In this document: positions 1 to 64,000 of the stretch, in pieces
Position numbering within the stretch: position 1 is the stretch's first letter
Layout: each line of letters begins with the position of its first letter
Assembly (NCBI GenBank): GCA_003056145.1
Contig: LSNL01000003.1
Span: 73,993-137,992 of the forward strand
Origin: Parcubacteria group bacterium M10-OD1-1
GTDB lineage: Bacteria > Patescibacteriota > Minisyncoccia > Moranbacterales > UBA2206
Reading direction: 5' to 3'
Length of the DNA stretch: 64,000 bases
Made by a program: the position numbers and the translations under genes
The notes under the pieces: model-generated
Database searches by the model: none
Told to the model about the DNA's origin: nothing
The model's input: the letters and a program-made list of their open reading frames with translations, nothing else

Positions 1-171
1 AAACCGAGTGCTTGCCAATGTGGATTAGTTCTTCAGGGATTAGTAGAGGCTAAGCAATGTCCTCTTTTTGGTCGGAGTTGTACGCCAGATAATCCTCAAG
101 GTGCTTGTATGGTTTCAGTGGAGGGTAGCTGTAATGTAGAGTTTCGTTATGTCCAGAATAACAAATAAGTT
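1..171 (+). CDS. hypD: HypD hydrogenase maturation factor, C-terminal fragment (5' end lies outside the window)
   Basis: Frame 1 translates to ...CQCGLVLQGLVEAKQCPLFGRSCTPDNPQGACMVSVEGSCNVEFRYVQNNK*. This matches the Cys-rich HypD C-terminus (CPLFG..C..P..P.GACMVS.EG.C) and overlaps the hypE start in the usual operon arrangement. Confidence 0.7.
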
Positions 172-1177
172 AAGAAGTTTATTATTAGAAAAGATGGAAA
201 AAAATAAAACAATTGAATTAGAAGCTGGAGCTGGTGGAAAAAAATCTAATGATTTGATTTCTCAAATTAAAAAGAATTTAATGTTTCAATCGCGATGGAA
301 AAATACAGATGATGATGGAGCGACTTTTACTATTGGTAAAGAGCATTTAACTTTTACAGCAGATGCTTTTATTGTGGATCCTTTATTTTTCCCAGGTGGT
401 GATATTGGAAAAATTGCAATTTGTGGTACGATTAACGATTTATCGGTAATGGGAGCTCGTCCAATTGGAATAGCGTTGAGTTTAGTTATTGAAGAAGGTT
501 TTCCAGAAAAAGATTTGCAAAAAATTATCCAGTCTATTGGTAAAATTTCTAAAGCTACTGGAGTACCAATTGTAACAGGTGATACTAAAGTAACTGAAAA
601 AGGGAAAATTGATAAACTAGAAATTACTACTGCTGGAGTAGGGATAGCGAAGAAAATAATTCAAAATAATGGTGCGCGAGTAGGTGATGTTGTTGTTGCT
701 TCAGGTAATTTAGGTGAACATGCTGTTGCCTTGTTAGCTAAAAGATTTAATTATCAAAGTAAAATAAAAAGTGATTGTCGGCCACTCATTTTAGAGCTAC
801 AAGCAGTAGGAAAATATTTAACTTCCTGTAAAGATCCTACTAGAGGAGGGTCAGCGGCTGTTTTAAATGAAATAGCGGAGAAGTCTAAAATTAAAATTTT
901 ATTAGAAGAAGAACGATTACCTTTTGCTAAAGAAGTAGTTGCTTTATCAGAACTTTTGGGCATTGATAAATTCTCTTTTCCTTCGGAGGGGCGTTTTGTA
1001 GCAACTACTCCCCAAAAATATGCTTCTAAAGTTATTAAAATCCTTCAAAAATATAATTCAGAAGCTAAAATAATTGGAACTGTGCAAAAAGGAAAAGGTG
1101 TTTATCTCAAAACATCGTTAGGAGGAACTAAAATAATTGATGTTCCTCAAGGAAAATTAATTCCAAGAATTTGTTAA
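149..1177 (+). CDS. hypE: HypE carbamoyl dehydratase (AIR-synthase-related, PurM-like)
   Basis: Strong match to HypE core motifs: VDPLFFPGGDIGKIAICGTINDLSVMGA, VTGDTKV, ITTAGVGI. Typical length. Confidence 0.85.
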   Translation: MSRITNKLRSLLLEKMEKNKTIELEAGAGGKKSNDLISQIKKNLMFQSRWKNTDDDGATFTIGKEHLTFTADAFIVDPLFFPGGDIGKIAICGTINDLSVMGARPIGIALSLVIEEGFPEKDLQKIIQSIGKISKATGVPIVTGDTKVTEKGKIDKLEITTAGVGIAKKIIQNNGARVGDVVVASGNLGEHAVALLAKRFNYQSKIKSDCRPLILELQAVGKYLTSCKDPTRGGSAAVLNEIAEKSKIKILLEEERLPFAKEVVALSELLGIDKFSFPSEGRFVATTPQKYASKVIKILQKYNSEAKIIGTVQKGKGVYLKTSLGGTKIIDVPQGKLIPRIC

Positions 1178-1181
1178 TTTT

Positions 1182-2363
1182 TTAATTATTAAGTAGCCAA
1201 AAAATAATTTGTCCTAAGCTAATCCCAGCATCTCCGCGGGGTATTATTGAATCCAATGCTTCGGCGGTTGAATCGTTGGATTTTTTTTTGTTAAAATAGT
1301 TAGAGATTATTTTGTTATTGCTAATTCCACCTGAAAGAATAAGCTGTTGCTTATTTTTTGAATTTTTCTTTTGATGAACAGTTTTTAATGCATAATTCTT
1401 AACAATTTCTTCCAGTCCTTGTATAATATAAATTTGTGCAGTGGCAGCTAGGCGTTTAGGATCACGGGGAATGTTTCCATTTACATTTCCAGGTATATAC
1501 TTAAGTATATACTTAAGTATATACGTAGTATCTAAAATAAGCTTGGTTTTACTTTTCTTTATAATTTTTGGATGAAAGTCTTTATAGGGAATAGTGGAAT
1601 TTTTTTCTAGTAAATGTGTTGCTTCGTGCTTATAGGTTCTTTGGTTTTTTGCAAAGCCTAAGAGTACGGAAATAGCATCTAAGATTCTACCCGTGCTGGA
1701 AGTTTCAATGCAATTAAAATTCTGCTCAAGCTGATTAAATAAAAGTTCAAATTGATTTTTAGTATAATATTTTTTTACATAACTATAGATACTTTCTTTT
1801 TTTTGAAAATTACTGAGAATGCTGATAAGAATTCTGGCAGGTTCTTTAATTGCTAGTTCACCGCCAATCATTATTTGGTTTTCCAAATGTCCTATTCTCG
1901 TTGTTTGCATTTTTAAGCTTGAAATTTTAAAAACCTCTCCACCCCAAATTTTTCCATCTGTTCCATATCCAGTGCCATCAAGAGCAAGTCCATAAATAGT
2001 GTTGGGTGTCTGGATTTTATTATTTTGTATGAAATTATTTCCAATTTGGGAAAAAATATGAGCAAGGTGATGCTGAATCTGGAGATAGTCAGCTTTAAAT
2101 TTTTTAGCCAAATTTTTCCCCAAAATTGTGGTTATATAATTTGGATGAAGGTCAGTCAGTACTATGTTTGGGCGTAACTGGTTTTTTCTTAGAAAAATTT
2201 CTAAAGTAGCTTTGTATTTTTTAAAATTTTTATCATCCAAAAGATCGCCGAAATCTTCGGATAAATAGATTGCCTTATTAGAATAGACGGAAAAATTACC
2301 AGCAGATTCGGCGCCTAAGGCCAAAATAATTTTATTTTTTTGAAGGGGGATATTTAAGATCAT
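1182..2363 (-). CDS. HypF-like carbamoyltransferase, Kae1/YgjD-like domain only; no acylphosphatase, Zn-finger or YrdC domains
   Basis: HHLAH motif and a C-terminal LSGG...PRGDAGISLGQ as in the HypF Kae1-like domain. At 393 aa it is about half a canonical HypF. Convergent with hypE. Confidence 0.55.
   Translation of the reverse strand: MILNIPLQKNKIILALGAESAGNFSVYSNKAIYLSEDFGDLLDDKNFKKYKATLEIFLRKNQLRPNIVLTDLHPNYITTILGKNLAKKFKADYLQIQHHLAHIFSQIGNNFIQNNKIQTPNTIYGLALDGTGYGTDGKIWGGEVFKISSLKMQTTRIGHLENQIMIGGELAIKEPARILISILSNFQKKESIYSYVKKYYTKNQFELLFNQLEQNFNCIETSSTGRILDAISVLLGFAKNQRTYKHEATHLLEKNSTIPYKDFHPKIIKKSKTKLILDTTYILKYILKYIPGNVNGNIPRDPKRLAATAQIYIIQGLEEIVKNYALKTVHQKKNSKNKQQLILSGGISNNKIISNYFNKKKSNDSTAEALDSIIPRGDAGISLGQIIFWLLNN
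1493..1524. repeat. 12-bp tandem repeat (ttaagtatatac, about 2.7 copies) inside the HypF-like CDS, encoding (LKYI)n
   Basis: Read directly from the sequence: gtatatac ttaagtatatac ttaagtatatac. Confidence 0.7.
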
Positions 2364-2547
2364 ATCTCTAGTATAATTAAAATTAGAAGATAATCAAAAT
2401 ATTAAAACAGTTTAAAATTTATTAAAAAGCAAAATACTTATTATTTACTTTCCATAATTTAGTAAGAAATTACTCAAAGAGTGTAAGTATAATTTCAATT
2501 TTCTTGGCTCTATTCTCTTGATTAACTAAATGATATAGAATTAAAAT

Positions 2548-3270
2548 ATGGAATATAAATATCAAGGTGTTATCTTTAGTAAAATAGATGTTGGTGAAGT
2601 AGATAGAATTTATAGTATCTACACTTTAGAAGCTGGTATAATTAGAGTTTTAGCTAAGGGAGTCAGAAAACCTAATGCTAAATTAGCTGGGAATTTAGAG
2701 CCGATTACCTATTTGGAAATATTTGTAGTAAAGAATAAAGGAATGGGGAAAATTATTGGAGCAATTCCACTTAATAATTTTTCACAAATCAAAGAAAATA
2801 TTGTTTCGCTAGAAAATATTTTTTATGTTTTTAATATATTTAATCAACTAATTACTCAAGAAGAGCAAGATGCTCAAGTGTTTAATTTTTTAATCGTATT
2901 TTTAATTTCTTTGGATGAATTAACTTTGTCAGGGAAAAATGAAATTAAAATAACTATCTTTACTGTTGGGTTTTTATTTAAATTGTTAAGCGCGTTGGGT
3001 TATGAGTTGCAAATGCAAGAATGTGTAAATTGTTTGCAAAAAATCACACCGCGAGAAAATTATTTTAATTCTGCCAAAGGAGGAATTATCTGCCCTAAAT
3101 GTTCAGCTAGAGAAATAAGAAAAATTAAAATTAATGATGAAACAATAAAGTTGATTAGAATATTTTTAAATAATAAAATTGAAAATTTTGGTAAATTAAA
3201 AGTAGAGCCAAATATTTTGAATAATTTAAAAATTATTTTAAATGATTATTTGCATTGGATAAATAATTAG
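2548..3270 (+). CDS. recO: DNA repair protein RecO
   Basis: N-terminal OB-fold-like region plus a CxxC...CxxC zinc motif (ECVNCL...ICPKCS). 240 aa. Confidence 0.7.
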   Translation: MEYKYQGVIFSKIDVGEVDRIYSIYTLEAGIIRVLAKGVRKPNAKLAGNLEPITYLEIFVVKNKGMGKIIGAIPLNNFSQIKENIVSLENIFYVFNIFNQLITQEEQDAQVFNFLIVFLISLDELTLSGKNEIKITIFTVGFLFKLLSALGYELQMQECVNCLQKITPRENYFNSAKGGIICPKCSAREIRKIKINDETIKLIRIFLNNKIENFGKLKVEPNILNNLKIILNDYLHWINN

Positions 3271-3317
3271 TTGTTAAAAAAGCTAAAATTTAGTAAAATT
3301 AAAGTAAATGAAAGATC

Positions 3318-3347
3318 TTGACAACTATATTTTAATAAGAATAAAAT
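3318..3347 (+). promoter_or_regulatory. Putative sigma70-type promoter (TTGACA-N18-TAAAAT) upstream of the DUF11 gene
   Basis: Hexamers read from the sequence, about 20 bp upstream of the predicted start. Confidence 0.3.
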
Positions 3348-3364
3348 TAATCAATTATTAATCA

Positions 3365-5275
3365 TTGACGATGTCACTTTTTGATATTAAAGACAAATTA
3401 TATAAAAGAAAAGTTTCTAAGGATATATCTCAGCATCAAGTTAGTCAGTATAATCCTAAAACTGAAAAACTCAATGAGGAACCTTCAAAATTTCAAAAGG
3501 AAGATTTGTGGTTGAAAAAAAAACAAGGATTAGGAGCTACTGAAAAAAAAGTTATTAAAAAAGGGATATTAGCTTTAGGAATAATTATTGCTATCATTTT
3601 AATTAGCGCTATAACTTATGAAGTGCGTCGAGTAGTGTTTACTAAAAGTGGTGTTTTTATGTCTATTGATGGTTCAACTCAAGCACGAAGTGGAAAACTT
3701 TTAACCTACACTATTAAATATAAAAATAATAATTGGGTAGATATAAAAAATACTACTTTAGAAATTTCTTATCCAGAAGCTTTTAAGCCAACTAATAATA
3801 CTAATTTTCAAAAAGAAAGTCCAACTTCAGGAATTATAAAACTAGGAACCATCAAGAGACATAGTCAGGGTAAGGTTGTTTTTAACGGAAAAGCTTACAG
3901 CCCTAAAGGAGCTCTTATCTATTTACGAGCTAATCTAAAATATCAACCGTCTAGTTTTAGCGGACAATTTCAAACTAAATCTCAAATCGGGGTTAATATT
4001 ACATCTGCTCCTATCAGTGTAGAAATTGAAGCTCCCCAAAACATTTCTAGTGGTAATCAAATAAATTATCTTATTACTTATCGTAATAATGGATCAGAAG
4101 CTTTTGAAAATTTAAAAATAAAAATTGATTATCCGGATCAGTTTACTTTTTCTCACTCTAATCCTCGTTCGTTAGAAGGAAATAATATTTGGTATTTAGG
4201 TAATTTATCTCCTGGACAATCAGGGAAAATTATTATTACTGGAAAATTAGAAGGAGAACGAAATAAAATTAAAACTGCTAGAGTTTATATCGGGACAACT
4301 GAGCAAGATGGTTTTATGAGCTATAGCGAAGAAAGCATCGCGACAAAAATTGTGGCTTCTCCTCTGTCTATTACACAGACTGTTAATGGAGTTCAACATC
4401 TGAATGTCAACGCTGGCGAAATTCTTAATTTTAAAATAATGTTTAAGAATGATGGAAATATTGGCTTGCGAGATGTTATCGTGAAAGAAAAATTAGCTAG
4501 TTCAGTTTTAGATTATTCAACTCTCGATATGCAAGGAGGAAGCTATAACGCTGATGATAAAATTATTACTTGGAAAGCTTCTGATATTCCAAACTTCAAA
4601 AGTTTAGATCCTGGACAAGGAGGAACGATAATTTTTAGTATTCAGATTAAAAATGTTATTCAAGTCAAAAATAAAAATGATAAAAACTTTGTGATTTCTA
4701 GTGTGGCAACTATTGATAGTCCAGATATTCCTACGCCAATCACTATGAATAAAATAATTGCAGGGAACATTATGGATATGAAATTAAATTCAAAATTAAT
4801 TTTAGCTACTAAAGGATATTATGATGATCAAAAAATTTCTAATTCTGGACCTATTCCTCCAAAGGTTGGACAAGCTACGACATATACTATCCATTGGTTA
4901 ATTACTAACATCTCTAATGATTTATCAAAAGCGAAAGTGGAAGCTTTCTTGCCGACTAATGCTTTAATGACTGGAAAAACTTTTCCAACGGGAGCTAATT
5001 TAGATTATAATCAAAGAACTAATTCTATTGTTTGGAATGTAGGTAATGTGAAATCAGGAGTAGGAATCTTAACTTCACCCAAGGAAGTGGCTTTTCAAGT
5101 TCAGATAAAACCTTCTCCAGATCAAATTGGCAAAGAAGTAAAACTTCTTGGTCAGTCTATTTTAACCGCAAAGGATGATTTTACTGAAGCTAACTTAAAA
5201 CAAGTTAGTAATCAGAAAACAACTAATCTTTCAGAAGACAGTTCTTTGATATCAAAAAGTCGAGTAACGAACTAA
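3365..5275 (+). CDS. Membrane-anchored surface protein with about four DUF11-type conserved-repeat domains
   Basis: N-terminal TM helix. Repeated blocks of the G(D/N)x(I/L)xYxIxxxN.G type: LLTYTIKYKNN, INYLITYRNNG, ILNFKIMFKNDG, TTYTIHWLITN. The true start is probably the ATG at 3371. Confidence 0.5.
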   Translation: MTMSLFDIKDKLYKRKVSKDISQHQVSQYNPKTEKLNEEPSKFQKEDLWLKKKQGLGATEKKVIKKGILALGIIIAIILISAITYEVRRVVFTKSGVFMSIDGSTQARSGKLLTYTIKYKNNNWVDIKNTTLEISYPEAFKPTNNTNFQKESPTSGIIKLGTIKRHSQGKVVFNGKAYSPKGALIYLRANLKYQPSSFSGQFQTKSQIGVNITSAPISVEIEAPQNISSGNQINYLITYRNNGSEAFENLKIKIDYPDQFTFSHSNPRSLEGNNIWYLGNLSPGQSGKIIITGKLEGERNKIKTARVYIGTTEQDGFMSYSEESIATKIVASPLSITQTVNGVQHLNVNAGEILNFKIMFKNDGNIGLRDVIVKEKLASSVLDYSTLDMQGGSYNADDKIITWKASDIPNFKSLDPGQGGTIIFSIQIKNVIQVKNKNDKNFVISSVATIDSPDIPTPITMNKIIAGNIMDMKLNSKLILATKGYYDDQKISNSGPIPPKVGQATTYTIHWLITNISNDLSKAKVEAFLPTNALMTGKTFPTGANLDYNQRTNSIVWNVGNVKSGVGILTSPKEVAFQVQIKPSPDQIGKEVKLLGQSILTAKDDFTEANLKQVSNQKTTNLSEDSSLISKSRVTN

Positions 5276-5303
5276 AAAGTAAAACTAAAATTTTAGCAAC
5301 TAA

Positions 5304-6461
5304 ATGATTGAACAAATATTTAAAATACAAGCGAAAAAAAATCAAAGTCGGAAAGGAATTTTAAAAACTAAAAGAGGAGCCATTCAAACTCCTTTTTTTA
5401 TGCCTGATGCAACTAGGGGATTTGTACGATCTTTAAATAATAATGATTTGATAGATTTAGAAATGGGTCCAATGGTGGTTAATACTTTCCATCTTTATCT
5501 AAAACCAGGAATGGAATTAATAAAAAAAGTGGGTGGAATTAACAATTTTATGGACTGGAACAATCCATTACTTTCGGATTCAGGTGGTTATCAAATTTTT
5601 TCTTTAATTCATAAAAATCCGAAAATGGGAAAAATCACTGATTATGGTGTTGAATTTCGTTCTCCAATTGATGGCTCGCTTCATTATTTAACTCCTGAAA
5701 AAGCTATTGAAATTCAATTTGATTTAGGCGTGGATATGATGGTAGTTTTTGATGATCCGCCGCCTAATGGTTATACCAAAGAGAAAATTTCTCAAGCCGT
5801 GAAAAGAACTATCAGTTGGGCAAAAAGATGTAAAATTGAATATAAAAAACAAATAAAAAAAAGGAAATTATCAGAAATAGAAAAGCCACTTATTTTTGGT
5901 GTTATTCAAGGTGGTAAATATTTAGATTTAAGGGAACATTGCGCTCAAGAGCTAGTGAAAATTGGTTTTGATGGCTATGGATTTGGGGCTAGACATATTG
6001 ATGAGAAAGGTAATCTAATGGAAGAAGTGGTAAAAACTACAGCTGAATTTATTCCTCCTGAATCTTTGCGGTTTGCTTTGGGAGTGGGAACTCCCCAAGA
6101 TATTGTAAAAATGCATTCTTTAGGTTGGGATATGTTTGATTGTGTTATTCCAACTAGAGAAGGACGGCACGGAAAAATTTTTCTTTGGACAGCAGAAGCT
6201 AGAAAAATAATTCAAGCTAAAGATGAACTCGTTAAGTTACCAAAAGAATTTTATCAAATTATCAATATCAACAATGAAAAGTTCAAGGAAGATTTTACTG
6301 CAGTTGATTCTGAGTGCGATTGTGAGCTTTGTAAAAATCACACTAAGGCATATCTTCGGCATTTATTTTCTTCTAAGGAGCCATCGGGTGGACGATTAGT
6401 TTCATTACATAATTTAAAATTTTATGCTGAGTTAATGAAAAAATTAAGAGAAGAAAAATAA
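5304..6461 (+). CDS. tgt: Queuine tRNA-ribosyltransferase (tRNA-guanine transglycosylase)
   Basis: TIM-barrel Tgt motifs plus a C-terminal Zn site (CDCELC...H). Confidence 0.85.
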   Translation: MIEQIFKIQAKKNQSRKGILKTKRGAIQTPFFMPDATRGFVRSLNNNDLIDLEMGPMVVNTFHLYLKPGMELIKKVGGINNFMDWNNPLLSDSGGYQIFSLIHKNPKMGKITDYGVEFRSPIDGSLHYLTPEKAIEIQFDLGVDMMVVFDDPPPNGYTKEKISQAVKRTISWAKRCKIEYKKQIKKRKLSEIEKPLIFGVIQGGKYLDLREHCAQELVKIGFDGYGFGARHIDEKGNLMEEVVKTTAEFIPPESLRFALGVGTPQDIVKMHSLGWDMFDCVIPTREGRHGKIFLWTAEARKIIQAKDELVKLPKEFYQIININNEKFKEDFTAVDSECDCELCKNHTKAYLRHLFSSKEPSGGRLVSLHNLKFYAELMKKLREEK

Positions 6462-6481
6462 ATTTTTTTAAGTTTTTGAAG

Positions 6482-6545
6482 ATGAAAAATAATTTAGAAC
6501 TTTTAGCTCCAGCGGGGAGTTTGGAAAAAATGAAATATGCCATTC
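6482..6545 (+). repeat. Direct repeat, copy 1 (64 bp, perfect)
   Basis: Identical to 7266-7329. Confidence 0.85.
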
Positions 6546-6562
6546 TACAAAAAATGTTGTAG
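6482..6562 (+). pseudogene. Truncated duplicate of the U32 peptidase 5' end (26 codons, MKNNLELLAPAGSLEKMKYAI then diverges to a stop)
   Basis: The first 64 nt are identical to 7266-7329, the start of the intact U32 gene. Confidence 0.6.
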
Positions 6563-6642
6563 TTTAGTATATTCTTTGATATATTAAAGGAAGGAAAACA
6601 ATGGTTACAGTTCATTAAACAACAAAAAGGGAGGATAGGATA

Positions 6643-7062
6643 ATGAGAAGGTATTTTTATGGAATCGTATCGTATATTTTGCGTATAGTGACAAAAAAAA
6701 GAAAAAAAATAATTCCAATTGGAATTCCGAAGATTAGTGCTGTTAATCTTTTTGGTATCGGCATTAGCCAAAGAGCAATGGTTGTCAGTAAAAGATTTAG
6801 AGGATATAGAGGAAGCGTGAAAATAGATAAAATTCCGTCAACAGTCATAAAAGGAAATACCTCTGCTATGCGTAAAGCATGGCTAGGTATAAGAGTGAGA
6901 GGATTTTTATTTTCTCCAAACATTTTCTGTTCGGATTTTTCCGACTGTATAGAGCAGTTGGAGAAAAAAGGAGAAAAAAATTATGCGGAGTTTTTGCGAA
7001 AAATACAAGAAGATCCAGATTATCTTCTTTTTGAAAGATGTTTTTCCTGTTTTAAGAGATGA
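6643..7062 (+). CDS. Hypothetical basic 139-aa protein encoded within the 720-bp insert
   Basis: Open frame followed by a strong hairpin. No recognisable family. Could equally be non-coding. Confidence 0.25.
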   Translation: MRRYFYGIVSYILRIVTKKRKKIIPIGIPKISAVNLFGIGISQRAMVVSKRFRGYRGSVKIDKIPSTVIKGNTSAMRKAWLGIRVRGFLFSPNIFCSDFSDCIEQLEKKGEKNYAEFLRKIQEDPDYLLFERCFSCFKR

Positions 7063-7068
7063 AAATAT

Positions 7069-7095
7069 GGGGATTTGGGCAATGTCCAAATCCCC
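7069..7095 (+). terminator. Perfect 10-bp-stem hairpin (ggggatttgg-gcaatgt-ccaaatcccc) followed by a T-rich stretch
   Basis: Read from the sequence, 6 nt after the stop of the 139-aa ORF. Confidence 0.35.
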
Positions 7096-7265
7096 GTTGT
7101 GTTAGTTTAATAAGTAAAAATACATAGCTACTTATAGCATAAAAGTATCTTCTGAGTTTAATTTTGAAAATTATTATTTGTGGGAGTATGATGTTTGTGA
7201 AAGAAATGATGAATTTAGTAGAATCAATAGAGTAAGCAGTTTGAGTATTTTTAAATATAAATTTT

Positions 7266-7329
7266 ATGAAAAATAATTTAGAACTTTTAGCTCCAGCGGG
7301 GAGTTTGGAAAAAATGAAATATGCCATTA
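7266..7329 (+). repeat. Direct repeat, copy 2 (64 bp, perfect), overlapping the U32 peptidase start
   Basis: Identical to 6482-6545. Confidence 0.85.
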
Positions 7330-8516
7330 AATATGGGGCGGATGCGGTTTATGCTGGTGTGCCTGATTTTTCATTACGAGCAAGAATTAACGCTTTTACT
7401 TTTGAAACTTTAAAAAAGGGTGTGGATTATGCACATAAAAAAAGTAGAAAATTCTATATAACTTTAAATATTTACGCGCACAACCAACATTTTGAAAAAT
7501 TAGAAAAACATTTGCAAGAATTGCAAAAAATTGAGATTGATGGAATTATTGTCAGCGATCCAGGCGTGTTGGCATTAGTAAAAGAATATTTGCCAAAGGT
7601 GGAAATTCATCTTTCTACTCAAGCGAATGCAACTAATTGGCGGGCGGTGAAATTTTGGGTAGATCAGGGCGTGAAACGAGTAATCCTGGCACGAGAAGTG
7701 ACTTTGGAGGAAATTAAAGAAATTCATCGACGAGTACCAGAAGTAGAGTTAGAATATTTCGTGCACGGAGCAATGTGTATGAGTTATTCAGGGCGGTGCA
7801 TTTTGAGTAAATGGATGAGTGGGCGAAGTGCTAATTTGGGAGATTGCTCACAACCTTGTCGTTGGGGATATAAAAAAGTAGGAGATGAAAAATGCAAAGA
7901 GGAAAGCAAAGAAATGACGGTAGTTGATTATCAGGGAGAATTTGAAATGGAGTTAGAAGAAGATAATAATGGAACCTATTTTTTAAATAGTAAGGACTTA
8001 AACTTATTGACACATTTACAGGATTTAATTTCAGCTGGCGTAACATCATTCAAAATTGAAGGTCGCAATAAAAGTGTGTATTATTTGGCTACCGTAATTC
8101 GCGCTTATCGGAAAGTTTTGGATAATTTAAAAGATAAAAAAATATTGCAAACCGAGTTGGATAATTTAAATGGCTTAGTTAATCGTGGTTATACAGTTGG
8201 ATTTTTACTAGGAGAAGAACCAGAGCATAATTTTGAAAATACACATAATAAGAGTCAATATGAATTTGTGGGGGAAGTTTTAAAAAGTGATAAAGAAAAC
8301 CTAATTAAAATCAAAGTACACAACGCTATTTATACTGATGATGAAATTGAAATTATAAATACAGAAGGAAATTATCCAATAAAAGTTTTTAAAATTTACA
8401 ATGAAAAAATAGAAGAGCAAAAATCAGCCCACGGTGGGCATAAAGAGTTTTATTATTTAAAAATCAACAAAGAAAATATTGAGCTGATGTCGTTATTAAG
8501 AAAAAGAGTAAAATAA
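7266..8516 (+). CDS. Peptidase U32 family protein (collagenase-like; RlhA/TrhP-type)
   Basis: The N-terminus MKNNLELLAPAGSLEKMKYAIKYGADAVY... and length are typical of U32. Cys-rich central motif (CMSYSGRC...GDCSQPCRW). Confidence 0.85.
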   Translation: MKNNLELLAPAGSLEKMKYAIKYGADAVYAGVPDFSLRARINAFTFETLKKGVDYAHKKSRKFYITLNIYAHNQHFEKLEKHLQELQKIEIDGIIVSDPGVLALVKEYLPKVEIHLSTQANATNWRAVKFWVDQGVKRVILAREVTLEEIKEIHRRVPEVELEYFVHGAMCMSYSGRCILSKWMSGRSANLGDCSQPCRWGYKKVGDEKCKEESKEMTVVDYQGEFEMELEEDNNGTYFLNSKDLNLLTHLQDLISAGVTSFKIEGRNKSVYYLATVIRAYRKVLDNLKDKKILQTELDNLNGLVNRGYTVGFLLGEEPEHNFENTHNKSQYEFVGEVLKSDKENLIKIKVHNAIYTDDEIEIINTEGNYPIKVFKIYNEKIEEQKSAHGGHKEFYYLKINKENIELMSLLRKRVK

Positions 8517-8683
8517 TATGAAGATGACAGGATATGAAAATGATAAAAATTAATCTATAAAATTTTATTAGGAACTTTATTTTACAAACGGCAATGGTCT
8601 TGGTGGTAGCAACGGGCTGAGAGTCAATCATTATTTGTCAAAAATTCAGTAACCAAACACTTTTTTTATTGGTAATTTTTTTA

Positions 8684-8728
8684 AAAGAAAATTTAAAATC
8701 CCGCAATCTGTCAATGACAGATTGCGGG
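8684..8728 (-). terminator. Rho-independent terminator (12-bp perfect stem, 5-nt loop, then a U-tract on the minus strand)
   Basis: cccgcaatctgt-caatg-acagattgcggg, with a poly-A on the plus strand immediately 5' (poly-U on minus). Lies just downstream of the 8744..9211 minus-strand gene. Confidence 0.55.
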
Positions 8729-8743
8729 AGTCCAGGAGCTCTT

Positions 8744-9211
8744 TTAAGGAAAATTTGATAATAGGGATAAAATTTCAGCAGGAATGTCAGTATATCCGCT
8801 GACAAACCTATATCCAGAACGGAGTCCAGAAAAATTTTTATCAGTGAAACAACCGAAAGTTTTAGTGTTGGAAAAATAAAAAACTTGCAGAGCCAGCTTT
8901 TTAGCGGCATCAAGCTCATTTATTTTTCCTGTCAGATAAACTTCTGGCAGAGCGTTGAACATTTTCGTTTTAATGTGATTATGTACTGTCCAGAGGACTT
9001 TTTGTTCCTTAGACAGCTTTCCCATCACCGTCTCGTTCGATGCAACTCGATCTTCTGGTGCTGGTGCCGGATTATCGGGATCAATTTGATCCCAGTCAAC
9101 CGGTAAAAGGTCGGTCAGCTTAATCAATTCAGCAATAAAAATTTTTTTACCGAGAGACGTTCTTTTACAATGGTTTATTCGTCCACCGTACAAGCTTGTT
9201 TTTCCGTACAT
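8744..9211 (-). CDS. Hypothetical protein (155 aa), locally GC-richer orphan gene
   Basis: Strong SD (AAGGAGGAG) 8 nt upstream of the ATG and a dedicated terminator. No recognisable family. Confidence 0.45.
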   Translation of the reverse strand: MYGKTSLYGGRINHCKRTSLGKKIFIAELIKLTDLLPVDWDQIDPDNPAPAPEDRVASNETVMGKLSKEQKVLWTVHNHIKTKMFNALPEVYLTGKINELDAAKKLALQVFYFSNTKTFGCFTDKNFSGLRSGYRFVSGYTDIPAEILSLLSNFP

Positions 9212-9562
9212 AATTCTCCTCCTTGTGGATTTTGGGGAAAGGATTACCGATTCCCTTTAAGTAAAAAAAGGACCTAATCTGCAAAATTCGGTTGAATTTA
9301 CAGATTAAGTTAGTATATGCCATCATCATTATTAAGTCAAGAGCTCAGGTCCTAATCTTATTAACTAATTACAATAAATATTGCTAGTATTAACTCGGGT
9401 TTGATAAAATGCAGAATGTAAACTATACTTTGTTTGTGAGGTTAATTTTATTTTAGTATAGGTATAAAAATTTTTGGATTTACAAGAATATTATAGTTAA
9501 TTATACGGAGATTTGTTAAAAATATTTAGATGGATGAGGCATAAATACTAAAAATTAAATTT

Positions 9563-10960
9563 ATGAGTGATAAAAAAGAGAGTAATAAAATGGAAAAAAT
9601 TGTCGGTTGGGCGAAGAGAAGGGGTTTTGTTTTTCCGTCTAGTGAAATTTATGGTGGTTTCGGGGCTGTTTATGATTTTGGTCCTTACGGAGTAGAATTG
9701 GCAAAAAACATTAAGGAAAATTGGTGGAAAGTGATGGTGCAGGAAAATGAGAACATTATTGGCTTGGATAGTAGCATTTTTATGCATCCAAAGGTTTGGG
9801 AAGCTTCTGGACATGTTAGTGGTTTTAGTGATCCGTTAGCAGAATGTAAACAATGTCACAGTCGGTTAAGAGTAGATCATCTTTTGGAGGATATCGGTGT
9901 TTTTGCTGATGAAAAAATGAGTGATGAGGAAATTAATAAATTACTTGATGAAAATAGAGATGAAATTAAATGTCCAAAATGTGGAACAAAAGGTCAATTT
10001 TCTAAAGCGAAAAGTTTTAATCTCTTGGTAAAATCTAATTTGGGAAATTTTACAGAAGATTGGAATAAAGAACCAGCTTATTTGCGTGGCGAAACTTGTC
10101 AGGGAATTTATATCAATTTTAAAAATGTTTTGGATTCTACTCGACAAAAAATTCCTTTCGGAATTGCTCAAATTGGCAAAGCTTTTCGTAATGAAATCAC
10201 TGCTCGCCAATTCATTTTTCGCAAACGAGAGTTTGAACAGATGGAATTTCAGTATTTTGTTCATCCAAATGAAGCGATGAAAAGTTATGAGGAGTGGCGA
10301 GAACGGCGTTGGCAATATTATTTAGATTTAGGAATTAAAGAGGAAAATCTAAAATGGCATAAACACGAAAATTTGGTTTTTTACGCTAAGGCGGCGTGGG
10401 ACATTGATTATAATTTCCCGTTTGGTTTCAAAGAATTAGAAGGGATACATTATCGTACGGATTATGATTTAACTCAACATAGTAAATTTTCTGGTAAAGA
10501 TTTATCTTATCGTAATCCACAAACTAACGAAAAATATATTCCCCATATTCTAGAAGCATCGGTTGGCGTCGATAGAACTTTTTTAGCGGTAATTACTGAT
10601 GCCTATACGGAAGAAAAGTTGGAAGATGGAAATAAGCGAGTAATGATGAAATTTCCTAAGAAACTGGCACCAATCAAAGTGGCAATTTCCCCTTTGTTAA
10701 AAAATAAACCAGAATTAGTAACGAAGGCGCGGGAAATTTATAATAGTTTAAAATCGCAATATATGTGCGAATTTGATGACAATGGAAATATTGGAAAGCG
10801 TTATCGTCGGCAAGATGAAATTGGAACTCCATATTGTTTAACGGTTGATTTTGAGACTTTGGAAAATGATACTGTTACTATTCGTGACCGAGATACAATG
10901 GTGCAAGAAAGAGTTAAGGTTGAAAAATTGGAAGAATTTTTAAAAAATAAATTAAAATAA
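9563..10960 (+). CDS. glyQS: Glycine--tRNA ligase (alpha2 dimeric type)
   Basis: Class II aaRS motifs. N-terminus WAKRRGFVFPSSEIYGGFGAVYDFGPYG is typical of GlyQS. Confidence 0.9.
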   Translation: MSDKKESNKMEKIVGWAKRRGFVFPSSEIYGGFGAVYDFGPYGVELAKNIKENWWKVMVQENENIIGLDSSIFMHPKVWEASGHVSGFSDPLAECKQCHSRLRVDHLLEDIGVFADEKMSDEEINKLLDENRDEIKCPKCGTKGQFSKAKSFNLLVKSNLGNFTEDWNKEPAYLRGETCQGIYINFKNVLDSTRQKIPFGIAQIGKAFRNEITARQFIFRKREFEQMEFQYFVHPNEAMKSYEEWRERRWQYYLDLGIKEENLKWHKHENLVFYAKAAWDIDYNFPFGFKELEGIHYRTDYDLTQHSKFSGKDLSYRNPQTNEKYIPHILEASVGVDRTFLAVITDAYTEEKLEDGNKRVMMKFPKKLAPIKVAISPLLKNKPELVTKAREIYNSLKSQYMCEFDDNGNIGKRYRRQDEIGTPYCLTVDFETLENDTVTIRDRDTMVQERVKVEKLEEFLKNKLK

Positions 10961-10970
10961 TTTTAAATAT

Positions 10971-12368
10971 ATGAAAATCACACTTACGAATGAAAAAATA
11001 AAAGCTAAAAAATTTACCAAAATTTTATTTTCAGAAAAAAATGCGACAAATCGCTTTGTTATTAAAAATGAGCAAGAAATTTTGGAAATTAAAACTGTCA
11101 AAAAGGAAAAAATGAATAGGCGAAAATGGATTATTTTTGTGAGAGGGATTATCTTGGAAGCCAAAAAAAATAAACTTAAAAATATTGTAATTAACTGGGA
11201 AGAATTGATAAAATTTAATAATTTAGGCGAAGATTTGGAAAAACTTTTTGTAGAAAATGTGGAATTGGCAAATTATGAATTCTGTAAATACAAAAAGAAA
11301 CCGAAGGAGGGGTGGAGTAATCTTGAAGAAATAAAATTAATTATGGAGAGTGATAAGAAAAGTGTTTTCGAAAAAAAAATTCAAGAAGCTCAAATAGTTA
11401 TGGAACAGGTTAATCGTTGTCGTAATTTAGCTAACACTCCTGGTGGAGATATGACACCAGAAATTTTGGTTAAGGAGACACGAAAAATGATTGCAGGAAC
11501 GGGAATTAAAATTCAAGTATTGGACGAAAAACAAATTAAAAAAAATAGAATGGGAGGAGTTTTGGCTGTAGGAAGTGGTAGTCAATATAAGCCAAGATTT
11601 ATAATCCTAGAATACAAAAACGGGGGTAAAACTGAAAAGCCAATTGTTTTAGTTGGTAAGGGAGTAACATTTGATTCGGGTGGAATTGACACTAAGCCAC
11701 ATCCATATGCTTTAGAGATGATGATGGATATGAGTGGTGGATCGGCAGTTATTGGAACAATTGTGGCTTTGGCAAAATTAAAAGTTAAAAAAAATATCGT
11801 AGCGCTTATTCCAGCGGTGGAGAATATGCCAAGTGGAACAAGCTTTCGTCCAGGAGACATTGTAGAAATGATGGATGGCACAATGGTAGAGATTGGACAC
11901 ACTGATGCTGAAGGTCGTTTGATTTTAGCAGACGCTTTAACTTTAGCTAAAAAATATAAGCCGAGTAGGGTTATTGATGTAGCGACTTTAACTGGAGCAG
12001 CAGTAATAGCCTTAGGTGAGCGAGCCAATGCTATCTTTACTAATAATGATGAGCTAGCTAAATTAGTAGAAAGAACGGCTGAGAAAGTTGGCGATTTTGT
12101 TTGGCGATTGCCTTTATGGGAAGAATATGAAAGTGATATTAAAGGAAACTTTGGAGAAATTTCCAATATAAATACTAAGGCTAAATCAGGTTATGGAAGC
12201 CCAACTACGGCAGCAACATTTTTAAAACATTTTGCTAAAGATTATAAAAAAGAATGGATGCATATTGATATCGCTCCGAGAATGACGGCGGTTTATGACG
12301 AAAACCTTACTAAAGGAGCAACTGGAACGCCAATAAGAATGTTAGTAGAATTGTTAACTAAAATCTAA
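10971..12368 (+). CDS. pepA: Leucyl aminopeptidase (M17)
   Basis: NTPGGDMTP, VGKGVTFDSGGIDTKP and NTDAEGRL motifs. Confidence 0.85.
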   Translation: MKITLTNEKIKAKKFTKILFSEKNATNRFVIKNEQEILEIKTVKKEKMNRRKWIIFVRGIILEAKKNKLKNIVINWEELIKFNNLGEDLEKLFVENVELANYEFCKYKKKPKEGWSNLEEIKLIMESDKKSVFEKKIQEAQIVMEQVNRCRNLANTPGGDMTPEILVKETRKMIAGTGIKIQVLDEKQIKKNRMGGVLAVGSGSQYKPRFIILEYKNGGKTEKPIVLVGKGVTFDSGGIDTKPHPYALEMMMDMSGGSAVIGTIVALAKLKVKKNIVALIPAVENMPSGTSFRPGDIVEMMDGTMVEIGHTDAEGRLILADALTLAKKYKPSRVIDVATLTGAAVIALGERANAIFTNNDELAKLVERTAEKVGDFVWRLPLWEEYESDIKGNFGEISNINTKAKSGYGSPTTAATFLKHFAKDYKKEWMHIDIAPRMTAVYDENLTKGATGTPIRMLVELLTKI

Positions 12369-12448
12369 ACTTAATAAAATTAAGTTTAGATTAACAACTG
12401 AAAACTTCTAACTTTGTAATGTAACTTACGTTAAGAAAAAATATAATC

Positions 12449-13717
12449 ATGAACTATAAAAAAACTAAATTAAAAAATGGCTTGAGAGTGATAACTATTC
12501 CGATGGTGGGCACAAAAACTGTTACAGTAGTTACTATGGTCGGAGTAGGCTCTCGTTACGAAACAGAAAAAGAAGCTGGGCTTTCACATTTTATTGAGCA
12601 TATGTTATTTAAAGGAACTAAAAAACGTCCAACGGCTTTAGATATTTCTAGCGAATTAGACAATGTTGGTGGGGAATTTAATGCCTTTACTTCTAAAGAG
12701 ACTACTGGCTATTACGCTAAAGTAGATGCTAAACATATTAAAATAGCTTTAGATATTATTGCTGATATTTATCTTAATTCTAAAATAGAACCAAAAGAAA
12801 TAGAAAAAGAAAAGAGAACTATCTTACAAGAATTAAATATGTATGAAGATATGCCAATGCAAAATGTGGAAGATGTTTTTGAGAAATTACTTTATTCTGG
12901 AAATAGCCTAGGAAGAGAGATTATTGGTTACAAAAAAACCATTCAATTATTTCAGCGAAAAGATTTTTTGAAATATAAGAAGCGTTTTTATTTAGCTAAT
13001 GATACAGTAGTTTGTATAGCGGGAAAATTTGATGAAAAAAAAGTAATTACCCAGGTGAAAAAGTATTTTTCTACGATGTCAGAAGGTAGCAAGTCAGAAA
13101 TTATCTCAGTAGAAGAAAAACAAAAAATGCCTCAATCAAAAATTAAATTTAAGAAAACTGATCAAACTCATTTATCACTAGGGTTTAGATCTTACAAACA
13201 AAATCATAAAGATCAATATGTTTTATTTTTAATAGCTGTTATTTTAGGAGGGAATATGTCTAGTCGGATGTTTATAGAAGTTAGAGAGCGAAGAGGGTTA
13301 GCTTATTATATTAAAACAGGAAGAGAAAGTTTTATTGATTGTGGACATTTAACTACTAGAGCAGGAATAGAACATAAAAACTTGGAGCTAGCTATTGAAA
13401 CTATTTTAGGTGAATATCGAAAAATAGCTCAAGAAAAAATTTCTTTTAGGGAATTACAAAGAGCTAAGGATTATATCAAAGGAAAAACTATTATGGGAAT
13501 GGAAGCCTCTGATGAGGTAGCAATGTATTTCATTGAACAAGAAGTGACTAAAAAAGAAGTATTAACTATAGAAGAAAAATTTGAGCTTATTGATAAAGTT
13601 ACTCCAGATGATATACTAAGAGTAGCTCAGGATATAATCAAAAAAGAAAAGCTAAATTTAGCTATTATTGGTCCACATAAAAATAATGCAAAATTAAAAA
13701 GCCTATTAAAATTATAA
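12449..13717 (+). CDS. M16 family zinc peptidase (insulinase-like)
   Basis: HFIEHMLFKGT (inverted zincin HxxEH) near the N-terminus. Confidence 0.8.
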   Translation: MNYKKTKLKNGLRVITIPMVGTKTVTVVTMVGVGSRYETEKEAGLSHFIEHMLFKGTKKRPTALDISSELDNVGGEFNAFTSKETTGYYAKVDAKHIKIALDIIADIYLNSKIEPKEIEKEKRTILQELNMYEDMPMQNVEDVFEKLLYSGNSLGREIIGYKKTIQLFQRKDFLKYKKRFYLANDTVVCIAGKFDEKKVITQVKKYFSTMSEGSKSEIISVEEKQKMPQSKIKFKKTDQTHLSLGFRSYKQNHKDQYVLFLIAVILGGNMSSRMFIEVRERRGLAYYIKTGRESFIDCGHLTTRAGIEHKNLELAIETILGEYRKIAQEKISFRELQRAKDYIKGKTIMGMEASDEVAMYFIEQEVTKKEVLTIEEKFELIDKVTPDDILRVAQDIIKKEKLNLAIIGPHKNNAKLKSLLKL

Positions 13718-13721
13718 GCTT

Positions 13722-14750
13722 ATGGAAAAATTAAAAATAGAAATTTCAACTAAATCAATCATAAAAATCATGGCTGTTATTTTAGTCGGTTGGTTTTTAT
13801 ATCTAGTAAGAGATATTATTATTCTCTTTTTTATTGCTTTAATTATTGTTTCAGCTATTGATTCTACGGTTGATTGGTTACAAAAAAAGAAAATTCCTCG
13901 TTCGGTAGGAGTATCTATTATTTATTTGTTTTTAATTATTGTAACTAGTTTAGCGGTTTCTTTTTTAATACCTCCAATTGCTCATCAGTTTTCAGATTTT
14001 TCTCAAAACTTTCCCGCATATTATCAAAAGACTGAACATTTGCTTGGAACTACTTCTAATTTTTTTCAATCAAAACATATTAATGTTACTACGCAAAATC
14101 TTTTTGACAATATTAGCAATTGGATTTCACATATTCCACAGAATCTTTTCTCTACAACTATAGGTGTTTTTTCTGGCTTAGTCTCAGTAGTATCTGTTTT
14201 ATCAATAGCTTTTTATATGGCAGTGGAAGAAGACGGAATTAATAAATTGATAGCTTCAGTAACTCCTAGTAAGTATCAAAAATATATTGTTGATTTATCC
14301 ACTAGAATAAAATACAAAATTGGTAAATGGATGCAAGGGCAAATTTCTTTAATGCTAATAGTCTTTATCTTAGATTATATCGGCTTAAGCTTGGCTGGTA
14401 TTCCGTATGCTTTAGCGTTAGCTGTTATTGCTGGTCTTTTGGAGATTATACCTTATATTGGTCCAATTATTTCGGCTGTACCTGGAGCTATTTTAGGATT
14501 TTTAATTTCTCCGATTAAAGGTATTTTAGCAATCTTAGTTTATTTCATAGTACAACAAACTGAGAGTAATGTTTTAACTCCTTTAATTATGAAAAAGGCT
14601 GTTGGTCTAAACCCAGCAGTAGTTATTATAGTTCTTTTAATTGGGGCAAAGCTGGCAGGAATTACGGGAGCTATTTTAGCTGTACCAATTGCTACAGCGA
14701 TAGGACTTTTTATTAGAGATTTATTCTTTAAAGAAAATCAAAAAAATTAG
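13722..14750 (+). CDS. AI-2E family transporter (UPF0118/PerM-like)
   Basis: Eight predicted TM segments and a conserved IPYIGP motif near the C-terminus. Confidence 0.65.
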   Translation: MEKLKIEISTKSIIKIMAVILVGWFLYLVRDIIILFFIALIIVSAIDSTVDWLQKKKIPRSVGVSIIYLFLIIVTSLAVSFLIPPIAHQFSDFSQNFPAYYQKTEHLLGTTSNFFQSKHINVTTQNLFDNISNWISHIPQNLFSTTIGVFSGLVSVVSVLSIAFYMAVEEDGINKLIASVTPSKYQKYIVDLSTRIKYKIGKWMQGQISLMLIVFILDYIGLSLAGIPYALALAVIAGLLEIIPYIGPIISAVPGAILGFLISPIKGILAILVYFIVQQTESNVLTPLIMKKAVGLNPAVVIIVLLIGAKLAGITGAILAVPIATAIGLFIRDLFFKENQKN

Positions 14751-14768
14751 TTTGATGAATTAACTTTT

Positions 14769-15461
14769 ATGAAAGCAGGAACACTATATATAGTTGCCAC
14801 TCCGATTGGTAATTTAAAAGATATTACTTATAGAGCTGTAGAAACTTTAAAAAAGGTTGATTTAATTGTTTGTGAGGACACTAGAACATCTAAAAAGCTT
14901 TTAAATAATTATGAAATAGTCACTCCTGTCTGGTCTTTTTATCGAAATATTCATAAAGGAGGAGCTATTAAACCAGTTCCTAAGTTAAAATCAATTTTAG
15001 AGAAGCTTCAAACAGGAAAAGAAGTAGCTTTAATAACTGATGCTGGTACACCTGGAATTTCTGATCCTGGTAATCAATTAGTGGAGATAGCTATTAAAAA
15101 TGAAATAACTGTAGTTCCAATTCCAGGATCTTCAGCTTTAATTTCTTTAGCTAGTATTTCAGGAATTGATTTATCACAATTTATTTTTTTAGGGTTTCCG
15201 CCACATAAAAAAGGAAGAGAGACTTTTTTTAAGGAAGTCTTAGCTTTAAAATATCCAGTTATTTATTATGAATCTCCTCATCGCTTAATTAAAAACTTAG
15301 AGCTTTTAAAAAGGCTTCAATCAACAAAAAATATTATTTTAGGTCGGGAATTGACTAAAATGTTTGAAGAAATAGTCAGAGGAACAGTAGAAGAAATACT
15401 GATTTATTTTAATAATTTTCAAAATAAAGTAAAAGGAGAAATAGTTATTATAATTTATTAA
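14769..15461 (+). CDS. rsmI: 16S rRNA (cytidine1402-2'-O)-methyltransferase RsmI
   Basis: LYIVATPIGNLKDIT...VCEDTR tetrapyrrole-methylase-like N-terminus. Confidence 0.8.
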   Translation: MKAGTLYIVATPIGNLKDITYRAVETLKKVDLIVCEDTRTSKKLLNNYEIVTPVWSFYRNIHKGGAIKPVPKLKSILEKLQTGKEVALITDAGTPGISDPGNQLVEIAIKNEITVVPIPGSSALISLASISGIDLSQFIFLGFPPHKKGRETFFKEVLALKYPVIYYESPHRLIKNLELLKRLQSTKNIILGRELTKMFEEIVRGTVEEILIYFNNFQNKVKGEIVIIIY

Positions 15462-15472
15462 GAAACTTAAGC

Positions 15473-16903
15473 ATGCAAGAAAAATTTTACATTACTACAA
15501 CTTTACCTTATGTTAATGCAGAACCACATATTGGTTTTGCTAGTGAAATAATTATGGCGGATGCTCGGTCTCGTTTTGAAAAATCTTTAGGCAAGGAAGT
15601 AGTTTTTAACACTGGAACGGATGAACATGGTGTGAAAATTTGGCAAAAAGCTCAAACTAAAGGACAAGGAACTCAAGAATATGTTAACGAATACGCTCAA
15701 AAATTTGATCAATTAAAACAATTATTAAATCTCAGTTATACTAATTTTACTAGAACAACTAATAAACATCATGAAAAATCTGCTCAAGAAATTTGGAGGA
15801 GAGTAGAGAAAAATGGATATATCTATAAAAAGCAGTACGAAATTAAATATTGTATAGGGTGTGAGTTGGAGAAGACTGATAGTGAATTAGAAAAAGGTTG
15901 TTGTCCTTTTCATCCAGGAAAAGAATTAGAAATAATAAAAGAGGAAAATTATTTTTTTAGATTTAGCCAATTTCAAAAAAAACTTTTAAAATTATATAAA
16001 GAAAATCCTACCTTTGTAGTGCCTGAAAAAAGGTTTAATGAAATTAAATCTTTTGTAAAACGAGGTTTGGAGGATTTTTCTATTTCTCGTTTAAAAGAAA
16101 AGATGCCGTGGGGAATTGCTGTACCAGACGATGACACTCAAGTAATATATGTTTGGTTCGATGCTTTAATAAACTACATTTCTACCTTAGGCTGGCCGGA
16201 AGATGAAAAAAAATTTAGAAAATTTTGGGGAACCAAAGAAAAGCCCCAGGCTGTTCAAATTGCTGGCAAAGATAATCTTCGTCAACAATCTGCAATGTGG
16301 CAGGCGATGTTAATGGCAGCTGATTTGCCAACTAGTCAACAAATTTTTATCAATGGTTTTATTAGTGTTGACGGTCAAAAAATGAGTAAATCAATTGGAA
16401 ATGTAATTTCTCCTAAAGAAATGGTGGATAAATTTGGTAAAGATGGAACTAGGTATTTATTATTAGCTAAGGGAACCTTTGGAGAAGATAGTGATATTTC
16501 TTGGAAAAAGTTTATACTCAAATATAATGCTGATTTAGCTAATGGTCTTGGGAATTTAACAGCTAGAATCATAAAGTTAGGAGAAAATATTAAATTTAAT
16601 TTAAAAGATATCCAATATGAAGTAAGTCTTCAAACTAAAAATAATTTTGAGCTAATGAATTTAGATAAGGAGTTAGAAGATATAATTAAACGAGTTAAAG
16701 AGGCTAATCAACTTATTGAAAAAACTAAACCTTGGGAGTTAGCAAAAAACAAAGTGGTTGAATTTGAAAAAATTATGCGAGAACTTTTGACAGAATTGTT
16801 CATTATTAGCCAAAAATTAGAACCATTGATGCCTGAAACTGCAGAAAAAATAAAAGTAGCCCTAGAAACAAAAGAAAGAATTATTTTGTTTAAGAGAATA
16901 TAA
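15473..16903 (+). CDS. metG: Methionine--tRNA ligase (short form)
   Basis: Class I signature (PHIGFA, a HIGH variant), KMSKS, and the Zn knuckle CIGC...CPFH. Confidence 0.85.
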   Translation: MQEKFYITTTLPYVNAEPHIGFASEIIMADARSRFEKSLGKEVVFNTGTDEHGVKIWQKAQTKGQGTQEYVNEYAQKFDQLKQLLNLSYTNFTRTTNKHHEKSAQEIWRRVEKNGYIYKKQYEIKYCIGCELEKTDSELEKGCCPFHPGKELEIIKEENYFFRFSQFQKKLLKLYKENPTFVVPEKRFNEIKSFVKRGLEDFSISRLKEKMPWGIAVPDDDTQVIYVWFDALINYISTLGWPEDEKKFRKFWGTKEKPQAVQIAGKDNLRQQSAMWQAMLMAADLPTSQQIFINGFISVDGQKMSKSIGNVISPKEMVDKFGKDGTRYLLLAKGTFGEDSDISWKKFILKYNADLANGLGNLTARIIKLGENIKFNLKDIQYEVSLQTKNNFELMNLDKELEDIIKRVKEANQLIEKTKPWELAKNKVVEFEKIMRELLTELFIISQKLEPLMPETAEKIKVALETKERIILFKRI

Positions 16904-16944
16904 CAGTAAATTACAGTGAGCTATTATTTTGTTGTGAAAAAGCT

Positions 16945-17781
16945 ATGATAATTGATGCCCATACTCATTTAGATGATCAGCAGTTTGATAATGATCGCCC
17001 AGCTGTGATTGAGCGAGCTTTTGCTAGTGGAGTAGAAAAAATAATTAATATTGGTGCTGGAATTGGGAGCTCTGAACGATCAGTTAAATTGGCTCAAAAA
17101 TATAAAAATATTTACGCCTCGGTTGGTTTGCATCCTAGTTATTTTGACCAATATCAAGAGAAAAGCTTTAATTACTTTAGTAGATTAGAAGAACTAGCTA
17201 AAGAAGAAAAAGTAGTGGCTATCGGAGAAATTGGATTGGAATATTTTAGACATAATGAAAAACTAATAACTGAGCAAGAAAAAGTAAACCAACAAAAAGG
17301 ATTTATTGCTCAATTAGAGTTAGCTCAAAAATTAAATCTTCCAGTGATTATTCATTGTCGAGGAGCTAAAGCAGAAAGAGGTAAAAAATATAGAGAAACA
17401 AGTGAAGCTTATGAAGACATTTTAGAGATTATCAATAATTTTTCTCAGCTAAAATATGTTTTTCATGGTTTTAGTGGACGATTAAGTTTTACTAAAAAAG
17501 TTTTATTATTAAAGAATGTTAATTTTTCGTTTACTGGTAATATTACTTATGCTAAATCAGAGACAGAAATTTTAACAGTGATTAAAACTATTCCATTAGA
17601 AAGAATAATAGTAGAAACTGATTGTCCTTATTTAGCTCCAGTACCAAAAAGAGGAAAAAGAAATGAGCCCAGCTATGTTATTTATGTAGCAGAAAAAATA
17701 GCAGAGATAAAAAAAATTAGTAAATCAATCGTATTTAAAAAAACTAGAGAAAATACTAAAAATTGGTTTAATTTAGGCTAA
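16945..17781 (+). CDS. tatD: TatD family deoxyribonuclease/hydrolase
   Basis: MIIDAHTHLDD N-terminus. Confidence 0.85.
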   Translation: MIIDAHTHLDDQQFDNDRPAVIERAFASGVEKIINIGAGIGSSERSVKLAQKYKNIYASVGLHPSYFDQYQEKSFNYFSRLEELAKEEKVVAIGEIGLEYFRHNEKLITEQEKVNQQKGFIAQLELAQKLNLPVIIHCRGAKAERGKKYRETSEAYEDILEIINNFSQLKYVFHGFSGRLSFTKKVLLLKNVNFSFTGNITYAKSETEILTVIKTIPLERIIVETDCPYLAPVPKRGKRNEPSYVIYVAEKIAEIKKISKSIVFKKTRENTKNWFNLG

Positions 17782-17959
17782 AAGACAAATATTAAAAGGG
17801 AAAAAGCCAATTGATTGCTTTATTAGAAAAAATTAAATTAAAAGAAATAGAAAAATAAAAAAATAAAAAAGATTATTTTGAGATAGTTGACAGTTCTTTA
17901 ATTTTAAGCAACAATTAAGAGGGTTGTTTTTCAACACTTTTTTATTTTAAGACAGAACA

Positions 17960-18190
17960 TTGACGAAGAATGATAAAAAAAATAATATATCCTTTTCGGC
18001 TTTATCTTTAGCGTGGGAATTAGGTTATTCAATTGCTATCCCGTTAGTAGGATTGGCTTTAGGGGGAAGAATTTTGGATAAAAAATTTGGTACTTCGCCT
18101 TTTTTATTGCTAACTGGTATTCTTATTTCAATTATTGCTTCAACCTATATAGTTTACAAAAAAACTACCAATATAATGAATAAAAAATAA
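17960..18190 (+). CDS. AtpZ/AtpI-family small membrane protein preceding atpB (TTG start)
   Basis: Two TM helices with a LALGGRILDKKFGTSPF-type motif. Its stop overlaps the atpB ATG. Confidence 0.5.
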   Translation: MTKNDKKNNISFSALSLAWELGYSIAIPLVGLALGGRILDKKFGTSPFLLLTGILISIIASTYIVYKKTTNIMNKK

Positions 18191-18942
18191 TGGATATTTC
18201 ACTTACACCTGAAACAATATTTCATTTTGGGTCATTCCCAATCACAAATACATTATTGATAACTTTAATTATTAGTGCGATTATTATTGTTACTTCTCTT
18301 TTTTTGAAAAAAAATTTAAAGATTATTCCTACTGGTTTTCAAAATATTATAGAATATATTTTAGAATCATTTTTAAATTTGATAGATAGTGTTACTCATG
18401 ACCGGGAACAAACGAAAAAATTTTTCCCATTAGTAGTAACTATTTTTATTTTTATTATCCTGTCTAATTGGGTTGAGCTAGTTCCTGGTTTAGGAACGAT
18501 TGGAATAAATGTAGCTAAAAATGGGCATTCATCGTTTATTCCTTTTATTAGAAGTTCATCAGCAGATTTGAATGTTACTTTAGCAATTGCTTTGATTTCA
18601 GTTTTTTCAGCTCAATTTATGGGAATTGCGGCTATCGGAGCCGTTAAATATGCTGGTAAGTTTTTTGTTAATCCTTTTCGTAAACCATATTTTATCGGAA
18701 CTTTTGTTGGAGTATTAGAATTGATTAGTGAGGTAGCTAAAGTTATATCCTTTTCTTTTCGTCTTTTCGGAAATATTTTTGCTGGAGAAGTTCTTTTATT
18801 AGTAATGTTGGAGTTAGTTCCTTATTTTGTTCCAGTACCATTTTTGTTTTTAGAATTATTTGTTGGTTTTATTCAAGCGTTAGTATTCGCTATGTTAACC
18901 TTAGTATTTTTAAAAATAGCGGTAACAGAGACTAGTCATTAA
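18190..18942 (+). CDS. atpB: F0F1 ATP synthase subunit a
   Basis: FRLFGNIFAGE motif. Confidence 0.9.
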   Translation: MDISLTPETIFHFGSFPITNTLLITLIISAIIIVTSLFLKKNLKIIPTGFQNIIEYILESFLNLIDSVTHDREQTKKFFPLVVTIFIFIILSNWVELVPGLGTIGINVAKNGHSSFIPFIRSSSADLNVTLAIALISVFSAQFMGIAAIGAVKYAGKFFVNPFRKPYFIGTFVGVLELISEVAKVISFSFRLFGNIFAGEVLLLVMLELVPYFVPVPFLFLELFVGFIQALVFAMLTLVFLKIAVTETSH

Positions 18943-19057
18943 TTAAAAGTTTACAAATTGAGAGTATTTTATAAACAGTTAATTTCTGATTAGTAATCAG
19001 AGAAAGTTAATAATTTTTTAATATTAATTTCTAGTGACCATCGGTGAAGTGGGCTAG

Positions 19058-19303
<246 letters not shown>

Positions 19304-19363
19304 TTATTGAAATAGCTCCAAATATTTGGAGCTAGAATGAGTAACTAAGTTAAAACTAAAAAA

Positions 19364-19849
19364 ATGGAATTGTTAAATAATTTAGGAGTTAATGGAAAAT
19401 TATTGTTAGCGCAATTAGTCAATTTTGCGATTTTAATTTGGGTATTACACAAATTTGCTTATGGACCTATTTTAAAATTACTAGAAACTAGAACTAAAAA
19501 AATAGAAAAAGGATTAAAGGATGCAGAAAAATCACAAAAAAAACTAGCTGAGATTGAAGAAAAAGAAGAAAAAGTTTTAGTGAAAGCGAGAAAAAAAGCT
19601 CAAGAAATAATTAAAAAAGCGGAAGAATTAGCAGTAGAAAATGCTAACGAAATAGTGATTGTAGCGAAAGAACAAACAGAAAAAATGTTAGATATCAGTC
19701 AAAAACAAATTAAACAAGAAAAAGAAAAAATTTTAAGAGAAGTTAAATCCGAAATTGCTACCTTAGTAGTTTCGGCTTCTGAGAAAATAATTGGGGAAAA
19801 ATTAGATAGTGAAAAAGATCAAGAATTAATTAAACATAGTTTAAAATGA
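19364..19849 (+). CDS. atpF: ATP synthase subunit b
   Basis: N-terminal TM plus a charged coiled coil. Operon position. Confidence 0.8.
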   Translation: MELLNNLGVNGKLLLAQLVNFAILIWVLHKFAYGPILKLLETRTKKIEKGLKDAEKSQKKLAEIEEKEEKVLVKARKKAQEIIKKAEELAVENANEIVIVAKEQTEKMLDISQKQIKQEKEKILREVKSEIATLVVSASEKIIGEKLDSEKDQELIKHSLK

Positions 19850-20250
19850 TGAGCTTATCAGTCAGTCAATATACAAAAGCTTTATATCAAGTATCCGAGA
19901 ATAAATCTCCCAAAGAGATTGATTTTATAATTAATAATTTTTTAAAGATCTTACAGAAAAATAGACAAATGAAACTAGTTGAAAAAATCATCGCTGAGTT
20001 TAGTTTACTTTTTAATAAAAAAAATAAAATTATTGAAGCAGAAATAATTAGTCGAGATAAGCTAACTATAGAAACACAGAAAAAGATTGAAGAATTTTTA
20101 ATCAAAAAATACGAAATTGACAAAGTTATAACTAAAAATGTTATTAGTCAGAAGATTAAGGGAGGGATAATTATTAAAACTCAGAATGAAATGATAGATT
20201 TTTCTGTGGCTAATCAACTATTGAAATTAAAGAGAGCCTTAATTAAATAA
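19846..20250 (+). CDS. atpH: ATP synthase subunit delta (short)
   Basis: Position between atpF and atpA. Overlapping start. Confidence 0.6.
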   Translation: MMSLSVSQYTKALYQVSENKSPKEIDFIINNFLKILQKNRQMKLVEKIIAEFSLLFNKKNKIIEAEIISRDKLTIETQKKIEEFLIKKYEIDKVITKNVISQKIKGGIIIKTQNEMIDFSVANQLLKLKRALIK

Positions 20251-20279
20251 ATATATTAAAATAATTTAAATAAAAAATT

Positions 20280-21785
20280 ATGGATAAAGATTATATTGTT
20301 GAACAATTAAAACAACAATTAGAAAATTTTGAAGCGACTACTCAAACAGAGAAAATTGGAGTAGTAGTTGAAGTGGGTGATGGAGTAGCTAAACTTTCTG
20401 GTTTAACCGAAGCAATGTCTAGCGAAATGTTAGAATTTCCTGATGGCATTATTGGAGTAGTTTTAAATTTAGAGGATGGTCAAATTGGAGCAATGATTCT
20501 AGGTAACTATGAGAATATTAAGGAAGGTGATGTTGTAAAATCAACTGGTAAAATATTATCTATTCCAGTTGGAGAGGCAATGATGGGGAGAGTTATTAAT
20601 CCATTGGGACAGATTATTGATGGTAAGGGAGAAGTGGAGACAGAGAAATTTTATCCGTTAGAAAAAATTGCTCCAGGAGTGATTACTCGTCAATCAGTTG
20701 ATCAACCAGTTCAAACTGGAATTAAAGCAATTGATGCAATGATTCCAATTGGTAGAGGTCAACGAGAATTGATTATCGGAGATAGACAAACAGGTAAAAC
20801 AGCTATTGCTATTGATACAATTATCAATCAGAAGAGTCAAAATATGAAATGCATCTATGTCGCTATTGGACAAAAAGAATCAAAAATAGCTAGAATTGTA
20901 GCGGAACTAGAAAAGAAAGGAGCTATGGATTATACTACTATAGTAGTAGCTGGAGCTTCTGATCCAGCAGCTTTTTCATTTATTGCTCCTTATGCAGGCT
21001 GTGCTTTAGGGGAATATTTTATGGATCAAGGACAAGATGTTTTAATAATTTATGATGATTTAAGCAAACATGCTTGGGCTTATCGTCAAATTTCTTTAAT
21101 CTTAAAACGACCACCAGGGAGAGAGGCTTATCCAGGAGATGTTTTTTATTTGCATTCTAGACTATTAGAAAGAAGTGCTAGATTAGATAAAACTTTTGGA
21201 GGAGGTTCTATGACAGCTTTACCTATTATTGAAACTCAAGGAGGAGATGTTTCCGCTTATATTCCAACTAACGTAATTTCTATTACGGATGGTCAGATAT
21301 ATCTGGAGTCAGATTTATTTTATAAGGGTATTCGTCCAGCGTTAAATGTTGGTTTGTCGGTATCTCGGGTTGGTTCTGCAGCACAAACAAAAGCAATGAA
21401 AAAAGTTGCTGGAAAATTAAGATTAGATCTAGCTCAATTTAGAGAGCTAGAGGCCTTTGCTCAGTTTGGATCAGATTTAGATAAAAGTACTCGTAATCAA
21501 ATTGAAAGAGGCAGACGAACAGTAGAAGTATTAAAACAAAGTCAGTATTCTCCAATGTCTATGAAAGACCAGGTGACAATTTTATATGCCCTAACTAATG
21601 GTTTTATGGATGATGTGGCAGTAGAAGATTTGAAAAAATGGGAGGATGATTTTCACCAATACTTTAAATCAACTGCGAGTGAGGTTTTAGAATTAATTGA
21701 TAAAAGAAAAGAATTATCAGAAGAAATAGTAGAAAAATTAGAAAAAGCGATTAAAGAATTCAAGGAAGTTTATCAGAGTAATTAA
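20280..21785 (+). CDS. atpA: ATP synthase subunit alpha
   Basis: GDRQTGKT P-loop. Confidence 0.95.
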
Positions 21786-21854
21786 TCAAAATTAAATTTT
21801 GGTTTTTAGAAAATAAAAAGTAATATTTAGAAGGTAAAAGAATTAAATAAATTT

Positions 21855-22811
21855 ATGGCTTCAGGAAAAGAAATTAAAAGAAGAATAAAATCAATTCATA
21901 ATACAGGGAAAATTACTCGGGCTATGGAAATGGTTTCTGCTGCTAAAATGCGAAAAGCTGTTAACAGTGTTCTGGCTATTCGTCCTTATGCTCATAGCGC
22001 GTGGAGTATTCTGACTAATCTCAGCCGTTCCTTTGAAAATTATACCGAAGGACTATTAGAAGTGCGTGAAGTAAAAAAAGTTTTAGCTGTCGTTATTACT
22101 TCTAATAAAGGTCTTTGTGGCTCATTTAATTCTCAAATGGTTAAAAAAATTAAGGAAGAATTACAAAATCCAGCTAAATTAAAAATCAATAGAATTGGAA
22201 AAAAGAAAATTATTTCTCAAGAAAAAGATCAAGATTTAAAAATTGATTTTATTTCAATCGGAAAAAAAGGAGGGAATATTGTTAGAAGATTAAGTAAAAA
22301 TATTATTGCTTCTTTTGATGAATTAACTTACCTACCAAAAGTTGATGATGTGCGTCCAGTCGGGAAGATAGTAATTGATGATTATTTAGCTAAAAAATAT
22401 GACAAGGTAGTTATTTTTTATACTAACTATGTCTCGGCTATCAAGCAAGAAACACGGATTCGTCAAATTTTGCCGATTTCTAAAATTGATTTAGAAAAAC
22501 AAATTGCGGAAATGGATGTATTAGCTAAAGAATATGGCTTAAATGAACCAGCAATAGAGTATAAAATTGAGCCAAGTCCAGAAGTTATTTTAAACGAAAT
22601 TTTTCCTAGAATTATTGAAATGCAAATCTATCATGCTATCTTAGAATCTAATGCTTCTAAGGAATCAGCAAGGATACTTGCAATGAATAGTGCGACTGAA
22701 GCAGCTAAAGAAATGGCAGATGACTTAACTTTTGCGTATAATCAAATTAGGCAAATGAAAATCACTCAAGAAATTGCTGAAATTTCTGCTGGTCGAGCGG
22801 CGTTGGAATAA
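21855..22811 (+). CDS. atpG: ATP synthase subunit gamma
   Basis: Operon position and conserved termini. Confidence 0.85.
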   Translation: MASGKEIKRRIKSIHNTGKITRAMEMVSAAKMRKAVNSVLAIRPYAHSAWSILTNLSRSFENYTEGLLEVREVKKVLAVVITSNKGLCGSFNSQMVKKIKEELQNPAKLKINRIGKKKIISQEKDQDLKIDFISIGKKGGNIVRRLSKNIIASFDELTYLPKVDDVRPVGKIVIDDYLAKKYDKVVIFYTNYVSAIKQETRIRQILPISKIDLEKQIAEMDVLAKEYGLNEPAIEYKIEPSPEVILNEIFPRIIEMQIYHAILESNASKESARILAMNSATEAAKEMADDLTFAYNQIRQMKITQEIAEISAGRAALE

Positions 22812-22906
22812 TTTAAAATAAGGTTTGTAAAATGAGAAATAAAATCAAAGAGATTTTAAAAATAGTTAAATAAAGTAAATTAAGCCATAAGAATTAAAAA
22901 TTTTAA

Positions 22907-24322
<1,416 letters not shown>

Positions 24323-24326
24323 TTTT

Positions 24327-24761
24327 ATGTCAGTGAAAAAAATAAAATTTAAAATTGTGACTCCAGAAAAAACTGTTTTTGAGGATAAAATTGAACAAGC
24401 TACTTTGCCAGTTATGGGAGGAGAAGTAACTATCTTACCTAACCATCGTTCTTATATTGCTGGTATTAAAGCTGGTGAAATCATTTTACGCAAAGGAGAG
24501 GAGGAAATTAGCTTGGCAGTTGCTGGTGGATTTTTAGAATTTGCTAATAATAAGTTAATAGTTTTAGCGGATAGTGCAGAACGAGCTGAACTAATTGATT
24601 TAAAAGAAGCTGAGGAAGCGAGGAAAAGAGCTGAAGAGTTAAAGAAAAAGAAAATTTCTATGGACGATGCTGAATATGCACGAACAGTTGCTTTAATTGA
24701 AAAAGAAATGGTAAGAGTAAAAGTGGCTAGAAAACAATATAGAAAAAGTCATTTGAAATAG
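24327..24761 (+). CDS. atpC: ATP synthase subunit epsilon
   Basis: Operon position. Beta-sandwich followed by a helical C-terminus. Confidence 0.8.
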   Translation: MSVKKIKFKIVTPEKTVFEDKIEQATLPVMGGEVTILPNHRSYIAGIKAGEIILRKGEEEISLAVAGGFLEFANNKLIVLADSAERAELIDLKEAEEARKRAEELKKKKISMDDAEYARTVALIEKEMVRVKVARKQYRKSHLK

Positions 24762-24781
24762 CTAAAAAATAATCTAAAAAT

Positions 24782-25630
24782 ATGAGTATTGAAAAAATGT
24801 CATTAAAAAATACTTCTGAGGAAAATAAGATAGCTGAAGAAGAAAAAAGGAAAAGAGTAGAAAATATTTGGCGAGGGGATAATGAAGGATATGAAGATTC
24901 GGTTATGGATTTAGCTAAAAAAGAAGATAAAAGAAGAATGATACTAAAAAATTTATCAGTTAAATTGTCTAAAGAAGAAATTGATATGTTGGCAGATAGT
25001 TTTTCAGATGAAGTTTTAAAGGCGATAGAGATTAATAAAGAAAAATTAAAGGATTCTTTAACAGGAATTTTTAACAGATCTTTTTTCCAAGAAAATATTC
25101 CTAAGATTCTAAATATTGAAAAAAGAGAAGGTGGAAATTGTGCTCTCCTTTTTATTGATTTCGATAATTTTAAGTCTATTAATGATAACTATGGACACCA
25201 AGCTGGTGACGAAGCTTTAAAACAAATAGTAAAAACTATTCAAGGAAAAATTAGAAAATCTGATTTTTTATTTCGTTGGGGAGGAGATGAATTTGCGATG
25301 TTTACTTCAGCTTTTAAAAAAACAGAAGATATATTAAAATTAGCAGAAAAAATAGTTCAAGCGGTAGCGGATACACCTATTAAAATTACTATTAATGGGA
25401 CAGAAAAGGAAATAGTTAGAACAATTAGTGTTGGTTGCGCTGTAACAAATCAAATATCAGAGTGGAAGAAAAATGAAAATGAATTTAAAGAAGAAGAAGT
25501 TCTGAAAAAATTAGAAGCTTTTGCTGATGCAGCAGTCTATAAATCTAAAAAAAATGGCAAGGGAAAAGTATCAATGTATGACGCTAATGATGAAGAAATT
25601 AAAGAAGGGTTAAATAAAGATCTAAATTAA
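24782..25630 (+). CDS. GGDEF-domain diguanylate cyclase
   Basis: RWGGDEFAMF active-site motif. No sensor domain. Confidence 0.8.
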   Translation: MSIEKMSLKNTSEENKIAEEEKRKRVENIWRGDNEGYEDSVMDLAKKEDKRRMILKNLSVKLSKEEIDMLADSFSDEVLKAIEINKEKLKDSLTGIFNRSFFQENIPKILNIEKREGGNCALLFIDFDNFKSINDNYGHQAGDEALKQIVKTIQGKIRKSDFLFRWGGDEFAMFTSAFKKTEDILKLAEKIVQAVADTPIKITINGTEKEIVRTISVGCAVTNQISEWKKNENEFKEEEVLKKLEAFADAAVYKSKKNGKGKVSMYDANDEEIKEGLNKDLN

Positions 25631-25636
25631 AATAAT

Positions 25637-26278
25637 ATGGAAAATAACTTAGAAAATAACTTAGAAAATCCAACTCTAAAATTAGCAGATGATAATTTTA
25701 AAAGTTGGAACGAAGCCTTAGAAAAAGGAGAAGCTAAAGAAGTAGCTAAAAAATATTTAGAAGAGGGAGAGCTTTTTGGAACGGTTTCAGCTAAAATTAG
25801 AAAAGGACAAAAAGAAATAGAAGGTTATTTCGACCATTTTTTAGAAATAGATCCTTCAGGTGAAGTTATAGAAAGAAAAACAATTAACATTTCTACAAAA
25901 GCTTTTTTAGACAGTGGTTTATATAATTTTCAAGTTACTAGAGATGGTAAAAAACAGACAATAGAAGCAATGTTTACTTATATTTGGCAGAAAGATGAAA
26001 ATGGAGAATGGAAGATTAAACATCATCATTCGGCAGTGAAAGATGAAAATAATGAAAAATTATCCAGCCAAAAAGAAGTCTTAGATTTAAGAAGTGATAA
26101 TATTAAATGGGGAACTGATAAAGAAATTAGTAAAGGAATATTTTTACGAACTGGATTTTTAAAACAAAATAATAATTTGACATCAAGATTTACTTATCTA
26201 GTCAAAAATAGCGATAATGAAGCTGAAGAAACAATTTATCAACAAATATCAGTGTGTCCAGAGGATCAAGGCGTGTAA
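25637..26278 (+). CDS. Hypothetical protein (possibly NTF2/SnoaL-like N-terminal half)
   Basis: ORF only. Weak fold-level resemblance. Confidence 0.3.
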   Translation: MENNLENNLENPTLKLADDNFKSWNEALEKGEAKEVAKKYLEEGELFGTVSAKIRKGQKEIEGYFDHFLEIDPSGEVIERKTINISTKAFLDSGLYNFQVTRDGKKQTIEAMFTYIWQKDENGEWKIKHHHSAVKDENNEKLSSQKEVLDLRSDNIKWGTDKEISKGIFLRTGFLKQNNNLTSRFTYLVKNSDNEAEETIYQQISVCPEDQGV

Positions 26279-26337
26279 TCTAGGTTTAATTTATTTGAAA
26301 AAAATAAAAAATATAGTAGAAATAATAAAAATTAATT

Positions 26338-29259
26338 ATGAAAGATTATAATTTTGGACAAATAGAAAGAAAATGGCAGGATAAATGGAGTAAAGATAGT
26401 TTGTATCAAACGCAAGACTCCGAAGATAAACCGAAATATTACATTTTAGATATGTTTCCTTATCCATCAGGAGCAGGGCTTCATGTTGGGCATCCTAAGG
26501 GTTATATTGCAACAGATATTGTAGCTAGGATGAAAATGTTGCAAGGTTATAATGTGCTTCATCCAATGGGATGGGACGCTTTTGGTTTGCCGGCAGAAAA
26601 TTTTGCGATTAAAAATAAAGTTCATCCACGAGAAATGAATGAGCGAAATATAGCTACCTTTAAAAGTCAATTAGAAAAAATAGGATTTAGTTACGATTGG
26701 AATAGAGAAATAAATACTACAGATCCAGAATTTTATAAGTGGACACAGTGGATATTTTTACAAATGTTTAAAAAAGGATTAGCTTATGAATCTTACGAGC
26801 CGATAAATTGGTGTCCTTCTTGCCAGACTGGTTTAGCTAATGAGGATTTAGAAGATGGGCGATGTGAAAGATGTGATAGTGAAATTGAACAAAAGCCAAT
26901 GCGACAATGGGTTTTAAAAATTACAGACTACGCTGAAAGAATGTTAAATGATCTAGAGAAATTACCAGAATGGGACAATTCAATTAAAGAAATGCAAAAA
27001 AATTGGATAGGAAAATCAGAAGGAGCTTTGGTGAAATTTGAAGTAAGAATTTCGAATTTTGATTCAAATTCTAATGATTTAATTTCAGAGAATAAAAATT
27101 TAAAATTAAATATTGAGGTGTTTACTACAAGGATTGATACAATTTTTTCGGCGGCTTTTGTGGTGGTAGCACCAGAACATCGATTAATTGAGAAATTAAA
27201 AGAGCAAATTGAAAATTATGATGAAGTTATTGATTATGTAAAAAAAGCGAAAAATAAAACTGACTTACAGAGAACAGATTTAGAGAAAGATAAGACTGGT
27301 GTAGAATTAAAAGGAATTAAAGCTATAAATCCAGCTAATAACAAAGAAATTCCTGTTTGGATTGCTGATTTCGTATTAGGATATTATGGAACAGGAGCTG
27401 TTTTTGCTGATGCTCACGATGAACGAGATTTTGAGTTTGCAAAAAAATATAATATTCCTTTAACTGAATCGATTGCGCCGTTATTTACAGGAACATGCAA
27501 TGATAAACCAAGAAAAGATAAAAAAACTGTTAAAAGAAGAAATATTGAAGCTATTATCAAACATTGGGAAAAAGATGAATATTTTTGTTTAAATTGGAAA
27601 TTCAATAATTGGAAATCTTTTATTATAGGTGGTATTGAAAAAGATGAAAGCATAGAAGATGCTGCAATCAGAGAAATCAAGGAGGAATCTGGTTATCAAA
27701 ATATGAAAGTTATTAAAAATATTGGTTATGAGATGCATAGCGAATTTTTTGCACCACATAAAGATATAAATAGGTATGCTCAGAGAAATTGTGTGTATAT
27801 TGAATTATTAGATGGTGAATATAAAAAACCTAGATTAGAAGATATTAAAAATCATAATGGAAGTTGGATTAAAAAAGAAGAAGTTGATAAATTTTTGACT
27901 ATTAAAGAATCAAAAATATCTTGGGATATTTTACAAAATGGCGAAAAACCCTTTACGAAAAAAGGTATATTGATAAATTCGGAACAATTCAATGGAATGA
28001 CTTCGGATGAAGCAATGCCAAAAATTATTGAATGGTTGAGGAAAAAAGGCTTGGCGGAAAAAGAGGTTAATTATAAATTGAAAGACTGGGTATTTTCTCG
28101 ACAAAGATATTGGGGTGAACCGATTCCAATTATTCATTGTGAAAAATGTGGAGTAGTTCCCGTACCAGAAAAAGATTTGCCAGTTGTTTTACCAGAAGTT
28201 GAAAGTTATGAACCAACTGGAACAGGGGAGTCGCCTTTGGCTAATATTAAAGATTGGGTGAATACTAAATGTCCAAAATGCGACGGTAAAGCTAAACGAG
28301 AAACTAACACTATGCCACAATGGGCGGGATCAAGCTGGTATTATTTACGATATATTGATCCGCATAATGACAAGGCTCTAGTAGATAAAGACAAAGAAAA
28401 ATATTGGTCACCAGTTGATTTTTATGTGGGTGGAGCAGAGCATGCTACGAGGCATTTAATTTATGCGCGTTTTTGGCATAAATTTCTATTTGATATTGGT
28501 ATGGTTAATTATGAAGAACCGTTTATTAAATTACAACATGTCGGCTTGATTATGGCTGAGGATGGACGAAAAATGAGTAAGCGTTGGGGAAATGTAATCA
28601 ATCCAGATGATATTGTGGAAGAGTTCGGTGCTGATGCTATGCGAGTTTATGAAATGTTTATGGGTCCATTTGCTCAAAGTTGTGATTGGAGCACGAAAGG
28701 ATTAATTGGTGCTAAAAGATTTCTTGAAAAAGTCTGGCGATTGTTTCAAGAAAAAGAATTGATTAGTTGTGAGGGCAAATGCGCTGAGATATCAAAAACA
28801 ATTCCTCCTTTATTTCATAAAACAATTAAAAAAGTCGGCGAAGATATTGAAAGTATGAATTTTAATACAGCCATTTCACAAATGATGATTTTTGTAAACG
28901 AGTGTTCTTGCCATAAGCTTTTACCGAAATCGGCAATGGAAAATTTTTTAATATTGCTATCGCCGTTTGCTCCCCATATTGCAGAAGAAATTTGGACTAA
29001 TTTAGGACACGAAAAATCTATTTTTTTAGAAAAATGGCCAGAATTTAATCCTAATATGATTAAAAATAAAATAATTGAAATGGTAATTCAAGTTAATGGA
29101 AAAGTACGGGATAAAATTCAAGTGTCAGCAGATATTTCCGAAACTGAAATTAAAAAGAAAGCTTTAGCTAGTGAGAAAATACAAAAGTATATTAGTAATC
29201 AAGAAATTAAAAAAGTTATTTTTGTCCCAGGAAAAATATTTAATTTAGTAGTAGAATAA
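26338..29259 (+). CDS. leuS: Leucine--tRNA ligase, CP1-editing-domain-less, with an inserted Nudix-box domain
   Basis: HVGH (HIGH variant), KMSKRWGN (KMSKS variant). Only about 70 aa between TTRIDT and YGTGAV. The insert at about 27470-27960 contains GGIEKDESIEDAAIREIKEESGY. Confidence 0.9.
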   Translation: MKDYNFGQIERKWQDKWSKDSLYQTQDSEDKPKYYILDMFPYPSGAGLHVGHPKGYIATDIVARMKMLQGYNVLHPMGWDAFGLPAENFAIKNKVHPREMNERNIATFKSQLEKIGFSYDWNREINTTDPEFYKWTQWIFLQMFKKGLAYESYEPINWCPSCQTGLANEDLEDGRCERCDSEIEQKPMRQWVLKITDYAERMLNDLEKLPEWDNSIKEMQKNWIGKSEGALVKFEVRISNFDSNSNDLISENKNLKLNIEVFTTRIDTIFSAAFVVVAPEHRLIEKLKEQIENYDEVIDYVKKAKNKTDLQRTDLEKDKTGVELKGIKAINPANNKEIPVWIADFVLGYYGTGAVFADAHDERDFEFAKKYNIPLTESIAPLFTGTCNDKPRKDKKTVKRRNIEAIIKHWEKDEYFCLNWKFNNWKSFIIGGIEKDESIEDAAIREIKEESGYQNMKVIKNIGYEMHSEFFAPHKDINRYAQRNCVYIELLDGEYKKPRLEDIKNHNGSWIKKEEVDKFLTIKESKISWDILQNGEKPFTKKGILINSEQFNGMTSDEAMPKIIEWLRKKGLAEKEVNYKLKDWVFSRQRYWGEPIPIIHCEKCGVVPVPEKDLPVVLPEVESYEPTGTGESPLANIKDWVNTKCPKCDGKAKRETNTMPQWAGSSWYYLRYIDPHNDKALVDKDKEKYWSPVDFYVGGAEHATRHLIYARFWHKFLFDIGMVNYEEPFIKLQHVGLIMAEDGRKMSKRWGNVINPDDIVEEFGADAMRVYEMFMGPFAQSCDWSTKGLIGAKRFLEKVWRLFQEKELISCEGKCAEISKTIPPLFHKTIKKVGEDIESMNFNTAISQMMIFVNECSCHKLLPKSAMENFLILLSPFAPHIAEEIWTNLGHEKSIFLEKWPEFNPNMIKNKIIEMVIQVNGKVRDKIQVSADISETEIKKKALASEKIQKYISNQEIKKVIFVPGKIFNLVVE

Positions 29260-29327
29260 TTTTTATTAAAAATAAAAATTGTAAGTTAGTGGGTCTACAA
29301 GTATAATTATTTAATCACTTACAATTT

Positions 29328-30008
29328 ATGCAAGTAGTTATATTAGCTGCTGGACGAGGAAAACGAATGAAAAACCTTACTCGTGCTACCGCTAAATCAA
29401 TGCTAAAAATAAAGGGCAAGCCGATTCTAGCTCATAAAATTGATGCCTTGCCTAAAAGTATAAAAGAAATAATTTTTGTTGTTGGTTATCATAGTATGCA
29501 TATAATTTCTTATTTTAAGAGATATTATCAAGGAAGAAGAATTATTTATGTTTTTCAAACTAATTTGAATGGTACTGGCGGAGCCTTGCATTTAACTAAA
29601 AGTATTTTGAAGAATAAATTTTTAGTAATGATGGGTGATGATTTATATTGTCGAAAGAATATTTCTCAGATGATTAAATTAGATTTAGCTATTTTGGGAC
29701 ATCAAGTAGAGGAGGTAAGCCAGTTTGGAATTATTAAAACTAATCGTCAGGGATATATGATTGATGTAATTGAAAAGCCAAAAAAATCTAAATGTAAACT
29801 TGCTAATACAGGAATGTATCTTTTAAATAAAAAGTTTTTTGATTATGAATTAGTGTCTATTAGTAAAGGTAATTTTGGTTTGCCTCAAACTTTAGCTAAA
29901 ATGGCTAAAAAACATAAAATAAAAGTTGTAGAAGCTAACAATTGGTTGCCGATTGAAGAAGTAAAAGATTTAGAAAAAGCCAAAAAATATTTGACAAAAT
30001 TTTTATAA
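29328..30008 (+). CDS. Sugar-phosphate nucleotidyltransferase (NTP_transferase family)
   Basis: MQVVILAAGRGKRM N-terminal G-rich loop. Confidence 0.7.
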   Translation: MQVVILAAGRGKRMKNLTRATAKSMLKIKGKPILAHKIDALPKSIKEIIFVVGYHSMHIISYFKRYYQGRRIIYVFQTNLNGTGGALHLTKSILKNKFLVMMGDDLYCRKNISQMIKLDLAILGHQVEEVSQFGIIKTNRQGYMIDVIEKPKKSKCKLANTGMYLLNKKFFDYELVSISKGNFGLPQTLAKMAKKHKIKVVEANNWLPIEEVKDLEKAKKYLTKFL

Positions 30009-30149
30009 AAGCTATTTCTTGTGCGAGAGGTTGTCTCTAGTAAAAAAAGAAAGGTTTTTGGATATTTAGCTTAAAGATAGCTTTAAAGAATATTTTTTAA
30101 AACTTAAGTTTATTCCTCGTAGGTTATATTTTTTTAAAAGAATTTTCAG

Positions 30150-30205
30150 GGTAGCCTTTTTTATAAAACAAAAAAGGCTACCAATCAAAGATTTGACTGG
30201 TAGCC
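30150..30205 (-). terminator. Two hairpins sharing the ggtagcc/ggctacc arm: an 11-13 bp stem, then an 8 bp stem followed by a U-tract on the minus strand
   Basis: ggtagcctttt...aaaaggctacc and ggctacca...tggtagcc. Acts as a minus-strand intrinsic terminator and likely also stops plus-strand transcription. Confidence 0.45.
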
Positions 30206-30210
30206 TAACA

Positions 30211-30378
30211 TTATATTTTGAGTGATAACATAAGCACAATCAATGTGCCAATGACCACCCTTCCCCAAAGAGGAAGATAATCTTCCTCTTCTCTCCAAAC
30301 TTCCTTTAGTGGGCGAATTCTCTTATAGATTTTTTGATAACGAGGGAAATAACCCTCGCTATATTTACTGATGAGCAT
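30211..30378 (-). CDS. Small protein (55 aa) with a C-terminal TM helix, not in the ORF track
   Basis: Very strong SD (GGAGGAGGAG) 5 nt upstream of the ATG. Terminator downstream. Locally GC-richer. Confidence 0.35.
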   Translation of the reverse strand: MLISKYSEGYFPRYQKIYKRIRPLKEVWREEEDYLPLWGRVVIGTLIVLMLSLKI

Positions 30379-30521
30379 TGTTTCTCCTCCTCCTCCGTTG
30401 GATTTTAAAAAACTATAATAAACAAGTATAACTTAAATAACAATATTTGTCAATAGCCCTGAATTAAAAGTTAATTACTAATAGAAAGATCATAACTGAG
30501 AAATTTAATTAAAAGTGAAAA

Positions 30522-31793
30522 TTAATGTTTATGTTTCTTGTGTCGACTGGTCTTGTTGAGGATAGGAGTGGAACCAGGATGAGGGTATTTGCTAGGAGAA
30601 GCGTAATTACTATTAAAAATGTCTTCTCGGATTAGCTTTTTATTTCTATCAAAAACTTCTTGTGTAAAAGTAGTCTTTAGGGAGCCGTCTGGCTTTTTTT
30701 CAATCACCGTAGGTCCAATTATTTTAACTTTTCTACCATCGTTAGTTCCATAAAAATCAAAAATTAATTCTGTTCTTTTAACTTTTACTTCTATTAAAAT
30801 ATAACCAGGTGTATTATTAATAAATTTTAAATCAGGACGAGGTATGTAAACAGTGGCGTCCATCCCTTGAGGATTGTAGTAACTAACTGGATAAGCATGA
30901 TTTTTCCTAGCGGTTATTTCTAGGCCAGAATTTATGGCCGCCCTAAAAGCGGTTGTAGATAATTGGCAAATTCCTCCTCCAAAATCTGGTTCAGTTTTAT
31001 TTTTTTTAATGACTAACTCAGGTAGATATCCGTGATCGGCATCTACTGCTCCTAAAGTTTTAATAAAAGAAAATTCTTCCTTCGGTTTTATTAAAACTCC
31101 ATTAAATCTTTTATTAGCTACTTTAATATTATAGACTCTATTGTGAGGAGAGCCAATAAAATTTGAACGACCCTCTCCGATTAAACTGGTAATACCTAAA
31201 TTATTGACTGAACTAGTAGCTATAACAGGAGGAATTTCCCTAAAAGGAAGAATGACTGGATTGGTATAGTTTAGTTTTTTAAGATAGTTGACAATAGTCG
31301 CAATACTATTATTTTCTTCTAACTGTAAACCAGAGGCACTTAAAGTGAAAACAATCACCTTGCCATTATCTATTTTTAATTTAGCATTTTCTGGATCTTT
31401 ATTGGCTTTTCTGGCAATATCTTTAACCGAACTACCAATAGCTTGAGGATTAACAGTCAAGGCGAAGGTTCTTTTTAGATGATTAGATTTTTTATTTGAA
31501 AAAGTTAATTGGCAAATGAAAGACTTTTTATAGATACAATAATTAGTATTTTCAATTTCCGAAGTGTAGTGAGGAGTATAAGTTAATTGACTATTTTCTT
31601 TCAACCAATGACTAATCTCTAATTTAGGCAACGAGTAGGTATTTTTATTGACTGTTAAATTTATTTCTGATGGAAGTTGATTTAAAAAAAAGGTTTTAGA
31701 AAAATTTCCTAAAATAACATTTTGAGCTTGAGCAATAGAATTGCTAGCTAAAAATAAAGTTAGAATTATAAATAAATAAATAGTAAATTTCAT
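30522..31793 (-). CDS. VanW-domain secreted protein
   Basis: Signal peptide. GGGICQLSTTAFRAA matches the VanW G-G-G-x-C-Q-x-S-T-T motif. Confidence 0.75.
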   Translation of the reverse strand: MKFTIYLFIILTLFLASNSIAQAQNVILGNFSKTFFLNQLPSEINLTVNKNTYSLPKLEISHWLKENSQLTYTPHYTSEIENTNYCIYKKSFICQLTFSNKKSNHLKRTFALTVNPQAIGSSVKDIARKANKDPENAKLKIDNGKVIVFTLSASGLQLEENNSIATIVNYLKKLNYTNPVILPFREIPPVIATSSVNNLGITSLIGEGRSNFIGSPHNRVYNIKVANKRFNGVLIKPKEEFSFIKTLGAVDADHGYLPELVIKKNKTEPDFGGGICQLSTTAFRAAINSGLEITARKNHAYPVSYYNPQGMDATVYIPRPDLKFINNTPGYILIEVKVKRTELIFDFYGTNDGRKVKIIGPTVIEKKPDGSLKTTFTQEVFDRNKKLIREDIFNSNYASPSKYPHPGSTPILNKTSRHKKHKH

Positions 31794-31917
31794 AATTTAA
31801 GAATATATTAAAAAATGAAGGAAATCAAATTTAAATTTAGCTCTAAGAGCTATAATAAAACACAGAATAACTGTGTTTTATTAAAATTTTTTCAATAAAT
31901 TGGAAATTATTAGCTAG

Positions 31918-32448
31918 CTAAAAACCTCTAACTTGAATTTTTTTCGTCTTAGTGTTATCAGCTTTCGGAAGTTTAATAGTTAAGATTCCATTTTTCATAG
32001 AAGCTTCTGTTTTATCAGTTAAAACATCAACAGGCAAAATTACTGATCTAGAAAAACCTCCCCAATAGCATTCCTGATAATAATAATTATCTTCGGATAC
32101 TTCTTCCTCTTGCTTTCTTTCTCCACGAATCGTAATCATATCATTATTGATACTTACATCTAAATCTTCAGGCTTAACACCAGCGATAGTTGATTTGATA
32201 ACAATATCACTATCAGTCTGATAAACATCAATAGTTAACTGTCCTTCTCCATCTTCTTGAGGTATTTGAGCAAAAGAATTATTTTCTTGTAAACTAGAAT
32301 TATTAGAAGGACTAATCGTCATTTCCTCCTCCGTTTCTTCGTAGATGTTGCTAATTGGGTTCATTTTTTCAGTTCGAGAAAATTCTTCTTCTTCAATATT
32401 TTTGGAACCAGTTAATTTTTCAAAAAAGGATTTCTTTATTTTAGTCAT
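31918..32448 (-). CDS. Hsp20/alpha-crystallin family small heat-shock protein
   Basis: Alpha-crystallin domain with a C-terminal GILTIKLPK. Confidence 0.8.
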   Translation of the reverse strand: MTKIKKSFFEKLTGSKNIEEEEFSRTEKMNPISNIYEETEEEMTISPSNNSSLQENNSFAQIPQEDGEGQLTIDVYQTDSDIVIKSTIAGVKPEDLDVSINNDMITIRGERKQEEEVSEDNYYYQECYWGGFSRSVILPVDVLTDKTEASMKNGILTIKLPKADNTKTKKIQVRGF

Positions 32449-32488
32449 AGCAATTTTTTTATTTTAGTTAGCTTAGTTAAATTATAAT

Positions 32489-33064
32489 TTAATTATTGTG
32501 AGTTGGCAAGAAGAAAAAAAAATGATTTATCAAGGCTTTTTTAAAAAGAGATAACAAGATAATTGATAAAACGATAAAAATCAATAGATAATTGATTTGA
32601 TAAAAAATAGCTAGATTAAAAAGGAGATGCAATAAAAAAATTGCAAGAAAAATTAAGAAATCAAAGATTAAAATTGGGTGTGATTTTGAGGAAAAATAAT
32701 AACCTAAAATACCTAAGGTAACGGTGTGGATCAATAAAAGCCCCAGATATGGAATAATCAGGGTAAGGGCTAAAGTTAATTGGCTAAAACTATTAAAAAT
32801 TATTTCTACTATTGAAAAACCTAGTCCCATTAGAAGTGTAGTTGAAAAAATATTTTTTGAAAATTGATTATGTCGAGAAATTTTTTTGACAACAATATAT
32901 TTAGAAAATTCTTCAATAAAAACAATAATTAATAAAGAATAAGTTAAGTGATTGATTAAATCAACAGAAATGAGAGAGGGGTCAATAATAGAAAAAATAA
33001 ATTCTAAAATTAAAGCTCCCAAGGCTGTCATAATTCCTAAAAATAAAGCTTTTATTTTTTGCAT
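32489..33064 (-). CDS. Polytopic membrane protein, possibly a PrsW-like protease
   Basis: EEFSKY (EExxK) and HLLFN (HxxxN) motifs in TM helices. Confidence 0.3.
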   Translation of the reverse strand: MQKIKALFLGIMTALGALILEFIFSIIDPSLISVDLINHLTYSLLIIVFIEEFSKYIVVKKISRHNQFSKNIFSTTLLMGLGFSIVEIIFNSFSQLTLALTLIIPYLGLLLIHTVTLGILGYYFSSKSHPILIFDFLIFLAIFLLHLLFNLAIFYQINYLLIFIVLSIILLSLFKKALINHFFFFLPTHNN

Positions 33065-33068
33065 AATC

Positions 33069-34154
33069 TTAATTTTTTAATCTAGCGTTAGCTTTGGTTT
33101 GGAGAGTTTTCCAATTAATTTGAGACTGCTCTTTTTGTTGATTAGTCATATTTTTCCAGCGAAAATAGGAAGCCACTCCAATCATAGTAGCATTATCTCC
33201 GCAATATTGGATAGGAGGAGCTATAAAATGAAGAGTGGAATTTTTTTCTTTTAAGACAGTAGCTAATTGTTTTTGAAGTTCTTGATTGGCTGCTACTCCA
33301 CCGGCCAGTAAAACAGTTTGAGGGCGATATTTTTCAATGGCACGAAGAGTTTTAAAAATCAAAACATCAATAGTAGCTTGTTGAAATTCATTGCATAATT
33401 CATTAATATAATCTTTATTTTTAAGTAAAGTTTTATTTTTTTTTGTTTCATAAAGGACAGCGGTTTTCAACCCAGAAAAAGAAAAGTTCAAATTATCTGA
33501 TCTAATCATCGGTCGAGGGAGAGGAACTTTTAAAAATTGATAATGAGCTGTTGGCTGTGATTTGAAGAGGCGAGCTTTTTCAGCAATTAATGGTCCTCCA
33601 GGATAGCCTAAGCTTAGAATTCTAGCTACTTTATCAAAAGCTTCACCAACAGCGTCATCTAATGTTTCTCCAATAATCTGATAATCTAAATGTTTTTTCA
33701 TAAAAACCAATTGAGTATGCCCGCCAGAAACTACTAAACTAAGGAGAGGAAAGTTTATTTTTTGAGAATTTAAATTTAGATCTATAAAATTAGCATAAAT
33801 ATGACCTTCAAGATGATGAATACCAATAAGTGGTTTTTGCCACAAATAAGCTAATGTTTTAGCAACACTAGTTCCAATTAACAAAGCTGGTATTAATCCT
33901 GGTTGGTTAGTAACTGAAAGAAAATTAATTTCTTTTGGTTGAACTTTAGCTTCTTGAAGAGCTTGTTTAATAACGGGCAAGATATTTTTTAAGTGTTCTC
34001 TGGCTGCGAGATTGGGGACAACACCACCCCATTTAGCATGAATTTTAACTTGAGAAGAAACTATATTAGATAATATCGAAAAAGAACCATTCTCATATTT
34101 TAGAACGGCACAAGCAGTTTCATCACAAGATGTTTCAAGGCTAAATATAATCAT
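33069..34154 (-). CDS. tsaD: tRNA N6-adenosine threonylcarbamoyltransferase TsaD
   Basis: SCDETA and HHLEGH motifs. Confidence 0.9.
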   Translation of the reverse strand: MIIFSLETSCDETACAVLKYENGSFSILSNIVSSQVKIHAKWGGVVPNLAAREHLKNILPVIKQALQEAKVQPKEINFLSVTNQPGLIPALLIGTSVAKTLAYLWQKPLIGIHHLEGHIYANFIDLNLNSQKINFPLLSLVVSGGHTQLVFMKKHLDYQIIGETLDDAVGEAFDKVARILSLGYPGGPLIAEKARLFKSQPTAHYQFLKVPLPRPMIRSDNLNFSFSGLKTAVLYETKKNKTLLKNKDYINELCNEFQQATIDVLIFKTLRAIEKYRPQTVLLAGGVAANQELQKQLATVLKEKNSTLHFIAPPIQYCGDNATMIGVASYFRWKNMTNQQKEQSQINWKTLQTKANARLKN

Positions 34155-34418
34155 TGAATTTGCAATTTCTTTTTTTAAATATAGCTCAATGTGGTATAAT
34201 TTGCAAAAAATAATTTAATAGTTGATAACGAAGTTTTTTATATGAAAATATTTATTAGTTCTGTATTTTTAGATAATAAATTTAATTATCTATACTATTA
34301 TAAAAATGCTATATATTACTATTAGCCATTGACTTTTTTGTAGTTTTGGTATAATCTGACGAGAAGTGTTTTTTAACAATTCAGAAAAATACATAAATTT
34401 AGTGAGGGAGGACAATGA

Positions 34419-35052
34419 TATGAAAAACATTTTATGCTGGTCAATTTTCGGTATTGTTTTTTTGGTACTCTCAGTTAGCGCGATAGGAGGGGAAATTCCT
34501 AACGGTTTTTATTTATACAAAATAAAAAAAGGTGATCTCTTAGGCAATCTTGCCCTTCCAAGAAATTGGGATGAAATTATGAGGATTAATCGAGTTGATT
34601 CACGACATTTGAGGATTGGGGAAATGATTTTGCTTCCAGTTAATCCGAACCGTATTCCCTATTTTTGCCCAGTGCCGAAAAATATTAAAACAGCTAAAAA
34701 AATATCACAAACAATCTATATATTTTTAGATATCCAATATTTCGGAGCATACAAATATGGGAAACTGTTATTCTGGGGGCCTATTTCTTCTGGGAAGGGC
34801 GGTATTCACCAAACACCAACGGGGCTGTTTTATATCCGATGGAAAGCAAAAAAATATTTTTCTCATAGTCAAGAGTGTTATGGAGCTCCTATGCCATACG
34901 CACTAAATTTATCAAATACAGGCTATTTTTTGCATGAACAAGTTATGCCTGGAAAACCAGCTTCACATGGGTGCATAAGATTGTTACGAATAGATGCAAA
35001 AAAATTATTCTTTTGGTCCAAGATAAGTGACCTGGTGGCTATTGTAAAATGA
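34419..35052 (+). CDS. LysM-domain L,D-transpeptidase (YkuD family)
   Basis: Signal peptide. LysM-like YKIKKGDLLGNLA...LLP. Catalytic HGCIRL. Start chosen at the ATG preceded by a GGGAGG RBS; the ORF track's 34366 start lacks an RBS. Confidence 0.75.
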
Positions 35053-35219
35053 TTGACGGGAATTATCCTTTTAGGATAATTCCCACTTTTTTTTATTGCT
35101 TTTAATTGAAGAAAAGATTATATCGGCAAATTAAAAATTAATGTTGTGATTATTATTTGTCAAAATATTTAAATGGAATACTCACTTAAAATATAAAAGT
35201 ATTACTTATAAGTAAGCCA

Positions 35220-35820
35220 ATGTCAGGGGAACATAATAATTTAAGCAATAAAAAAGAACTTTCAGATAATGAGCTGATTATTCTTATCCTTGGAGGAGAT
35301 TCTCGGGGATTTGGCGAGATTATTGAAGGTATCAAGGGAGATTATTCACATGTTTATATCGGTTTATAATGTCTTGTGAAGAAACTGAGGATTTACTTCA
35401 GGATGTGTTTATGGAAGCCTATAAAAACATTCACAGCTATGATATGCAAAAGAAATTCTCATCATGGATTTATAGGATTGCTCACAATGAAGCAGCTAAT
35501 TGCATAAAAAGAAAATCACTTAAAAAATTTATACCTTGGGAAAACATCATCATTTCAAAAGATAAATTAAAAACGTCTAGCGCGGATGAGAAGATGGAAG
35601 ATTCTTAGGAGAAAAGGGAAATTGGCGAGAAGATTGATGTAGCTATTAAAAAACTCTCCCTTAAATATAGGCAAGTTTTAATTTTGAAGTATTATGCAGA
35701 TAAATCTTATGGTGAAATAAGTGAAATAATAAATCGTCTGATAAATACAGTAGGAACCTTAATTAGTAGGGCTAAGAAAAAAATATCAATTAAAATAGAA
35801 AAATTGAAGAAGTCATAAAG
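35220..35820 (+). pseudogene. ECF (sigma-70 family) sigma factor disrupted by a stop and two frameshifts
   Basis: Region 2 N-terminus (LIILILGGDSRGF...YSHVY) at 35220-35369 in frame 3 ends in TAA. Region 2 continues (DLLQDVFMEAYKNIHSYD...WIYRIAHNEAANCI) at 35369-35608 in frame 2. Region 4 (YRQVLILKYYADKSYGEISEII) at 35610-35820 is back in frame 3. Confidence 0.6.
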
Positions 35821-36066
35821 TCAACCATTTGTTAAGTGATTAAGATGAATGGTGATAATTTAAGTATGAGGAAGAGGGTGATAAAATTTTAATGATAAAG
35901 AGATTAAGATAAATGAAAAAATTTTTCGTATTAGTTGGATCAATTGTTGCAGTGGCTGTTGATTTTTTTAGGAGAGTGTGTTAGAATTTTTTTGAAGATT
36001 TAGAAAAGATGTCTTTCCTAGGCACCTTATTTGTTTTAAAAATAAATTCAAGTCTTGTTTATTTAT

Positions 36067-36142
36067 GCCGCGTTCGTCTAGTCTGGTCCAGGACGCCAGG
36101 TTTTCATCCTGGAAATCAGGGGTTCGAATCCCCTACGCGGTA
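36067..36142 (+). tRNA. tRNA-Glu (anticodon UUC); CCA not encoded
   Basis: Cloverleaf by hand: acceptor GCCGCGT/ACGCGGT, anticodon stem CCAGG/CCTGG with loop TTTTCAT, T arm AGGGGTTCGAATCCCCT. Close to E. coli tRNA-Glu. Confidence 0.85.
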
Positions 36143-36149
36143 CTAAAAG

Positions 36150-36176
36150 TTAAAAAATCCTCCTCCTGGGAGGTTT
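36150..36176 (+). terminator. Intrinsic terminator after tRNA-Glu (cctcc-tcctg-ggagg + T6)
   Basis: Read from the sequence. Confidence 0.45.
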
Positions 36177-36345
36177 TTTGATTGCTTAAATTAGCTATTA
36201 GTTAAGGAAGCTAATGAATAATTTTCTTAAGAATATATATTCATTACATCAAAATTAGGTAAAAACTTTATAAAGCCTTTAGAATACCAAAAATTTCACA
36301 ATATAGTTTTTGTAATTTATTTTTCTTTGTATTACAATTATAATC

Positions 36346-36948
36346 ATGGAACAAACAGGGCATTATATTTTTGAATTTATGAAACATTACGGATATTTTG
36401 TAATGCTTCCACTTATGATTATTGAAGGTCCAGTAGCGACTATTATCGCTGCGACTTTAGCGGCACTTGGAGCTTTTAATGTATTCATCGTGCTTATTTT
36501 TTCGATTTTTGGCGATGTTGTGGGCGATGTAGCTTTATATAGTCTAGGATATAAATGGGGAATGGGCTTTGTGCGACGGGTTGGAAAATATATAGGCATA
36601 ACAGAAAAGTTGGTTTTAAAGATGGAAAAATATTTTGAAAATCATGGAGGAAAAACTATTTTTGCTGTTAAATCAACAACTGGTCTTTGCTGGGCGGCTT
36701 TTAGTGCAGCGGGAATTGTGAAGATGAATTTTAGAAAATTTATAGCATATTCTATTTTAGGCGGGGTTGTTTGGAGTAGTTTTTTAGTAGCGATGGGATA
36801 TTTTTATGGATACTTATGGAAAGAAATAAGTCAATATATAAATTGGATCGGGTGGGTAATCGGAGGTGTTACAGCAGCTTCTTATATGCTTATAATATTA
36901 TTCAAGAAGAAAAAATTAAAAAACATCTTAATCAATAATGAAAAGTAG
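36346..36948 (+). CDS. DedA/TVP38 family membrane protein
   Basis: Characteristic N-terminus: YGYFVMLPLMIIEGPV...G. Confidence 0.7.
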   Translation: MEQTGHYIFEFMKHYGYFVMLPLMIIEGPVATIIAATLAALGAFNVFIVLIFSIFGDVVGDVALYSLGYKWGMGFVRRVGKYIGITEKLVLKMEKYFENHGGKTIFAVKSTTGLCWAAFSAAGIVKMNFRKFIAYSILGGVVWSSFLVAMGYFYGYLWKEISQYINWIGWVIGGVTAASYMLIILFKKKKLKNILINNEK

Positions 36949-37108
36949 AAGTTACAAACTTGGAGCAGAGTCGAATAGTTTATTCTATAAATGTGAATAG
37001 AAATAATATTAGATAGGGTGTATTTTTTAGAGTGGAGAGCTTTTTTGCGTCTAATAATAAGGCAAGATTTTTCTTGCTCAAAAACTGAAAAAAGCATAGA
37101 ATTGGGTT

Positions 37109-37951
37109 ATGGTAAATAGAATAAAAAAACTAATAAATGGGACGAGAAACGCTATTTTTACTAATCCTTATGAACTATATAAAAAGGATAAAAAAATTCT
37201 TGATCAACCTTTTTATTTTAAGGGTGATAATCAAAAAGCTATTCTTTTAATTCATGGATGGACATCGGTTCCTTATGAACTTTATCGTTTGGGAATTTAT
37301 TTAAAAGAGAATGGCTATGCAGTTTCAGCACCTCTATTGCCTGGACATGGAACAACACCAAAAAATTTAGAGAATATAAAGTGGTCAGAATGGTTAGTTG
37401 AAATAGAAAAAACCTATTTTGATTTAAAAAAGAGCTACTCAGAAGTTTATGTAATTGGAACTTCTATTGGTTCTAGTTTAGCTTTAATTTTAGCTCAAAA
37501 AAATTCAGATTTAAAAGGCTTAGTCCTTTTGGCTACTCCTTATGAATTTCATTGGGAAGGAATAATAAAGAAGATAATGAAGCTGTTTATTTTATTAGGC
37601 TTTCCCAGCTATGGTCGGAAATGTTATCTTTTTACCAGAAAAAGCATTAGTAAGGTCACTAGGAGAATTGCTTATCAATCTTATCCGATGAAAAGTTTAG
37701 TGGAAGTTTTTTCTTTAGTAGAAGAAAGTCGCAATGTTTTAGCAGACATAAAATGCCCAGTTTTAGTTATGCAATCTATACAAGATTATGTTATTAAAAC
37801 TGATAGTCTTGAAAAAATATATAATTTAATTGGATCGTCACAAAAAGAAAAAAAATATATTCAAAAAGCTTATCATACTTTTATTTCTGATATTGAAAAT
37901 GAAGACGTTTTTAGTGGCATTTTAAAATTTTTAACTAAAATAGAAAAGTAA
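37109..37951 (+). CDS. Alpha/beta-hydrolase esterase/lipase
   Basis: HGWTS oxyanion region and GTSIGS (GxSxG) nucleophile elbow. Confidence 0.7.
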   Translation: MVNRIKKLINGTRNAIFTNPYELYKKDKKILDQPFYFKGDNQKAILLIHGWTSVPYELYRLGIYLKENGYAVSAPLLPGHGTTPKNLENIKWSEWLVEIEKTYFDLKKSYSEVYVIGTSIGSSLALILAQKNSDLKGLVLLATPYEFHWEGIIKKIMKLFILLGFPSYGRKCYLFTRKSISKVTRRIAYQSYPMKSLVEVFSLVEESRNVLADIKCPVLVMQSIQDYVIKTDSLEKIYNLIGSSQKEKKYIQKAYHTFISDIENEDVFSGILKFLTKIEK

Positions 37952-37960
37952 TTACTAATT

Positions 37961-38869
37961 ATGCCTAAAGAAAATACTCATCTTAATTTTGCTTCAGATT
38001 TAGCGGAAAATAATTTTTCGGGAGAGATAAATAAAATTTTAAAAAAATATAAAAAAGAATTTTTATTAGGAAGTGTCTTCCCAGATATTTTTTTCTACGC
38101 TTCTAATTTAAAAATACAAGCTAAGGCAGATTTAATTCATGGTAAAGATGGTAATGAAACTAACCAATGGATTTTCTTTTTATTAGATTTAGCTAAAAAA
38201 AATTCAGATAAAAAAATATTAGCTTTTACCTTTGGAGCCTTGACCCATTTTTCTTTAGATATAAATTTTCATCCAATAATCTATTATTTAGCAGGAAATT
38301 ATTATGACAAAAATAAAAAGAAAAAAGAACAGGCAATTTATCGACATGTTCAATTAGAGACTTTTTTGGATGCCAAAACTAACCAATTCTTTTTAGCTAA
38401 AAAGAATTTAATGAGTCAAAGTTTTCTGAGAGAAGAAAAGGATTTTTTAGCCCAATTAGGAATCTCCTACTTTCAATTAAAAGTAATTTATTCTAAAATG
38501 TTGTGGCTCAATAGAATTCTCTTTAAAAGTAACTTTTTTTATCAGCTGTTTTATTTTTTAGAAAAAATGGGCTTAGTCAAAAAGAGAAATATAGGTTTAT
38601 TTTATAAGAATTTAAAAAGAGATAAAACTATTATTCCTCAAATAGTTAAGTATAAAGATTTAATTTCAGGAGAAGATAGAGTAACTAAGTTAACTGAAAT
38701 TTTTACTCAAGCTCAAATTGAAGCTCAAGAGAAAATAAAAGTAGCTCAGCAATATTTTTTAAATAATCTTTCAAAAAGAGAAGCAAAAGAAATAATTATC
38801 GGTCAGAGTTTAGATACAGGTAAGCTTGGTAAATCGGTTCAAGAGATAAGATTTATCAAAGAAGGTTAA
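37961..38869 (+). CDS. Hypothetical protein with a zinc-dependent phospholipase C-like motif pattern
   Basis: THLNF..., GSVFPD and HFSLDINFHP resemble the PLC Zn ligand blocks. Low certainty. Confidence 0.35.
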   Translation: MPKENTHLNFASDLAENNFSGEINKILKKYKKEFLLGSVFPDIFFYASNLKIQAKADLIHGKDGNETNQWIFFLLDLAKKNSDKKILAFTFGALTHFSLDINFHPIIYYLAGNYYDKNKKKKEQAIYRHVQLETFLDAKTNQFFLAKKNLMSQSFLREEKDFLAQLGISYFQLKVIYSKMLWLNRILFKSNFFYQLFYFLEKMGLVKKRNIGLFYKNLKRDKTIIPQIVKYKDLISGEDRVTKLTEIFTQAQIEAQEKIKVAQQYFLNNLSKREAKEIIIGQSLDTGKLGKSVQEIRFIKEG

Positions 38870-38907
38870 AGATTCTAAAATAAAATTTAAATTTAATTAT
38901 TTTTAAA

Positions 38908-39753
38908 ATGAATATTTGGAAAAAAATTGGTAGAAAATATTTTGTTGATGTAGAAGAAATTAAAAAAAGTTCTAAAGTTTTTAAGAAAATTAAAAAAGAT
39001 GAACATTTATTTAAAGAACCGTTCTATTTCAAAGGTAATAATGGAAAAGCTATCCTGCTTGTACATGGATGGTCATCAGCACCATATTCTATTCGAAAAT
39101 TGGGAGAATATTTAAATAAAAATGGCTATACAGTTTTTGGACCCACCTTAACTGGGCATGGAACTAAGCCAGATGATCTAAAAAATGTTAAAGGAGAAGA
39201 ATGGATTAAGGATGTTAAGTTGGCATATACTAAATTAGCCAAAGAATACGAGAAAGTTTTTATTATTGGTGTCTCAATGGGTGGAAGTTTGGCACTTATC
39301 TTGGCGGAAAATAATCTTCAAATTTCAGGTTTAGTTTTATTAGCAACTCCTTACCGAATGAAATCAGAAAGGCGAATGAAAATAATTTTAATAATTATGA
39401 GCTGGTTTAAGGATTTTTATAAAAAATATTATCCTAAAGAAATTACAAAAATTGGAACTGCTATTACACCGTTTATTTCTTATCAGAGATATTCTGTAAA
39501 AAATATGCAAGAACTTTTAAAGATTGTACAACAAGCAAGAAAAAAAATTTCATTTATCCAACAGCCTTGTTTTATTTTACAAGCCGATAATGATCACTTA
39601 ATTGGAAGGAAAAGTATGAAAAATATTTATCAAAAAATAAATTCTCAAAGTAAACAAATGAAATATGTTTATAACTCTTACCATTCTTTCATTTCTGATT
39701 TAAACAAAACAGAAATTTTTGTTGACATACTAAATTTTATTAATAGTCACTAA
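38908..39753 (+). CDS. Alpha/beta-hydrolase esterase/lipase, paralog of 37109..37951
   Basis: HGWSS and GVSMGGS (GxSxG). Same architecture as the upstream paralog. Confidence 0.7.
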   Translation: MNIWKKIGRKYFVDVEEIKKSSKVFKKIKKDEHLFKEPFYFKGNNGKAILLVHGWSSAPYSIRKLGEYLNKNGYTVFGPTLTGHGTKPDDLKNVKGEEWIKDVKLAYTKLAKEYEKVFIIGVSMGGSLALILAENNLQISGLVLLATPYRMKSERRMKIILIIMSWFKDFYKKYYPKEITKIGTAITPFISYQRYSVKNMQELLKIVQQARKKISFIQQPCFILQADNDHLIGRKSMKNIYQKINSQSKQMKYVYNSYHSFISDLNKTEIFVDILNFINSH

Positions 39754-39761
39754 GTTATTTT

Positions 39762-40931
39762 ATGCGTATTGGAATTTTTACTAATAATTATTTGCCTAAT
39801 CCTTATGGAGTAACTAGCTCGATAGAAAGTTTTAGAGAGGAATTTGAAAAAATGGGACATCAAGTTTATATTTTTGCTCCCAAATGGAAAGGGTATCAAG
39901 ATAAGAATTCCAATATTTTTCGTTATCCCTCGATTGATATTAAAATAAAAATTCGTTTTCCTTTGGCAATTCCCTATTCACGAAAAATGGATAAAATTTT
40001 GAAAAATTTAGATTTAGATATTATCCATGCTCAACATCCTAATTTATTAGGAACAGTTGCAAAAAAATGGGCACACAAAAAAAATATCCCTTTAGTGTTT
40101 ACTTGGCATACATTATATGATAGGTATACTAACTATGTTCCATTCATTCCTAAAAAAATAGTGTCTGCTTGGATTATAAAAAAAGCTAGTCAATACGCTA
40201 ATCAAGCAGATGGGATTGTTGCTCCAACAGATTCTATAGTCCCGATTTTGCGAAAATGGGGAGTAGAAAGTGAGATAAGAGCTATTCCGACTGGAGTAAC
40301 GGAAAAATTTTTTCAAAATCCTCAATCCCAATTAGTAAAAGGAAAATTGGGGATTAAAGAAGATGAATTAGTTCTTTGTTTAGTCTCTAGATTGACGGAA
40401 GAAAAAAATATTGATTTCATTTTTCAAGCAATTATTCCGATTCTCAAAAAAAATAGTAAAATAAAATTTTTAATTGCGGGTAATGGTTATTTGCTTCCTA
40501 AATTAAAACAATATGGCGTGAAAGAAAAGCTTGAAAAACAAATTATTTTTTCTGGAGTGGTGGCAAAAAAAGATTTAAAAAATTATTATCAAGCAGGAGA
40601 TATTTTTCTTTGTGCTTCTCAAACAGAAACTCAAGGGATGATAATCAGTGAGGCGATGTATATGGGATTGCCAATTGTGGCGGTAAAATCAACGGGGATA
40701 AATAGCCTAGTTTTAAATCAGGGGAATGGGTTGCTAGTTCAAGAAAATCAGGGAGAATTCCAACGAGCAGTTGAGAAATTGATTAAAGATAGCGAACTAA
40801 GAAGAAAATTTTCTCAGGTTTCTCGGCAGATTGCGATGGAACATTTTACTGGGCAAGAAAGTGCCTTAAAGATGTTCCAATTTTATAAAGAATTAATCCA
40901 GCATAAGAAGAAACTAAATAAGAATAAATGA
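39762..40931 (+). CDS. GT4-family glycosyltransferase
   Basis: MRIGIFTNNYLP... N-terminus and the C-terminal E-x7-E region typical of GT4. Confidence 0.8.
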   Translation: MRIGIFTNNYLPNPYGVTSSIESFREEFEKMGHQVYIFAPKWKGYQDKNSNIFRYPSIDIKIKIRFPLAIPYSRKMDKILKNLDLDIIHAQHPNLLGTVAKKWAHKKNIPLVFTWHTLYDRYTNYVPFIPKKIVSAWIIKKASQYANQADGIVAPTDSIVPILRKWGVESEIRAIPTGVTEKFFQNPQSQLVKGKLGIKEDELVLCLVSRLTEEKNIDFIFQAIIPILKKNSKIKFLIAGNGYLLPKLKQYGVKEKLEKQIIFSGVVAKKDLKNYYQAGDIFLCASQTETQGMIISEAMYMGLPIVAVKSTGINSLVLNQGNGLLVQENQGEFQRAVEKLIKDSELRRKFSQVSRQIAMEHFTGQESALKMFQFYKELIQHKKKLNKNK

Positions 40932-40961
40932 TTAGAAATTAAAAGTAAACTTTTTAGCTAA

Positions 40962-43043
40962 TTATTCTAGATGAATATTTTCAGAAAATTTTTGAAGAGA
41001 ATCTTTTAAAGCTAAATGTTTTTTCAAAAAAGGATCGTGTTTTAAAATAGCAGTAGCTTCTAGTTGAGCAAATTTAATCAGTTTAATATTAGTTAAATTT
41101 TCCATTGTGATATCAGGAATTCCTGATTGAATTGTGCCAAAGAATTGTCCGGGACCACGTAATTTGAGATCTTGCTCGGCGATTTTAAATCCGTCGTTGG
41201 TTTTTTCTAAAGCTTTTAGTCTTAAGGAATTAATTTTGGAAAAGAGAAAACAATAAGATTGACATATCCCTCTACCGACTCTTCCTCGGAACTGATGAAG
41301 TTGAGCTAATCCAAAGCGTTCAGCATTTTCTATAATCATAACAGTAGCGTTAGGAATATCAATACCAACTTCAATTACAGAAGTGGAAACTAGAATCTGA
41401 AGTTGATTATTTTTAAAATTTTGCATTATTTTTTCTTTTTCTTTGGGCTTAAGTTTTCCATGTAAAAGTCCTAGTGTGAATTCAGGAAAAACTTCAGTCG
41501 CTAGGCGTTGATGCTCCTCTATGACTGCTTTGACATTAGTTAAAGATTGGGACTCTTTAACTAATGGAAGAATAATAAAAGCTTGATGTCCTAAATTAAT
41601 TTCTTGGCGAATAAAATTATAAACTGCTAAGCGTTTATTGGGTGAAATAATCTTTGTTTTGACGGGTTTTCTATTTTTTGGTAATTCATCCAAAACAGAA
41701 AGATTTAAACTACCAAAAAGAGCAATTGTTAAAGTTCGAGGAATGGGCGTGGCTGTCATTGTTAAAAGATGAGGAATAGTTTGAGGAGTTTTATTTTTTA
41801 GCTGTAAAGTTTTTTCTTGCAATTCAGCTCTTTGCGCTACTCCAAAACGATGCTGTTCATCAATAACAACAAAAGCTAAATTTTTGAATTGGACATCTTT
41901 TTGAATAAGGGCATGAGTTCCAACTATTAAATCTATTTTTCCTAATCCAATTTTTTTTAATAAATCATCTCTTTTTTGAATGGTTTTTTGAGAATTAAGA
42001 ATTTTGTTGGAGCCTGTTAATAAAGCAATTTTAAAATTATAGTTTTTAAATGATTGACAGAAATTTTCGAAATGTTGATAAGCTAGAATTTCCGTGGGAG
42101 CCATAATAGCCACTTGATAACCAGCGGAAATTATCTGTAGAGAAGCGATAATAGCCAAGACAGTCTTTCCAGCTCCAACATCGCCGTTTAAAAGACGATT
42201 CATTGGTTGAGTTTTTTCTAAATCTTTAAGAATCTCAATATTAGCTTTCTTTTGAGCTGCAGTTAAAGTGAAGGGTAAATCCTTAATAAAAGTGTTTATT
42301 AAATCTAGAGGAGTTTTAAGAGGAAAGGACTTTTGATTTTTCCATTCTTTTTTTATTTGAAGTGCTCGTAATTGGACTAAAAGCATCTCTTCGAAAGCCA
42401 ATCTTTTTTGAGCAATTTTTAATTTTTCTTCTGAACTAGGAAAATGAATTTGTAAAATAGCTCGTTTAAGATGGTAGAGTTTATATTTTTTGAGTAATTT
42501 TTTAGGTAAAGGATCGATTAGTTGTTCTACATAAGGGAGAAGAAGTTTTATTTGCCAGCGAATCCATTTAGAAGTTATTCCAGTGGTTTCTCGGTAAATT
42601 GGAACCAAACATCCAGTATTAGTTTTTTCTCGAGTAACTTTTTCAAAAGAGGGATTAGCCATAGTAAAAATTTTTCCATCTAAATCTAATTTTCCAGAAA
42701 GTCTAATGGCGGTATTAACTTTGAAAGATTCTAAAATAAAAGGTTGATTAAACCAAACAGCTTTTAAAGGTGTGTCATTTTCATCAACTAATCTAATTTC
42801 TGTAAGAGTCAGGCGTTTTTTAAAAATTCGGCGATTAGTAGTTTTGATAATTTTTCCTTCTATAGTAATATTTTGATTTAAATAGTCCGATGATAAGGAA
42901 ACAATTTTTGAAAAGTCATCATAACGAGTTGGAAAATAGAATAAAAAATCGGCAACTGTTACTAATCCTAATTTTTTTAAAGCTTTTTGATATTTCGGTT
43001 GAATCCGAGTAATATTTTTTAGGGGAGAATAAATAGTAGTCAT
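40962..43043 (-). CDS. recG: ATP-dependent DNA helicase RecG
   Basis: Wedge domain N-terminus, DVGAGKT (Walker A), DEQHRFG (DEAH box). Confidence 0.9.
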   Translation of the reverse strand: MTTIYSPLKNITRIQPKYQKALKKLGLVTVADFLFYFPTRYDDFSKIVSLSSDYLNQNITIEGKIIKTTNRRIFKKRLTLTEIRLVDENDTPLKAVWFNQPFILESFKVNTAIRLSGKLDLDGKIFTMANPSFEKVTREKTNTGCLVPIYRETTGITSKWIRWQIKLLLPYVEQLIDPLPKKLLKKYKLYHLKRAILQIHFPSSEEKLKIAQKRLAFEEMLLVQLRALQIKKEWKNQKSFPLKTPLDLINTFIKDLPFTLTAAQKKANIEILKDLEKTQPMNRLLNGDVGAGKTVLAIIASLQIISAGYQVAIMAPTEILAYQHFENFCQSFKNYNFKIALLTGSNKILNSQKTIQKRDDLLKKIGLGKIDLIVGTHALIQKDVQFKNLAFVVIDEQHRFGVAQRAELQEKTLQLKNKTPQTIPHLLTMTATPIPRTLTIALFGSLNLSVLDELPKNRKPVKTKIISPNKRLAVYNFIRQEINLGHQAFIILPLVKESQSLTNVKAVIEEHQRLATEVFPEFTLGLLHGKLKPKEKEKIMQNFKNNQLQILVSTSVIEVGIDIPNATVMIIENAERFGLAQLHQFRGRVGRGICQSYCFLFSKINSLRLKALEKTNDGFKIAEQDLKLRGPGQFFGTIQSGIPDITMENLTNIKLIKFAQLEATAILKHDPFLKKHLALKDSLQKFSENIHLE

Positions 43044-43137
43044 ATAGATAGTATAATATATCTAGAGAAATGCACAAAATGTACGAATGTGCTAAAATTA
43101 TTGTAAGGATTAAATTAAATTTAATAAAATTTAAACT

Positions 43138-44034
43138 ATGACTGAAATGAAGAAGGCTGACATTAAAGTAGGATTTTTATGTAATAATAATTGCTTTTTT
43201 TGTGTCCAGGGACATAAAAAAATTTTTGGTAATAAAACAACTAGAGAAATTAAAGCTTCTATAAAGGAAGCTAGAAAAGATTGTGAAATAGTCGTTTTTA
43301 CTGGAGGAGAGCCAACTATTAGAGAGGATATTTTAGAATTGGTGAGTTTTGCTAAAAATTTAAAATTTAAAATTATTCAAATTCAATCAAATGGTAGAAT
43401 GTTTGCTTATAAAGATTTCTGCCAAAAAATAGTTAACGCTGGAGCTAACGAGTTCGCTTTAGCTTTACATGGACATAAAGCTGATTTACATAATTATTTG
43501 ACCCAACAAAATAGTTTCCTTCAAGTGGTTAAAGGAATTAATAATCTTAAAAAAATGAATCAATCAGTGATAATGAATACTGTGATTGTAAAGTCTAATT
43601 ACAGATATCTTCCAGAAATTACAAAACTTCTTATCGGACTTAATGTGGATCAGATTCAATTTGCTTTTGTCCATGCTCTTGGTGCAGCGAAAGATAATTT
43701 TGACAAAGTAATCCCTAGAATTAGCCTGGTTATTCCTTTCCTTGTAAAATCTTTAAAATTAGGTACTCGTTTTAATAAGAAAATAATGGTGGAGGCTATT
43801 CCCCCTTGTTTTTTAAAAGATTTTCAAGAACATATTTCTGAAAATAGTATGCCAGAAATGAAAATTTTTGATTTGGATAATATTGTAGATAATTTTAAAG
43901 AAGCTAGAATAGTAGAAGGAAAAATGAAAAATACAAAATGTAAAAAATGTACTTTATTTTCAGTGTGTGAAGGTCCATGGAAAGAATATCCAGAAAGATT
44001 TGGTTGGGACGAATTTAAGCCAGTAATAAAATAA
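43138..44034 (+). CDS. Radical SAM protein (CNNNCxFC / GGEPT paralog group), C-terminal Cys cluster
   Basis: FLCNNNCFFCVQG (CxxxCxxC), TGGEPT, C-terminal CKKCTLFSVCEG. Confidence 0.8.
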   Translation: MTEMKKADIKVGFLCNNNCFFCVQGHKKIFGNKTTREIKASIKEARKDCEIVVFTGGEPTIREDILELVSFAKNLKFKIIQIQSNGRMFAYKDFCQKIVNAGANEFALALHGHKADLHNYLTQQNSFLQVVKGINNLKKMNQSVIMNTVIVKSNYRYLPEITKLLIGLNVDQIQFAFVHALGAAKDNFDKVIPRISLVIPFLVKSLKLGTRFNKKIMVEAIPPCFLKDFQEHISENSMPEMKIFDLDNIVDNFKEARIVEGKMKNTKCKKCTLFSVCEGPWKEYPERFGWDEFKPVIK

Positions 44035-44036
44035 AA

Positions 44037-45170
44037 ATGAAAAAGGAGAAGTTAAAATTAAAAGACACTATTGCTAAAGAAAAACGTCATTGGGTGAGAA
44101 TTACTAACTCTTGCAATAATAATTGTCTTTTTTGCTTAGACAAGGAAAATCAAGATGGAACTTTTGTTTCTTTTCAAGAAATTGTAAAAGAGTTTAAGAA
44201 AGGACTATCGCTGGGTGCAAAGCGGGTTATTATTTCTGGGGGAGATCCAACGATTCATCCTGATATTTTTAAAATTATCAAAAAAGCTAATTCAATAGGT
44301 TATAGTCATGTACAGATGATAAGTAATGGGAGAATGTTAGCTTATGGTGATTTTGCAAAAAAACTGAAAGAAGCAGGTTTAGATGAAATTACTATATCAA
44401 TGCATAGCCATATTAAAGAAAAGTTAGAGAAAATGACTCAAATAAAAGGGAGTTATGATCAAGCAATGAGGGGGCTTATAAATGCTTTGAAATATAAATT
44501 TATTGTGAGTGTGGATATTGTTATAAATAAAATAAATTATAAAACATTAGGAGACTCATTGAAATTCTTTATAAAATTAGGTGTTTCTGAATTTGATTTA
44601 TTATATGTAATCCCTTTTGGGAGTGCTTGGAAAAATAGAAAAAAACTTTTTTTTTCACCAGAAAAAGCCAAGGACTATCTAGATAAAGCATTTGAGTTAT
44701 CAGATAATCCAGATTTATTTATTTGGACCAATAGATTACCAGCTATTTTTTTAGAGGGCTACGAACATTTAATTCAAAACCCCATTAAGCTTAAAGATGA
44801 AGTTAATGGAACGCAAAAAGAATTTGAAGCATATATATTTAATAATAAAGAAAGGAATTGCAAAGGAGAGAGATGCAAATATTGTTTTATGAAAGATTTC
44901 TGTAGTGATTTGGAAGCTATTAAAAAAGAAGGCAAGTTAACTTCAAAAACTGAACCTATTTGTATATCAAAAAAAAAGGTAAAAAAATATACATTCAAAC
45001 TGGATAAAAAGTTTGATGTATATAATTTTCTAGATTTTTATATTCAGCATCGATATTTTGTAAAAAGTTTAAGATGTACTAATTGTCGTTATAATAATAA
45101 TTGTTCTGGTGCTCACATTGAAAAAATTAGAAAGGAAGGATTTAAAATTTTAAAACCAATTAAAGAATAA
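44037..45170 (+). CDS. Radical SAM protein (same paralog group), extended Cys-rich C-terminus
   Basis: SCNNNCLFCLD, SGGDPT, C-terminal CKGERCKYCFMKDFC...CTNCRYNNNCSGAH. Confidence 0.8.
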   Translation: MKKEKLKLKDTIAKEKRHWVRITNSCNNNCLFCLDKENQDGTFVSFQEIVKEFKKGLSLGAKRVIISGGDPTIHPDIFKIIKKANSIGYSHVQMISNGRMLAYGDFAKKLKEAGLDEITISMHSHIKEKLEKMTQIKGSYDQAMRGLINALKYKFIVSVDIVINKINYKTLGDSLKFFIKLGVSEFDLLYVIPFGSAWKNRKKLFFSPEKAKDYLDKAFELSDNPDLFIWTNRLPAIFLEGYEHLIQNPIKLKDEVNGTQKEFEAYIFNNKERNCKGERCKYCFMKDFCSDLEAIKKEGKLTSKTEPICISKKKVKKYTFKLDKKFDVYNFLDFYIQHRYFVKSLRCTNCRYNNNCSGAHIEKIRKEGFKILKPIKE

Positions 45171-45274
45171 TTGCGGAATAAGAAATCAATACTAAATTCA
45201 GAGTTAGTTAATTATATAAAGTATGCTAAAAAGTTAAAATACAAAAATATTATTAATTTTCTTGATTATTATAT

Positions 45275-47068
45275 ATGAAAATAAAAAATTGTCATAAGGA
45301 TGAGAAAACATTTAAGTGTGAAAATCCTAAGATTACGCTAAGCAAGCTAGAAAAAGCGTTTGATGAATTAGGATTAGATGTTGAATATACAGGGAGAGTT
45401 TTTTGTAAGGACACTTTATATTCCGGGTCTCTTATAATTCCTTCATTAAATTATATTGTTAATGGAAAGGGTATCTCTTATGAACTTGCTAAGGCTAGTG
45501 CCTATTCAGAAATGGCCGAGAGAATTTCTTGTGGATTTTTTAATTTTTTTCCAGTAAAAAATCAGAGTAAAAAAAACTTAATTGATAAGAAAAAACTATT
45601 TGATTTTTACTACTTTTCTTATCAAAAAGGTTATAGACATGGGCGGCAAAGCTTATTTGAGAATTCTCTAAAGATTGAAAATATATTTAAAAAACAAGGG
45701 TTATCCAAAAAAGAAGTAGAAAAAATAAAAAAAAGTGAAGTGGCTCAGCATTGGGTAAATGGATATTCTCTATCTAGACAGAAAAATATAAAGGTCCCGT
45801 TGAGATTGATTCATCGAATTTCTGGGACCAATGGTTTAGCGTCTGGTAACACACTTGAAGAAGCTATTGTTCATGGAGCTAATGAAGTTTTTGAGAGATT
45901 TATTTTATTTAAAGTCGTAAAGGAAAAAAAGATTTTACCTACGATCAGAATTTCTTCAATAAAAGATGGTTTTATTCTGAAAATAATAAAATACTTTAAG
46001 AAAAATAATATTGATATAATAATCAAGGATTGCTCTTCAGATGGACATATTCCGTGTATAGGAATTTTATTTATTAATAATAATATTAGGAATAGCAAAA
46101 ATTCAGTAGAAAAAAAGACAAAGTATTTAAGGTGGTATACGGAGGTATCGTTTAATTATAAAGAAGCAATTATCAGATGCTTCACCTCATATACGCAAGG
46201 AATATCAAAAGTGACTGATTTAAAAAAATCAAAAAGTATGGAAGTTCTTTGGAAAGAATGGTTCAGTGAGTTTCCTTTAAAGTCTAATGACAATAAAAAA
46301 TACAGCTATTTATCTAAAAAAAATTTTTATGAAGGTGATTTAGGATTTCTTAAAAAAGGTGGAAAAGTTAGTATAAAAAATATCCAGGAAGGTAAAGAGA
46401 CTAACGATTGCGTTGAAGAAATTAATAAAATAAAATCAATTTGTAAATTTTTAGGTACGGAATTAATTGTTATTGACCAGACTCATCCAGTTTTGAATTT
46501 TCCTGCAGTTAGAATTATTATTCCAGGGGTATCTGATGAAATGAATGCTGAGTATAAAGATAAATTTGATATTGAGAGAATAACTTTGCCGATAGAAAAA
46601 TATTGGACAAAAGAATTTTATGATTTTATTATAAGTAGTAAATGGACAAAAACAAATCAAGGAATAAAAAGTTTGATTGTAGAGATAGAAAAATATATAG
46701 TCACTTTTCCTTTTAATTTTGTTATACAAACATCAGGAGTAGGTAACAGAACTATTAATTTATTTGAATTACTTTTGTCGCTCTATATTAAAATAGGAGG
46801 AGATATTAAATTGGTAAACTGTTTAAATGTTTTGTCAGGATTATATCCGGACGAAGAAAAATTATATAAAACTTTACGTACTTTGGCTACTTCTAATAAG
46901 ATAAAAGAAATGAAAGAAGTTTTGAAACAAACAAGAGGTTGTTACCGGTTTATGCTTAGCCAAGGAAATAATAATCCTTTTATTAATTGGTGCGATAAAT
47001 CATGTGAAAATAGGTGTGTTAGAAATTTTGAAATTAATCTTAAAAAACTTCTTAAAAGTTTTTATTAA
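45275..47068 (+). CDS. YcaO-domain protein (E. coli YcaO-like, stand-alone type)
   Basis: NGKGISYELAKASAYSEMAERIS and NGLASGNTLEEAIVHGANEVFERF match the two YcaO ATP-binding signature blocks. The N-terminus aligns with E. coli YcaO. 597 aa. Confidence 0.8.
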   Translation: MKIKNCHKDEKTFKCENPKITLSKLEKAFDELGLDVEYTGRVFCKDTLYSGSLIIPSLNYIVNGKGISYELAKASAYSEMAERISCGFFNFFPVKNQSKKNLIDKKKLFDFYYFSYQKGYRHGRQSLFENSLKIENIFKKQGLSKKEVEKIKKSEVAQHWVNGYSLSRQKNIKVPLRLIHRISGTNGLASGNTLEEAIVHGANEVFERFILFKVVKEKKILPTIRISSIKDGFILKIIKYFKKNNIDIIIKDCSSDGHIPCIGILFINNNIRNSKNSVEKKTKYLRWYTEVSFNYKEAIIRCFTSYTQGISKVTDLKKSKSMEVLWKEWFSEFPLKSNDNKKYSYLSKKNFYEGDLGFLKKGGKVSIKNIQEGKETNDCVEEINKIKSICKFLGTELIVIDQTHPVLNFPAVRIIIPGVSDEMNAEYKDKFDIERITLPIEKYWTKEFYDFIISSKWTKTNQGIKSLIVEIEKYIVTFPFNFVIQTSGVGNRTINLFELLLSLYIKIGGDIKLVNCLNVLSGLYPDEEKLYKTLRTLATSNKIKEMKEVLKQTRGCYRFMLSQGNNNPFINWCDKSCENRCVRNFEINLKKLLKSFY

Positions 47069-47082
47069 AAATAAAAAATAAT

Positions 47083-48018
47083 ATGGCAAAAATAGGATAT
47101 ATCCAAGTAACTCGTACTTGTAATCAAAAATGTATAATTTGTTCTAATCCTCCTAATGAAAAAGTGTTAAGTCTACAAACAGCCAAACTGGAAATAGATA
47201 AATTAAAAAATAATGGTTGCACAGGAGTTATTCTTACAGGAGGAGAACCAACTCTTTATGAGAAATTACCAGAGCTAATTAGATATAGCTTTAAGAAAAA
47301 TATTTTTCCTAGAATTATTACTAATGGGCAAAAAATAGCTAAGCTAAGATATTTAAAAACTCTTCAACGAGCTGGATTAAAACATATACATCTTTCTATT
47401 TTTTCTTATCAAAGTAAAATTCAAGCTAAAATTTCTCAGAATAATCATTCACTTTATAATATAAAAAGGGCTTTAGACAACTTAAACAAAGTAGAAGGCA
47501 TAACCGTTGATGTTAATACGGCTATTAGTAAATATAATGCTAATCATTTATCTAAAACGGTTCAATGGATTGTAAAAAATTATCCTTTTATAAATCATTT
47601 TGTATTTAATAATCTAGATCCTTATATGAATAGAGCCATGAAGAATCCTCAGATAATTCCCACTCTTAATGATTTTGAATTAGAGCTACACAGAGCTTTA
47701 AGTTTTTTAGAAAAAAATAAAAAAACTTTTCGAGTTGAGAAAGTCCCGTTGTGTTATTTGACGGACTATGAGCATGTTTCTACAGAAACTCGAAAAATTG
47801 TTAAGAAAGAGAGCAGAACAGTGTATTTTTTAGATGAGAAGAAGAGAGTAACTCAAAAAAGCTGGTTTTCTAGAAAAACAGATGACTGTCAACAATGTTC
47901 TTTGAAAAATATTTGTTCAGGATTGTATGCTATTGGGGGTTTTTATAAAGAGACAGAATTATATGCTGTCTTTGAAGATCCGAAAAAAATAATTAAAAAA
48001 ATTAGACAAAACCAATGA
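47083..48018 (+). CDS. Radical SAM protein (same paralog group)
   Basis: TRTCNQKCIICSN, TGGEPT, C-terminal CQQCSLKNICSG. Confidence 0.8.
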   Translation: MAKIGYIQVTRTCNQKCIICSNPPNEKVLSLQTAKLEIDKLKNNGCTGVILTGGEPTLYEKLPELIRYSFKKNIFPRIITNGQKIAKLRYLKTLQRAGLKHIHLSIFSYQSKIQAKISQNNHSLYNIKRALDNLNKVEGITVDVNTAISKYNANHLSKTVQWIVKNYPFINHFVFNNLDPYMNRAMKNPQIIPTLNDFELELHRALSFLEKNKKTFRVEKVPLCYLTDYEHVSTETRKIVKKESRTVYFLDEKKRVTQKSWFSRKTDDCQQCSLKNICSGLYAIGGFYKETELYAVFEDPKKIIKKIRQNQ

Positions 48019-48965
48019 TTTTTAATTATTTATTTCTGGGAGTAATTTTATTAGTTAGTTTGGTAATTTGTTGGGAAGACATTCAGCATAAAAAAATTAG
48101 AAACAAATTAATTCTAATTGGTTTGCTCTTAGGCGCTATTTTATTCGGAGGCTCATATTTTTTAGGATGGATTAATAATTATTATTTAAAAGTTGTTTTC
48201 TTTAACACTGTAATTGCGATAGTAGTTAGTTTTTTAATTTGGAAAATGGGATTTTGGCCAGCTGGAGATAGCAAATATTTTATATTGATAGCTTTTCTTT
48301 TACCAATACATTATTATAATAAGTCATACTTGGAATATTTTCCTTCTTTTATCTTATTAGTGAATATATTTATTTTATTCGTAGGAATTATTTTAGTTAA
48401 AGTAATATATTTTAACTCAAGAAGTTTTATAATCTTTTCAGCCAAAACAAACAGAGGAGAGCTTAAGCAAAAATTTTTTCAAGTAGTGAATACTCTTATA
48501 GTCAATATGCAAAATGTAAGTAACTGGAAAAAATGGGGGAAGGGGATGCTATTAGGGGGAATGATGTATTTTATTCTAAGTTTTTTTATTTATAAACGGA
48601 GTATTGATTTAGTGCCTTTCTTTATATATTCAACGGCCTTTGGCTTATTTGATGTTATTTTTAATTTTTACAATCAATCATTTGCTAAAAAATCTATAGA
48701 CATTATTAATTTACAGCCAAAAATGAATTTAGCTGATGAGTTTCCAAGCGATTTAAAAAAAGATAAAGAAAGAATAGAGAAAATTGGGAAATTAAGGCCA
48801 GACGGATTAGATAAACAACAGGTAAGAGTTATTAAAGAATACTATATCAGTAAAGACTTGAAGCAGATTTATATTTATAAAACAATTCCTTTTTCAATCT
48901 GGATATTTATTGGTACGGTAATAACAATAATTTTTCAAAGAAATATTATCCAGATTATTTTATAA
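48015..48965 (+). CDS. Polytopic membrane protein with an N-terminal A24-like (prepilin-peptidase/TadV-type) aspartic peptidase signature
   Basis: WEDIQHK... (first Asp) and WPAGDSKYFILIAF (GxGD-type second Asp) about 65 aa apart, then about 190 aa of extra TM region. Confidence 0.4.
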   Translation: MIFNYLFLGVILLVSLVICWEDIQHKKIRNKLILIGLLLGAILFGGSYFLGWINNYYLKVVFFNTVIAIVVSFLIWKMGFWPAGDSKYFILIAFLLPIHYYNKSYLEYFPSFILLVNIFILFVGIILVKVIYFNSRSFIIFSAKTNRGELKQKFFQVVNTLIVNMQNVSNWKKWGKGMLLGGMMYFILSFFIYKRSIDLVPFFIYSTAFGLFDVIFNFYNQSFAKKSIDIINLQPKMNLADEFPSDLKKDKERIEKIGKLRPDGLDKQQVRVIKEYYISKDLKQIYIYKTIPFSIWIFIGTVITIIFQRNIIQIIL

Positions 48966-48980
48966 TATTTTCAAAAAAAG

Positions 48981-50576
48981 ATGAAATATTTTCAAGATTT
49001 TTTTTGGTTTAAAATGGGAATAGCTATTTTAACATCCTTTTTATACTTCTTTTCTTTTCCTGGCAATTTTAATGCGGGTTTGTTGTCATTTATCGCGTTA
49101 ATACCTTTCTTTTGGTCAATTACAAAAATTAAAAAATATTGGCAAGGAGCATTGTTGTCTTTCGTAGTTTTTTTTCTAGCTTTTTTATTAATTACTAATT
49201 GTTTCATAAAAATTAATATTATAATCTGGATAGTTGTAAGCTTAATATATTCTTTAATATATTATATCCCCTTAGGTTTAGCATTAGTTTATTTTAACAG
49301 AAAATATCAGGCTTATAATATTATAAATTATCCAGCTGTGTTCATTCTAATAGAATGGTCTAGGAGTTTTGGTATATTAGCTTTGCCCTTTGGAAATATT
49401 TCTAGTTCACTTTATCGGTACCCTTACCTCATTCAAATAGCTGCATTTCTCGGTGAATATTCGGTAAGTTTCTTGATTGTTATAGTCAATGTATCTTTAA
49501 TGGTAGTATTAAAATTTCTGCTAACACATAAAAAATTACTTAAAATAGAAAAAATTTTATTAACATTAGCTATAAGTATATTCATTCTTAATTTATTTAT
49601 TGGTATTTTTGAAATTAAGAAAAATCATCCTGAAATTGAAAGGAAAAGTATTAATGTGCTAGTCATAAATCCAAAAATAAAAAGTGATATTGGATCTGGT
49701 ATGAATAAAAAAGAGCTCGCAGATTATTCAGATGCACGTCTTAACTCAGTTATTAAATTGACCAATGATGCTATGAATAAGATTAGTTCTAATGTTGACT
49801 TAGTTATTTGGGGAGAGGCGACTATTATGAATGATGTTTTTTGGAAATATAAAAATGAGGGAGTTAACTATTATCCATCAAATAATGCAATAAAACTTAA
49901 ACAGTTTATTGCTCGGAAAGGGGTACCAGTTTTGCTAGGGGGCTATGTGTTCGAACTTAAACATGGTAAGATGATTTTTTTAAACAGCTCGGTACTTATA
50001 AATTCTAGCGGAGTGATTAAGCAGACTTACGAGAAAAATAAACTTATTATTTTTGGGGAGTATATTCCTAGTTATTTAAGATTTTTAATTCCTTATGCTA
50101 AGAAAATGGATCTTAAATCTAGACTGATATCTAAGAGTAGAACTGTCTTTAATATTGATGGTTTTAAGATAGTAACTCCCATATGTTTTGAAAATGGTTT
50201 TAACTCTTATCTGCGGGATTTATTGCGATCTGGAGATGTGGATTTAATCGCTAATATATCTGATGATAGTGTTTTTCGTAGCCAGTTTGAAGCTAGACAG
50301 CATTTTGCTGCTAATGTTTTCAGAGCAATAGAAAATCGAACAAATGTAGTGGAAGTTTCTAATTTTGGTATTAATGGAAAAATATCTAAGTATGGAATTA
50401 TCAGTAAAGACACTTCTTCTCAAGAAGGATATCTCTTGATAAATTTTAAAAAAAAAGAAGGAAAAATATTTACAACATTCTCAAAGTATGGTAATCTAAT
50501 AGTAGGAATTATAATTGTTAGTTATGTAATAGTTTTATTGATGATGTTTATTAACTTTTTTATTTCTAATAAATAA
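48981..50576 (+). CDS. Apolipoprotein N-acyltransferase-like protein (N-terminal polytopic domain plus C-terminal CN-hydrolase domain)
   Basis: VIWGEAT (Glu), PICFEN (catalytic Cys) in nitrilase-superfamily spacing. Six to eight N-terminal TM helices. Confidence 0.6.
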   Translation: MKYFQDFFWFKMGIAILTSFLYFFSFPGNFNAGLLSFIALIPFFWSITKIKKYWQGALLSFVVFFLAFLLITNCFIKINIIIWIVVSLIYSLIYYIPLGLALVYFNRKYQAYNIINYPAVFILIEWSRSFGILALPFGNISSSLYRYPYLIQIAAFLGEYSVSFLIVIVNVSLMVVLKFLLTHKKLLKIEKILLTLAISIFILNLFIGIFEIKKNHPEIERKSINVLVINPKIKSDIGSGMNKKELADYSDARLNSVIKLTNDAMNKISSNVDLVIWGEATIMNDVFWKYKNEGVNYYPSNNAIKLKQFIARKGVPVLLGGYVFELKHGKMIFLNSSVLINSSGVIKQTYEKNKLIIFGEYIPSYLRFLIPYAKKMDLKSRLISKSRTVFNIDGFKIVTPICFENGFNSYLRDLLRSGDVDLIANISDDSVFRSQFEARQHFAANVFRAIENRTNVVEVSNFGINGKISKYGIISKDTSSQEGYLLINFKKKEGKIFTTFSKYGNLIVGIIIVSYVIVLLMMFINFFISNK

Positions 50577-50598
50577 TTATTTTTTTTGATCTAAACTA

Positions 50599-51279
50599 AT
50601 GAATAAATTTATTCCTAGGGCAGTCATTTATTTAGGTTTATTTTGTCTGTTAATTGGGATTAGTTTTTTCCCTAATGTTGCGTTGGGTATTGGACCACCA
50701 CCACCACCACCACCAGTAACTCATACTGATAGATTTGTATGTGCTCCTGACGGTCAGACACCTGTTGTTATATTAAAATCATACGAAAGTGGGGTTGATT
50801 ATAATTTGTCGGTATGTGCTCCGGGTCCATTTTTAAATGCTACTGCATGTTACAATCAAGATGACCATGTGTATACTTGTGCGCTATCTTCATCAGATTA
50901 TGATAGCCAAGACAATGAATGCAAATCGGTTGATTTTGATTATACTCCTGTCGTAGCTTCAAGTTGCTCTGGAATCGATAAGTTTACTTGTAATGCTGGA
51001 TATACATATAGTAGCGGTACCTGTTGGTCAGCTTGGACCCCTTTGGCTAGTACAGTATGCTTGGGAGTTTCTTTTACTCAAACAAGAACGGATGGTTACG
51101 GAGATATACAAACACAAACTGCCGTTGGTACTAAAACTAGTTCAATTTGGACACCACCTGAAGATACCGTTTGCAATGGACGTATTTTTCAACAGGTAGG
51201 TGACTGCGGGGACCTAAAAGTAACAAAATCAGTAGGTACTAGAAGTTGTGGCTGGAGAGAAGTGAATCCATCTTTCTAA
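50599..51279 (+). CDS. Secreted Cys/Ser/Thr-rich protein with a polyproline linker
   Basis: Signal peptide, PPPPPPP, then 16 Cys in a region that is locally GC-richer. Confidence 0.5.
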   Translation: MNKFIPRAVIYLGLFCLLIGISFFPNVALGIGPPPPPPPVTHTDRFVCAPDGQTPVVILKSYESGVDYNLSVCAPGPFLNATACYNQDDHVYTCALSSSDYDSQDNECKSVDFDYTPVVASSCSGIDKFTCNAGYTYSSGTCWSAWTPLASTVCLGVSFTQTRTDGYGDIQTQTAVGTKTSSIWTPPEDTVCNGRIFQQVGDCGDLKVTKSVGTRSCGWREVNPSF

Positions 51280-51358
51280 TTAAAGCTCTCATTCGTAAAA
51301 GCAGAATAGCTACTCAATATCTGAATTAGTTACAAAATTATTTTTATTCTTTATTTAT

Positions 51359-51862
51359 ATGAAAAATCATCAAAGTATCAAAACTAAAAAAAATCTTAAA
51401 AAAAATGAAATTAGCTTTTTATTGAAGACTGATATTTATCCAAAATATATTATCTATAAAGCTTGTTATACTTTTATTGATCGGGTGTATATTTATTTGG
51501 ATAAACATACTAAAGAAGATATAAAAGTTACTTTAAAGGGTAAAAATAAATTAAAAGATAAGGATATAGATTCATTAAAAGGATTATTCCTTAACGAATT
51601 ATTAAATGTAATTTTAAGAGAAAATATTACCAAAAGGAATAAAAAGATATTAGAGTATATTGTTGGTGGAGCTATTAATGCTTCTTTGGAAAATAATAAA
51701 TTAGTAGAGTTGGAGAATAAAAGTAAAGACCAGCTAGATAAGAAAGAATCAGAAGAAGATATTAATGTTGAAAAAGAGATAGCAATTTTAAAAAAAGAAT
51801 TGGAGAAAATGGAAGAAGAAGATTTTGAAAATGATTCTCTTGGAATTAAAGAAGTCTGTTAG
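51359..51862 (+). CDS. Hypothetical Lys-rich protein with a coiled-coil C-terminus
   Basis: ORF only. Confidence 0.35.
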   Translation: MKNHQSIKTKKNLKKNEISFLLKTDIYPKYIIYKACYTFIDRVYIYLDKHTKEDIKVTLKGKNKLKDKDIDSLKGLFLNELLNVILRENITKRNKKILEYIVGGAINASLENNKLVELENKSKDQLDKKESEEDINVEKEIAILKKELEKMEEEDFENDSLGIKEVC

Positions 51863-51888
51863 TTTTTAAGTAGATAAAAAAGATAAGG

Positions 51889-52119
51889 ATGAAAAAAAGA
51901 TTAACGAAAAAAATGAAATTTAGTTGCAGTTTATATAGCCAGCAAAGCGTTGAAAAGACCATTGATAATTTTAGAGATGGTAACCAAGATATTGAATTTA
52001 AATTTAAGAGAATTAAAGGATATGTAGAAATAGTAATTAATTATTCAAATTCAAAATTAGTTAACGAAGAATTTATAAATGAATTTTCTAATTATTTATT
52101 ATTTCTTAATATTAAATAA
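51889..52119 (+). CDS. Small hypothetical protein (76 aa) immediately upstream of an rSAM/SPASM gene
   Basis: ORF abutting the 52122 start by 2 nt. Candidate partner or precursor. Confidence 0.3.
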   Translation: MKKRLTKKMKFSCSLYSQQSVEKTIDNFRDGNQDIEFKFKRIKGYVEIVINYSNSKLVNEEFINEFSNYLLFLNIK

Positions 52120-52121
52120 AA

Positions 52122-53600
52122 ATGAAAACTAAAAATAAAGAGATGAAAGTTTCTAAGATAGGTAATTTTAGATTCAAAGAATTTAAAAATAAAGTTCTTA
52201 TTACAAATGATGGAGGAGATTGGATGTGGCTTAGCTCAGATAATTTTAGTAAGTTATCAACAGGAGAAATTAAAAAAGATAATCGGATATATCAAGAACT
52301 AGTCAAGAAAAATTTTGTAGATGTTGATAAAAAAAAAGTAATAAAGTTGGCCAGAAAATATTTGCGATTAAATCAAACAGTTTTTCAAGGTACTTCTTTA
52401 TTTATTATCGTTTTAACGTTGCGATGTAATCACCGTTGTCTTTATTGTCAGGCTATACCAGAACATCCTAGCAAAAAAGGGTTTGATATGGATAAGGAGC
52501 AAGCAAGAAAAGTAGTAGATTTAATTTTTTGTACGCCTTCTCATTATGTTAATATTGAATTTCAAGGAGGAGAACCTCTTTTGAATTGGGAAATCTTAAA
52601 ATATATAACTAAATATGCTAAAAAAGTTAATAAAGAAAAGAAAAAGGATTTAGGAATTAGTTTAGTGTCTAATCTAACTTTATTAAACGATGAAAAATTA
52701 AAGTATTTATTAGACAACAATATAAGTATTAGTTGTTCTTTTGATGGACCTTCATATGTTCATAATAAAAATAGGCTTTATTTAGAGGATAATAATGGTC
52801 ATAAGGCAGTTGTAGCTAAAATAATCAAAGTTCAAAAAGCGATTAAAGCTAAGAAGAAAATAAATAAAAATAAATTCGTTGATCAACTTAATGCCGTTTT
52901 AACCGTTAGTCGTTTCGCACTTCCTTATCCTAAAAAAATTGTTGATGAGTATTTAAAAAGAGGATTTGGAAATATTTTTATTAGACCCTTAAGTCCTTTC
53001 GGGTTAGAAAGGAAAACTTTAGATATAATCGGTTATAAGGCGGAAGATTTTATCAAGTTCTATATAAAGATGATGGACTATATTCTAAAAATTAATTTAG
53101 AAAAAAAAATGTTCATAGAGAGGACTACTTTCTATGCTTTGAAGAAAATTATACAACAAGAAGATCCTGGATATTATGAAATGAGATCTCCCTGTGGAGC
53201 TGGTATTGGACAGATGGCGTTTGATTATGATGGTAGGATATTCACTTGTGATGAAGGAAGAATGGCAGCTAGAATGGGTTATGATAATTTTATGCTAGGT
53301 GATGTTAATGAAAATGATAATAGGGAAGGTTATAATAAATTGATTGATAATGAAGTTACTAAAACTATGTGTCTAGCTTCATCATTAGATAATTATACTG
53401 AATGTCAAAATTGTCCGTACAAACCATATTGTGGAACTTGTCCTCTAGCAAATTTTATTGAATTCGGAACAATTATGCCTCAAATTTCTAATACTGATCG
53501 TTGTAAAATAAATAAGGCGATGTTTGATTATATCTTTTTAAAAATGAAAAATGAAAAATACCGAGCTATTTTTAACAGTTGGTTGGAAAATTCAAAGTAG
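52122..53600 (+). CDS. Radical SAM/SPASM peptide-modifying enzyme with an about 90-aa N-terminal extension
   Basis: LRCNHRCLYCQ, QGGEPLL, C-terminal CGAGIGQ...CDEG...CQNCPYKPYCGTCP (SPASM auxiliary-cluster Cys). Confidence 0.85.
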   Translation: MKTKNKEMKVSKIGNFRFKEFKNKVLITNDGGDWMWLSSDNFSKLSTGEIKKDNRIYQELVKKNFVDVDKKKVIKLARKYLRLNQTVFQGTSLFIIVLTLRCNHRCLYCQAIPEHPSKKGFDMDKEQARKVVDLIFCTPSHYVNIEFQGGEPLLNWEILKYITKYAKKVNKEKKKDLGISLVSNLTLLNDEKLKYLLDNNISISCSFDGPSYVHNKNRLYLEDNNGHKAVVAKIIKVQKAIKAKKKINKNKFVDQLNAVLTVSRFALPYPKKIVDEYLKRGFGNIFIRPLSPFGLERKTLDIIGYKAEDFIKFYIKMMDYILKINLEKKMFIERTTFYALKKIIQQEDPGYYEMRSPCGAGIGQMAFDYDGRIFTCDEGRMAARMGYDNFMLGDVNENDNREGYNKLIDNEVTKTMCLASSLDNYTECQNCPYKPYCGTCPLANFIEFGTIMPQISNTDRCKINKAMFDYIFLKMKNEKYRAIFNSWLENSK

Positions 53601-53603
53601 TTT

Positions 53604-54764
53604 ATGAAATCAAAAAGTCAAATCAGTAGAAAGAATGATATACCTGAAAGCCTAAATTTATTTTTTACTGACAGATGTAATTTGGACTGTCAATATTGTT
53701 TTGTTAATAAAAATGGACATAAAGAAAATACTTTAGAGGAAGATTCTTTAAAGAAAAGTGTTGATTTGTTATTGGAATATCCTCAAGCAGAGAAAATGAT
53801 TAGTTTCAGTGGAGGGGAACCAATATTAGAATTTTCATTATTAAAGAATATTTGTGACTATGCTAAAAAAAAAGCGTTGCAAAAAAGAAAAAAGTTGCAT
53901 ATGTTTGTTGCTACTAATGGGACACTTCTAAATCAAAAGATAGTAGATTATTTTTCGAAAAATAATATTGCTATTAAAATTAGTCTTGATGGTAGTAAGG
54001 AAACCCATGATAAAAACCGTTCCTTTAAAAATCAATCTCATCTGTCTAGTTTTAAGCAAATAATGGACAATTTAGCTAGTATTGATACTAGTCGATTAAA
54101 TGTTTCAATTTCTATGGTTTTTACTCCCGAAACAATAGATAATCTTTTAGATAATATTAAATTTTTAAATAAAAAATCATTTACTGCTATTAATTTTTAT
54201 CCAGATTTATATGCAAATTGGAAAAAAAATGACTTAATTAAATTTAAACAAACATTTAATAAATTCGCAATTTATTATGTCAATCTCTTTGACCAAAATA
54301 AAGTAAATAATATTTTTAAAAATTATTTTTTGGATTCTATCTTTAACAAAGTGAATAGCAATAAGATGAGTAATTGTGATAAACTAAACTTAAGTTCGTC
54401 AGGTCAATTTTATGTTTGTGATAAAGTTCTTTCTATTAAGGACGTTAAACGAAAAAATTATATCATTGGAAATGTTAAACAAGGTGTTAATAATCAGAAA
54501 AGGATAGAATCTTTAAGAAAAATCAGGGATGATTTTTTGAAAACTAGTAAGCTGAATTGTGAGAAGTGTCAGTATTATGAATATTGTTTCTGTCCAATAG
54601 GACATTATATTTATTTCTCGAATAGTATAGAGAAAAATAAAAATGATTATTGGAAAAATTTTTGTTTTATATCCCGAAACTATAGTAAGATTTTTCTAGC
54701 TATAAATAAATCATTAGAAGATAACAAAAAATATATCAAAATATATAAACAAAATAAGTTGTAG
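53604..54764 (+). CDS. Radical SAM/SPASM peptide-modifying enzyme
   Basis: TDRCNLDCQYCF, SGGEPIL, C-terminal CEKCQYYEYCFCPIGH. Confidence 0.85.
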   Translation: MKSKSQISRKNDIPESLNLFFTDRCNLDCQYCFVNKNGHKENTLEEDSLKKSVDLLLEYPQAEKMISFSGGEPILEFSLLKNICDYAKKKALQKRKKLHMFVATNGTLLNQKIVDYFSKNNIAIKISLDGSKETHDKNRSFKNQSHLSSFKQIMDNLASIDTSRLNVSISMVFTPETIDNLLDNIKFLNKKSFTAINFYPDLYANWKKNDLIKFKQTFNKFAIYYVNLFDQNKVNNIFKNYFLDSIFNKVNSNKMSNCDKLNLSSSGQFYVCDKVLSIKDVKRKNYIIGNVKQGVNNQKRIESLRKIRDDFLKTSKLNCEKCQYYEYCFCPIGHYIYFSNSIEKNKNDYWKNFCFISRNYSKIFLAINKSLEDNKKYIKIYKQNKL

Positions 54765-54799
54765 TATTTTTTAAAAGTGGTATAATAAAAAAGTAATAG

Positions 54800-55090
54800 T
54801 TGTTATATAATCCTATGAAAAGAATAAATAATAAGTTTCCAAAAATAAAAAAAGAATTAAAGACTTTTTTATTAAGCGAAGAGGGAAAAATTGTTGAGAA
54901 AGATGCTATTAAATTAGGAATCGCATTAATTGCAGTCGCTGGAATTTTAAGCGGAGTAATGAAAATTAAGGATGTTCACGCAGGAACTTGTGCTCACGTA
55001 TCTCATGGTTCTCATGGTTCTCATGGTTCTCATGGCTCTCATGGCTCTCATGGCTCTCATGGTTCTCATTCTCAAGGTGGTTGGTGTTAA
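54800..55090 (+). CDS. His-Xaa-Ser repeat peptide, a candidate RiPP precursor: leader with a hydrophobic helix plus CAHV-(SHG)7-SHSQGGWC
   Basis: Seven perfect SHG triplets flanked by Cys at the extreme C-terminus. Located between two rSAM/SPASM pairs. Confidence 0.7.
   Translation: MLYNPMKRINNKFPKIKKELKTFLLSEEGKIVEKDAIKLGIALIAVAGILSGVMKIKDVHAGTCAHVSHGSHGSHGSHGSHGSHGSHGSHSQGGWC
55001..55069. repeat. 9-bp tandem repeat (tctcatggy x7) encoding (SHG)7
   Basis: Read from the sequence. The third position of Gly alternates t/c. Confidence 0.85.
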
Positions 55091-55120
55091 TCTGGCTATT
55101 TAATTTTTAAAATAATTAAA

Positions 55121-56026
55121 ATGAAAAGAAAAATAATTATTGGAGCAATTGTCATTTTATTGCTAGTGATTTTAAGTGCATTGGGACTATTTTTTCTTCG
55201 AGACAATAATCAGACAAGTAATTCTATAAATAATCCTAAAGAACAAACAAGCAATAATATTAAAGCAGGTAACCAAATAAATAATAGTATTAATTTTAAT
55301 AACCAAAAAAACAATAATATCAAAACAGGAAAAATTTTTAAAAGGAGTAACTTACAAGATTGTCAACAAAATTTATTAAAGGATAATTATACTCAGAATG
55401 ATTTTAGTTTAGAATATTATTATGTAGTCAAATCATTTTTAAACAAGAATCAAAAATTTTGTAAATTACTCAGAAATAAAGATTCGGTAGATAATTGTAA
55501 TAATATATATAGTTTGTATGTATCCTTAGCTAATAATAACTGCCAAAGCATTAAAAATAATAAAACTGCTTATTCGTTTTGTTTAGCAAATTCAAAGCAC
55601 AATATTAATCTCTGTCCAACAGAAAATAAAGATTCTCAGCAGATTTGTCAAGCAATTACGAAAGGAGATGAAACAATGTGTCAAGGGCTAAAAGATACAA
55701 AGACTGATCACACTTTAAATCGATGTCGGAATGAAGTTTATTTAGCTAAGGCAGTTGAAAATAAAAATGTTTCTTTATGTCAAAAAATTAAAGCAATCAA
55801 TCCACAGGGATCTGCCGAAAAGTTTATTTGCGATGTTTTCACTGGAGATAGTCAATCTAGTTTAACGAAGGCGCTCAATTCTTTTAAAGAAAATATTTGT
55901 TACGAGCGATACGGAAATGTTACTGCTAAAGAAAAAAATAATAAATCTATTTGTGAAAAAATTCCTTGGAAAAGTGACTTTAGTAAGATAGGATATCAAG
56001 AATGTATTAATCAGTTTAATCAGTAA
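55121..56026 (+). CDS. Membrane-anchored Asn-rich protein with 14 periodically spaced Cys
   Basis: N-terminal TM, then repeated x(10-20)-C-(Q/x) units. Confidence 0.5.
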   Translation: MKRKIIIGAIVILLLVILSALGLFFLRDNNQTSNSINNPKEQTSNNIKAGNQINNSINFNNQKNNNIKTGKIFKRSNLQDCQQNLLKDNYTQNDFSLEYYYVVKSFLNKNQKFCKLLRNKDSVDNCNNIYSLYVSLANNNCQSIKNNKTAYSFCLANSKHNINLCPTENKDSQQICQAITKGDETMCQGLKDTKTDHTLNRCRNEVYLAKAVENKNVSLCQKIKAINPQGSAEKFICDVFTGDSQSSLTKALNSFKENICYERYGNVTAKEKNNKSICEKIPWKSDFSKIGYQECINQFNQ

Positions 56027-56036
56027 TTATAATTTT

Positions 56037-56954
56037 TTGAGAAATAAATATTTAGCTGAAAATGTTTTAAACCTAGCTGATAATTTAGAAGTCTCTCCCT
56101 TAACAATAAAAAAAACCACTTCTTTCTTAAACAAATTAATCAAATTAGATTCTAAAAAGATAACTCAATTTGAGTTATCTTTTAAGGCTAAGAGGCAGCT
56201 TAAAGAAAAAAGAAAAATTCGGATTTTAAATATTGATTCTAAAGCGTATTCTTATTTTAGCCAAAAATTATACACGAAGAGAATAAATGATTATTATTCA
56301 TTAATTCAAGATAATAATAATCCGTGGTTAGCAAGGTTATTCCGTAGTTTATTATCTATTGCAGATAATCCGTTGGATGTTTATATGGGGGCTGATGTAG
56401 AGAACAATTATTGTCTTTATGCATTCTGGCTAATATTTGGAGGTGCTCAAAAAGACGGAAAAATAAGCTTTGTTAAAAACAGCAATGAGCTAATTAACAA
56501 AATATTTAAAACTCTAAAAATAAAACCAGAATTTCCAGTCAGCAAGGACATACTTAATTTAGGATTTGATATTGATAATAGCTCTTTTTTTTATAAAATT
56601 TATTATTTTTTAAATAAAAATAATTATAATACAATTAGTCAAGAAAGCAGGTCGGTAGTACATACTATTATTAAATTTTTGAAAAATAACCATAAGTATT
56701 GGTTTTTTGTCAGCGAAAGATTTGAAGTAGGGAAAAAAAATATCAATAGAAAAAAAATATACCTAGAGTTCTTAGATGATTTAAAAATAAATCAAGAAGA
56801 AACCTATAAATTACTTGACCATCTATTAAAAATAATTGGATGTGATTATAAAATTAAAAAAATAAAATCCCTGCTGAAAAACATCAAAGGAAAAATTGTT
56901 ATTTTGGCGTTTGAGGATGATGGGACAACAACATTTTATATAAGGCTAGATTGA
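56037..56954 (+). CDS. Hypothetical protein (305 aa, TTG start) inside the rSAM cluster
   Basis: ORF only. Its stop (TGA at 56952-56954) abuts the ATG of the next rSAM gene at 56955. Confidence 0.4.
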   Translation: MRNKYLAENVLNLADNLEVSPLTIKKTTSFLNKLIKLDSKKITQFELSFKAKRQLKEKRKIRILNIDSKAYSYFSQKLYTKRINDYYSLIQDNNNPWLARLFRSLLSIADNPLDVYMGADVENNYCLYAFWLIFGGAQKDGKISFVKNSNELINKIFKTLKIKPEFPVSKDILNLGFDIDNSSFFYKIYYFLNKNNYNTISQESRSVVHTIIKFLKNNHKYWFFVSERFEVGKKNINRKKIYLEFLDDLKINQEETYKLLDHLLKIIGCDYKIKKIKSLLKNIKGKIVILAFEDDGTTTFYIRLD

Positions 56955-58046
56955 ATGATGAAGATTAATAAAAAAATTAGTAAAATTAAGTTAACATTAA
57001 CTACTAATTGCAATTTGGCTTGCAATTATTGTTTTGTTAAAAAAACTAACGAAAGGACGTCTTTTGATGTGGCTAAAAAAAGTATTGATTTGCTTTTAAA
57101 CTCTCCTGGCAATGAGAAACTACTTTCTTTATACGGAGGAGAACCTCTTCTAATGTTTAGTTTGATTAAACAAATTGTTGCTTATTCTCAGAAGCTAGCT
57201 AGCAAGAACAAAAAAAAACTCACTATTTCCATTTGCACTAATTTAACTTTTATTAATGAAGAAATTAAAAAGTTTATCAAAGAAAATAGCTTAAAGATTA
57301 CAATTAGTGTCGTCGGTATAGCAAAAGATCATAATAAATTCAGAAGCTTTATTAATGGAGTTGGGTCACATCAGAAAGTTATTGAAAATATTAAAGAAAT
57401 TTTCAAAATTTTACCAGCAGAAAATATCGGCATTTCTTTTGTTGTCCTTCCGGAATTAAGTTCACGGTTATTAGATAATATTCAATATATTAATAATCTA
57501 GAGATAAGTAATAAAAATATTAATTTTGAAATAATTCAAGACTATAAGGAATGGGATAAAAATAGCATAGAGAATTTTAAAAATAGTTATAAAAAAATTA
57601 GTCAAAAACTTTTAAGAAGTATTTCACAAAAGAAAAAAACAACATATTTTAATATAATCAATTGGGAATTAGAGAAAAAGGCAATTAGCCAAAAATTAGG
57701 AAATAGTTGTCCGTTTGAGTATTTATTAGAAATCTATCCTTCTGGAGATATTGCGTTCTCTCCATTTTTGTTAAATAAAAAAAATAAAAAGGATTTTATC
57801 ATTGGCAATGTTAAAGAATTAAAATTAAAAAGATATAATAACTGTCAATATATTAAAAATGATAAAAAATGCCAAAAATGTCAACAAATTTATTTTCAAA
57901 AAAATAAAAGTTTTGATAATGCTAATAAAGTAAAAATGTATTATGATATAATAAGTTTAGCCACTGCTAGAATAATTCAAGAAAAAGGAAAATCAGAGAA
58001 ATCATTTAAAAACTATATTACTGAAGCTAAAAAGCGATGTTTTTAA
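56955..58046 (+). CDS. Radical SAM/SPASM peptide-modifying enzyme
   Basis: TTNCNLACNYCF, YGGEPLL, C-terminal CQKCQQ. Confidence 0.85.
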   Translation: MMKINKKISKIKLTLTTNCNLACNYCFVKKTNERTSFDVAKKSIDLLLNSPGNEKLLSLYGGEPLLMFSLIKQIVAYSQKLASKNKKKLTISICTNLTFINEEIKKFIKENSLKITISVVGIAKDHNKFRSFINGVGSHQKVIENIKEIFKILPAENIGISFVVLPELSSRLLDNIQYINNLEISNKNINFEIIQDYKEWDKNSIENFKNSYKKISQKLLRSISQKKKTTYFNIINWELEKKAISQKLGNSCPFEYLLEIYPSGDIAFSPFLLNKKNKKDFIIGNVKELKLKRYNNCQYIKNDKKCQKCQQIYFQKNKSFDNANKVKMYYDIISLATARIIQEKGKSEKSFKNYITEAKKRCF

Positions 58047-58127
58047 ATTTAATTAGTTAAAAATTTGAAGTGAAATAAATTTTGTAATCGGTGTCTCTAC
58101 AGAGTGGGTTTAAATTAATTTAATAGA

Positions 58128-59237
58128 ATGAATAAATCAATTAATAGTAAAGGAGTTTCTTTTTACCCAAGGCAAATAGATATTTGTTTTAGTGAAAAAT
58201 GCAATTTAGATTGTGATTATTGTTTTGTTAATAAGACAAGCGATAAGGTTTTAGATATTAAAAAAATCAAATCAGCTATAGATATTTTTCTGGATTTTCC
58301 AGGAAAAAATAAAACAATTACTTTCACTACCAGCGAACCATTTATTAATCCGAGGCTTTTTAGAGATTCAATAAAATATATTTTTCAAGAGGTTAAGAAA
58401 AAAAATATCAATATTTTGGTTATTGCAACTACCAATGGAATTCTTTTTAATAGAGAAATGCAGGAGTTTATTAAACGGTTAGATGATAGATTTATACTTA
58501 ATTTTAGTCTAGACGGGAAAGAAGATAGTCATAATGCACACAGAAAAATTAAAAATTCCCAAAGCAATTATTTTGAATTAGCAATTAAAAATTTTAGCAA
58601 TTTTTCTAGAAAAAATGGATATGTTAGAATTATTTCTACTATTGCTTCAGACCAAGTAAATTTTTTGCTGACTAATACTGAATTTATTATTAAACAAGGG
58701 TTCTCATATATTGATTTATTTCCTCAACTGTTTAAAATATGGAGTAAAAAAGAAAGAGATGTTTTAGAGAGCAGTTTAAATTCTATAGTTGATAAAATTA
58801 ATAAAAAAGAGGTAAAATTAGATTTAAGGATTCTAAATAGATTATGGGTAAGCACAGATTATGCAAAAATTATGTTGGGAGCAGATGGAAAATTTTATTT
58901 ATTTGAATGGGTGTTACCATTAAAAGAAAAGCATAGAAAGTTATTCCAAATAGGGGATTATCGGCATATTAATTTAGCCAAAAGAAAAAAATTGTTCGAG
59001 CTATTATTTAATCAGATATCAAAAGTAAATAAATCAAAATGTAGTACTTGTGAATATAATGCTTTTTGTTCAGATCCATTACCACTATATTTGTGGAGTC
59101 TATATAATAAATATGATTTTTTAACCTATTTTAAAAACTTTTGTCAAATTTCTAAAATCATGATCAGGATAAGCAATAGAATTAAAATTAAAAATAGAAC
59201 CGATAAAAGTAAATGGGAAGAAGTTATTAAAAAATAA
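58128..59237 (+). CDS. Radical SAM protein with a degenerate SAM-binding (GGE) motif
   Basis: SEKCNLDCDYCF is present, but the GGEP position reads TTSEPFI. C-terminal CSTCEYNAFC. Confidence 0.7.
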   Translation: MNKSINSKGVSFYPRQIDICFSEKCNLDCDYCFVNKTSDKVLDIKKIKSAIDIFLDFPGKNKTITFTTSEPFINPRLFRDSIKYIFQEVKKKNINILVIATTNGILFNREMQEFIKRLDDRFILNFSLDGKEDSHNAHRKIKNSQSNYFELAIKNFSNFSRKNGYVRIISTIASDQVNFLLTNTEFIIKQGFSYIDLFPQLFKIWSKKERDVLESSLNSIVDKINKKEVKLDLRILNRLWVSTDYAKIMLGADGKFYLFEWVLPLKEKHRKLFQIGDYRHINLAKRKKLFELLFNQISKVNKSKCSTCEYNAFCSDPLPLYLWSLYNKYDFLTYFKNFCQISKIMIRISNRIKIKNRTDKSKWEEVIKK

Positions 59238-59239
59238 AT

Positions 59240-59941
59240 ATGAAAAAAATTAAAGTAGCTTGCGTAATTAGTGGAGGGAAGGATGGAATTTTTGGATATT
59301 ATCAATCTGTTAAAAAATATAATGTTGCAGTTTTACTGAATTTAAATGACAACAATAAAGATGTGAGTTTTCATCATTATCAAAAAGAATTAGTCGCATT
59401 GCAAGCCAAAGCGATTGGATTGCCATTAATACAAAAGACAGTAGTTGCTCAATATAGAAATCAAAATCTTTTTGAAGAGCAAATTTTTGATATTTTCTCT
59501 AAACTTAAAAAAGATGGGATTAGAGGTGTAATTCTTGGCTATGTTTTAACAGGTGATTATCAGCATGATTTATTAAAAAGAATTTGTAGTGAATTAGAGA
59601 TAAAACTTATTTTACCAAACTATAAAAGAAATTCGAAAATTGTCTTAACGGAAATCATTGAATCAAATATTGTAGCTATTATTACTTCTGTTATGAAAGG
59701 TAAGATTGCTAGGGAGTGGTTAGGGAAGCCAATTGATAAAAAATTCTTAAAGTATTTAATGAATAAAAAAAATATAGATTTTTGTGGTGACAAAGGAGAA
59801 TTTCACACTTTTGTTGTAGACGCCCCATTTTTTAAAAAGAAAATTTATTTTAATGAAATAGAAAAAAATAAAATACCTCTCAAAGATGATTTTTATGAAT
59901 ATTGTTTGAAAATTAAAAAATATTCTTTTCAGGATAGATAA
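59240..59941 (+). CDS. PP-loop ATP pyrophosphatase of the DUF71/MJ0570 (Dph6-related) family
   Basis: VACVISGGKDG (SGGxD PP-loop) at the N-terminus, about 230 aa. Confidence 0.55.
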   Translation: MKKIKVACVISGGKDGIFGYYQSVKKYNVAVLLNLNDNNKDVSFHHYQKELVALQAKAIGLPLIQKTVVAQYRNQNLFEEQIFDIFSKLKKDGIRGVILGYVLTGDYQHDLLKRICSELEIKLILPNYKRNSKIVLTEIIESNIVAIITSVMKGKIAREWLGKPIDKKFLKYLMNKKNIDFCGDKGEFHTFVVDAPFFKKKIYFNEIEKNKIPLKDDFYEYCLKIKKYSFQDR

Positions 59942-59952
59942 TTTTTAAAAAT

Positions 59953-60675
59953 ATGGAGAATAATAATATTTATATTTTAAATTTAGACTCTTGCAATCAA
60001 AGATGTTTATTCTGTATGAAAGTAGATGATTTGAATAATAATAACCATATTAAAGAATTAGCTGATGTAAAAAAAGAAATATTTAAGGCCAAAGAAAATG
60101 GCTATCAACTAATTGATTTTTTTGGAGGAGAGCCAACTGTTTTTTCTTTTCTTTCTAAATCCATTTCTTTAGCACAGAAGAATGGAATGTTAGTGATGTT
60201 AGCCACTAATGGGGTAAAATTTTCTTCGAAAGAATATGCAACCAATTTTTTTAAAGAAATAGATTCACAAAAGATAACTTTTAGAGTATCAATGCATAGT
60301 CAAAATCACGGAGTACATGATTACATAACTCAATTAAAGGGAAGTCACAAAAGAACAGAAACTGGAATCTTAAACATATTAAATTATGTTGAGAAATTAA
60401 CAGCTAATATTGTGATAACATCTTTAAATTTTAAAGAGTTGAGTAAAATAGTTCAATATTTACATGGTTTAGGAGTGAAAGGTGTAAAGTTCTCTGCTTT
60501 GCAATTGCAAGGGGAGATTCTAAAGAATAAACGATTAATTGTTGATTATAAAGAATTTAGGAAATACCTTTTAGAGGCGGTACTATTGTCAAAAAAATTA
60601 AAATTTAAAAGCATTGAAATTGAGAAAATTAATAAAAGTGAATTGAATAAATTAAATTTTGTAAAGTTTCTATAA
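59953..60675 (+). CDS. Small radical SAM protein (CNNNC-type paralog group, 240 aa, no SPASM)
   Basis: DSCNQRCLFCM, FGGEPT. Confidence 0.8.
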   Translation: MENNNIYILNLDSCNQRCLFCMKVDDLNNNNHIKELADVKKEIFKAKENGYQLIDFFGGEPTVFSFLSKSISLAQKNGMLVMLATNGVKFSSKEYATNFFKEIDSQKITFRVSMHSQNHGVHDYITQLKGSHKRTETGILNILNYVEKLTANIVITSLNFKELSKIVQYLHGLGVKGVKFSALQLQGEILKNKRLIVDYKEFRKYLLEAVLLSKKLKFKSIEIEKINKSELNKLNFVKFL

Positions 60676-60698
60676 CTATTTAAGTCTATAATGAGATT

Positions 60699-61529
60699 AT
60701 GCGACAATACGGATATTTTAACGGTAAAATTATTACTAATGATAAAATTAAAATTAGCCCTTACGATATAGGTTTACTACGTGGTTACGGGGTTTTTGAT
60801 GTAATGCGAACACGGAATGGAAAACCATTTCTTCTGGCTAAACACTGGGAAAGATTACAAAATTCTGCTCAAGAATTAAACTTAAAAATTCCAATTTTAG
60901 AAAAAGAATTTGCTAAAATTATTAGAAAATTATTAGAAAAAAATAAATTTCAGGAGTCAACTATTAGAACGGTTCTAACGGGAGGAGAAAGTTCTAATGG
61001 ATTTTCTTTAGAAGGAAAATTTACCTTTTTTATTTTAATTGAACAGTTTAATTCTCTGCCAAAAAAATATTTAAGAGAGGGTGTAAAAGTGATAACTACT
61101 AATTTTCATCGAAATTTTCCTCAAGCTAAAATAACCAATCATTTATTGGCAATTAAAATGCAAAAAGAAAGAATTAGAAAGAAAGCCTATGAAATTATCT
61201 ATACTTATAAAAACTTGGCTTTGGAAGCGACTACAAGTAATTTATTCATTGTAAGAAATGATAAAATTATTACTGCTAAAGAAGGAATTTTACCTGGAAT
61301 TACTAGGGGGCTCGTGTTAGATTTGGCTAAGAGAGAAGGATTATTAGTAATTGAAAAAAATATTTCAGTCAGAAATTTGTTTTCTGCTCAAGAAGTATTT
61401 TTAACAGCCTCTAGTAAGGATATTCTTCCTGTAAGAGAGATAGATGGTAAAAAGGTGGGCGATGGTCAACCTGGAGAAAAAACCAAAATATTGATAGAAA
61501 CTTTTCAAAAGTTTGTCAAAAATTATTGA
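60699..61529 (+). CDS. Class IV aminotransferase (D-amino-acid / branched-chain / ADC-lyase fold)
   Basis: YGYFNGK...SPYD.GLLRGYGVFD.MR N-terminus typical of fold-type IV PLP enzymes. Confidence 0.7.
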   Translation: MRQYGYFNGKIITNDKIKISPYDIGLLRGYGVFDVMRTRNGKPFLLAKHWERLQNSAQELNLKIPILEKEFAKIIRKLLEKNKFQESTIRTVLTGGESSNGFSLEGKFTFFILIEQFNSLPKKYLREGVKVITTNFHRNFPQAKITNHLLAIKMQKERIRKKAYEIIYTYKNLALEATTSNLFIVRNDKIITAKEGILPGITRGLVLDLAKREGLLVIEKNISVRNLFSAQEVFLTASSKDILPVREIDGKKVGDGQPGEKTKILIETFQKFVKNY

Positions 61530-61576
61530 TTGAATTAAACTAGAAGTTGAGATAGCTAGTAGAAATTAAAATTTAA

Positions 61577-61649
61577 GTCCTCGTAGCTCAGTGGATAGAG
61601 CGTCTGGTTGCGGTCCAGAAGGTCGGAGGTTCGATTCTTCCCGAGGACA
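61577..61649 (+). tRNA. tRNA-Arg, anticodon read as GCG; CCA not encoded
   Basis: Acceptor GTCCTCG/CGAGGAC, D arm GCTCAGTGGATAGAGC, anticodon stem TCTGG/CCAGA with loop TTGCGGT, T arm GGAGGTTCGATTCTTCC. Resembles E. coli tRNA-Arg. Confidence 0.75.
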
Positions 61650-61876
61650 CTAAAAGAGCCTCTATTTAAATAGGGATTTTATATTGGAAAAGAGAAAGTA
61701 GAATTTCCATAAAAACTTTTTTTAAACAAAATCCTGAATAAATCGGTGTGTTTCCGCTTGCTTCTGTTTCGCTTTGGCGAAATCAAAACAGAAAATTTTA
61801 CTTTCCCTCTTAAAAGAAAAAGTCAAAAAAGTTTCTTTGTTTTCTGCTTGGGTAAATGCTTCAATAACTTAATTTG

Positions 61877-62253
61877 AAAAAGAAAAAACGGGAATTACCC
61901 AAGCAGAAAGCTCTTTCGCCCAAAAAACGCAAGATGAGCTTGTAAAAATAGAAACAAAGCTTGACCGTTTGCTTGATTTGCAATTAGAGGGCAATGTGTC
62001 GCAAACGGAATATGCCGTTAAAAAGCAAAGGCTAATTCTTACAAAAAAGGATTTGGAAGAAAAAATTTCCGTTTTTGGGCGAAAGAGCAATAATCGGTTC
62101 GAACTCGCCATTGCCTTTCTAAAAGACGCCAACCAAGCCGAAAAATATGCTCAACAAAAAAATCCCGAAAGGATTCGGGATTTTCTAAAAAAGATTGGTT
62201 CAAACCTTCACATTGTCAATCGCACGCTGGCATACGACCTTAAAAAACCTTGA
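61877..62253 (+). pseudogene. Start-less remnant resembling the C-terminal coiled-coil region of a large serine recombinase or integrase
   Basis: KLDRLLDLQLEGNVSQTEYAVKKQRL...EEKI resembles the recombinase (R)LxDLYxDGxIS..EY pattern. No start codon. Region is GC-richer than its surroundings. Confidence 0.35.
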
Positions 62254-62328
62254 ATTATAACGGAAAAATACCATACCGAGACGCAACGCGCCGAGGCAAC
62301 CTCTTACGATTTTACAAAAATTCAAATT

Positions 62329-62418
62329 TGGCGGAGAGGCAGGGATTCGAACCCTGGAACCCGATTAAAGGTTAACACGTTAGCAGTGTGCCGCTTTCGA
62401 CCACTCAGCCACCTCTCC
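62329..62418 (-). tRNA. tRNA-Ser (anticodon GCU), type II with a long variable arm; CCA encoded
   Basis: Acceptor GGAGAGG/CCTCTCC, D arm GCTGAGTGGTCGAAAGC, loop CTGCTAA, variable-arm stem AACC/GGTT, T arm CAGGGTTCGAATCCCTG. Confidence 0.85.
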
Positions 62419-62574
62419 ATTTTATTAGGAAAACAAGTGTAATTTTCCTTTCTAAATATATCTATTAAGATTAAATTACGATTTTAAAATCGTAACTATT
62501 TAAGTTTAACAGGTTTTTTAAAAAAATCAATAAAACTTTATTTTTTAAAGGATAATTTTGTCGGAAACAAAAAA

Positions 62575-63291
62575 TTAATTTTTAGTTTGCTCTTTTTTGG
62601 CTTTTTTAATTTCAGCTATGACCGCTGCAGTTTCTTTCTTAATTGTTTCCATAGCTATTTTTCTTTTAATATATAGATGCATCAATGAGAAAACTATCAT
62701 ACTAGCAAAGATAATTCCTACTATATTTAGCAAGAATAGAACAAAAGAATTACTAATAATAGCCCAATTAAAATGGGCGATTCCTATTCCCATTAACGCG
62801 AGAGGAGGAATAATAGCTACTGAAATGGCAACTCCTGGTAAGGTTTCGCTTAAATGAGGCTTAATTAAAGCAAAAGAAGCTGCGAAACCAGCTACAATAG
62901 CAATAGCTCCATAAATTAAAGAGGGTTGAATATGAGATATAATTTGAGTGTTAGCCTTAAAATCTGAGGTGAAAAATAAAGTTACTAAAGCTGAAGAAGC
63001 TACACCAAAGGCCATTGATTTTACGATTGTATAGAAAGATCGAGAAATAACTTTGCTATCAGCGATAACTATTCCTAAGGAAAGGCTTAAAATGGGATAA
63101 AGCATCGGAGCAATTAGCATACTACCAATAATAACAGCTGAATTATTAATCAAAAAACCAAAAGTTGCCATTAAAATAGAGAGAACAATCATTAAAAAAA
63201 AGTCTTGACGAGGAGTACTTTCACGAATTAAATTTTCAATAGCATGAGACTTATCTTTCTCGGTTAGATTATTAAATAATACTAAAGTCAT
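62575..63291 (-). CDS. DUF389-family polytopic membrane protein
   Basis: Conserved IIGSMLIAPMLYPIL block typical of DUF389. Confidence 0.55.
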   Translation of the reverse strand: MTLVLFNNLTEKDKSHAIENLIRESTPRQDFFLMIVLSILMATFGFLINNSAVIIGSMLIAPMLYPILSLSLGIVIADSKVISRSFYTIVKSMAFGVASSALVTLFFTSDFKANTQIISHIQPSLIYGAIAIVAGFAASFALIKPHLSETLPGVAISVAIIPPLALMGIGIAHFNWAIISNSFVLFLLNIVGIIFASMIVFSLMHLYIKRKIAMETIKKETAAVIAEIKKAKKEQTKN

Positions 63292-63577
63292 AATTTTTTT
63301 ATAAGATTTAATATTTTCATTATAAAACAGTTATTTTTTTAAAGCAACAAAAGAGGTCATTTAGTAGTTAAATAGATTAACAGGAAATTAAAACTATCAC
63401 TTCAATTGGTCTGATTAAGCTTACTTTGATAGGTGATTTTGTTTTAATTAGTTTAAATTAAAATTTTAAAAATCAGTATAAATAGTTAAGCCTAAAGTAG
63501 CATTTTTAAAAATTTGACAAGTATTCTTTGTCTTGATAGTATATCAATATAATTAGATATAGTTAATACTAATTAAT

Positions 63578-63886
63578 ATGAGTTATGATTGTTGTAGTCG
63601 TTCTAGCCTTAGAGAACTTTCTCAAGTTTCTCTGTTTTTAAAAGCAGTCGCTGATGAAAATCGATTAAAGATTATTTGTTTTCTAAGAAAGCAAGAACGG
63701 TGTGTTTGTGAAATTGTAGAATTTTTGAACTTGCCTCAAAATCTAGTCTCCCATCATTTAGGGGTTCTTAGAGAACGAGAGATAGTTTCTACTAAAAAAG
63801 ATGGGTTAAAGGTACTATACTCTTTAAATGATAAAAATATTTCAAAAACTCTTAAATTTCTTAATTTTTTAATCTCAAAATTATAA
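63578..63886 (+). CDS. ArsR/SmtB-family transcriptional regulator
   Basis: Winged HTH with the CVCEI...LNLPQNLVSHHL recognition helix. Confidence 0.8.
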   Translation: MSYDCCSRSSLRELSQVSLFLKAVADENRLKIICFLRKQERCVCEIVEFLNLPQNLVSHHLGVLREREIVSTKKDGLKVLYSLNDKNISKTLKFLNFLISKL

Positions 63887-64000
63887 TGGAAAAAATAAAT
63901 ATTCAAGTTTTTGGTTCAGGTTGTCCGACTTGTAAAATTCTTTACGAAAAAGTTTCTCAAGTAGCACAACAAATTGATTCGTCGTTAACAGTAGAGTACG
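63886..64000 (+). CDS. Small thioredoxin-fold protein (redox-active disulfide protein 2 type), 3'-truncated by the window edge
   Basis: MEKINIQVFGSGCPTCK... CxxC right after the first beta-strand. Start overlaps the arsR stop (TAATG). Confidence 0.55.
   Translation, partial: MEKINIQVFGSGCPTCKILYEKVSQVAQQIDSSLTVEY

What the first reader, a model, noticed from the sequence alone, without database searches (positions are those of the whole stretch)
52122..59237. Two adjacent pairs of SPASM-type radical-SAM enzymes bracket the repeat peptide; one member has lost the GGE SAM-binding motif
The pairs are 52122/53604 (upstream of the peptide) and 56955/58128 (downstream). All four share a CN(L/H)xC(x)YC(F/Q) cluster-I motif and a C-terminal Cys cluster (SPASM-like). 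58128 carries TTSEPFI where the others have (Q/S/Y)GGEP(L/I)L. This suggests an inactive or scaffolding paralog, as is seen for some paired maturases. 52122 has an approximately 90-aa N-terminal extension before the rSAM core that could be a precursor-recognition (RRE/PqqD-like) domain.
Basis: seen in the sequence. Interest (0 to 1): 0.6.

Follow-up and report, generated by a model that had tools for sequence, protein, structure and literature searches.

The report
Expanded His-Xaa-Ser peptide maturation cluster
The four radical-SAM genes are real and belong to an eight-radical-SAM version of the known His-Xaa-Ser (HXS) peptide-maturation system, and the one without the usual GGE motif belongs to a small, strongly conserved enzyme family rather than being a decayed copy.

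Summary
**Verdict: observation largely right, interpretation half right. This is a new variant of a known kind.**

- **Observation.** The four ORFs, the quoted motifs and the ~80-aa N-terminal extension are all present. Only 52122 and 53604 carry the full seven-Cys SPASM pattern.
- **Known system.** 52122 is HxsB (479 bits, cutoff 370). It follows HxsD and an HxsD-like gene, and precedes a (His-Gly-Ser)x7 HxsA3-like precursor. This is an HXS system; the E. coli version was shown in 2026 to be antiphage.
- **Larger than reported.** The cluster spans 43138-60675. It holds eight radical-SAM genes, a YcaO, a Dph6-like ATP pyrophosphatase and an A24-type peptidase. The same gene set recurs in Patescibacteria, Omnitrophota, Elusimicrobiota and DPANN archaea.
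- **The GGE-less protein (58128).** T-T-S-E-P aligns exactly on GGEP. All 12 family representatives found among 1.84 billion proteins have a non-Gly variant. All 12 keep the Glu, CX3CxYC and SxDG, and 11 of 12 keep the four Aux-II-type cysteines. Nearest outgroups have GGE. Active radical-SAM enzymes without GG are known, so "inactive scaffold" is not supported.
- **Its partner.** Wherever enough flanking sequence is available, 58128 travels with unknown protein 56037. The two are fused in one Nanoarchaeota MAG.
- **HxsB extension.** It models as beta3-alpha3. Its top structural hits are RRE (RiPP recognition element, PqqD-like) proteins but weak, and sequence tests fail.

The parts
43138..44034 (+). 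Radical-SAM gene (298 aa), HxsC4/HxsC-like clade
   Evidence: NCBIfam HxsC4 NF038332 scores 162.7 bits (cutoff 500) and HxsC TIGR03977 scores 104 bits (cutoff 267.9). Orthologues of 61-67% identity occur in L004, L005, L015, L017, L018, L075 and L082.
44037..45170 (+). Radical-SAM gene (377 aa), HxsC-like clade, ISGGDP motif
   Evidence: HxsC TIGR03977 scores 100.5 bits and HxsC4 scores 102 bits, both below cutoff. It is conserved next to the 43138-type gene in related loci.
45275..47068 (+). YcaO-domain protein (597 aa)
   Evidence: TIGR00702 YcaO-type kinase domain scores 70.8 bits (cutoff 75.65) and the McrA thioamidation YcaO model gives E = 4.6e-24. YcaO genes also occur in L018, L075 and L083.
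47083..48018 (+). Radical-SAM gene (311 aa), HxsC-like, CX2CX5C tail
   Evidence: HxsC TIGR03977 scores 93.8 bits. Orthologues of 59-70% identity precede the A24-like gene in L004, L015, L018 and L082 and end the rSAM run in L005, L017 and L075.
48015..48965 (+). Membrane protein with a Peptidase_A24 (prepilin-peptidase type) domain; candidate leader peptidase
   Evidence: Pfam PF01478 scores 33.4 bits, above the 26.5 cutoff. It co-occurs with the cluster in L004, L006, L007, L009, L015, L016, L018, L082 and L083. Its role is inferred.
51359..51862 (+). HxsD (167 aa)
   Evidence: TIGR03976 scores 58.7 bits, above the 50 cutoff.
51889..52119 (+). HxsD-like small protein (76 aa), a short paralogue of HxsD
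   Evidence: NF038315 scores 34.4 bits (cutoff 41). hhalign against the HxsD family gives probability 84%, E = 7.8e-6.
52122..53600 (+). HxsB: radical-SAM/SPASM maturase with an N-terminal beta3-alpha3 (RRE-like) domain at 52122-52406, CNHRCLYC at residues 102-109, QGGEP, and a full SPASM Cys set
   Evidence: TIGR03978 scores 479 bits, above the 370 cutoff, aligned over residues 15-488. The closest solved structure by sequence is CteB 5wgg, profile E = 7e-34. AlphaFold2 model of residues 1-100. Cys positions.
53604..54764 (+). S2: radical-SAM/SPASM enzyme (386 aa) occupying the position that HxsC holds in canonical HXS operons
   Evidence: The best NCBIfam hit is PapB-type at 181.8 bits (cutoff 340). 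HxsC is not among its 25 best families. Seven conserved SPASM Cys in 16 orthologues.
54815..55090 (+). HxsA3-like precursor peptide (91 aa from the ATG; the ORF opens at TTG 54800): conserved leader, hydrophobic helix, AXA-like site, core C-A-H-V-S-(HGS)7...GGWC
   Evidence: HxsA3 NF038309 scores 61 bits (cutoff 65) and HxsA4 scores 49 bits (cutoff 55). Orthologous peptides in 15 loci share LPxIKKxLKTFLLSEEGK and, in all but one, a C-terminal GGWC. The gene call in L001 gives 91 aa.
55001..55069 (+). 9-bp tandem repeat encoding the His-Gly-Ser repeats
   Evidence: TRF: period 9, 7.7 copies, 96% matches.
55121..56026 (+). Cys-rich protein with an N-terminal hydrophobic helix (301 aa), conserved directly after HxsA
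   Evidence: No family hit. Orthologues follow HxsA in L005, L014, L015, L017-L021, L075 and L082.
56037..56954 (+). Unknown 305-aa protein, the constant companion of S4 and fused to it in one archaeal MAG
   Evidence: No Pfam or PDB sequence match. It is present with S4 in the window and in every related locus with readable flanks (L004, L005, L006, L008, L009, L082, L083, L084). P0158 / L007 7427-9481 is an S4::56037 fusion; the 56037 HMM matches residues 388-683 at E = 9e-93.
56955..58046 (+). S3: radical-SAM enzyme (363 aa), YGGEP, reduced SPASM region with four invariant Cys (252, 297, 306, 309)
   Evidence: Pfam PF04055 E = 2.5e-14. PapB-type scores 150.6 bits (cutoff 340). Cys conservation in 15 orthologues.
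58128..59237 (+). S4: radical-SAM enzyme (369 aa) with CNLDCDYC (nt 58200-58223), T-T-S-E-P in place of GGEP (nt 58326-58340), and only the Aux-II-type Cys set C305/C308/C314/C339 (nt 59040-59144)
   Evidence: Family alignment A2. Profile alignment to CteB and anSME. AlphaFold2 pLDDT 89.9, with strand 61-66 preceding the motif. Foldseek TM 0.71 to CteB. Family census.
59240..59941 (+). Dph6-like ATP pyrophosphatase (233 aa)
   Evidence: TIGR03679 scores 125.7 bits (cutoff 197). Pfam Diphthami_syn_2 appears on the L001 gene call. It lies in the cluster in L005, L029, L082 and L084.
59953..60675 (+). Short radical-SAM protein (240 aa), HxsC-like, with no C-terminal Cys
   Evidence: HxsC TIGR03977 scores 89.8 bits. 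Orthologues occur in L004, L006, L007 and L084.

Best explanation
**What it is.** The four genes are part of one large operon-like cluster (43138-60675) that matures a His-Xaa-Ser repeat peptide. It is an expanded relative of the HxsABCD (HXS) system, found in Patescibacteria, Omnitrophota, Elusimicrobiota and DPANN archaea.

**Core module.** The order is HxsD, HxsD-like, HxsB, S2, HxsA3-like precursor. This mirrors the canonical order HxsD-HxsB-HxsC-HxsA, except that a full SPASM enzyme (S2) sits where HxsC normally does.

**Second module.** It comprises protein 56037, S3, S4 and a Dph6-like ATP pyrophosphatase. Elsewhere this module travels with its own HxsA copy (L004) or its own HxsD copy (L082), so it most likely works on the same kind of peptide.

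**Third set.** It comprises three HxsC-like radical-SAM genes, a YcaO and an A24-type membrane peptidase.

**Proposed mechanism (inferred, not shown).**
1. HxsB binds the conserved leader (LPxIKKxLKTFLLSEEGK) through its N-terminal beta3-alpha3 domain.
2. The radical-SAM enzymes install several modifications on the C-H-x-S-(H-G-S)n...GGWC core in the cytoplasm.
3. The peptide is then inserted or exported through its hydrophobic helix.
4. It is cut at the AXA-like site or by the A24-type peptidase.

**S4 (58128).** It is a selected, very probably cluster-binding and SAM-using enzyme. Its family replaced Gly-Gly of GGE by Thr/Ser-x and lost the Aux I cluster, while keeping the Aux II ligand set. 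It works as a unit with protein 56037. It is not a degenerate copy.
For: **Family assignments**
- HxsB scores 479 bits (cutoff 370). HxsD scores 58.7 bits (cutoff 50). The peptide matches HxsA3 at 61 bits (cutoff 65).
- The canonical system and its gene order are described in PMC13128918.

**Cluster extent and conservation**
- Extent in the window.
- The same gene set is contiguous in L004, L005, L015, L017, L018, L075 and L082, which come from several phyla.

**Second module acts on an HxS peptide**
- L004 has an HxsA copy directly before the 59953-type gene, 56037, S4 and S3, with no HxsB or S2 beside it.
- L082 has a second HxsD in front of the 56037-S3-S4-Dph6 block.

**S4 is under selection**
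- T63, T65 and E70 are invariant, and T67, T68, P71 and the CX3CxYC motif are at least 90% conserved in 37 clusters down to 37% identity.
- All 12 family representatives have a non-GG motif with an invariant Glu, SxDG and R139, and 11 of 12 have all four C-terminal Cys. GGE is present in 123 of the 131 alignable nearest outgroups.
- TTSEP aligns on the GGEP of CteB and anSME. The four Cys align on anSME C317, C320, C326 and C348, which are the Aux II ligands according to PMC5715301.
- The model is confident (pLDDT 89.9) and matches CteB at TM 0.71.
- GGE identity varies among active enzymes (PMC9204698).

**S4 works with 56037**
- The two are a natural fusion in P0158 / L007.
- Stop and start codons overlap in L006 and L083.

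**HxsB N-terminal domain:**
Against: - No chemistry was observed. All roles of the individual enzymes, the order of steps and the export route are inferred.
- The gene in the HxsC position is not an HxsC family member.
- The HxsC-like genes score far below the HxsC cutoff (90-104 bits against 267.9).
- The peptide misses the HxsA3 cutoff by 4 bits. It lacks the peptidoglycan-binding domain of E. coli HxsA.
- Conservation of motifs shows selection, not SAM cleavage. A cluster-binding but non-cleaving structural subunit would also conserve its cysteines.
- The S4::56037 fusion is seen in a single MAG and could be an assembly or frameshift artefact.
- The RRE assignment has no statistically significant structural or sequence match.
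Confidence: 0.68

Rival explanations
1. S4 (58128) is a catalytically dead radical-SAM paralogue. It serves as a scaffold or substrate-presenting subunit for S3 or protein 56037.
For: - Both glycines of GGE are replaced, and all Aux I ligands are missing.
- Wherever flanking sequence is available, S4 is found with an S3-type enzyme and protein 56037, often with overlapping stop and start codons, and once fused to 56037.
Against: - The CX3CxYC triad, the Glu, the SxDG ribose motif and R139 are conserved in every family member over a 37-100% identity range, and the four Aux-II-type Cys in all but one representative.
- Pseudo-radical-SAM proteins usually lose the cluster cysteines. This statement rests on my knowledge of NCBIfam TIGR04347, the 'pseudo-SAM' family.
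- Active enzymes lack GG: TokK has D-A-N and OxsB has A-D-E. The motif acts through a backbone hydrogen bond (PMC9204698).
Confidence: 0.14
2. S4 binds its cluster and SAM in a non-canonical way. As in TsrM, whose D-S-E motif places the Glu on the unique iron, it would perform non-radical or otherwise atypical chemistry together with protein 56037.
For: - The family motif [TS]-x-E, with an invariant Glu preceded by a non-Gly residue, resembles TsrM's D-S-E. In TsrM the Glu ligates the cluster and blocks radical chemistry (PMC9204698).
- The strict conservation of T-x-T-F-T-T suggests a specific new function of this loop rather than neutral drift.
- The obligate partner is of unknown fold.
Against: - S4 has no cobalamin-binding domain, and 56037 matches no family at all, cobalamin-binding or otherwise.
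- The overall model superposes on canonical CteB and anSME.
- TokK and OxsB show that non-GG motifs are compatible with normal radical chemistry.
- There is no direct evidence at all.
Confidence: 0.1
3. The window holds two or three independent systems that merely lie side by side. HxsD-HxsB-S2 would mature the HxS peptide. The 56037-S3-S4-Dph6 block and the HxsC-like/YcaO block would act on other substrates, for example the Cys-rich protein 55121 or a non-peptide molecule.
For: - The blocks occur in different orders and can be separated. L004 lacks HxsB and S2 next to S3 and S4. Many loci have S3 without S4.
- Gene content is highly variable. L084 has B12-binding radical-SAM genes.
Against: - The blocks are found together in at least nine loci from four or more phyla.
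- In L004 the S3/S4 block is preceded by its own HxsA-type peptide gene.
- In L082 it has its own HxsD.
- In the window the genes are packed with gaps of 0 to 81 nt on one strand.
Confidence: 0.12

Closest known systems
HXS antiphage system HxsABCD of E. coli, Klebsiella and Pseudomonas (TIGR03976-03979; Li et al., Nat Commun 2026, PMC13128918)
   Same: - HxsB and HxsD family members score above their curated cutoffs.
- The gene order is D, B, second radical-SAM gene, A.
- The substrate carries tandem His-Xaa-Ser repeats and an N-terminal export-type hydrophobic segment.
   Different: - The second enzyme is a SPASM protein, not HxsC.
- The substrate is a 76-135 aa peptide (179-204 aa in two loci) ending in GGWC, with no peptidoglycan-binding domain.
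- Six further radical-SAM genes, a YcaO, a Dph6-like protein and an A24-type peptidase are attached.
- The hosts are Patescibacteria, Omnitrophota, Elusimicrobiota and DPANN. The published survey found 99.7% of HXS systems in Pseudomonadota.
- Antiphage function is untested here.
CteB / SCIFF thioether (sactionine/ranthionine-type) maturases (PDB 5WGG; TIGR03974)
   Same: - CteB is the best solved-structure match for both HxsB (profile E = 7e-34) and S4 (Foldseek TM 0.71, E = 6e-15).
- Its architecture is the same as HxsB: N-terminal domain, radical-SAM core, SPASM region.
   Different: - Identity is only 19-25%.
- S2, S3 and S4 have no N-terminal domain.
- S4 lacks GG and Aux I.
- The N-terminal domains of HxsB and of CteB-family proteins show no significant profile-profile similarity.
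[quoted passage not shown]
   Same: - HxsB and S2 keep the seven-Cys motif.
- The S4 residues C305, C308, C314 and C339 align on the Aux II ligands C317, C320, C326 and C348.
   Different: S4 has none of the Aux I ligands (anSME C255, C261, C276, C330). It is therefore a 'half SPASM' of the opposite kind to Twitch.
Twitch-domain radical-SAM enzymes (MoaA, BtrN, SkfB)
   Same: A single auxiliary cluster is expected in both S3 and S4.
   Different: Twitch lacks CX2CX5CX3C and keeps the Aux I-type site (PMC5715301). S4 keeps CX2CX5C plus the distal Cys and lacks the Aux I site.
Radical-SAM enzymes with non-canonical GGE motifs: TokK (D-A-N), OxsB (A-D-E), TsrM (D-S-E)
   Same: They have non-glycine residues at the end of beta2, where GGE normally sits. 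TokK and OxsB are still SAM-cleaving (PMC9204698).
   Different: Those enzymes are cobalamin-dependent and unrelated in the rest of the sequence. The T-x-T-F-T-T-S-E-P loop of the S4 family was not found described in the papers searched.
PapB-type ranthipeptide maturases (NF047865)
   Same: This is the best NCBIfam model for S2, S3 and S4.
   Different: All three score well below the cutoff (182, 151 and 100 bits against 340). The substrate is not a Cys-X3-Asp/Glu-type ranthipeptide precursor.

Membership tests
HXS (HxsABCD) system | HxsB-family radical-SAM/SPASM maturase (TIGR03978) | tested here: met
   479.1 bits against a cutoff of 370, with full-length alignment over residues 15-488.
HXS (HxsABCD) system | HxsD small protein (TIGR03976 / PF27806) | tested here: met
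   58.7 bits against a cutoff of 50 for 51359-51862. A second, shorter paralogue lies at 51889-52119.
HXS (HxsABCD) system | HxsC-family radical-SAM partner (TIGR03977) adjacent to HxsB | tested here: not met
   The adjacent gene 53604 is a SPASM enzyme with HxsC absent from its 25 best families. HxsC-like genes elsewhere in the cluster score 90-104 bits against a cutoff of 267.9.
HXS (HxsABCD) system | Substrate with tandem His-Xaa-Ser repeats encoded next to the maturases | tested here: met
   Seven H-G-S repeats. HxsA3 NF038309 scores 61 bits against a cutoff of 65, so the curated model is narrowly missed.
HXS (HxsABCD) system | [quoted passage not shown] | tested here: not met
   The 91-aa peptide is too short to hold a separate domain and matches no PG-binding family (Pfam scan; PMC13128918). 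The antiphage function itself cannot be tested with these tools.
SPASM-domain radical-SAM enzymes | Seven-Cys motif CX9-15GX4C...CX2CX5CX3C...C binding two auxiliary clusters | tested here: inconclusive
   Met by 52122 and 53604, with slightly shortened spacers (CX2CX5CX2C and CX2CX5CX1C). Not met by 56955 (four Cys) or by 58128 (CX2CX5C plus one Cys).
Radical-SAM superfamily, canonical SAM site | CX3CX2C with an aromatic residue, GGE, ribose motif | tested here: inconclusive
   All four genes have CX3CxYC and SxDG. Three have GGE. 58128 has T-S-E at the aligned position, with the Glu invariant across its family. SAM binding itself is not testable here.
RRE / PqqD-like leader-recognition domain (for HxsB residues 1-95) | Three-stranded sheet followed by three helices (winged helix) | tested here: met
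   AlphaFold2 with a 75-sequence alignment gives strands 16-21, 24-29 and 34-38 and helices 39-47, 55-62 and 70-85. Mean pLDDT is 76.
RRE / PqqD-like leader-recognition domain (for HxsB residues 1-95) | Significant structural or sequence similarity to a known RRE | tested here: inconclusive
   - Foldseek: 11 of the top 20 PDB hits are RRE proteins (TbiB1, McbB, CteB), but the best E is 0.17 and TM is about 0.3.
- The full-length profile alignment to CteB runs into its N-terminal domain, profile position 39 to CteB residue 51.
- Pfam PqqD gives no hit at E <= 10.
- hhalign against CteB-family N-terminal domains gives probability 0.4%.
RRE / PqqD-like leader-recognition domain (for HxsB residues 1-95) | Binds the precursor leader peptide | not testable with these tools
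   Only a conserved leader motif, LPxIKKxLKTFLLSEEGK, is seen in the peptides of 15 loci.
Twitch-domain radical-SAM enzymes (considered for 58128) | Truncated SPASM lacking CX2CX5CX3C and retaining the Aux I-type site | tested here: not met
   58128 keeps CX2CX5C and the distal Cys, and lacks the Aux I ligands.
PapB-type ranthipeptide maturase (NF047865) | Score above the curated cutoff of 340 bits | tested here: not met
   181.8, 150.6 and 100.3 bits for 53604, 56955 and 58128 respectively.

The most novel reading that the evidence does not exclude
S4 together with protein 56037 would be a previously undescribed two-component radical-SAM enzyme, occasionally fused into one chain.

- It has an Aux-II-only 'half-SPASM' region and a T-x-T-F-T-T-S-E-P loop instead of GGE.
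- It would use its cluster and SAM in a non-canonical way, or gain a second activity from the unknown partner.
- The partner's sequence hints, very weakly, at a repeated beta-hairpin (ABBA-like) fold.
- The product would be a new type of modification on His/Ser/Trp/Cys residues of HxS-repeat peptides in ultra-small bacteria and archaea.
Probability: 0.15. Interest if true: 0.75.

Novelty: new variant of a known kind. Interest (0 to 1): 0.5.

Why it matters
- **Reach of the HXS system.** HXS was shown only in 2026 to be an antiphage system whose chemistry (a +8 Da change on an S-H-R-S-S motif) is unsolved. It was reported as almost exclusive to Pseudomonadota. This window shows a much larger relative in Patescibacteria, Omnitrophota, Elusimicrobiota and DPANN archaea. 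There a short, leader-bearing HxS peptide is surrounded by up to eight or more radical-SAM enzymes.
- **A more tractable substrate.** A short RiPP-like peptide is easier to work with for solving His-Xaa-Ser chemistry.
- **A natural experiment for enzymology.** The S4 family tests what the GGE motif and the Aux I cluster are needed for. It also points to an unknown partner protein that can be fused to it.
- **Annotation.** The GGE-less gene should not be called a pseudo-enzyme, and the cluster should be treated as one system.

Tried and rejected
1. A Pfam scan of HxsB residues 1-98 at E <= 10 gave no PqqD or RRE family, only noise.
2. A profile of 15 HxsB N-terminal domains against PDB sequences returned only designer pentatricopeptide-repeat proteins. 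These are sums of about 4-bit repeat hits, and I rejected them as an artefact.
3. hhalign of 115 HxsB N-terminal domains against 119 SCIFF-maturase (CteB-family) N-terminal domains gave probability 0.4% over 13 columns. There is therefore no sequence-level support for an RRE.
5. Protein 56037 gave the following results.
   - Pfam on 8 orthologues gave only faint single hits (crAss_MUZ_C at E = 0.003; Trp_DMAT at E = 0.21 in one member).
   - The profile against PDB gave nothing at E <= 1.
   - It is unrelated to HxsD.
   - Self-comparison shows only non-significant ~55-aa offsets.
   - The ABBA-prenyltransferase idea stays an untested lead.
6. HxsD is not similar to the HxsB N-terminal domain.
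7. PADLOC (2023) gave only generic viperin-type radical-SAM similarity and no defence-system assignment.
8. The idea that S3 and S4 are a recent duplicate pair was rejected. They share 61 bits, while each shares ~134 bits with S2.
9. The idea that the Cys before the repeats is a lipobox Cys (Lnt is nearby) was rejected. The Cys is replaced by Gly-Tyr or Ser-Tyr in L015, L018 and L021, and Lnt is absent from the related clusters.

Full report
**1. The observation**

The region is one densely packed + strand operon in a ~28% G+C window. Each matches Pfam Radical_SAM, with E-values from 9e-12 to 4e-18.

A four-way alignment confirms the quoted strings:
- CNHRCLYCQ, CNLDCQYCF, CNLACNYCF and CNLDCDYCF for the cluster-I motif.
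- QGGEPLL, SGGEPIL and YGGEPLL in three proteins, against TFTTSEPFI in 58128.
- An ~80-residue N-terminal extension in 52122.

The "SPASM-like" C-terminal cysteines are not equivalent:

| Gene | C-terminal Cys pattern |
|---|---|
| 52122 | CX17C...CX2CX5CX2C...C (full seven-Cys pattern) |
| 53604 | CX13C...CX2CX5CXC...C (full seven-Cys pattern) |
| 56955 | four family-invariant Cys: 252, 297, 306, 309 |
| 58128 | only C305-X2-C308-X5-C314 and C339 |

**2. What the genes are**

NCBIfam gives these assignments:

| Coordinates | Assignment | Score vs cutoff |
|---|---|---|
| 52122 | HxsB (TIGR03978), aligned over residues 15-488 | 479 vs 370 |
| 51359-51862 | HxsD | 58.7 vs 50 |
| 51889-52119 | HxsD-like | 34.4 vs 41 |
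| repeat peptide | HxsA3 | 61 vs 65 |

The HxsB alignment covers the N-terminal extension, so the extension is part of the family. hhalign confirms the HxsD-like gene as a short HxsD paralogue at probability 84%.

This is therefore a His-Xaa-Ser (HXS) system. A 2026 paper (PMC13128918) reports the following for the E. coli HxsABCD system:
- It blocks phage DNA entry.
- HxsB and HxsC are needed for N-terminal processing, and a +8 Da modification was mapped to an S-H-R-S-S motif; that mark could not be assayed in the deletion backgrounds.
- HxsC binds HxsD.
- 99.7% of systems are found in Pseudomonadota.

In the window the order is HxsD, HxsD-like, HxsB, 53604, HxsA3-like. However, 53604 (called S2 here) is a SPASM enzyme and not an HxsC. 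S2, 56955 (S3) and 58128 (S4) all score best, but below cutoff, on the PapB-type model.

**3. The system is much larger than the finding**

Directly after recG (40962-43043, minus strand) come these genes:
- Two HxsC/HxsC4-like radical-SAM genes, at 43138 and 44037.
- A YcaO-domain gene at 45275.
- A third HxsC-like radical-SAM gene at 47083.
- A membrane protein with a Peptidase_A24 domain at 48015.

Downstream of S4 lie two more genes:
- A Dph6-like ATP pyrophosphatase at 59240.
- A short HxsC-like radical-SAM gene at 59953.

That makes eight radical-SAM genes in 17.5 kb. They fall into two clades, {HxsB, S2, S3, S4} and {43138, 44037, 47083, 59953}. S2 is about equally close to S3 and to S4 (~134 bits each), whereas S3 and S4 share only 61 bits. 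The "pairs" are therefore positional, not duplicates.

**4. Conservation elsewhere**

I scanned one genome per species with the S4 family alignment, ran three context look-ups, and mapped the window's proteins on the returned loci by BLASTP.

The same gene set is found contiguously in these groups:
- Moraniibacteriota
- Saccharibacteria
- other Patescibacteria
- Omnitrophota
- Elusimicrobiota
- Nanoarchaeota and Pacearchaeota

The typical order has five parts:
1. HxsD, (HxsD-like), HxsB, S2, HxsA, Cys-rich protein.
2. 56037, S3 and sometimes S4, in variable order.
3. Dph6-like, in some loci.
4. Two or three HxsC-like radical-SAM genes, with YcaO in some loci.
5. The A24-type peptidase.

The precursor peptides share four features:
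- A conserved leader, LPxIKKxLKTFLLSEEGK.
- A hydrophobic helix.
- An AXA-like site.
- A core of the form (C)-H-x-S-(H-G/S-S)n, ending in all but one locus in G-G-W-C.

Two observations tie the S3/S4 block to HxS peptides:
- In L004 an HxsA copy directly precedes the 59953-type gene, 56037, S4 and S3, with no HxsB or S2 beside them.
- In L082 a second HxsD and a Cys-rich gene precede 56037, S3, S4 and the Dph6-like gene.

**5. The GGE-less enzyme**

A database search found 37 sequence clusters for S4, at 37-100% identity. In that alignment:
- T63, T65 and E70 are invariant.
- T67, T68, P71, C25, C29, Y31 and C32 are at least 90% conserved. The one sequence without the Cys triad is N-terminally truncated.

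A profile search of 1.84 billion representatives shows a sharp break after 12 family representatives at 340 bits or more.

All 12 have a non-Gly motif:

| Motif | Representatives |
|---|---|
| TSE | 5 |
| SGE | 2 |
| TGE | 1 |
| TTE | 1 |
| TME | 1 |
| AYE | 1 |
| SSE | 1 |

All 12 keep these features:
- an invariant Glu
- CX3CxYC
- the SxDG ribose motif
- R139

All four C-terminal Cys are kept in 11 of the 12. Among the next 138 relatives, 123 of the 131 alignable sequences have GGE.

The family profile aligns "itfttsEp" on the FFGGEP of CteB and the FQGGEP of anSME. It aligns "CakCeykklCanP...nFC" on anSME "CKKCKWFRLCKGGC...YYC".

According to PMC5715301, anSME Aux II is ligated by C317, C320, C326 and C348, and Aux I by C255, C261, C276 and C330. 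S4 therefore keeps exactly the Aux II set and none of the Aux I set. This is the opposite of a Twitch domain.

The AlphaFold2 model is confident at pLDDT 89.9. It places strand 61-66 immediately before the T-S-E-P loop. It superposes best on CteB (TM 0.71) and anSME.

A review of cobalamin-dependent radical-SAM enzymes (PMC9204698) makes these points:
- GGE residue identity varies.
- TokK (D-A-N) and OxsB (A-D-E) function normally.
- In TsrM (D-S-E) the Glu ligates the unique iron and prevents radical chemistry.

Loss of the two glycines is therefore no evidence of inactivity. The pattern of conservation argues for a selected function of this loop. Whether SAM is cleaved remains untested.

**6. 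The real partner of S4**

S4 was never found without an S3-type enzyme and the unknown 305-aa protein 56037. This holds for the window and for L004, L005, L006, L009, L082, L083 and L084. L007 carries the two as a fusion next to an S3-type gene, and the short contig L008 ends inside the 56037 gene.

S4 and 56037 often have overlapping stop and start codons, as in L006 and L083. In the Nanoarchaeota locus L007 they form one 684-aa ORF (P0158). Residues 388-683 of that ORF match the 56037 profile at E = 9e-93 over positions 6-304 of 305.

This gene fusion, seen once, is the strongest hint to how S4 works: as one unit with 56037. Protein 56037 has no Pfam or PDB sequence relatives and is unrelated to HxsD.

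**7. The HxsB extension**

Evidence for an RRE:
- The domain is conserved across 75 HxsB homologues. G32 is invariant, and F18, T28, L37, F42, L60, F65 and Y80 are at least 90% conserved.
- AlphaFold2 on residues 1-100 gives beta 16-21, beta 24-29, beta 34-38, alpha 39-47, alpha 55-62 and alpha 70-85, at pLDDT 76. This is the topology of RRE/PqqD domains.
- In Foldseek against the PDB, 11 of the top 20 hits are RRE proteins: TbiB1 with its leader peptide, McbB, and CteB. ThcOx and the PbtF RRE appear further down the list. That McbB and ThcOx contain RREs rests on my own knowledge.
- The full-length HxsB profile aligns to CteB from profile position 39 to CteB residue 51. That reaches into CteB's N-terminal domain.

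Evidence against:
- All of the Foldseek hits have E >= 0.17 and TM about 0.3.
- Pfam PqqD gives no hit.
- The N-terminal-only profile finds nothing real in the PDB.
- hhalign against 119 N-terminal domains of CteB-family proteins gives probability 0.4%.

The RRE reading is therefore plausible at the fold level and unproven.

**8. Proposed mechanism (inferred)**

1. HxsB docks the conserved leader.
2. HxsD-type proteins assist the enzymes that lack an N-terminal domain, as HxsD does for HxsC in E. coli.
3. The SPASM-clade and HxsC-clade enzymes modify the C-H-x-S-(HGS)n-GGWC core. Where present, the YcaO and the Dph6-like ATP-dependent enzyme contribute too.
4. The product is exported or anchored through the hydrophobic helix.
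5. It is released at the AXA-like site or by the A24-type peptidase.

Its biological role is open. Candidates are a phage barrier as in E. coli, a metal-binding peptide, or an antimicrobial peptide.

**9. Novelty and verdict**

NCBI already names the HxsB proteins of these lineages, and it has HxsA3, HxsD-like and HxsC4 models. The system type is therefore known.

I did not find the following described in the searchable literature:
- The eight-enzyme architecture.
- The replacement of HxsC by a SPASM enzyme.
- The S4 family, with its Aux-II-only half-SPASM and T-T-S-E loop.
- Its fusion-linked partner.

I rate this a new variant of a known kind, of moderate interest.

Noticed in passing
window 45275-47068: A 597-aa YcaO-domain protein sits between HxsC-like radical-SAM genes. 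The core peptide is (His-Gly-Ser)n with flanking Cys, so Gly-Ser and Gly-Cys sites for azoline or thioamide formation are available. YcaO genes also occur in L018, L075 and L083.
   Followed up: partly
window 59240-59941: A Dph6-like (diphthine-ammonia ligase family) ATP pyrophosphatase is encoded directly after S4. It recurs in L005, L029, L082 and L084. Finding an enzyme family known for finishing a modified histidine inside a His-repeat peptide cluster is striking, but its role was not tested.
   Followed up: partly
window 48015-48965: This membrane protein has a Peptidase_A24 (prepilin peptidase) domain, scoring 33.4 bits against a 26.5 cutoff. It is conserved at the end of the cluster in many loci and is a candidate leader peptidase for the HxsA3-type peptides.
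   Followed up: partly
L007 7427-9481 (Nanoarchaeota MAG JAGLZG010000136; protein P0158): A single 684-aa ORF fuses an S4-type radical-SAM enzyme to the unknown protein corresponding to window 56037-56954. It has been seen only once and could be an assembly artefact.
   Followed up: yes
window 56037-56954: This unknown 305-aa protein shows roughly five hairpin-like sequence blocks. Self-similarity at ~55-aa offsets is weak and non-significant, and one orthologue has a faint Trp_DMAT hit (E = 0.21). This might point to an ABBA/PT-barrel-like fold, and the peptides end in a near-invariant GGWC. The idea is untested.
   Followed up: partly
L010 13580-14540; L029 10458-11072: Some Patescibacteria loci encode extra, much longer HxsA-type peptides with 22 to 39 His-Xaa-Ser repeats and the same leader. 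In L010 there are two such genes in tandem.
   Followed up: no
L084 1-12262 (ENA ERZ1742237 NODE_657): This S4-containing cluster has at least ten radical-SAM genes in 12 kb. Four of them have B12-binding domains. Gene content in this system is clearly hypervariable.
   Followed up: no
window 55121-56026 and 50599-51279: Two Cys-rich proteins with N-terminal hydrophobic segments have no family match. The first is conserved immediately after HxsA in ten related loci. The second, together with the Lnt gene at 48981-50576, is absent from the related clusters and may be unrelated.
   Followed up: partly
L014 12375-13451: Another radical-SAM gene in the S4 position (before a 56037-type gene and S3) has F-V-T-A-E-S instead of GGE, although it belongs to a different subfamily. 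The GG loss may therefore have arisen more than once in this context.
   Followed up: no

Follow-up and report, generated by a model that had tools for sequence, protein, structure and literature searches.

A short His-Xaa-Ser repeat peptide in a large radical-SAM gene cluster of a Parcubacteria group bacterium, probably a variant substrate of the Hxs system

We wanted to identify the family to which a short peptide ending in Ser-His-Gly repeats belongs, and the enzymes that might act on it, in a stretch of DNA of 64,000 nucleotides from Parcubacteria group bacterium M10-OD1-1 (from here on, the window). An earlier note on this DNA had read the peptide as a precursor of the His-Xaa-Ser (Hxs) type. 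Comparative genomics brought the Hxs system to light more than ten years ago; it was reportedly defined in this way by Haft and Basu, with the models TIGR03976 to TIGR03979. The peptide gene and its parts are as follows.

54815..55090, + strand: HxsA3/HxsA4-like precursor gene, 91 amino acids plus stop (translation, NCBIfam profiles and 416 homologues)
54815..54919, + strand: leader or n-region, residues 1-35 (position counts over 118 homologues)
54920..54982, + strand: h-region, residues 36-49 (IALIAVAGILSGVM), and c-region, residues 50-56 (KIKDVHA), from family counts
54983..55087, + strand: predicted core, residues 57-91, GTC-AHV-(SHG)7-SHSQGGW-C (translation and family statistics)
55001..55069, + strand: 9-bp tandem DNA repeat TCTCATGGT/C coding for the SHG units (Tandem Repeats Finder)

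The open reading frame from TTG 54800 to 55090 has a translation ending in ...GTCAHVSHGSHGSHGSHGSHGSHGSHGSHSQGGWC*, and the C-terminal end of the peptide, C-AHV-(SHG)7-SHSQGGW-C, is as previously read. The length of 96 residues given with it probably does not stand: the true start is, as judged from sequence, almost certainly ATG 54815 (91 residues) and not TTG 54800, because independent gene calls in two other assemblies use that ATG (91 residues) and because every homologue begins 7 to 12 residues ahead of a conserved PKIKK motif. Likewise, the stretch from Cys59 to Cys91, previously counted as 35 residues, comprises 33; 35 is the number of residues from the predicted signal-peptidase site to the C-terminus. 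The spacing was as described, with the TTG 35 nt past the stop of 53604..54764 and the gene for a Cys-rich protein (55121) 30 nt past the peptide stop; ATG 54815 lies 50 nt past the former stop. With the unit TCTCATGGT, Tandem Repeats Finder reported a period of 9, 7.7 copies, 96% matches and a score of 117, the top score among all 82 of its rows in the window, and at the protein level the repeat is kept in hundreds of relatives. The repeat, which had been noted before, is far beyond chance. When the core is read in the His-Xaa-Ser register (residues 61-87), one HVS and seven HGS make eight consecutive H-x-S units, followed by a terminal HSQ; the core contains nine His and two Cys, and no Lys or Arg. 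No further precursor gene was found in the window, and an antisense open reading frame (54947..55075) was rejected as a by-product of the repeat. A promoter/terminator scan around the peptide gene was uninformative in this DNA of 27% GC (39 promoter-like sites, 35.8 expected in shuffles).

Searches with the peptide gave 416 homologues at E<=0.01, with small relatives from MAGs of Omnitrophota, Patescibacteria and Elusimicrobia and from one Woesearchaeota MAG. Features common to the relatives are the leader, a conserved hydrophobic stretch of 14 residues, a signal-peptidase site of AxA-like type, from 3 to 23 H-x-S units (median 7) in which Xaa is Gly in 52%, Ala in 18% and Ser in 17%, and an aromatic tail (aromatic residue in 112 of 121 relatives). 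The leader motif, F8-P-K-I-K-K-E-L-K-T-F-L-L-S-E-E-G24 in our peptide, with K33-L-G35 where the hydrophobic stretch begins, is nearly invariant in 118 of the 121 relatives (near-invariant family consensus PKIKKDLKxFLxSEEGKI...K-h-G). Over 118 homologues, F and L were found in all 118, EE in 116-117 and G in 111, and at the junction of leader and hydrophobic stretch K was found at +9 in 104 and G/A at +11 in 113. Further, the 56-residue leader alone, used as a query against 1.84 billion proteins, retrieved 47 cluster representatives at E<=1e-3. The motif and the leader-only search indicate that homology in this family is not limited to the repeat.

The peptide aligned end to end with two NCBIfam models, scoring 61.3 bits with HxsA3 (NF038309; E 5.6e-17, profile positions 1-77 of 81), which misses the cut-off of 65 by 3.7 bits, and 48.8 bits with HxsA4 (NF038313; E 1e-12, positions 2-92 of 93), which is below the cut-off of 55; the original HxsA model, TIGR03979, gave no match at E<=0.01. 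Of 33 aligned family members, 33 matched HxsA3, 28 HxsA4 and 4 TIGR03979 at E<=1e-5, and some MAG relatives already carry the NCBI name HxsA4. The variant families HxsA3, HxsA4, HxsC4 (NF038332) and HxsD-like (NF038315) are annotation models only, and we found no paper that mentions them. Directly upstream of the peptide gene lie the following four genes.

51359..51862, + strand: HxsD, 167 amino acids (TIGR03976, 58.7 bits, passing the cut-off of 50)
51889..52119, + strand: HxsD-like small protein (D'), 76 amino acids (NF038315, 34.4 bits, just under the cut-off of 41)
52122..53600, + strand: HxsB radical SAM/SPASM maturase, 492 amino acids (TIGR03978, 479.1 bits over the full-length model, passing the cut-off of 370)
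53604..54764, + strand: rSAM_d, radical SAM/SPASM protein where canonical loci have HxsC (best NCBIfam match PapB, 181.8 bits, below the cut-off of 340)

HxsD, which has an LLNxxLRE-like motif (LFLNELLNVILRE), is present at 18 distinct related loci and is followed by its small paralogue in nearly all of them. HxsB has the motif C102x3Cx2C, eight C-terminal Cys and an N-terminal extension of ~95 residues, in which a search for an RRE/PqqD-like domain gave nothing significant; it is 32% identical to the annotated hxsB product of an Aeromonas plasmid. For the HxsC equivalog (TIGR03977), the cluster proteins yielded four distant paralogues at 104, 100.5, 93.8 and 89.8 bits, all below the cut-off of 267.9. 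The gene order, D-D'-B-rSAM_d-A, follows the layout of the canonical hxsD-hxsB-hxsC-hxsA (PMC13128918) with a non-HxsC enzyme in the third canonical position: rSAM_d shares only 23% identity over 195 residues with canonical HxsC and, going by its sequence, is not HxsC. We note that rSAM_d lies between HxsB and the peptide in all five distinct loci with such a layout, and that all five peptides end in GGWC. The HMM search that the earlier note had proposed is in favor of an Hxs-type precursor for three of the four Hxs components, with HxsB and HxsD passing, HxsA3 just under its cut-off and no HxsC pass. We conclude that the peptide probably belongs to the small-peptide branch (HxsA3/HxsA4) of the Hxs family, and that it would be guided by its leader, modified by radical-SAM enzymes and exported. 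The Hxs system is already known, and this peptide branch with its cluster is a variant of it.

The conservation of this arrangement was assessed at 22 informative related loci (numbered with the prefix L); an HxsB scan of a genome collection gave only two loci, and further ones were added by looking up exact proteins and by scanning metagenomes. HxsB was found within 6 kb upstream of the peptide in 18 of the 22, and radical-SAM genes were in the same cluster in 21, so homologues without radical-SAM neighbors, which the note had named as evidence against its reading, are not the rule. Loci with the genes arranged D-D'-B-(d)-A were also seen in Omnitrophica (L003/L004), in Moraniibacteriota (L009) and in a Woesearchaeota MAG (L010), and on numerous metagenome contigs. 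One locus (L033) has D-D'-B-A alone, with no other radical-SAM gene nearby, which implies that the large enzyme set is accessory and not obligatory. These loci bear on whether the peptide might be an unmodified His-rich metal binder, membrane-anchored or secreted, that merely lies beside radical-SAM genes. Even unmodified, a core with two Cys and with His at every third position, nine in all, would bind Ni, Zn or Cu, and an orphan relative exists (P0062 at L030, with no Hxs genes within 10 kb); however, we find this reading scarcely credible given the HxsB/HxsD synteny across phyla in 18 of the 22 loci and a nearly invariant 35-residue leader, for which a plain secreted metal binder would have no use. 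A modified core that binds metal would be compatible with the Hxs assignment.

We next consider the rest of the cluster, whose genes from 43138 to 61529 are all on one strand with gaps of at most 104 nt.

43138..44034, + strand: rSAM_a, HxsC/HxsC4-like radical-SAM protein, 298 amino acids (HxsC4 162.7 bits, cut-off 500; HxsC 104 bits)
44037..45170, + strand: rSAM_b, HxsC/MoaA-like radical-SAM protein, 377 amino acids (orthologues in L003, L006, L007, L009, L021 and L032)
45275..47068, + strand: YcaO-domain protein, 597 amino acids (PF02624, 150.5 bits)
47083..48018, + strand: rSAM_c, HxsC-like radical-SAM protein, 311 amino acids (TIGR03977, 93.8 bits)
48015..48965, + strand: membrane aspartyl protease of the A24 prepilin/preflagellin-peptidase family, 316 amino acids (PF01478, 33.4 bits, passing the cut-off of 26.5)
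55121..56026, + strand: membrane-anchored Cys-rich protein, 301 amino acids (N-terminal hydrophobic helix; 14 invariant Cys in a 4-sequence alignment)
56037..56954, + strand: ABBA prenyltransferase-barrel-fold (PT-barrel) protein, 305 amino acids (predicted fold; no family assignment)
56955..58046, + strand: rSAM_e, radical-SAM protein with a partial SPASM/twitch Cys set (orthologues in L003, L005/6, L007 and L009)
58128..59237, + strand: rSAM_f, radical-SAM protein (orthologues in L003 and L007)
59240..59941, + strand: Dph6-like PP-loop ATP pyrophosphatase, 233 amino acids (PF01902, 142.6 bits; TIGR03679, 125.7 bits, cut-off 197)
59953..60675, + strand: rSAM_g, short HxsC-like radical-SAM protein, 240 amino acids (TIGR03977, 89.8 bits, cut-off 267.9)

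The previous count of eight radical-SAM genes and a YcaO gene was correct, as eight genes in 43138..60675 encode the CX3CX2C radical-SAM motif and there is one YcaO gene. The remark that this context is richer than that of described Hxs loci also holds, and the extra genes are conserved across phyla and are no accident of one genome. Orthologues of rSAM_a, 57-67% identical, occur in L003, L006, L007, L009, L017 and L021, and rSAM_a, the protein nearest to HxsC4, is 24% identical to canonical HxsC over 254 residues (E 6e-14). Orthologues of rSAM_c lie directly 5' of the A24 gene in L006, L007 and L021, and one is also present in L032. The shortest of the four HxsC-like proteins, rSAM_g, contains the cysteines of CX3CX2C only and is weakly conserved at other loci. 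The YcaO gene was also found in L009, between rSAM_a and rSAM_b, and is missing from most other loci, which suggests an accessory part. The Dph6-like protein has an SGGKDG motif and orthologues in L003 and L007. The gene for the Cys-rich protein adjoins the peptide gene in 10 distinct loci; a word-based homologue search with this protein gave one near-identical protein only, and its AF2 model was unusable (pLDDT 45.5). Three further genes, for Lnt, a 226-residue Pro/Cys-rich protein and a class IV aminotransferase, occur in the window and at no related locus.

The N-terminal ~60 residues, previously described as a leader, appear to be a signal peptide of the Sec type, with an extended n-region ahead of its h- and c-regions. 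Signal peptidase I would cut after A56, a site that we infer from conservation: among 118 relatives, -3 is V/A/T/S/G in 93, -1 is A/G/S/T in 95 and Pro is at -5 in 35. The junction of type K-h-[G/A] plus hydrophobic stretch resembles the cleavage sites of class III signal peptides, and K33-L-G35 is, by its conservation, a candidate cut site of the A24 protease. As in class III (type IV pilin/archaellin) signal peptides, a positively charged N-terminal segment and K-h-G/A precede the hydrophobic stretch, and the cluster has an A24 protease of its own that keeps the two catalytic Asp: D22 and the A-G-D85-S-K motif (A-G-D85-x-K) are invariant in nine of nine orthologues, in keeping with the definition of peptidase family A24 as polytopic membrane proteins with two catalytic Asp, the second in a motif of the G-x-G-D type, and the gene is found at nine distinct related loci, the archaeal one included. 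The peptide differs from such substrates in its highly conserved N-terminal segment of 35 residues, whereas pilin leaders are short, and in a hydrophobic stretch of only 14 residues that is followed by an AxA-type site. A type IV pilin was rejected on account of this 14-residue stretch and the lack of both a Glu at +5 and a globular pilin domain; cleavage of the peptide by the A24 protease is nevertheless plausible from the sequence. At L032 the A24 gene and the peptide gene's stop codon overlap, and pilin-like, PilM/PilO and secretin genes come after the A24 gene, so that the protease there may serve a pilus. A lipoprotein, which the presence of Lnt in the cluster and of a Cys after the signal sequence had brought to mind, was also rejected, as no consistent lipobox precedes the Cys and Lnt occurs only in the window. 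Domain searches with the C-terminal parts of the YcaO and A24 proteins gave nothing significant; for the A24 part, there was a weak hint of an archaeal A24 C-terminal type II domain (E 0.037).

The PT-barrel protein was modeled as a ten-strand antiparallel barrel of alpha-beta-beta-alpha units, i.e. the arrangement that defines the ABBA fold, with the invariant residues K50, R62, K187, K240, R303, Y116, Y189, Y301 and E46 on the barrel strands. Its sequence family is without prior annotation. A prenyltransferase assignment would come from the modeled fold, at ~10% identity, and members of the ABBA fold can be catalytically inactive, as in PatF. The family profile gave no meaningful match to PDB sequences, and a DUF5838 protein beside the orthologue in L003 was rejected as a relative (hhalign probability 0.15%). 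The context is like that of cyanobactin-type/ABBA prenyltransferases (PagF, PatF, KgpF, LimF, FunA and AuraA) in that the gene lies beside a His-rich peptide with a conserved Trp/Tyr tail, but the gene is in a radical-SAM cluster and not in a cyanobactin cluster. LimF is given as a His-C-geranylating enzyme in work cited by PMC13290415.

Which modification the core might receive was considered from the enzymes present. The core could be a three-residue cyclophane (triceptide-like) array, in which HxsB or another SPASM enzyme would join the His imidazole to the Ser beta-carbon two residues on, with -2 Da per repeat, as the earlier note had predicted. We know of no triceptide precursor with a signal peptide or an associated A24 protease. 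As in triceptide RiPPs such as those of HtkB and HaaB (PMC11499958), there are repeated aromatic-X-X units, to which H-x-S conforms, SPASM radical-SAM enzymes, of which the cluster has four including twitch types, and a modification that would be leader-guided; radical-SAM synthases such as HtkB make links from His C2 to Lys C-beta (PMC11499958), and a repeat number of 3-23 would suit iterative, unit-by-unit modification. However, every enzyme of the cluster scored far below the cyclophane-synthase cut-offs (GrrM/OscB 55.9-89 against 310, YhhB 48-80 against 445, FxsB 64 against 370 and AmcB 43-61 against 425 bits), and the only Hxs modification measured in experiments, on one SHRSS unit, is +8 Da (PMC13128918) and not -2 Da per unit. 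We therefore regard a cyclophane array as unlikely. Equivalogs of PapB (ranthipeptide/SCIFF-type; rSAM_d 181.8, rSAM_e 150.6 and rSAM_f 100.3 bits, cut-off 340) and of the SCIFF maturase (109 bits or less, cut-off 425) were also not found among the cluster enzymes. It is further conceivable that the repeat peptide is a sacrificial scaffold from which modified His-Gly-Ser units are excised as many small cofactor- or metallophore-like molecules, as in PQQ or mycofactocin. The number of enzymes for one short peptide (eight radical-SAM proteins, YcaO, a PP-loop ATPase and a prenyltransferase fold) would fit, and the highly variable repeat number suggests that unit dosage, not overall structure, would matter. 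On the other hand, conservation of both the signal peptide and the tail outside the repeats (GGWC, GQW) speaks for a product that is exported intact, the A24 enzyme is the only protease of the cluster, and in some relatives (L011, 489 residues; L029, 213 residues) large C-terminal domains are attached, which together make a scaffold very improbable.

The role of the product was approached by comparison with the canonical system. In E. coli, HXS is an antiphage system that blocks DNA entry (Li et al., Nat Commun 2026, PMC13128918); its HxsA has a signal peptide, is matured in the cytoplasm and acts in the periplasm, HxsB, HxsC and HxsD are all required for its modification and processing, and mutation of its C-terminal peptidoglycan-binding domain abolished defense (PMC13128918). 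The window product might be a functional equal, i.e. an exported repeat product in the envelope that blocks phage DNA entry. HxsB and HxsD, both of which pass the curated models, the gene order with D first and the repeat protein last, the signal peptide of the repeat protein and an expected dependence on N-terminal processing are common to both (PMC13128918), as are His/Ser units in tandem with a period of 3, after which comes an aromatic/Gly stretch (SHYSGYG canonically, SHSQGGWC here). The patchy, phylum-crossing spread is typical of defense genes, with HxsB proteins of Patescibacteria, of Omnitrophica and of a DPANN archaeon sharing 40-65% identity and with different flanking genes in each lineage. 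However, canonical HxsA is a protein of ~190-215 residues that includes a domain binding peptidoglycan and lacks a long conserved leader, whereas the window peptide stops at residue 91, with no further domain, 35 residues past its signal sequence. Its repeats are of the Gly/Ala/Ser type and not the Arg-rich units of the canonical protein (Arg or Ser as Xaa, HRS repeats), and the proposed electrostatic DNA binding would be without its basic residues. Further, there is no HxsC equivalog, the four HxsC-like paralogues being distant and elsewhere in the cluster, with a PapB-like SPASM enzyme in the HxsC position; the A24 protease, Cys-rich membrane protein, PT-barrel protein, Dph6-like ATPase and YcaO are additional; the wider window is housekeeping in content (ATP synthase, tRNA synthetases and RecG); and PADLOC, which predates HXS, reported no specific match for ten proteins of the cluster, just a generic radical-SAM resemblance to viperins. 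The hosts, which are Patescibacteria, Omnitrophota, Elusimicrobia and DPANN, also contrast with the Pseudomonadota that hold 99.7% of HXS (PMC13128918). An equivalent of the antiphage system therefore seems doubtful to us. Overall, the two most likely roles of the product are an envelope-located phage barrier, as in canonical HXS, and a metal-binding surface peptide.

Returning to the peptide as a variant Hxs substrate, we propose the following pathway, whose roles are inferred. The 91-residue precursor has a conserved, positively charged segment (residues 1-35), a hydrophobic and AxA stretch (36-56) and the repeat-bearing end (57-91), which would serve as leader, signal peptide and core. In the cytoplasm, the precursor may dock through its leader to HxsB, together with HxsD and the small HxsD paralogue, and HxsB may modify the His-Xaa-Ser units; both steps are suggested by the family assignment, the tight synteny and the need for HxsB, HxsC and HxsD in E. 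coli. The four HxsC-like radical-SAM proteins (a, b, c and g), the three SPASM/twitch-type proteins (d, e and f, of which d co-occurs with the GGWC tail), the YcaO protein and the PP-loop ATP pyrophosphatase may tailor the peptide, and the prenyltransferase-fold protein might act on Trp90 or a His. The signal sequence would then take the peptide into or across the membrane, where the A24-type protease may cut at K33-L-G35|I36 and so remove the leader, and/or signal peptidase I may cut after V54-H-A56. The modified His-rich core of ~35 residues would end on the outer face of the membrane and may sit with the membrane-anchored Cys-rich protein encoded downstream. In its fullest form, we suggest only tentatively, as a possibility short of probable, that a pathway spread across Patescibacteria, Omnitrophota, Elusimicrobia and DPANN (HxsB/HxsD, HxsC-like and SPASM enzymes, PT-fold protein and PP-loop ATPase) builds a heavily modified, possibly prenylated poly(His-Gly-Ser) peptide whose RiPP-style leader is removed at the membrane by a dedicated A24-type intramembrane protease.

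The E. coli substrate is an insoluble protein of 214 residues, and its reconstitution in vitro failed (PMC13128918). The branch described here offers a much simpler Hxs substrate: the peptide is short, its leader is nearly invariant and its 35-residue core is almost all repeat. Natural minimal (D-D'-B-A, L033) and maximal enzyme sets exist within the branch. With so short a substrate and with these sets, Hxs chemistry can be tested directly, by co-expression in steps followed by mass spectrometry. If confirmed, the prenyltransferase-fold protein would be a member of a previously unannotated sequence family, and the A24 protease and conserved K-h-G junction would suggest an undescribed removal of a RiPP leader; if true, leader removal by an A24 protease would be coupled to export in a way not described for ribosomal peptides. 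The cluster is unusually large, and its conservation extends over uncultured bacteria of ultra-small size and one archaeal genome or more. If confirmed, the retention of ~17.5 kb and eight radical-SAM genes by organisms whose genomes are very small suggests that the product of the cluster is important to them.

We located the predicted precursor in 54700..55200, where an open reading frame runs for 96 codons from a TTG at 54800 or 91 codons from an ATG at 54815 and encodes MKRINNKFPKIKKELKTFLLSEEGKIVEKDAIKLGIALIAVAGILSGVMKIKDVHAGTCAHVSHGSHGSHGSHGSHGSHGSHGSHSQGGWC. The ATG is likely the start codon because two independent assemblies call exactly the 91-residue product and all relatives start a few residues before PKIKK. 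Hence the 96-residue frame with Ser-His-Gly repeats described in the earlier note is present, but its likely product is shorter, and the C-terminal Cys-to-Cys stretch, counted there as 35 residues, spans 33 (Cys-59 to Cys-91). The repeat is encoded by a 9-bp unit, TCTCATGGT, at 55001..55069 (7.7 copies, 96% matches, score 117 by Tandem Repeats Finder (TRF)), the top score among all 82 TRF rows of the window. An antisense frame across it was rejected as a gene and regarded as a by-product of the repeat. No second precursor of this type was seen in the window.

The peptide gene lies in a block of genes from 43138 to 61529, all on a single strand and no more than 104 nt apart, bounded by RecG and by tRNA-Arg. 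The remainder of the window holds housekeeping genes, including those for ATP synthase and tRNA synthetases (GC content 25-33%). The upstream radical-SAM pair ends 35 nt before the TTG (50 nt before the ATG), and a Cys-rich protein begins 30 nt downstream of the peptide, followed by a second radical-SAM pair, as the earlier note had described; its count of eight radical-SAM proteins and a YcaO nearby also agrees with the eight CX3CX2C genes in 43138..60675 and one YcaO gene found here.

Principal genes of the block, with bit scores against NCBIfam models and their curated cut-offs, and the number of distinct loci in which each recurs
43138, 44037 and 47083 (+), short radical-SAM proteins rSAM_a, rSAM_b and rSAM_c
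48015..48965 (+), A24-family protease; 9 loci
51359..51862 (+), HxsD; TIGR03976, 58.7 bits, cut-off 50, passes; 18 loci, mostly followed by the small paralogue
51889..52119 (+), small HxsD-like paralogue (D'); NF038315, 34.4 bits, cut-off 41, just below
52122..53600 (+), HxsB; TIGR03978, 479 bits, cut-off 370, passes
53604..54764 (+), rSAM_d, SPASM enzyme in the HxsC position
54815..55090 (+), peptide; HxsA3 NF038309, 61.3 bits, cut-off 65, just below; HxsA4 NF038313, 48.8 bits, cut-off 55, below
55121..56026 (+), Cys-rich protein with an N-terminal membrane helix and 14 invariant Cys; 10 loci
56037..56954 (+), 305-residue PT-barrel protein; 4 loci
56955 and 58128 (+), radical-SAM proteins rSAM_e and rSAM_f
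59240..59941 (+), Dph6-like protein with the PP-loop motif SGGKDG kept; 3 loci
59953 (+), short radical-SAM protein rSAM_g
Within the block (+), YcaO; 2 loci

The Hxs models proposed in the earlier note as a check thus place HxsB and HxsD in their families and the peptide just below HxsA3, and its Hxs interpretation is supported. None of the genes tested passed the HxsC equivalog TIGR03977 (cut-off 267.9), on which rSAM_a, rSAM_b, rSAM_c and rSAM_g reached only 90-104 bits; rSAM_a scored 162.7 versus 500 bits on HxsC4 and aligned with canonical HxsC across 254 residues (E 6e-14). The top match of rSAM_d was the PapB model, below cut-off, and its identity to canonical HxsC was only 23% over 195 residues. 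In a canonical locus from an Aeromonas plasmid, fetched for comparison, the order is hxsD-hxsB-hxsC-hxsA, and HxsA comprises a short signal peptide, a spacer, HRSHRSHSSHRSHSSHRSHYSGYG and a peptidoglycan-binding C terminus. The window layout HxsD-D'-HxsB-rSAM_d-peptide copies this order, whereas the third enzyme and the substrate are not alike.

Searching 5.8 billion proteins at E≤0.01, we obtained 416 matches. The best 120 of these are all 74-153 residues long, their named hosts are Omnitrophica/Omnitrophota, Patescibacteria-group, Falkowbacteria and Elusimicrobiales metagenome-assembled genomes (MAGs), and two were already named HxsA4 by NCBI. When the 56-residue leader was the sole query, 47 cluster representatives were found at E≤1e-3 among 1.84 billion proteins, so the homology is no artefact of the low-complexity repeat. 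Across 121 family sequences, the motif F-L-x-x-E-E-G occurs in 118, and a logo anchored on its Gly reads [LIF]-P-K-I-K-K-D-[IL]-K-x-F-L-x-S-E-E-G-K-I-x-K-K-D-x-x-K-[LI]-[G/A], with Lys at +9 in 104 and Gly or Ala at +11 in 113 of those 118. There follow a 14-residue uncharged hydrophobic stretch, K-[A/P]-D-D-[V/A/T/S]-x-[A/G/S] and, usually, x-C-x-H before the repeats, which number 3 to 23 H-x-x units (median 7; 9 in the window peptide). H-x-S accounts for 85% of units, and Xaa in these is most often Gly (52%), then Ala (18%) and Ser (17%); the all-Gly repeats that the earlier note had stressed are, by this comparison, the norm in this branch. A short tail with an aromatic residue (GGWC, GQW, SSY and others) closes 112 of the 121 sequences. 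Variants of this plan were also observed: a leader with about 40 HxS units fused to a roughly 330-residue C-terminal domain (L011, 3697..5163), a relative ending in a Thr/Pro-rich region and a membrane helix (L029, 4927..5565) and two precursor genes in tandem (L012, 2032..2837; L033, 9671..10231). Overall, the alignments reveal a conserved precursor anatomy.

With a positively charged n-region, a 14-residue h-region and a c-region that has small residues at -3/-1 and frequent Pro at -5, the N terminus is built like a Sec signal peptide whose n-region is unusually long and conserved. Judging from the conservation pattern, signal peptidase I would cut the window peptide after V54-H-A56, leaving a 35-residue core, GTC...GGWC. 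Canonical HxsA, too, is exported, after maturation in the cytoplasm; cleavage of its N terminus is reported to be non-canonical and to need HxsB, HxsC and HxsD (PMC13128918).

Related loci were gathered by exact-protein look-ups, a genome scan with HxsB and a metagenome scan with the peptide alignment, and compared with the window proteins by tblastn and iterated profile searches. HxsB lay within 6 kb upstream of the peptide in 18 of 22 distinct loci with enough flanking DNA, and radical-SAM genes were in the same cluster in 21 of the 22. The earlier note had held that homologues without such neighbours would count against its reading; L030 alone lacks them. The family member there (10001..10330) is P0062, which occurs on 24 contigs, of which the longest exceeds 1 Mb. 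Its neighbours, such as isocitrate dehydrogenase and an ABC transporter, are unrelated, and no Hxs enzyme is encoded within 10 kb; P0062 appears to be an orphan precursor or to have its enzymes encoded elsewhere. Three modules recur: HxsD-D'-HxsB-(rSAM_d)-peptide; the Cys-rich protein, the 305-residue protein, rSAM_e, rSAM_f and the Dph6-like protein; and rSAM_a-rSAM_b-(YcaO)-rSAM_c-A24. L033 has the minimal form, HxsD-D'-HxsB-peptide, with no other radical-SAM gene within 10 kb, which indicates that the large enzyme set is accessory. The HxsB scan yielded two MAGs, one of Moraniibacteriota (65% identity) and one of Woesearchaeota (40%). In L010 (8122..12355; Candidatus Woesearchaeota MAG JAFGCE010000085.1, DPANN), genes for A24, HxsD, D', HxsB and a 127-residue peptide with the same leader and HxS repeats were observed, which indicates either that the system has moved between bacteria and archaea or that the contig is misbinned. 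The gene neighbourhood is thus conserved, as judged from these comparisons, and the claim that it is richer than described Hxs loci holds, since the extra genes recur across phyla, including one archaeal MAG.

Three genes of the block, Lnt, a 226-residue Pro/Cys-rich protein and a class IV aminotransferase (60699), had counterparts in none of the related loci and are therefore probably not part of the system. Lnt, an apolipoprotein N-acyltransferase (48981..50576 (+), TIGR00546, 216 bits), is probably a housekeeping insertion. The 226-residue protein (50599..51279 (+), between Lnt and HxsD) has an N-terminal hydrophobic segment, many Cys and a seven-Pro run encoded by an ACC-period repeat (50694..50715), and matched no family. 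Three tRNA genes were noted: Arg-GCG (61577..61650 (+)), which forms the downstream edge of the block, 47 nt past its last gene, Ser-GCT (62329..62418 (-)) and Glu-TTC (36067..36143 (+)). Elsewhere, a 973-residue leucyl-tRNA synthetase (26338..29259 (+)) has what appears to be an unusual architecture, an apparent NUDIX domain (422-518, E 4e-10) inserted after the editing domain, and a 636-residue protein (3365..5275 (+)) carries DUF11, DUF7619 and DUF7927 repeat domains, which are typical of large surface proteins.

By its PF01478 match, the A24 protease belongs to peptidase family A24; it is a polytopic membrane protein. Both catalytic Asp motifs (W-E-D22, A-G-D85-S-K) are invariant across the nine orthologues. 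Catalytic motifs are likewise present in the PP-loop protein and in all eight radical-SAM proteins. The C-terminal half of the protease shows a weak match to the archaeal A24 C-terminal type II domain (E 0.037). The gene overlaps the peptide stop codon in L032 and lies just upstream of HxsD in L010. Immediately ahead of the hydrophobic stretch, the conserved K-h-[G/A] junction resembles a site cut by prepilin/preflagellin peptidases, and we therefore propose that the A24 enzyme removes the leader at the membrane; we came across no publication that connects prepilin peptidases with radical-SAM peptides. That the peptide is itself a pilin was rejected, since Glu is absent at +5, the hydrophobic stretch is short and a pilin domain is lacking. 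In L032 (10249..20255), several proteins with prepilin-type N-terminal domains are encoded after A24, together with PilM, PilO and a secretin, so the protease may also or instead serve a pilus there. This arrangement hints that, in some lineages, the peptide family is linked to a type IV pilus or to a type II secretion-like apparatus.

Only 27 homologues of the 305-residue protein were found, and its sole Pfam or NCBIfam match was sub-threshold (crAss_MUZ_C, 18.4 bits versus cut-off 27). An AF2 model built from the homologue alignment was confident (pLDDT 94.1, pTM 0.91), and all 46 Foldseek matches in the PDB at E≤1e-3 were aromatic or peptide prenyltransferases. The invariant residues Glu-46, Lys-50, Arg-62, Tyr-116, Lys-187, Tyr-189, Lys-240, Tyr-301 and Arg-303 lie on barrel strands with i, i+2 spacing, which fits a conserved barrel interior. 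We conclude that the modelled fold is of the prenyltransferase type (PT-barrel) and the protein a putative enzyme. Peptide residues prenylated by enzymes of this fold include Trp, Tyr, Arg and His; LimF carries out His-C-geranylation (cited in PMC13290415). L005 and L006 carry a divergent homologue in the same position (hhalign probability 97.7%). All four loci holding the PT-barrel protein have peptides with a GGWC tail, as do all five distinct loci, a small sample, with rSAM_d between HxsB and the peptide. Loci without rSAM_d there have a tail with Trp or Tyr and no Cys, except L031, which has a GGWC tail and, in the position of rSAM_d, a 359-residue protein with no radical-SAM or other Pfam match.

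We infer that, in the cytoplasm, the leader directs the precursor to HxsB/HxsD for modification of its H-x-S units and that accessory enzymes may add further changes; the signal sequence would then bring the product to or across the membrane, and A24 and/or signal peptidase I would remove the leader. The earlier idea of a His-to-Ser cyclophane core has a precedent in HtkB, which links His C2 to Lys C-beta (PMC11499958), but none of the enzymes here passes any cyclophane-synthase model and the sole measured Hxs modification is +8 Da. As to function, the closest experimental precedent, canonical HXS, is antiphage defence by blocking DNA entry (PMC13128918). Such a role seems rather unlikely here: that model relies on a peptidoglycan-binding domain and on basic residues, both of which the product lacks. 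The other obvious possibility is a metal-binding surface peptide.

Novelty of the peptide itself is limited by the existing HxsA3 and HxsA4 annotation models, on which variants we found no publication; in the published HXS survey, Pseudomonadota hold 99.7% of the systems, whose layout comprises four genes. New here are the definition of the leader and signal anatomy, a multi-enzyme context conserved across phyla and in one archaeal MAG, and the recurrent A24 protease and prenyltransferase-fold protein. A peptide substrate this short could render the unsolved Hxs chemistry experimentally tractable.
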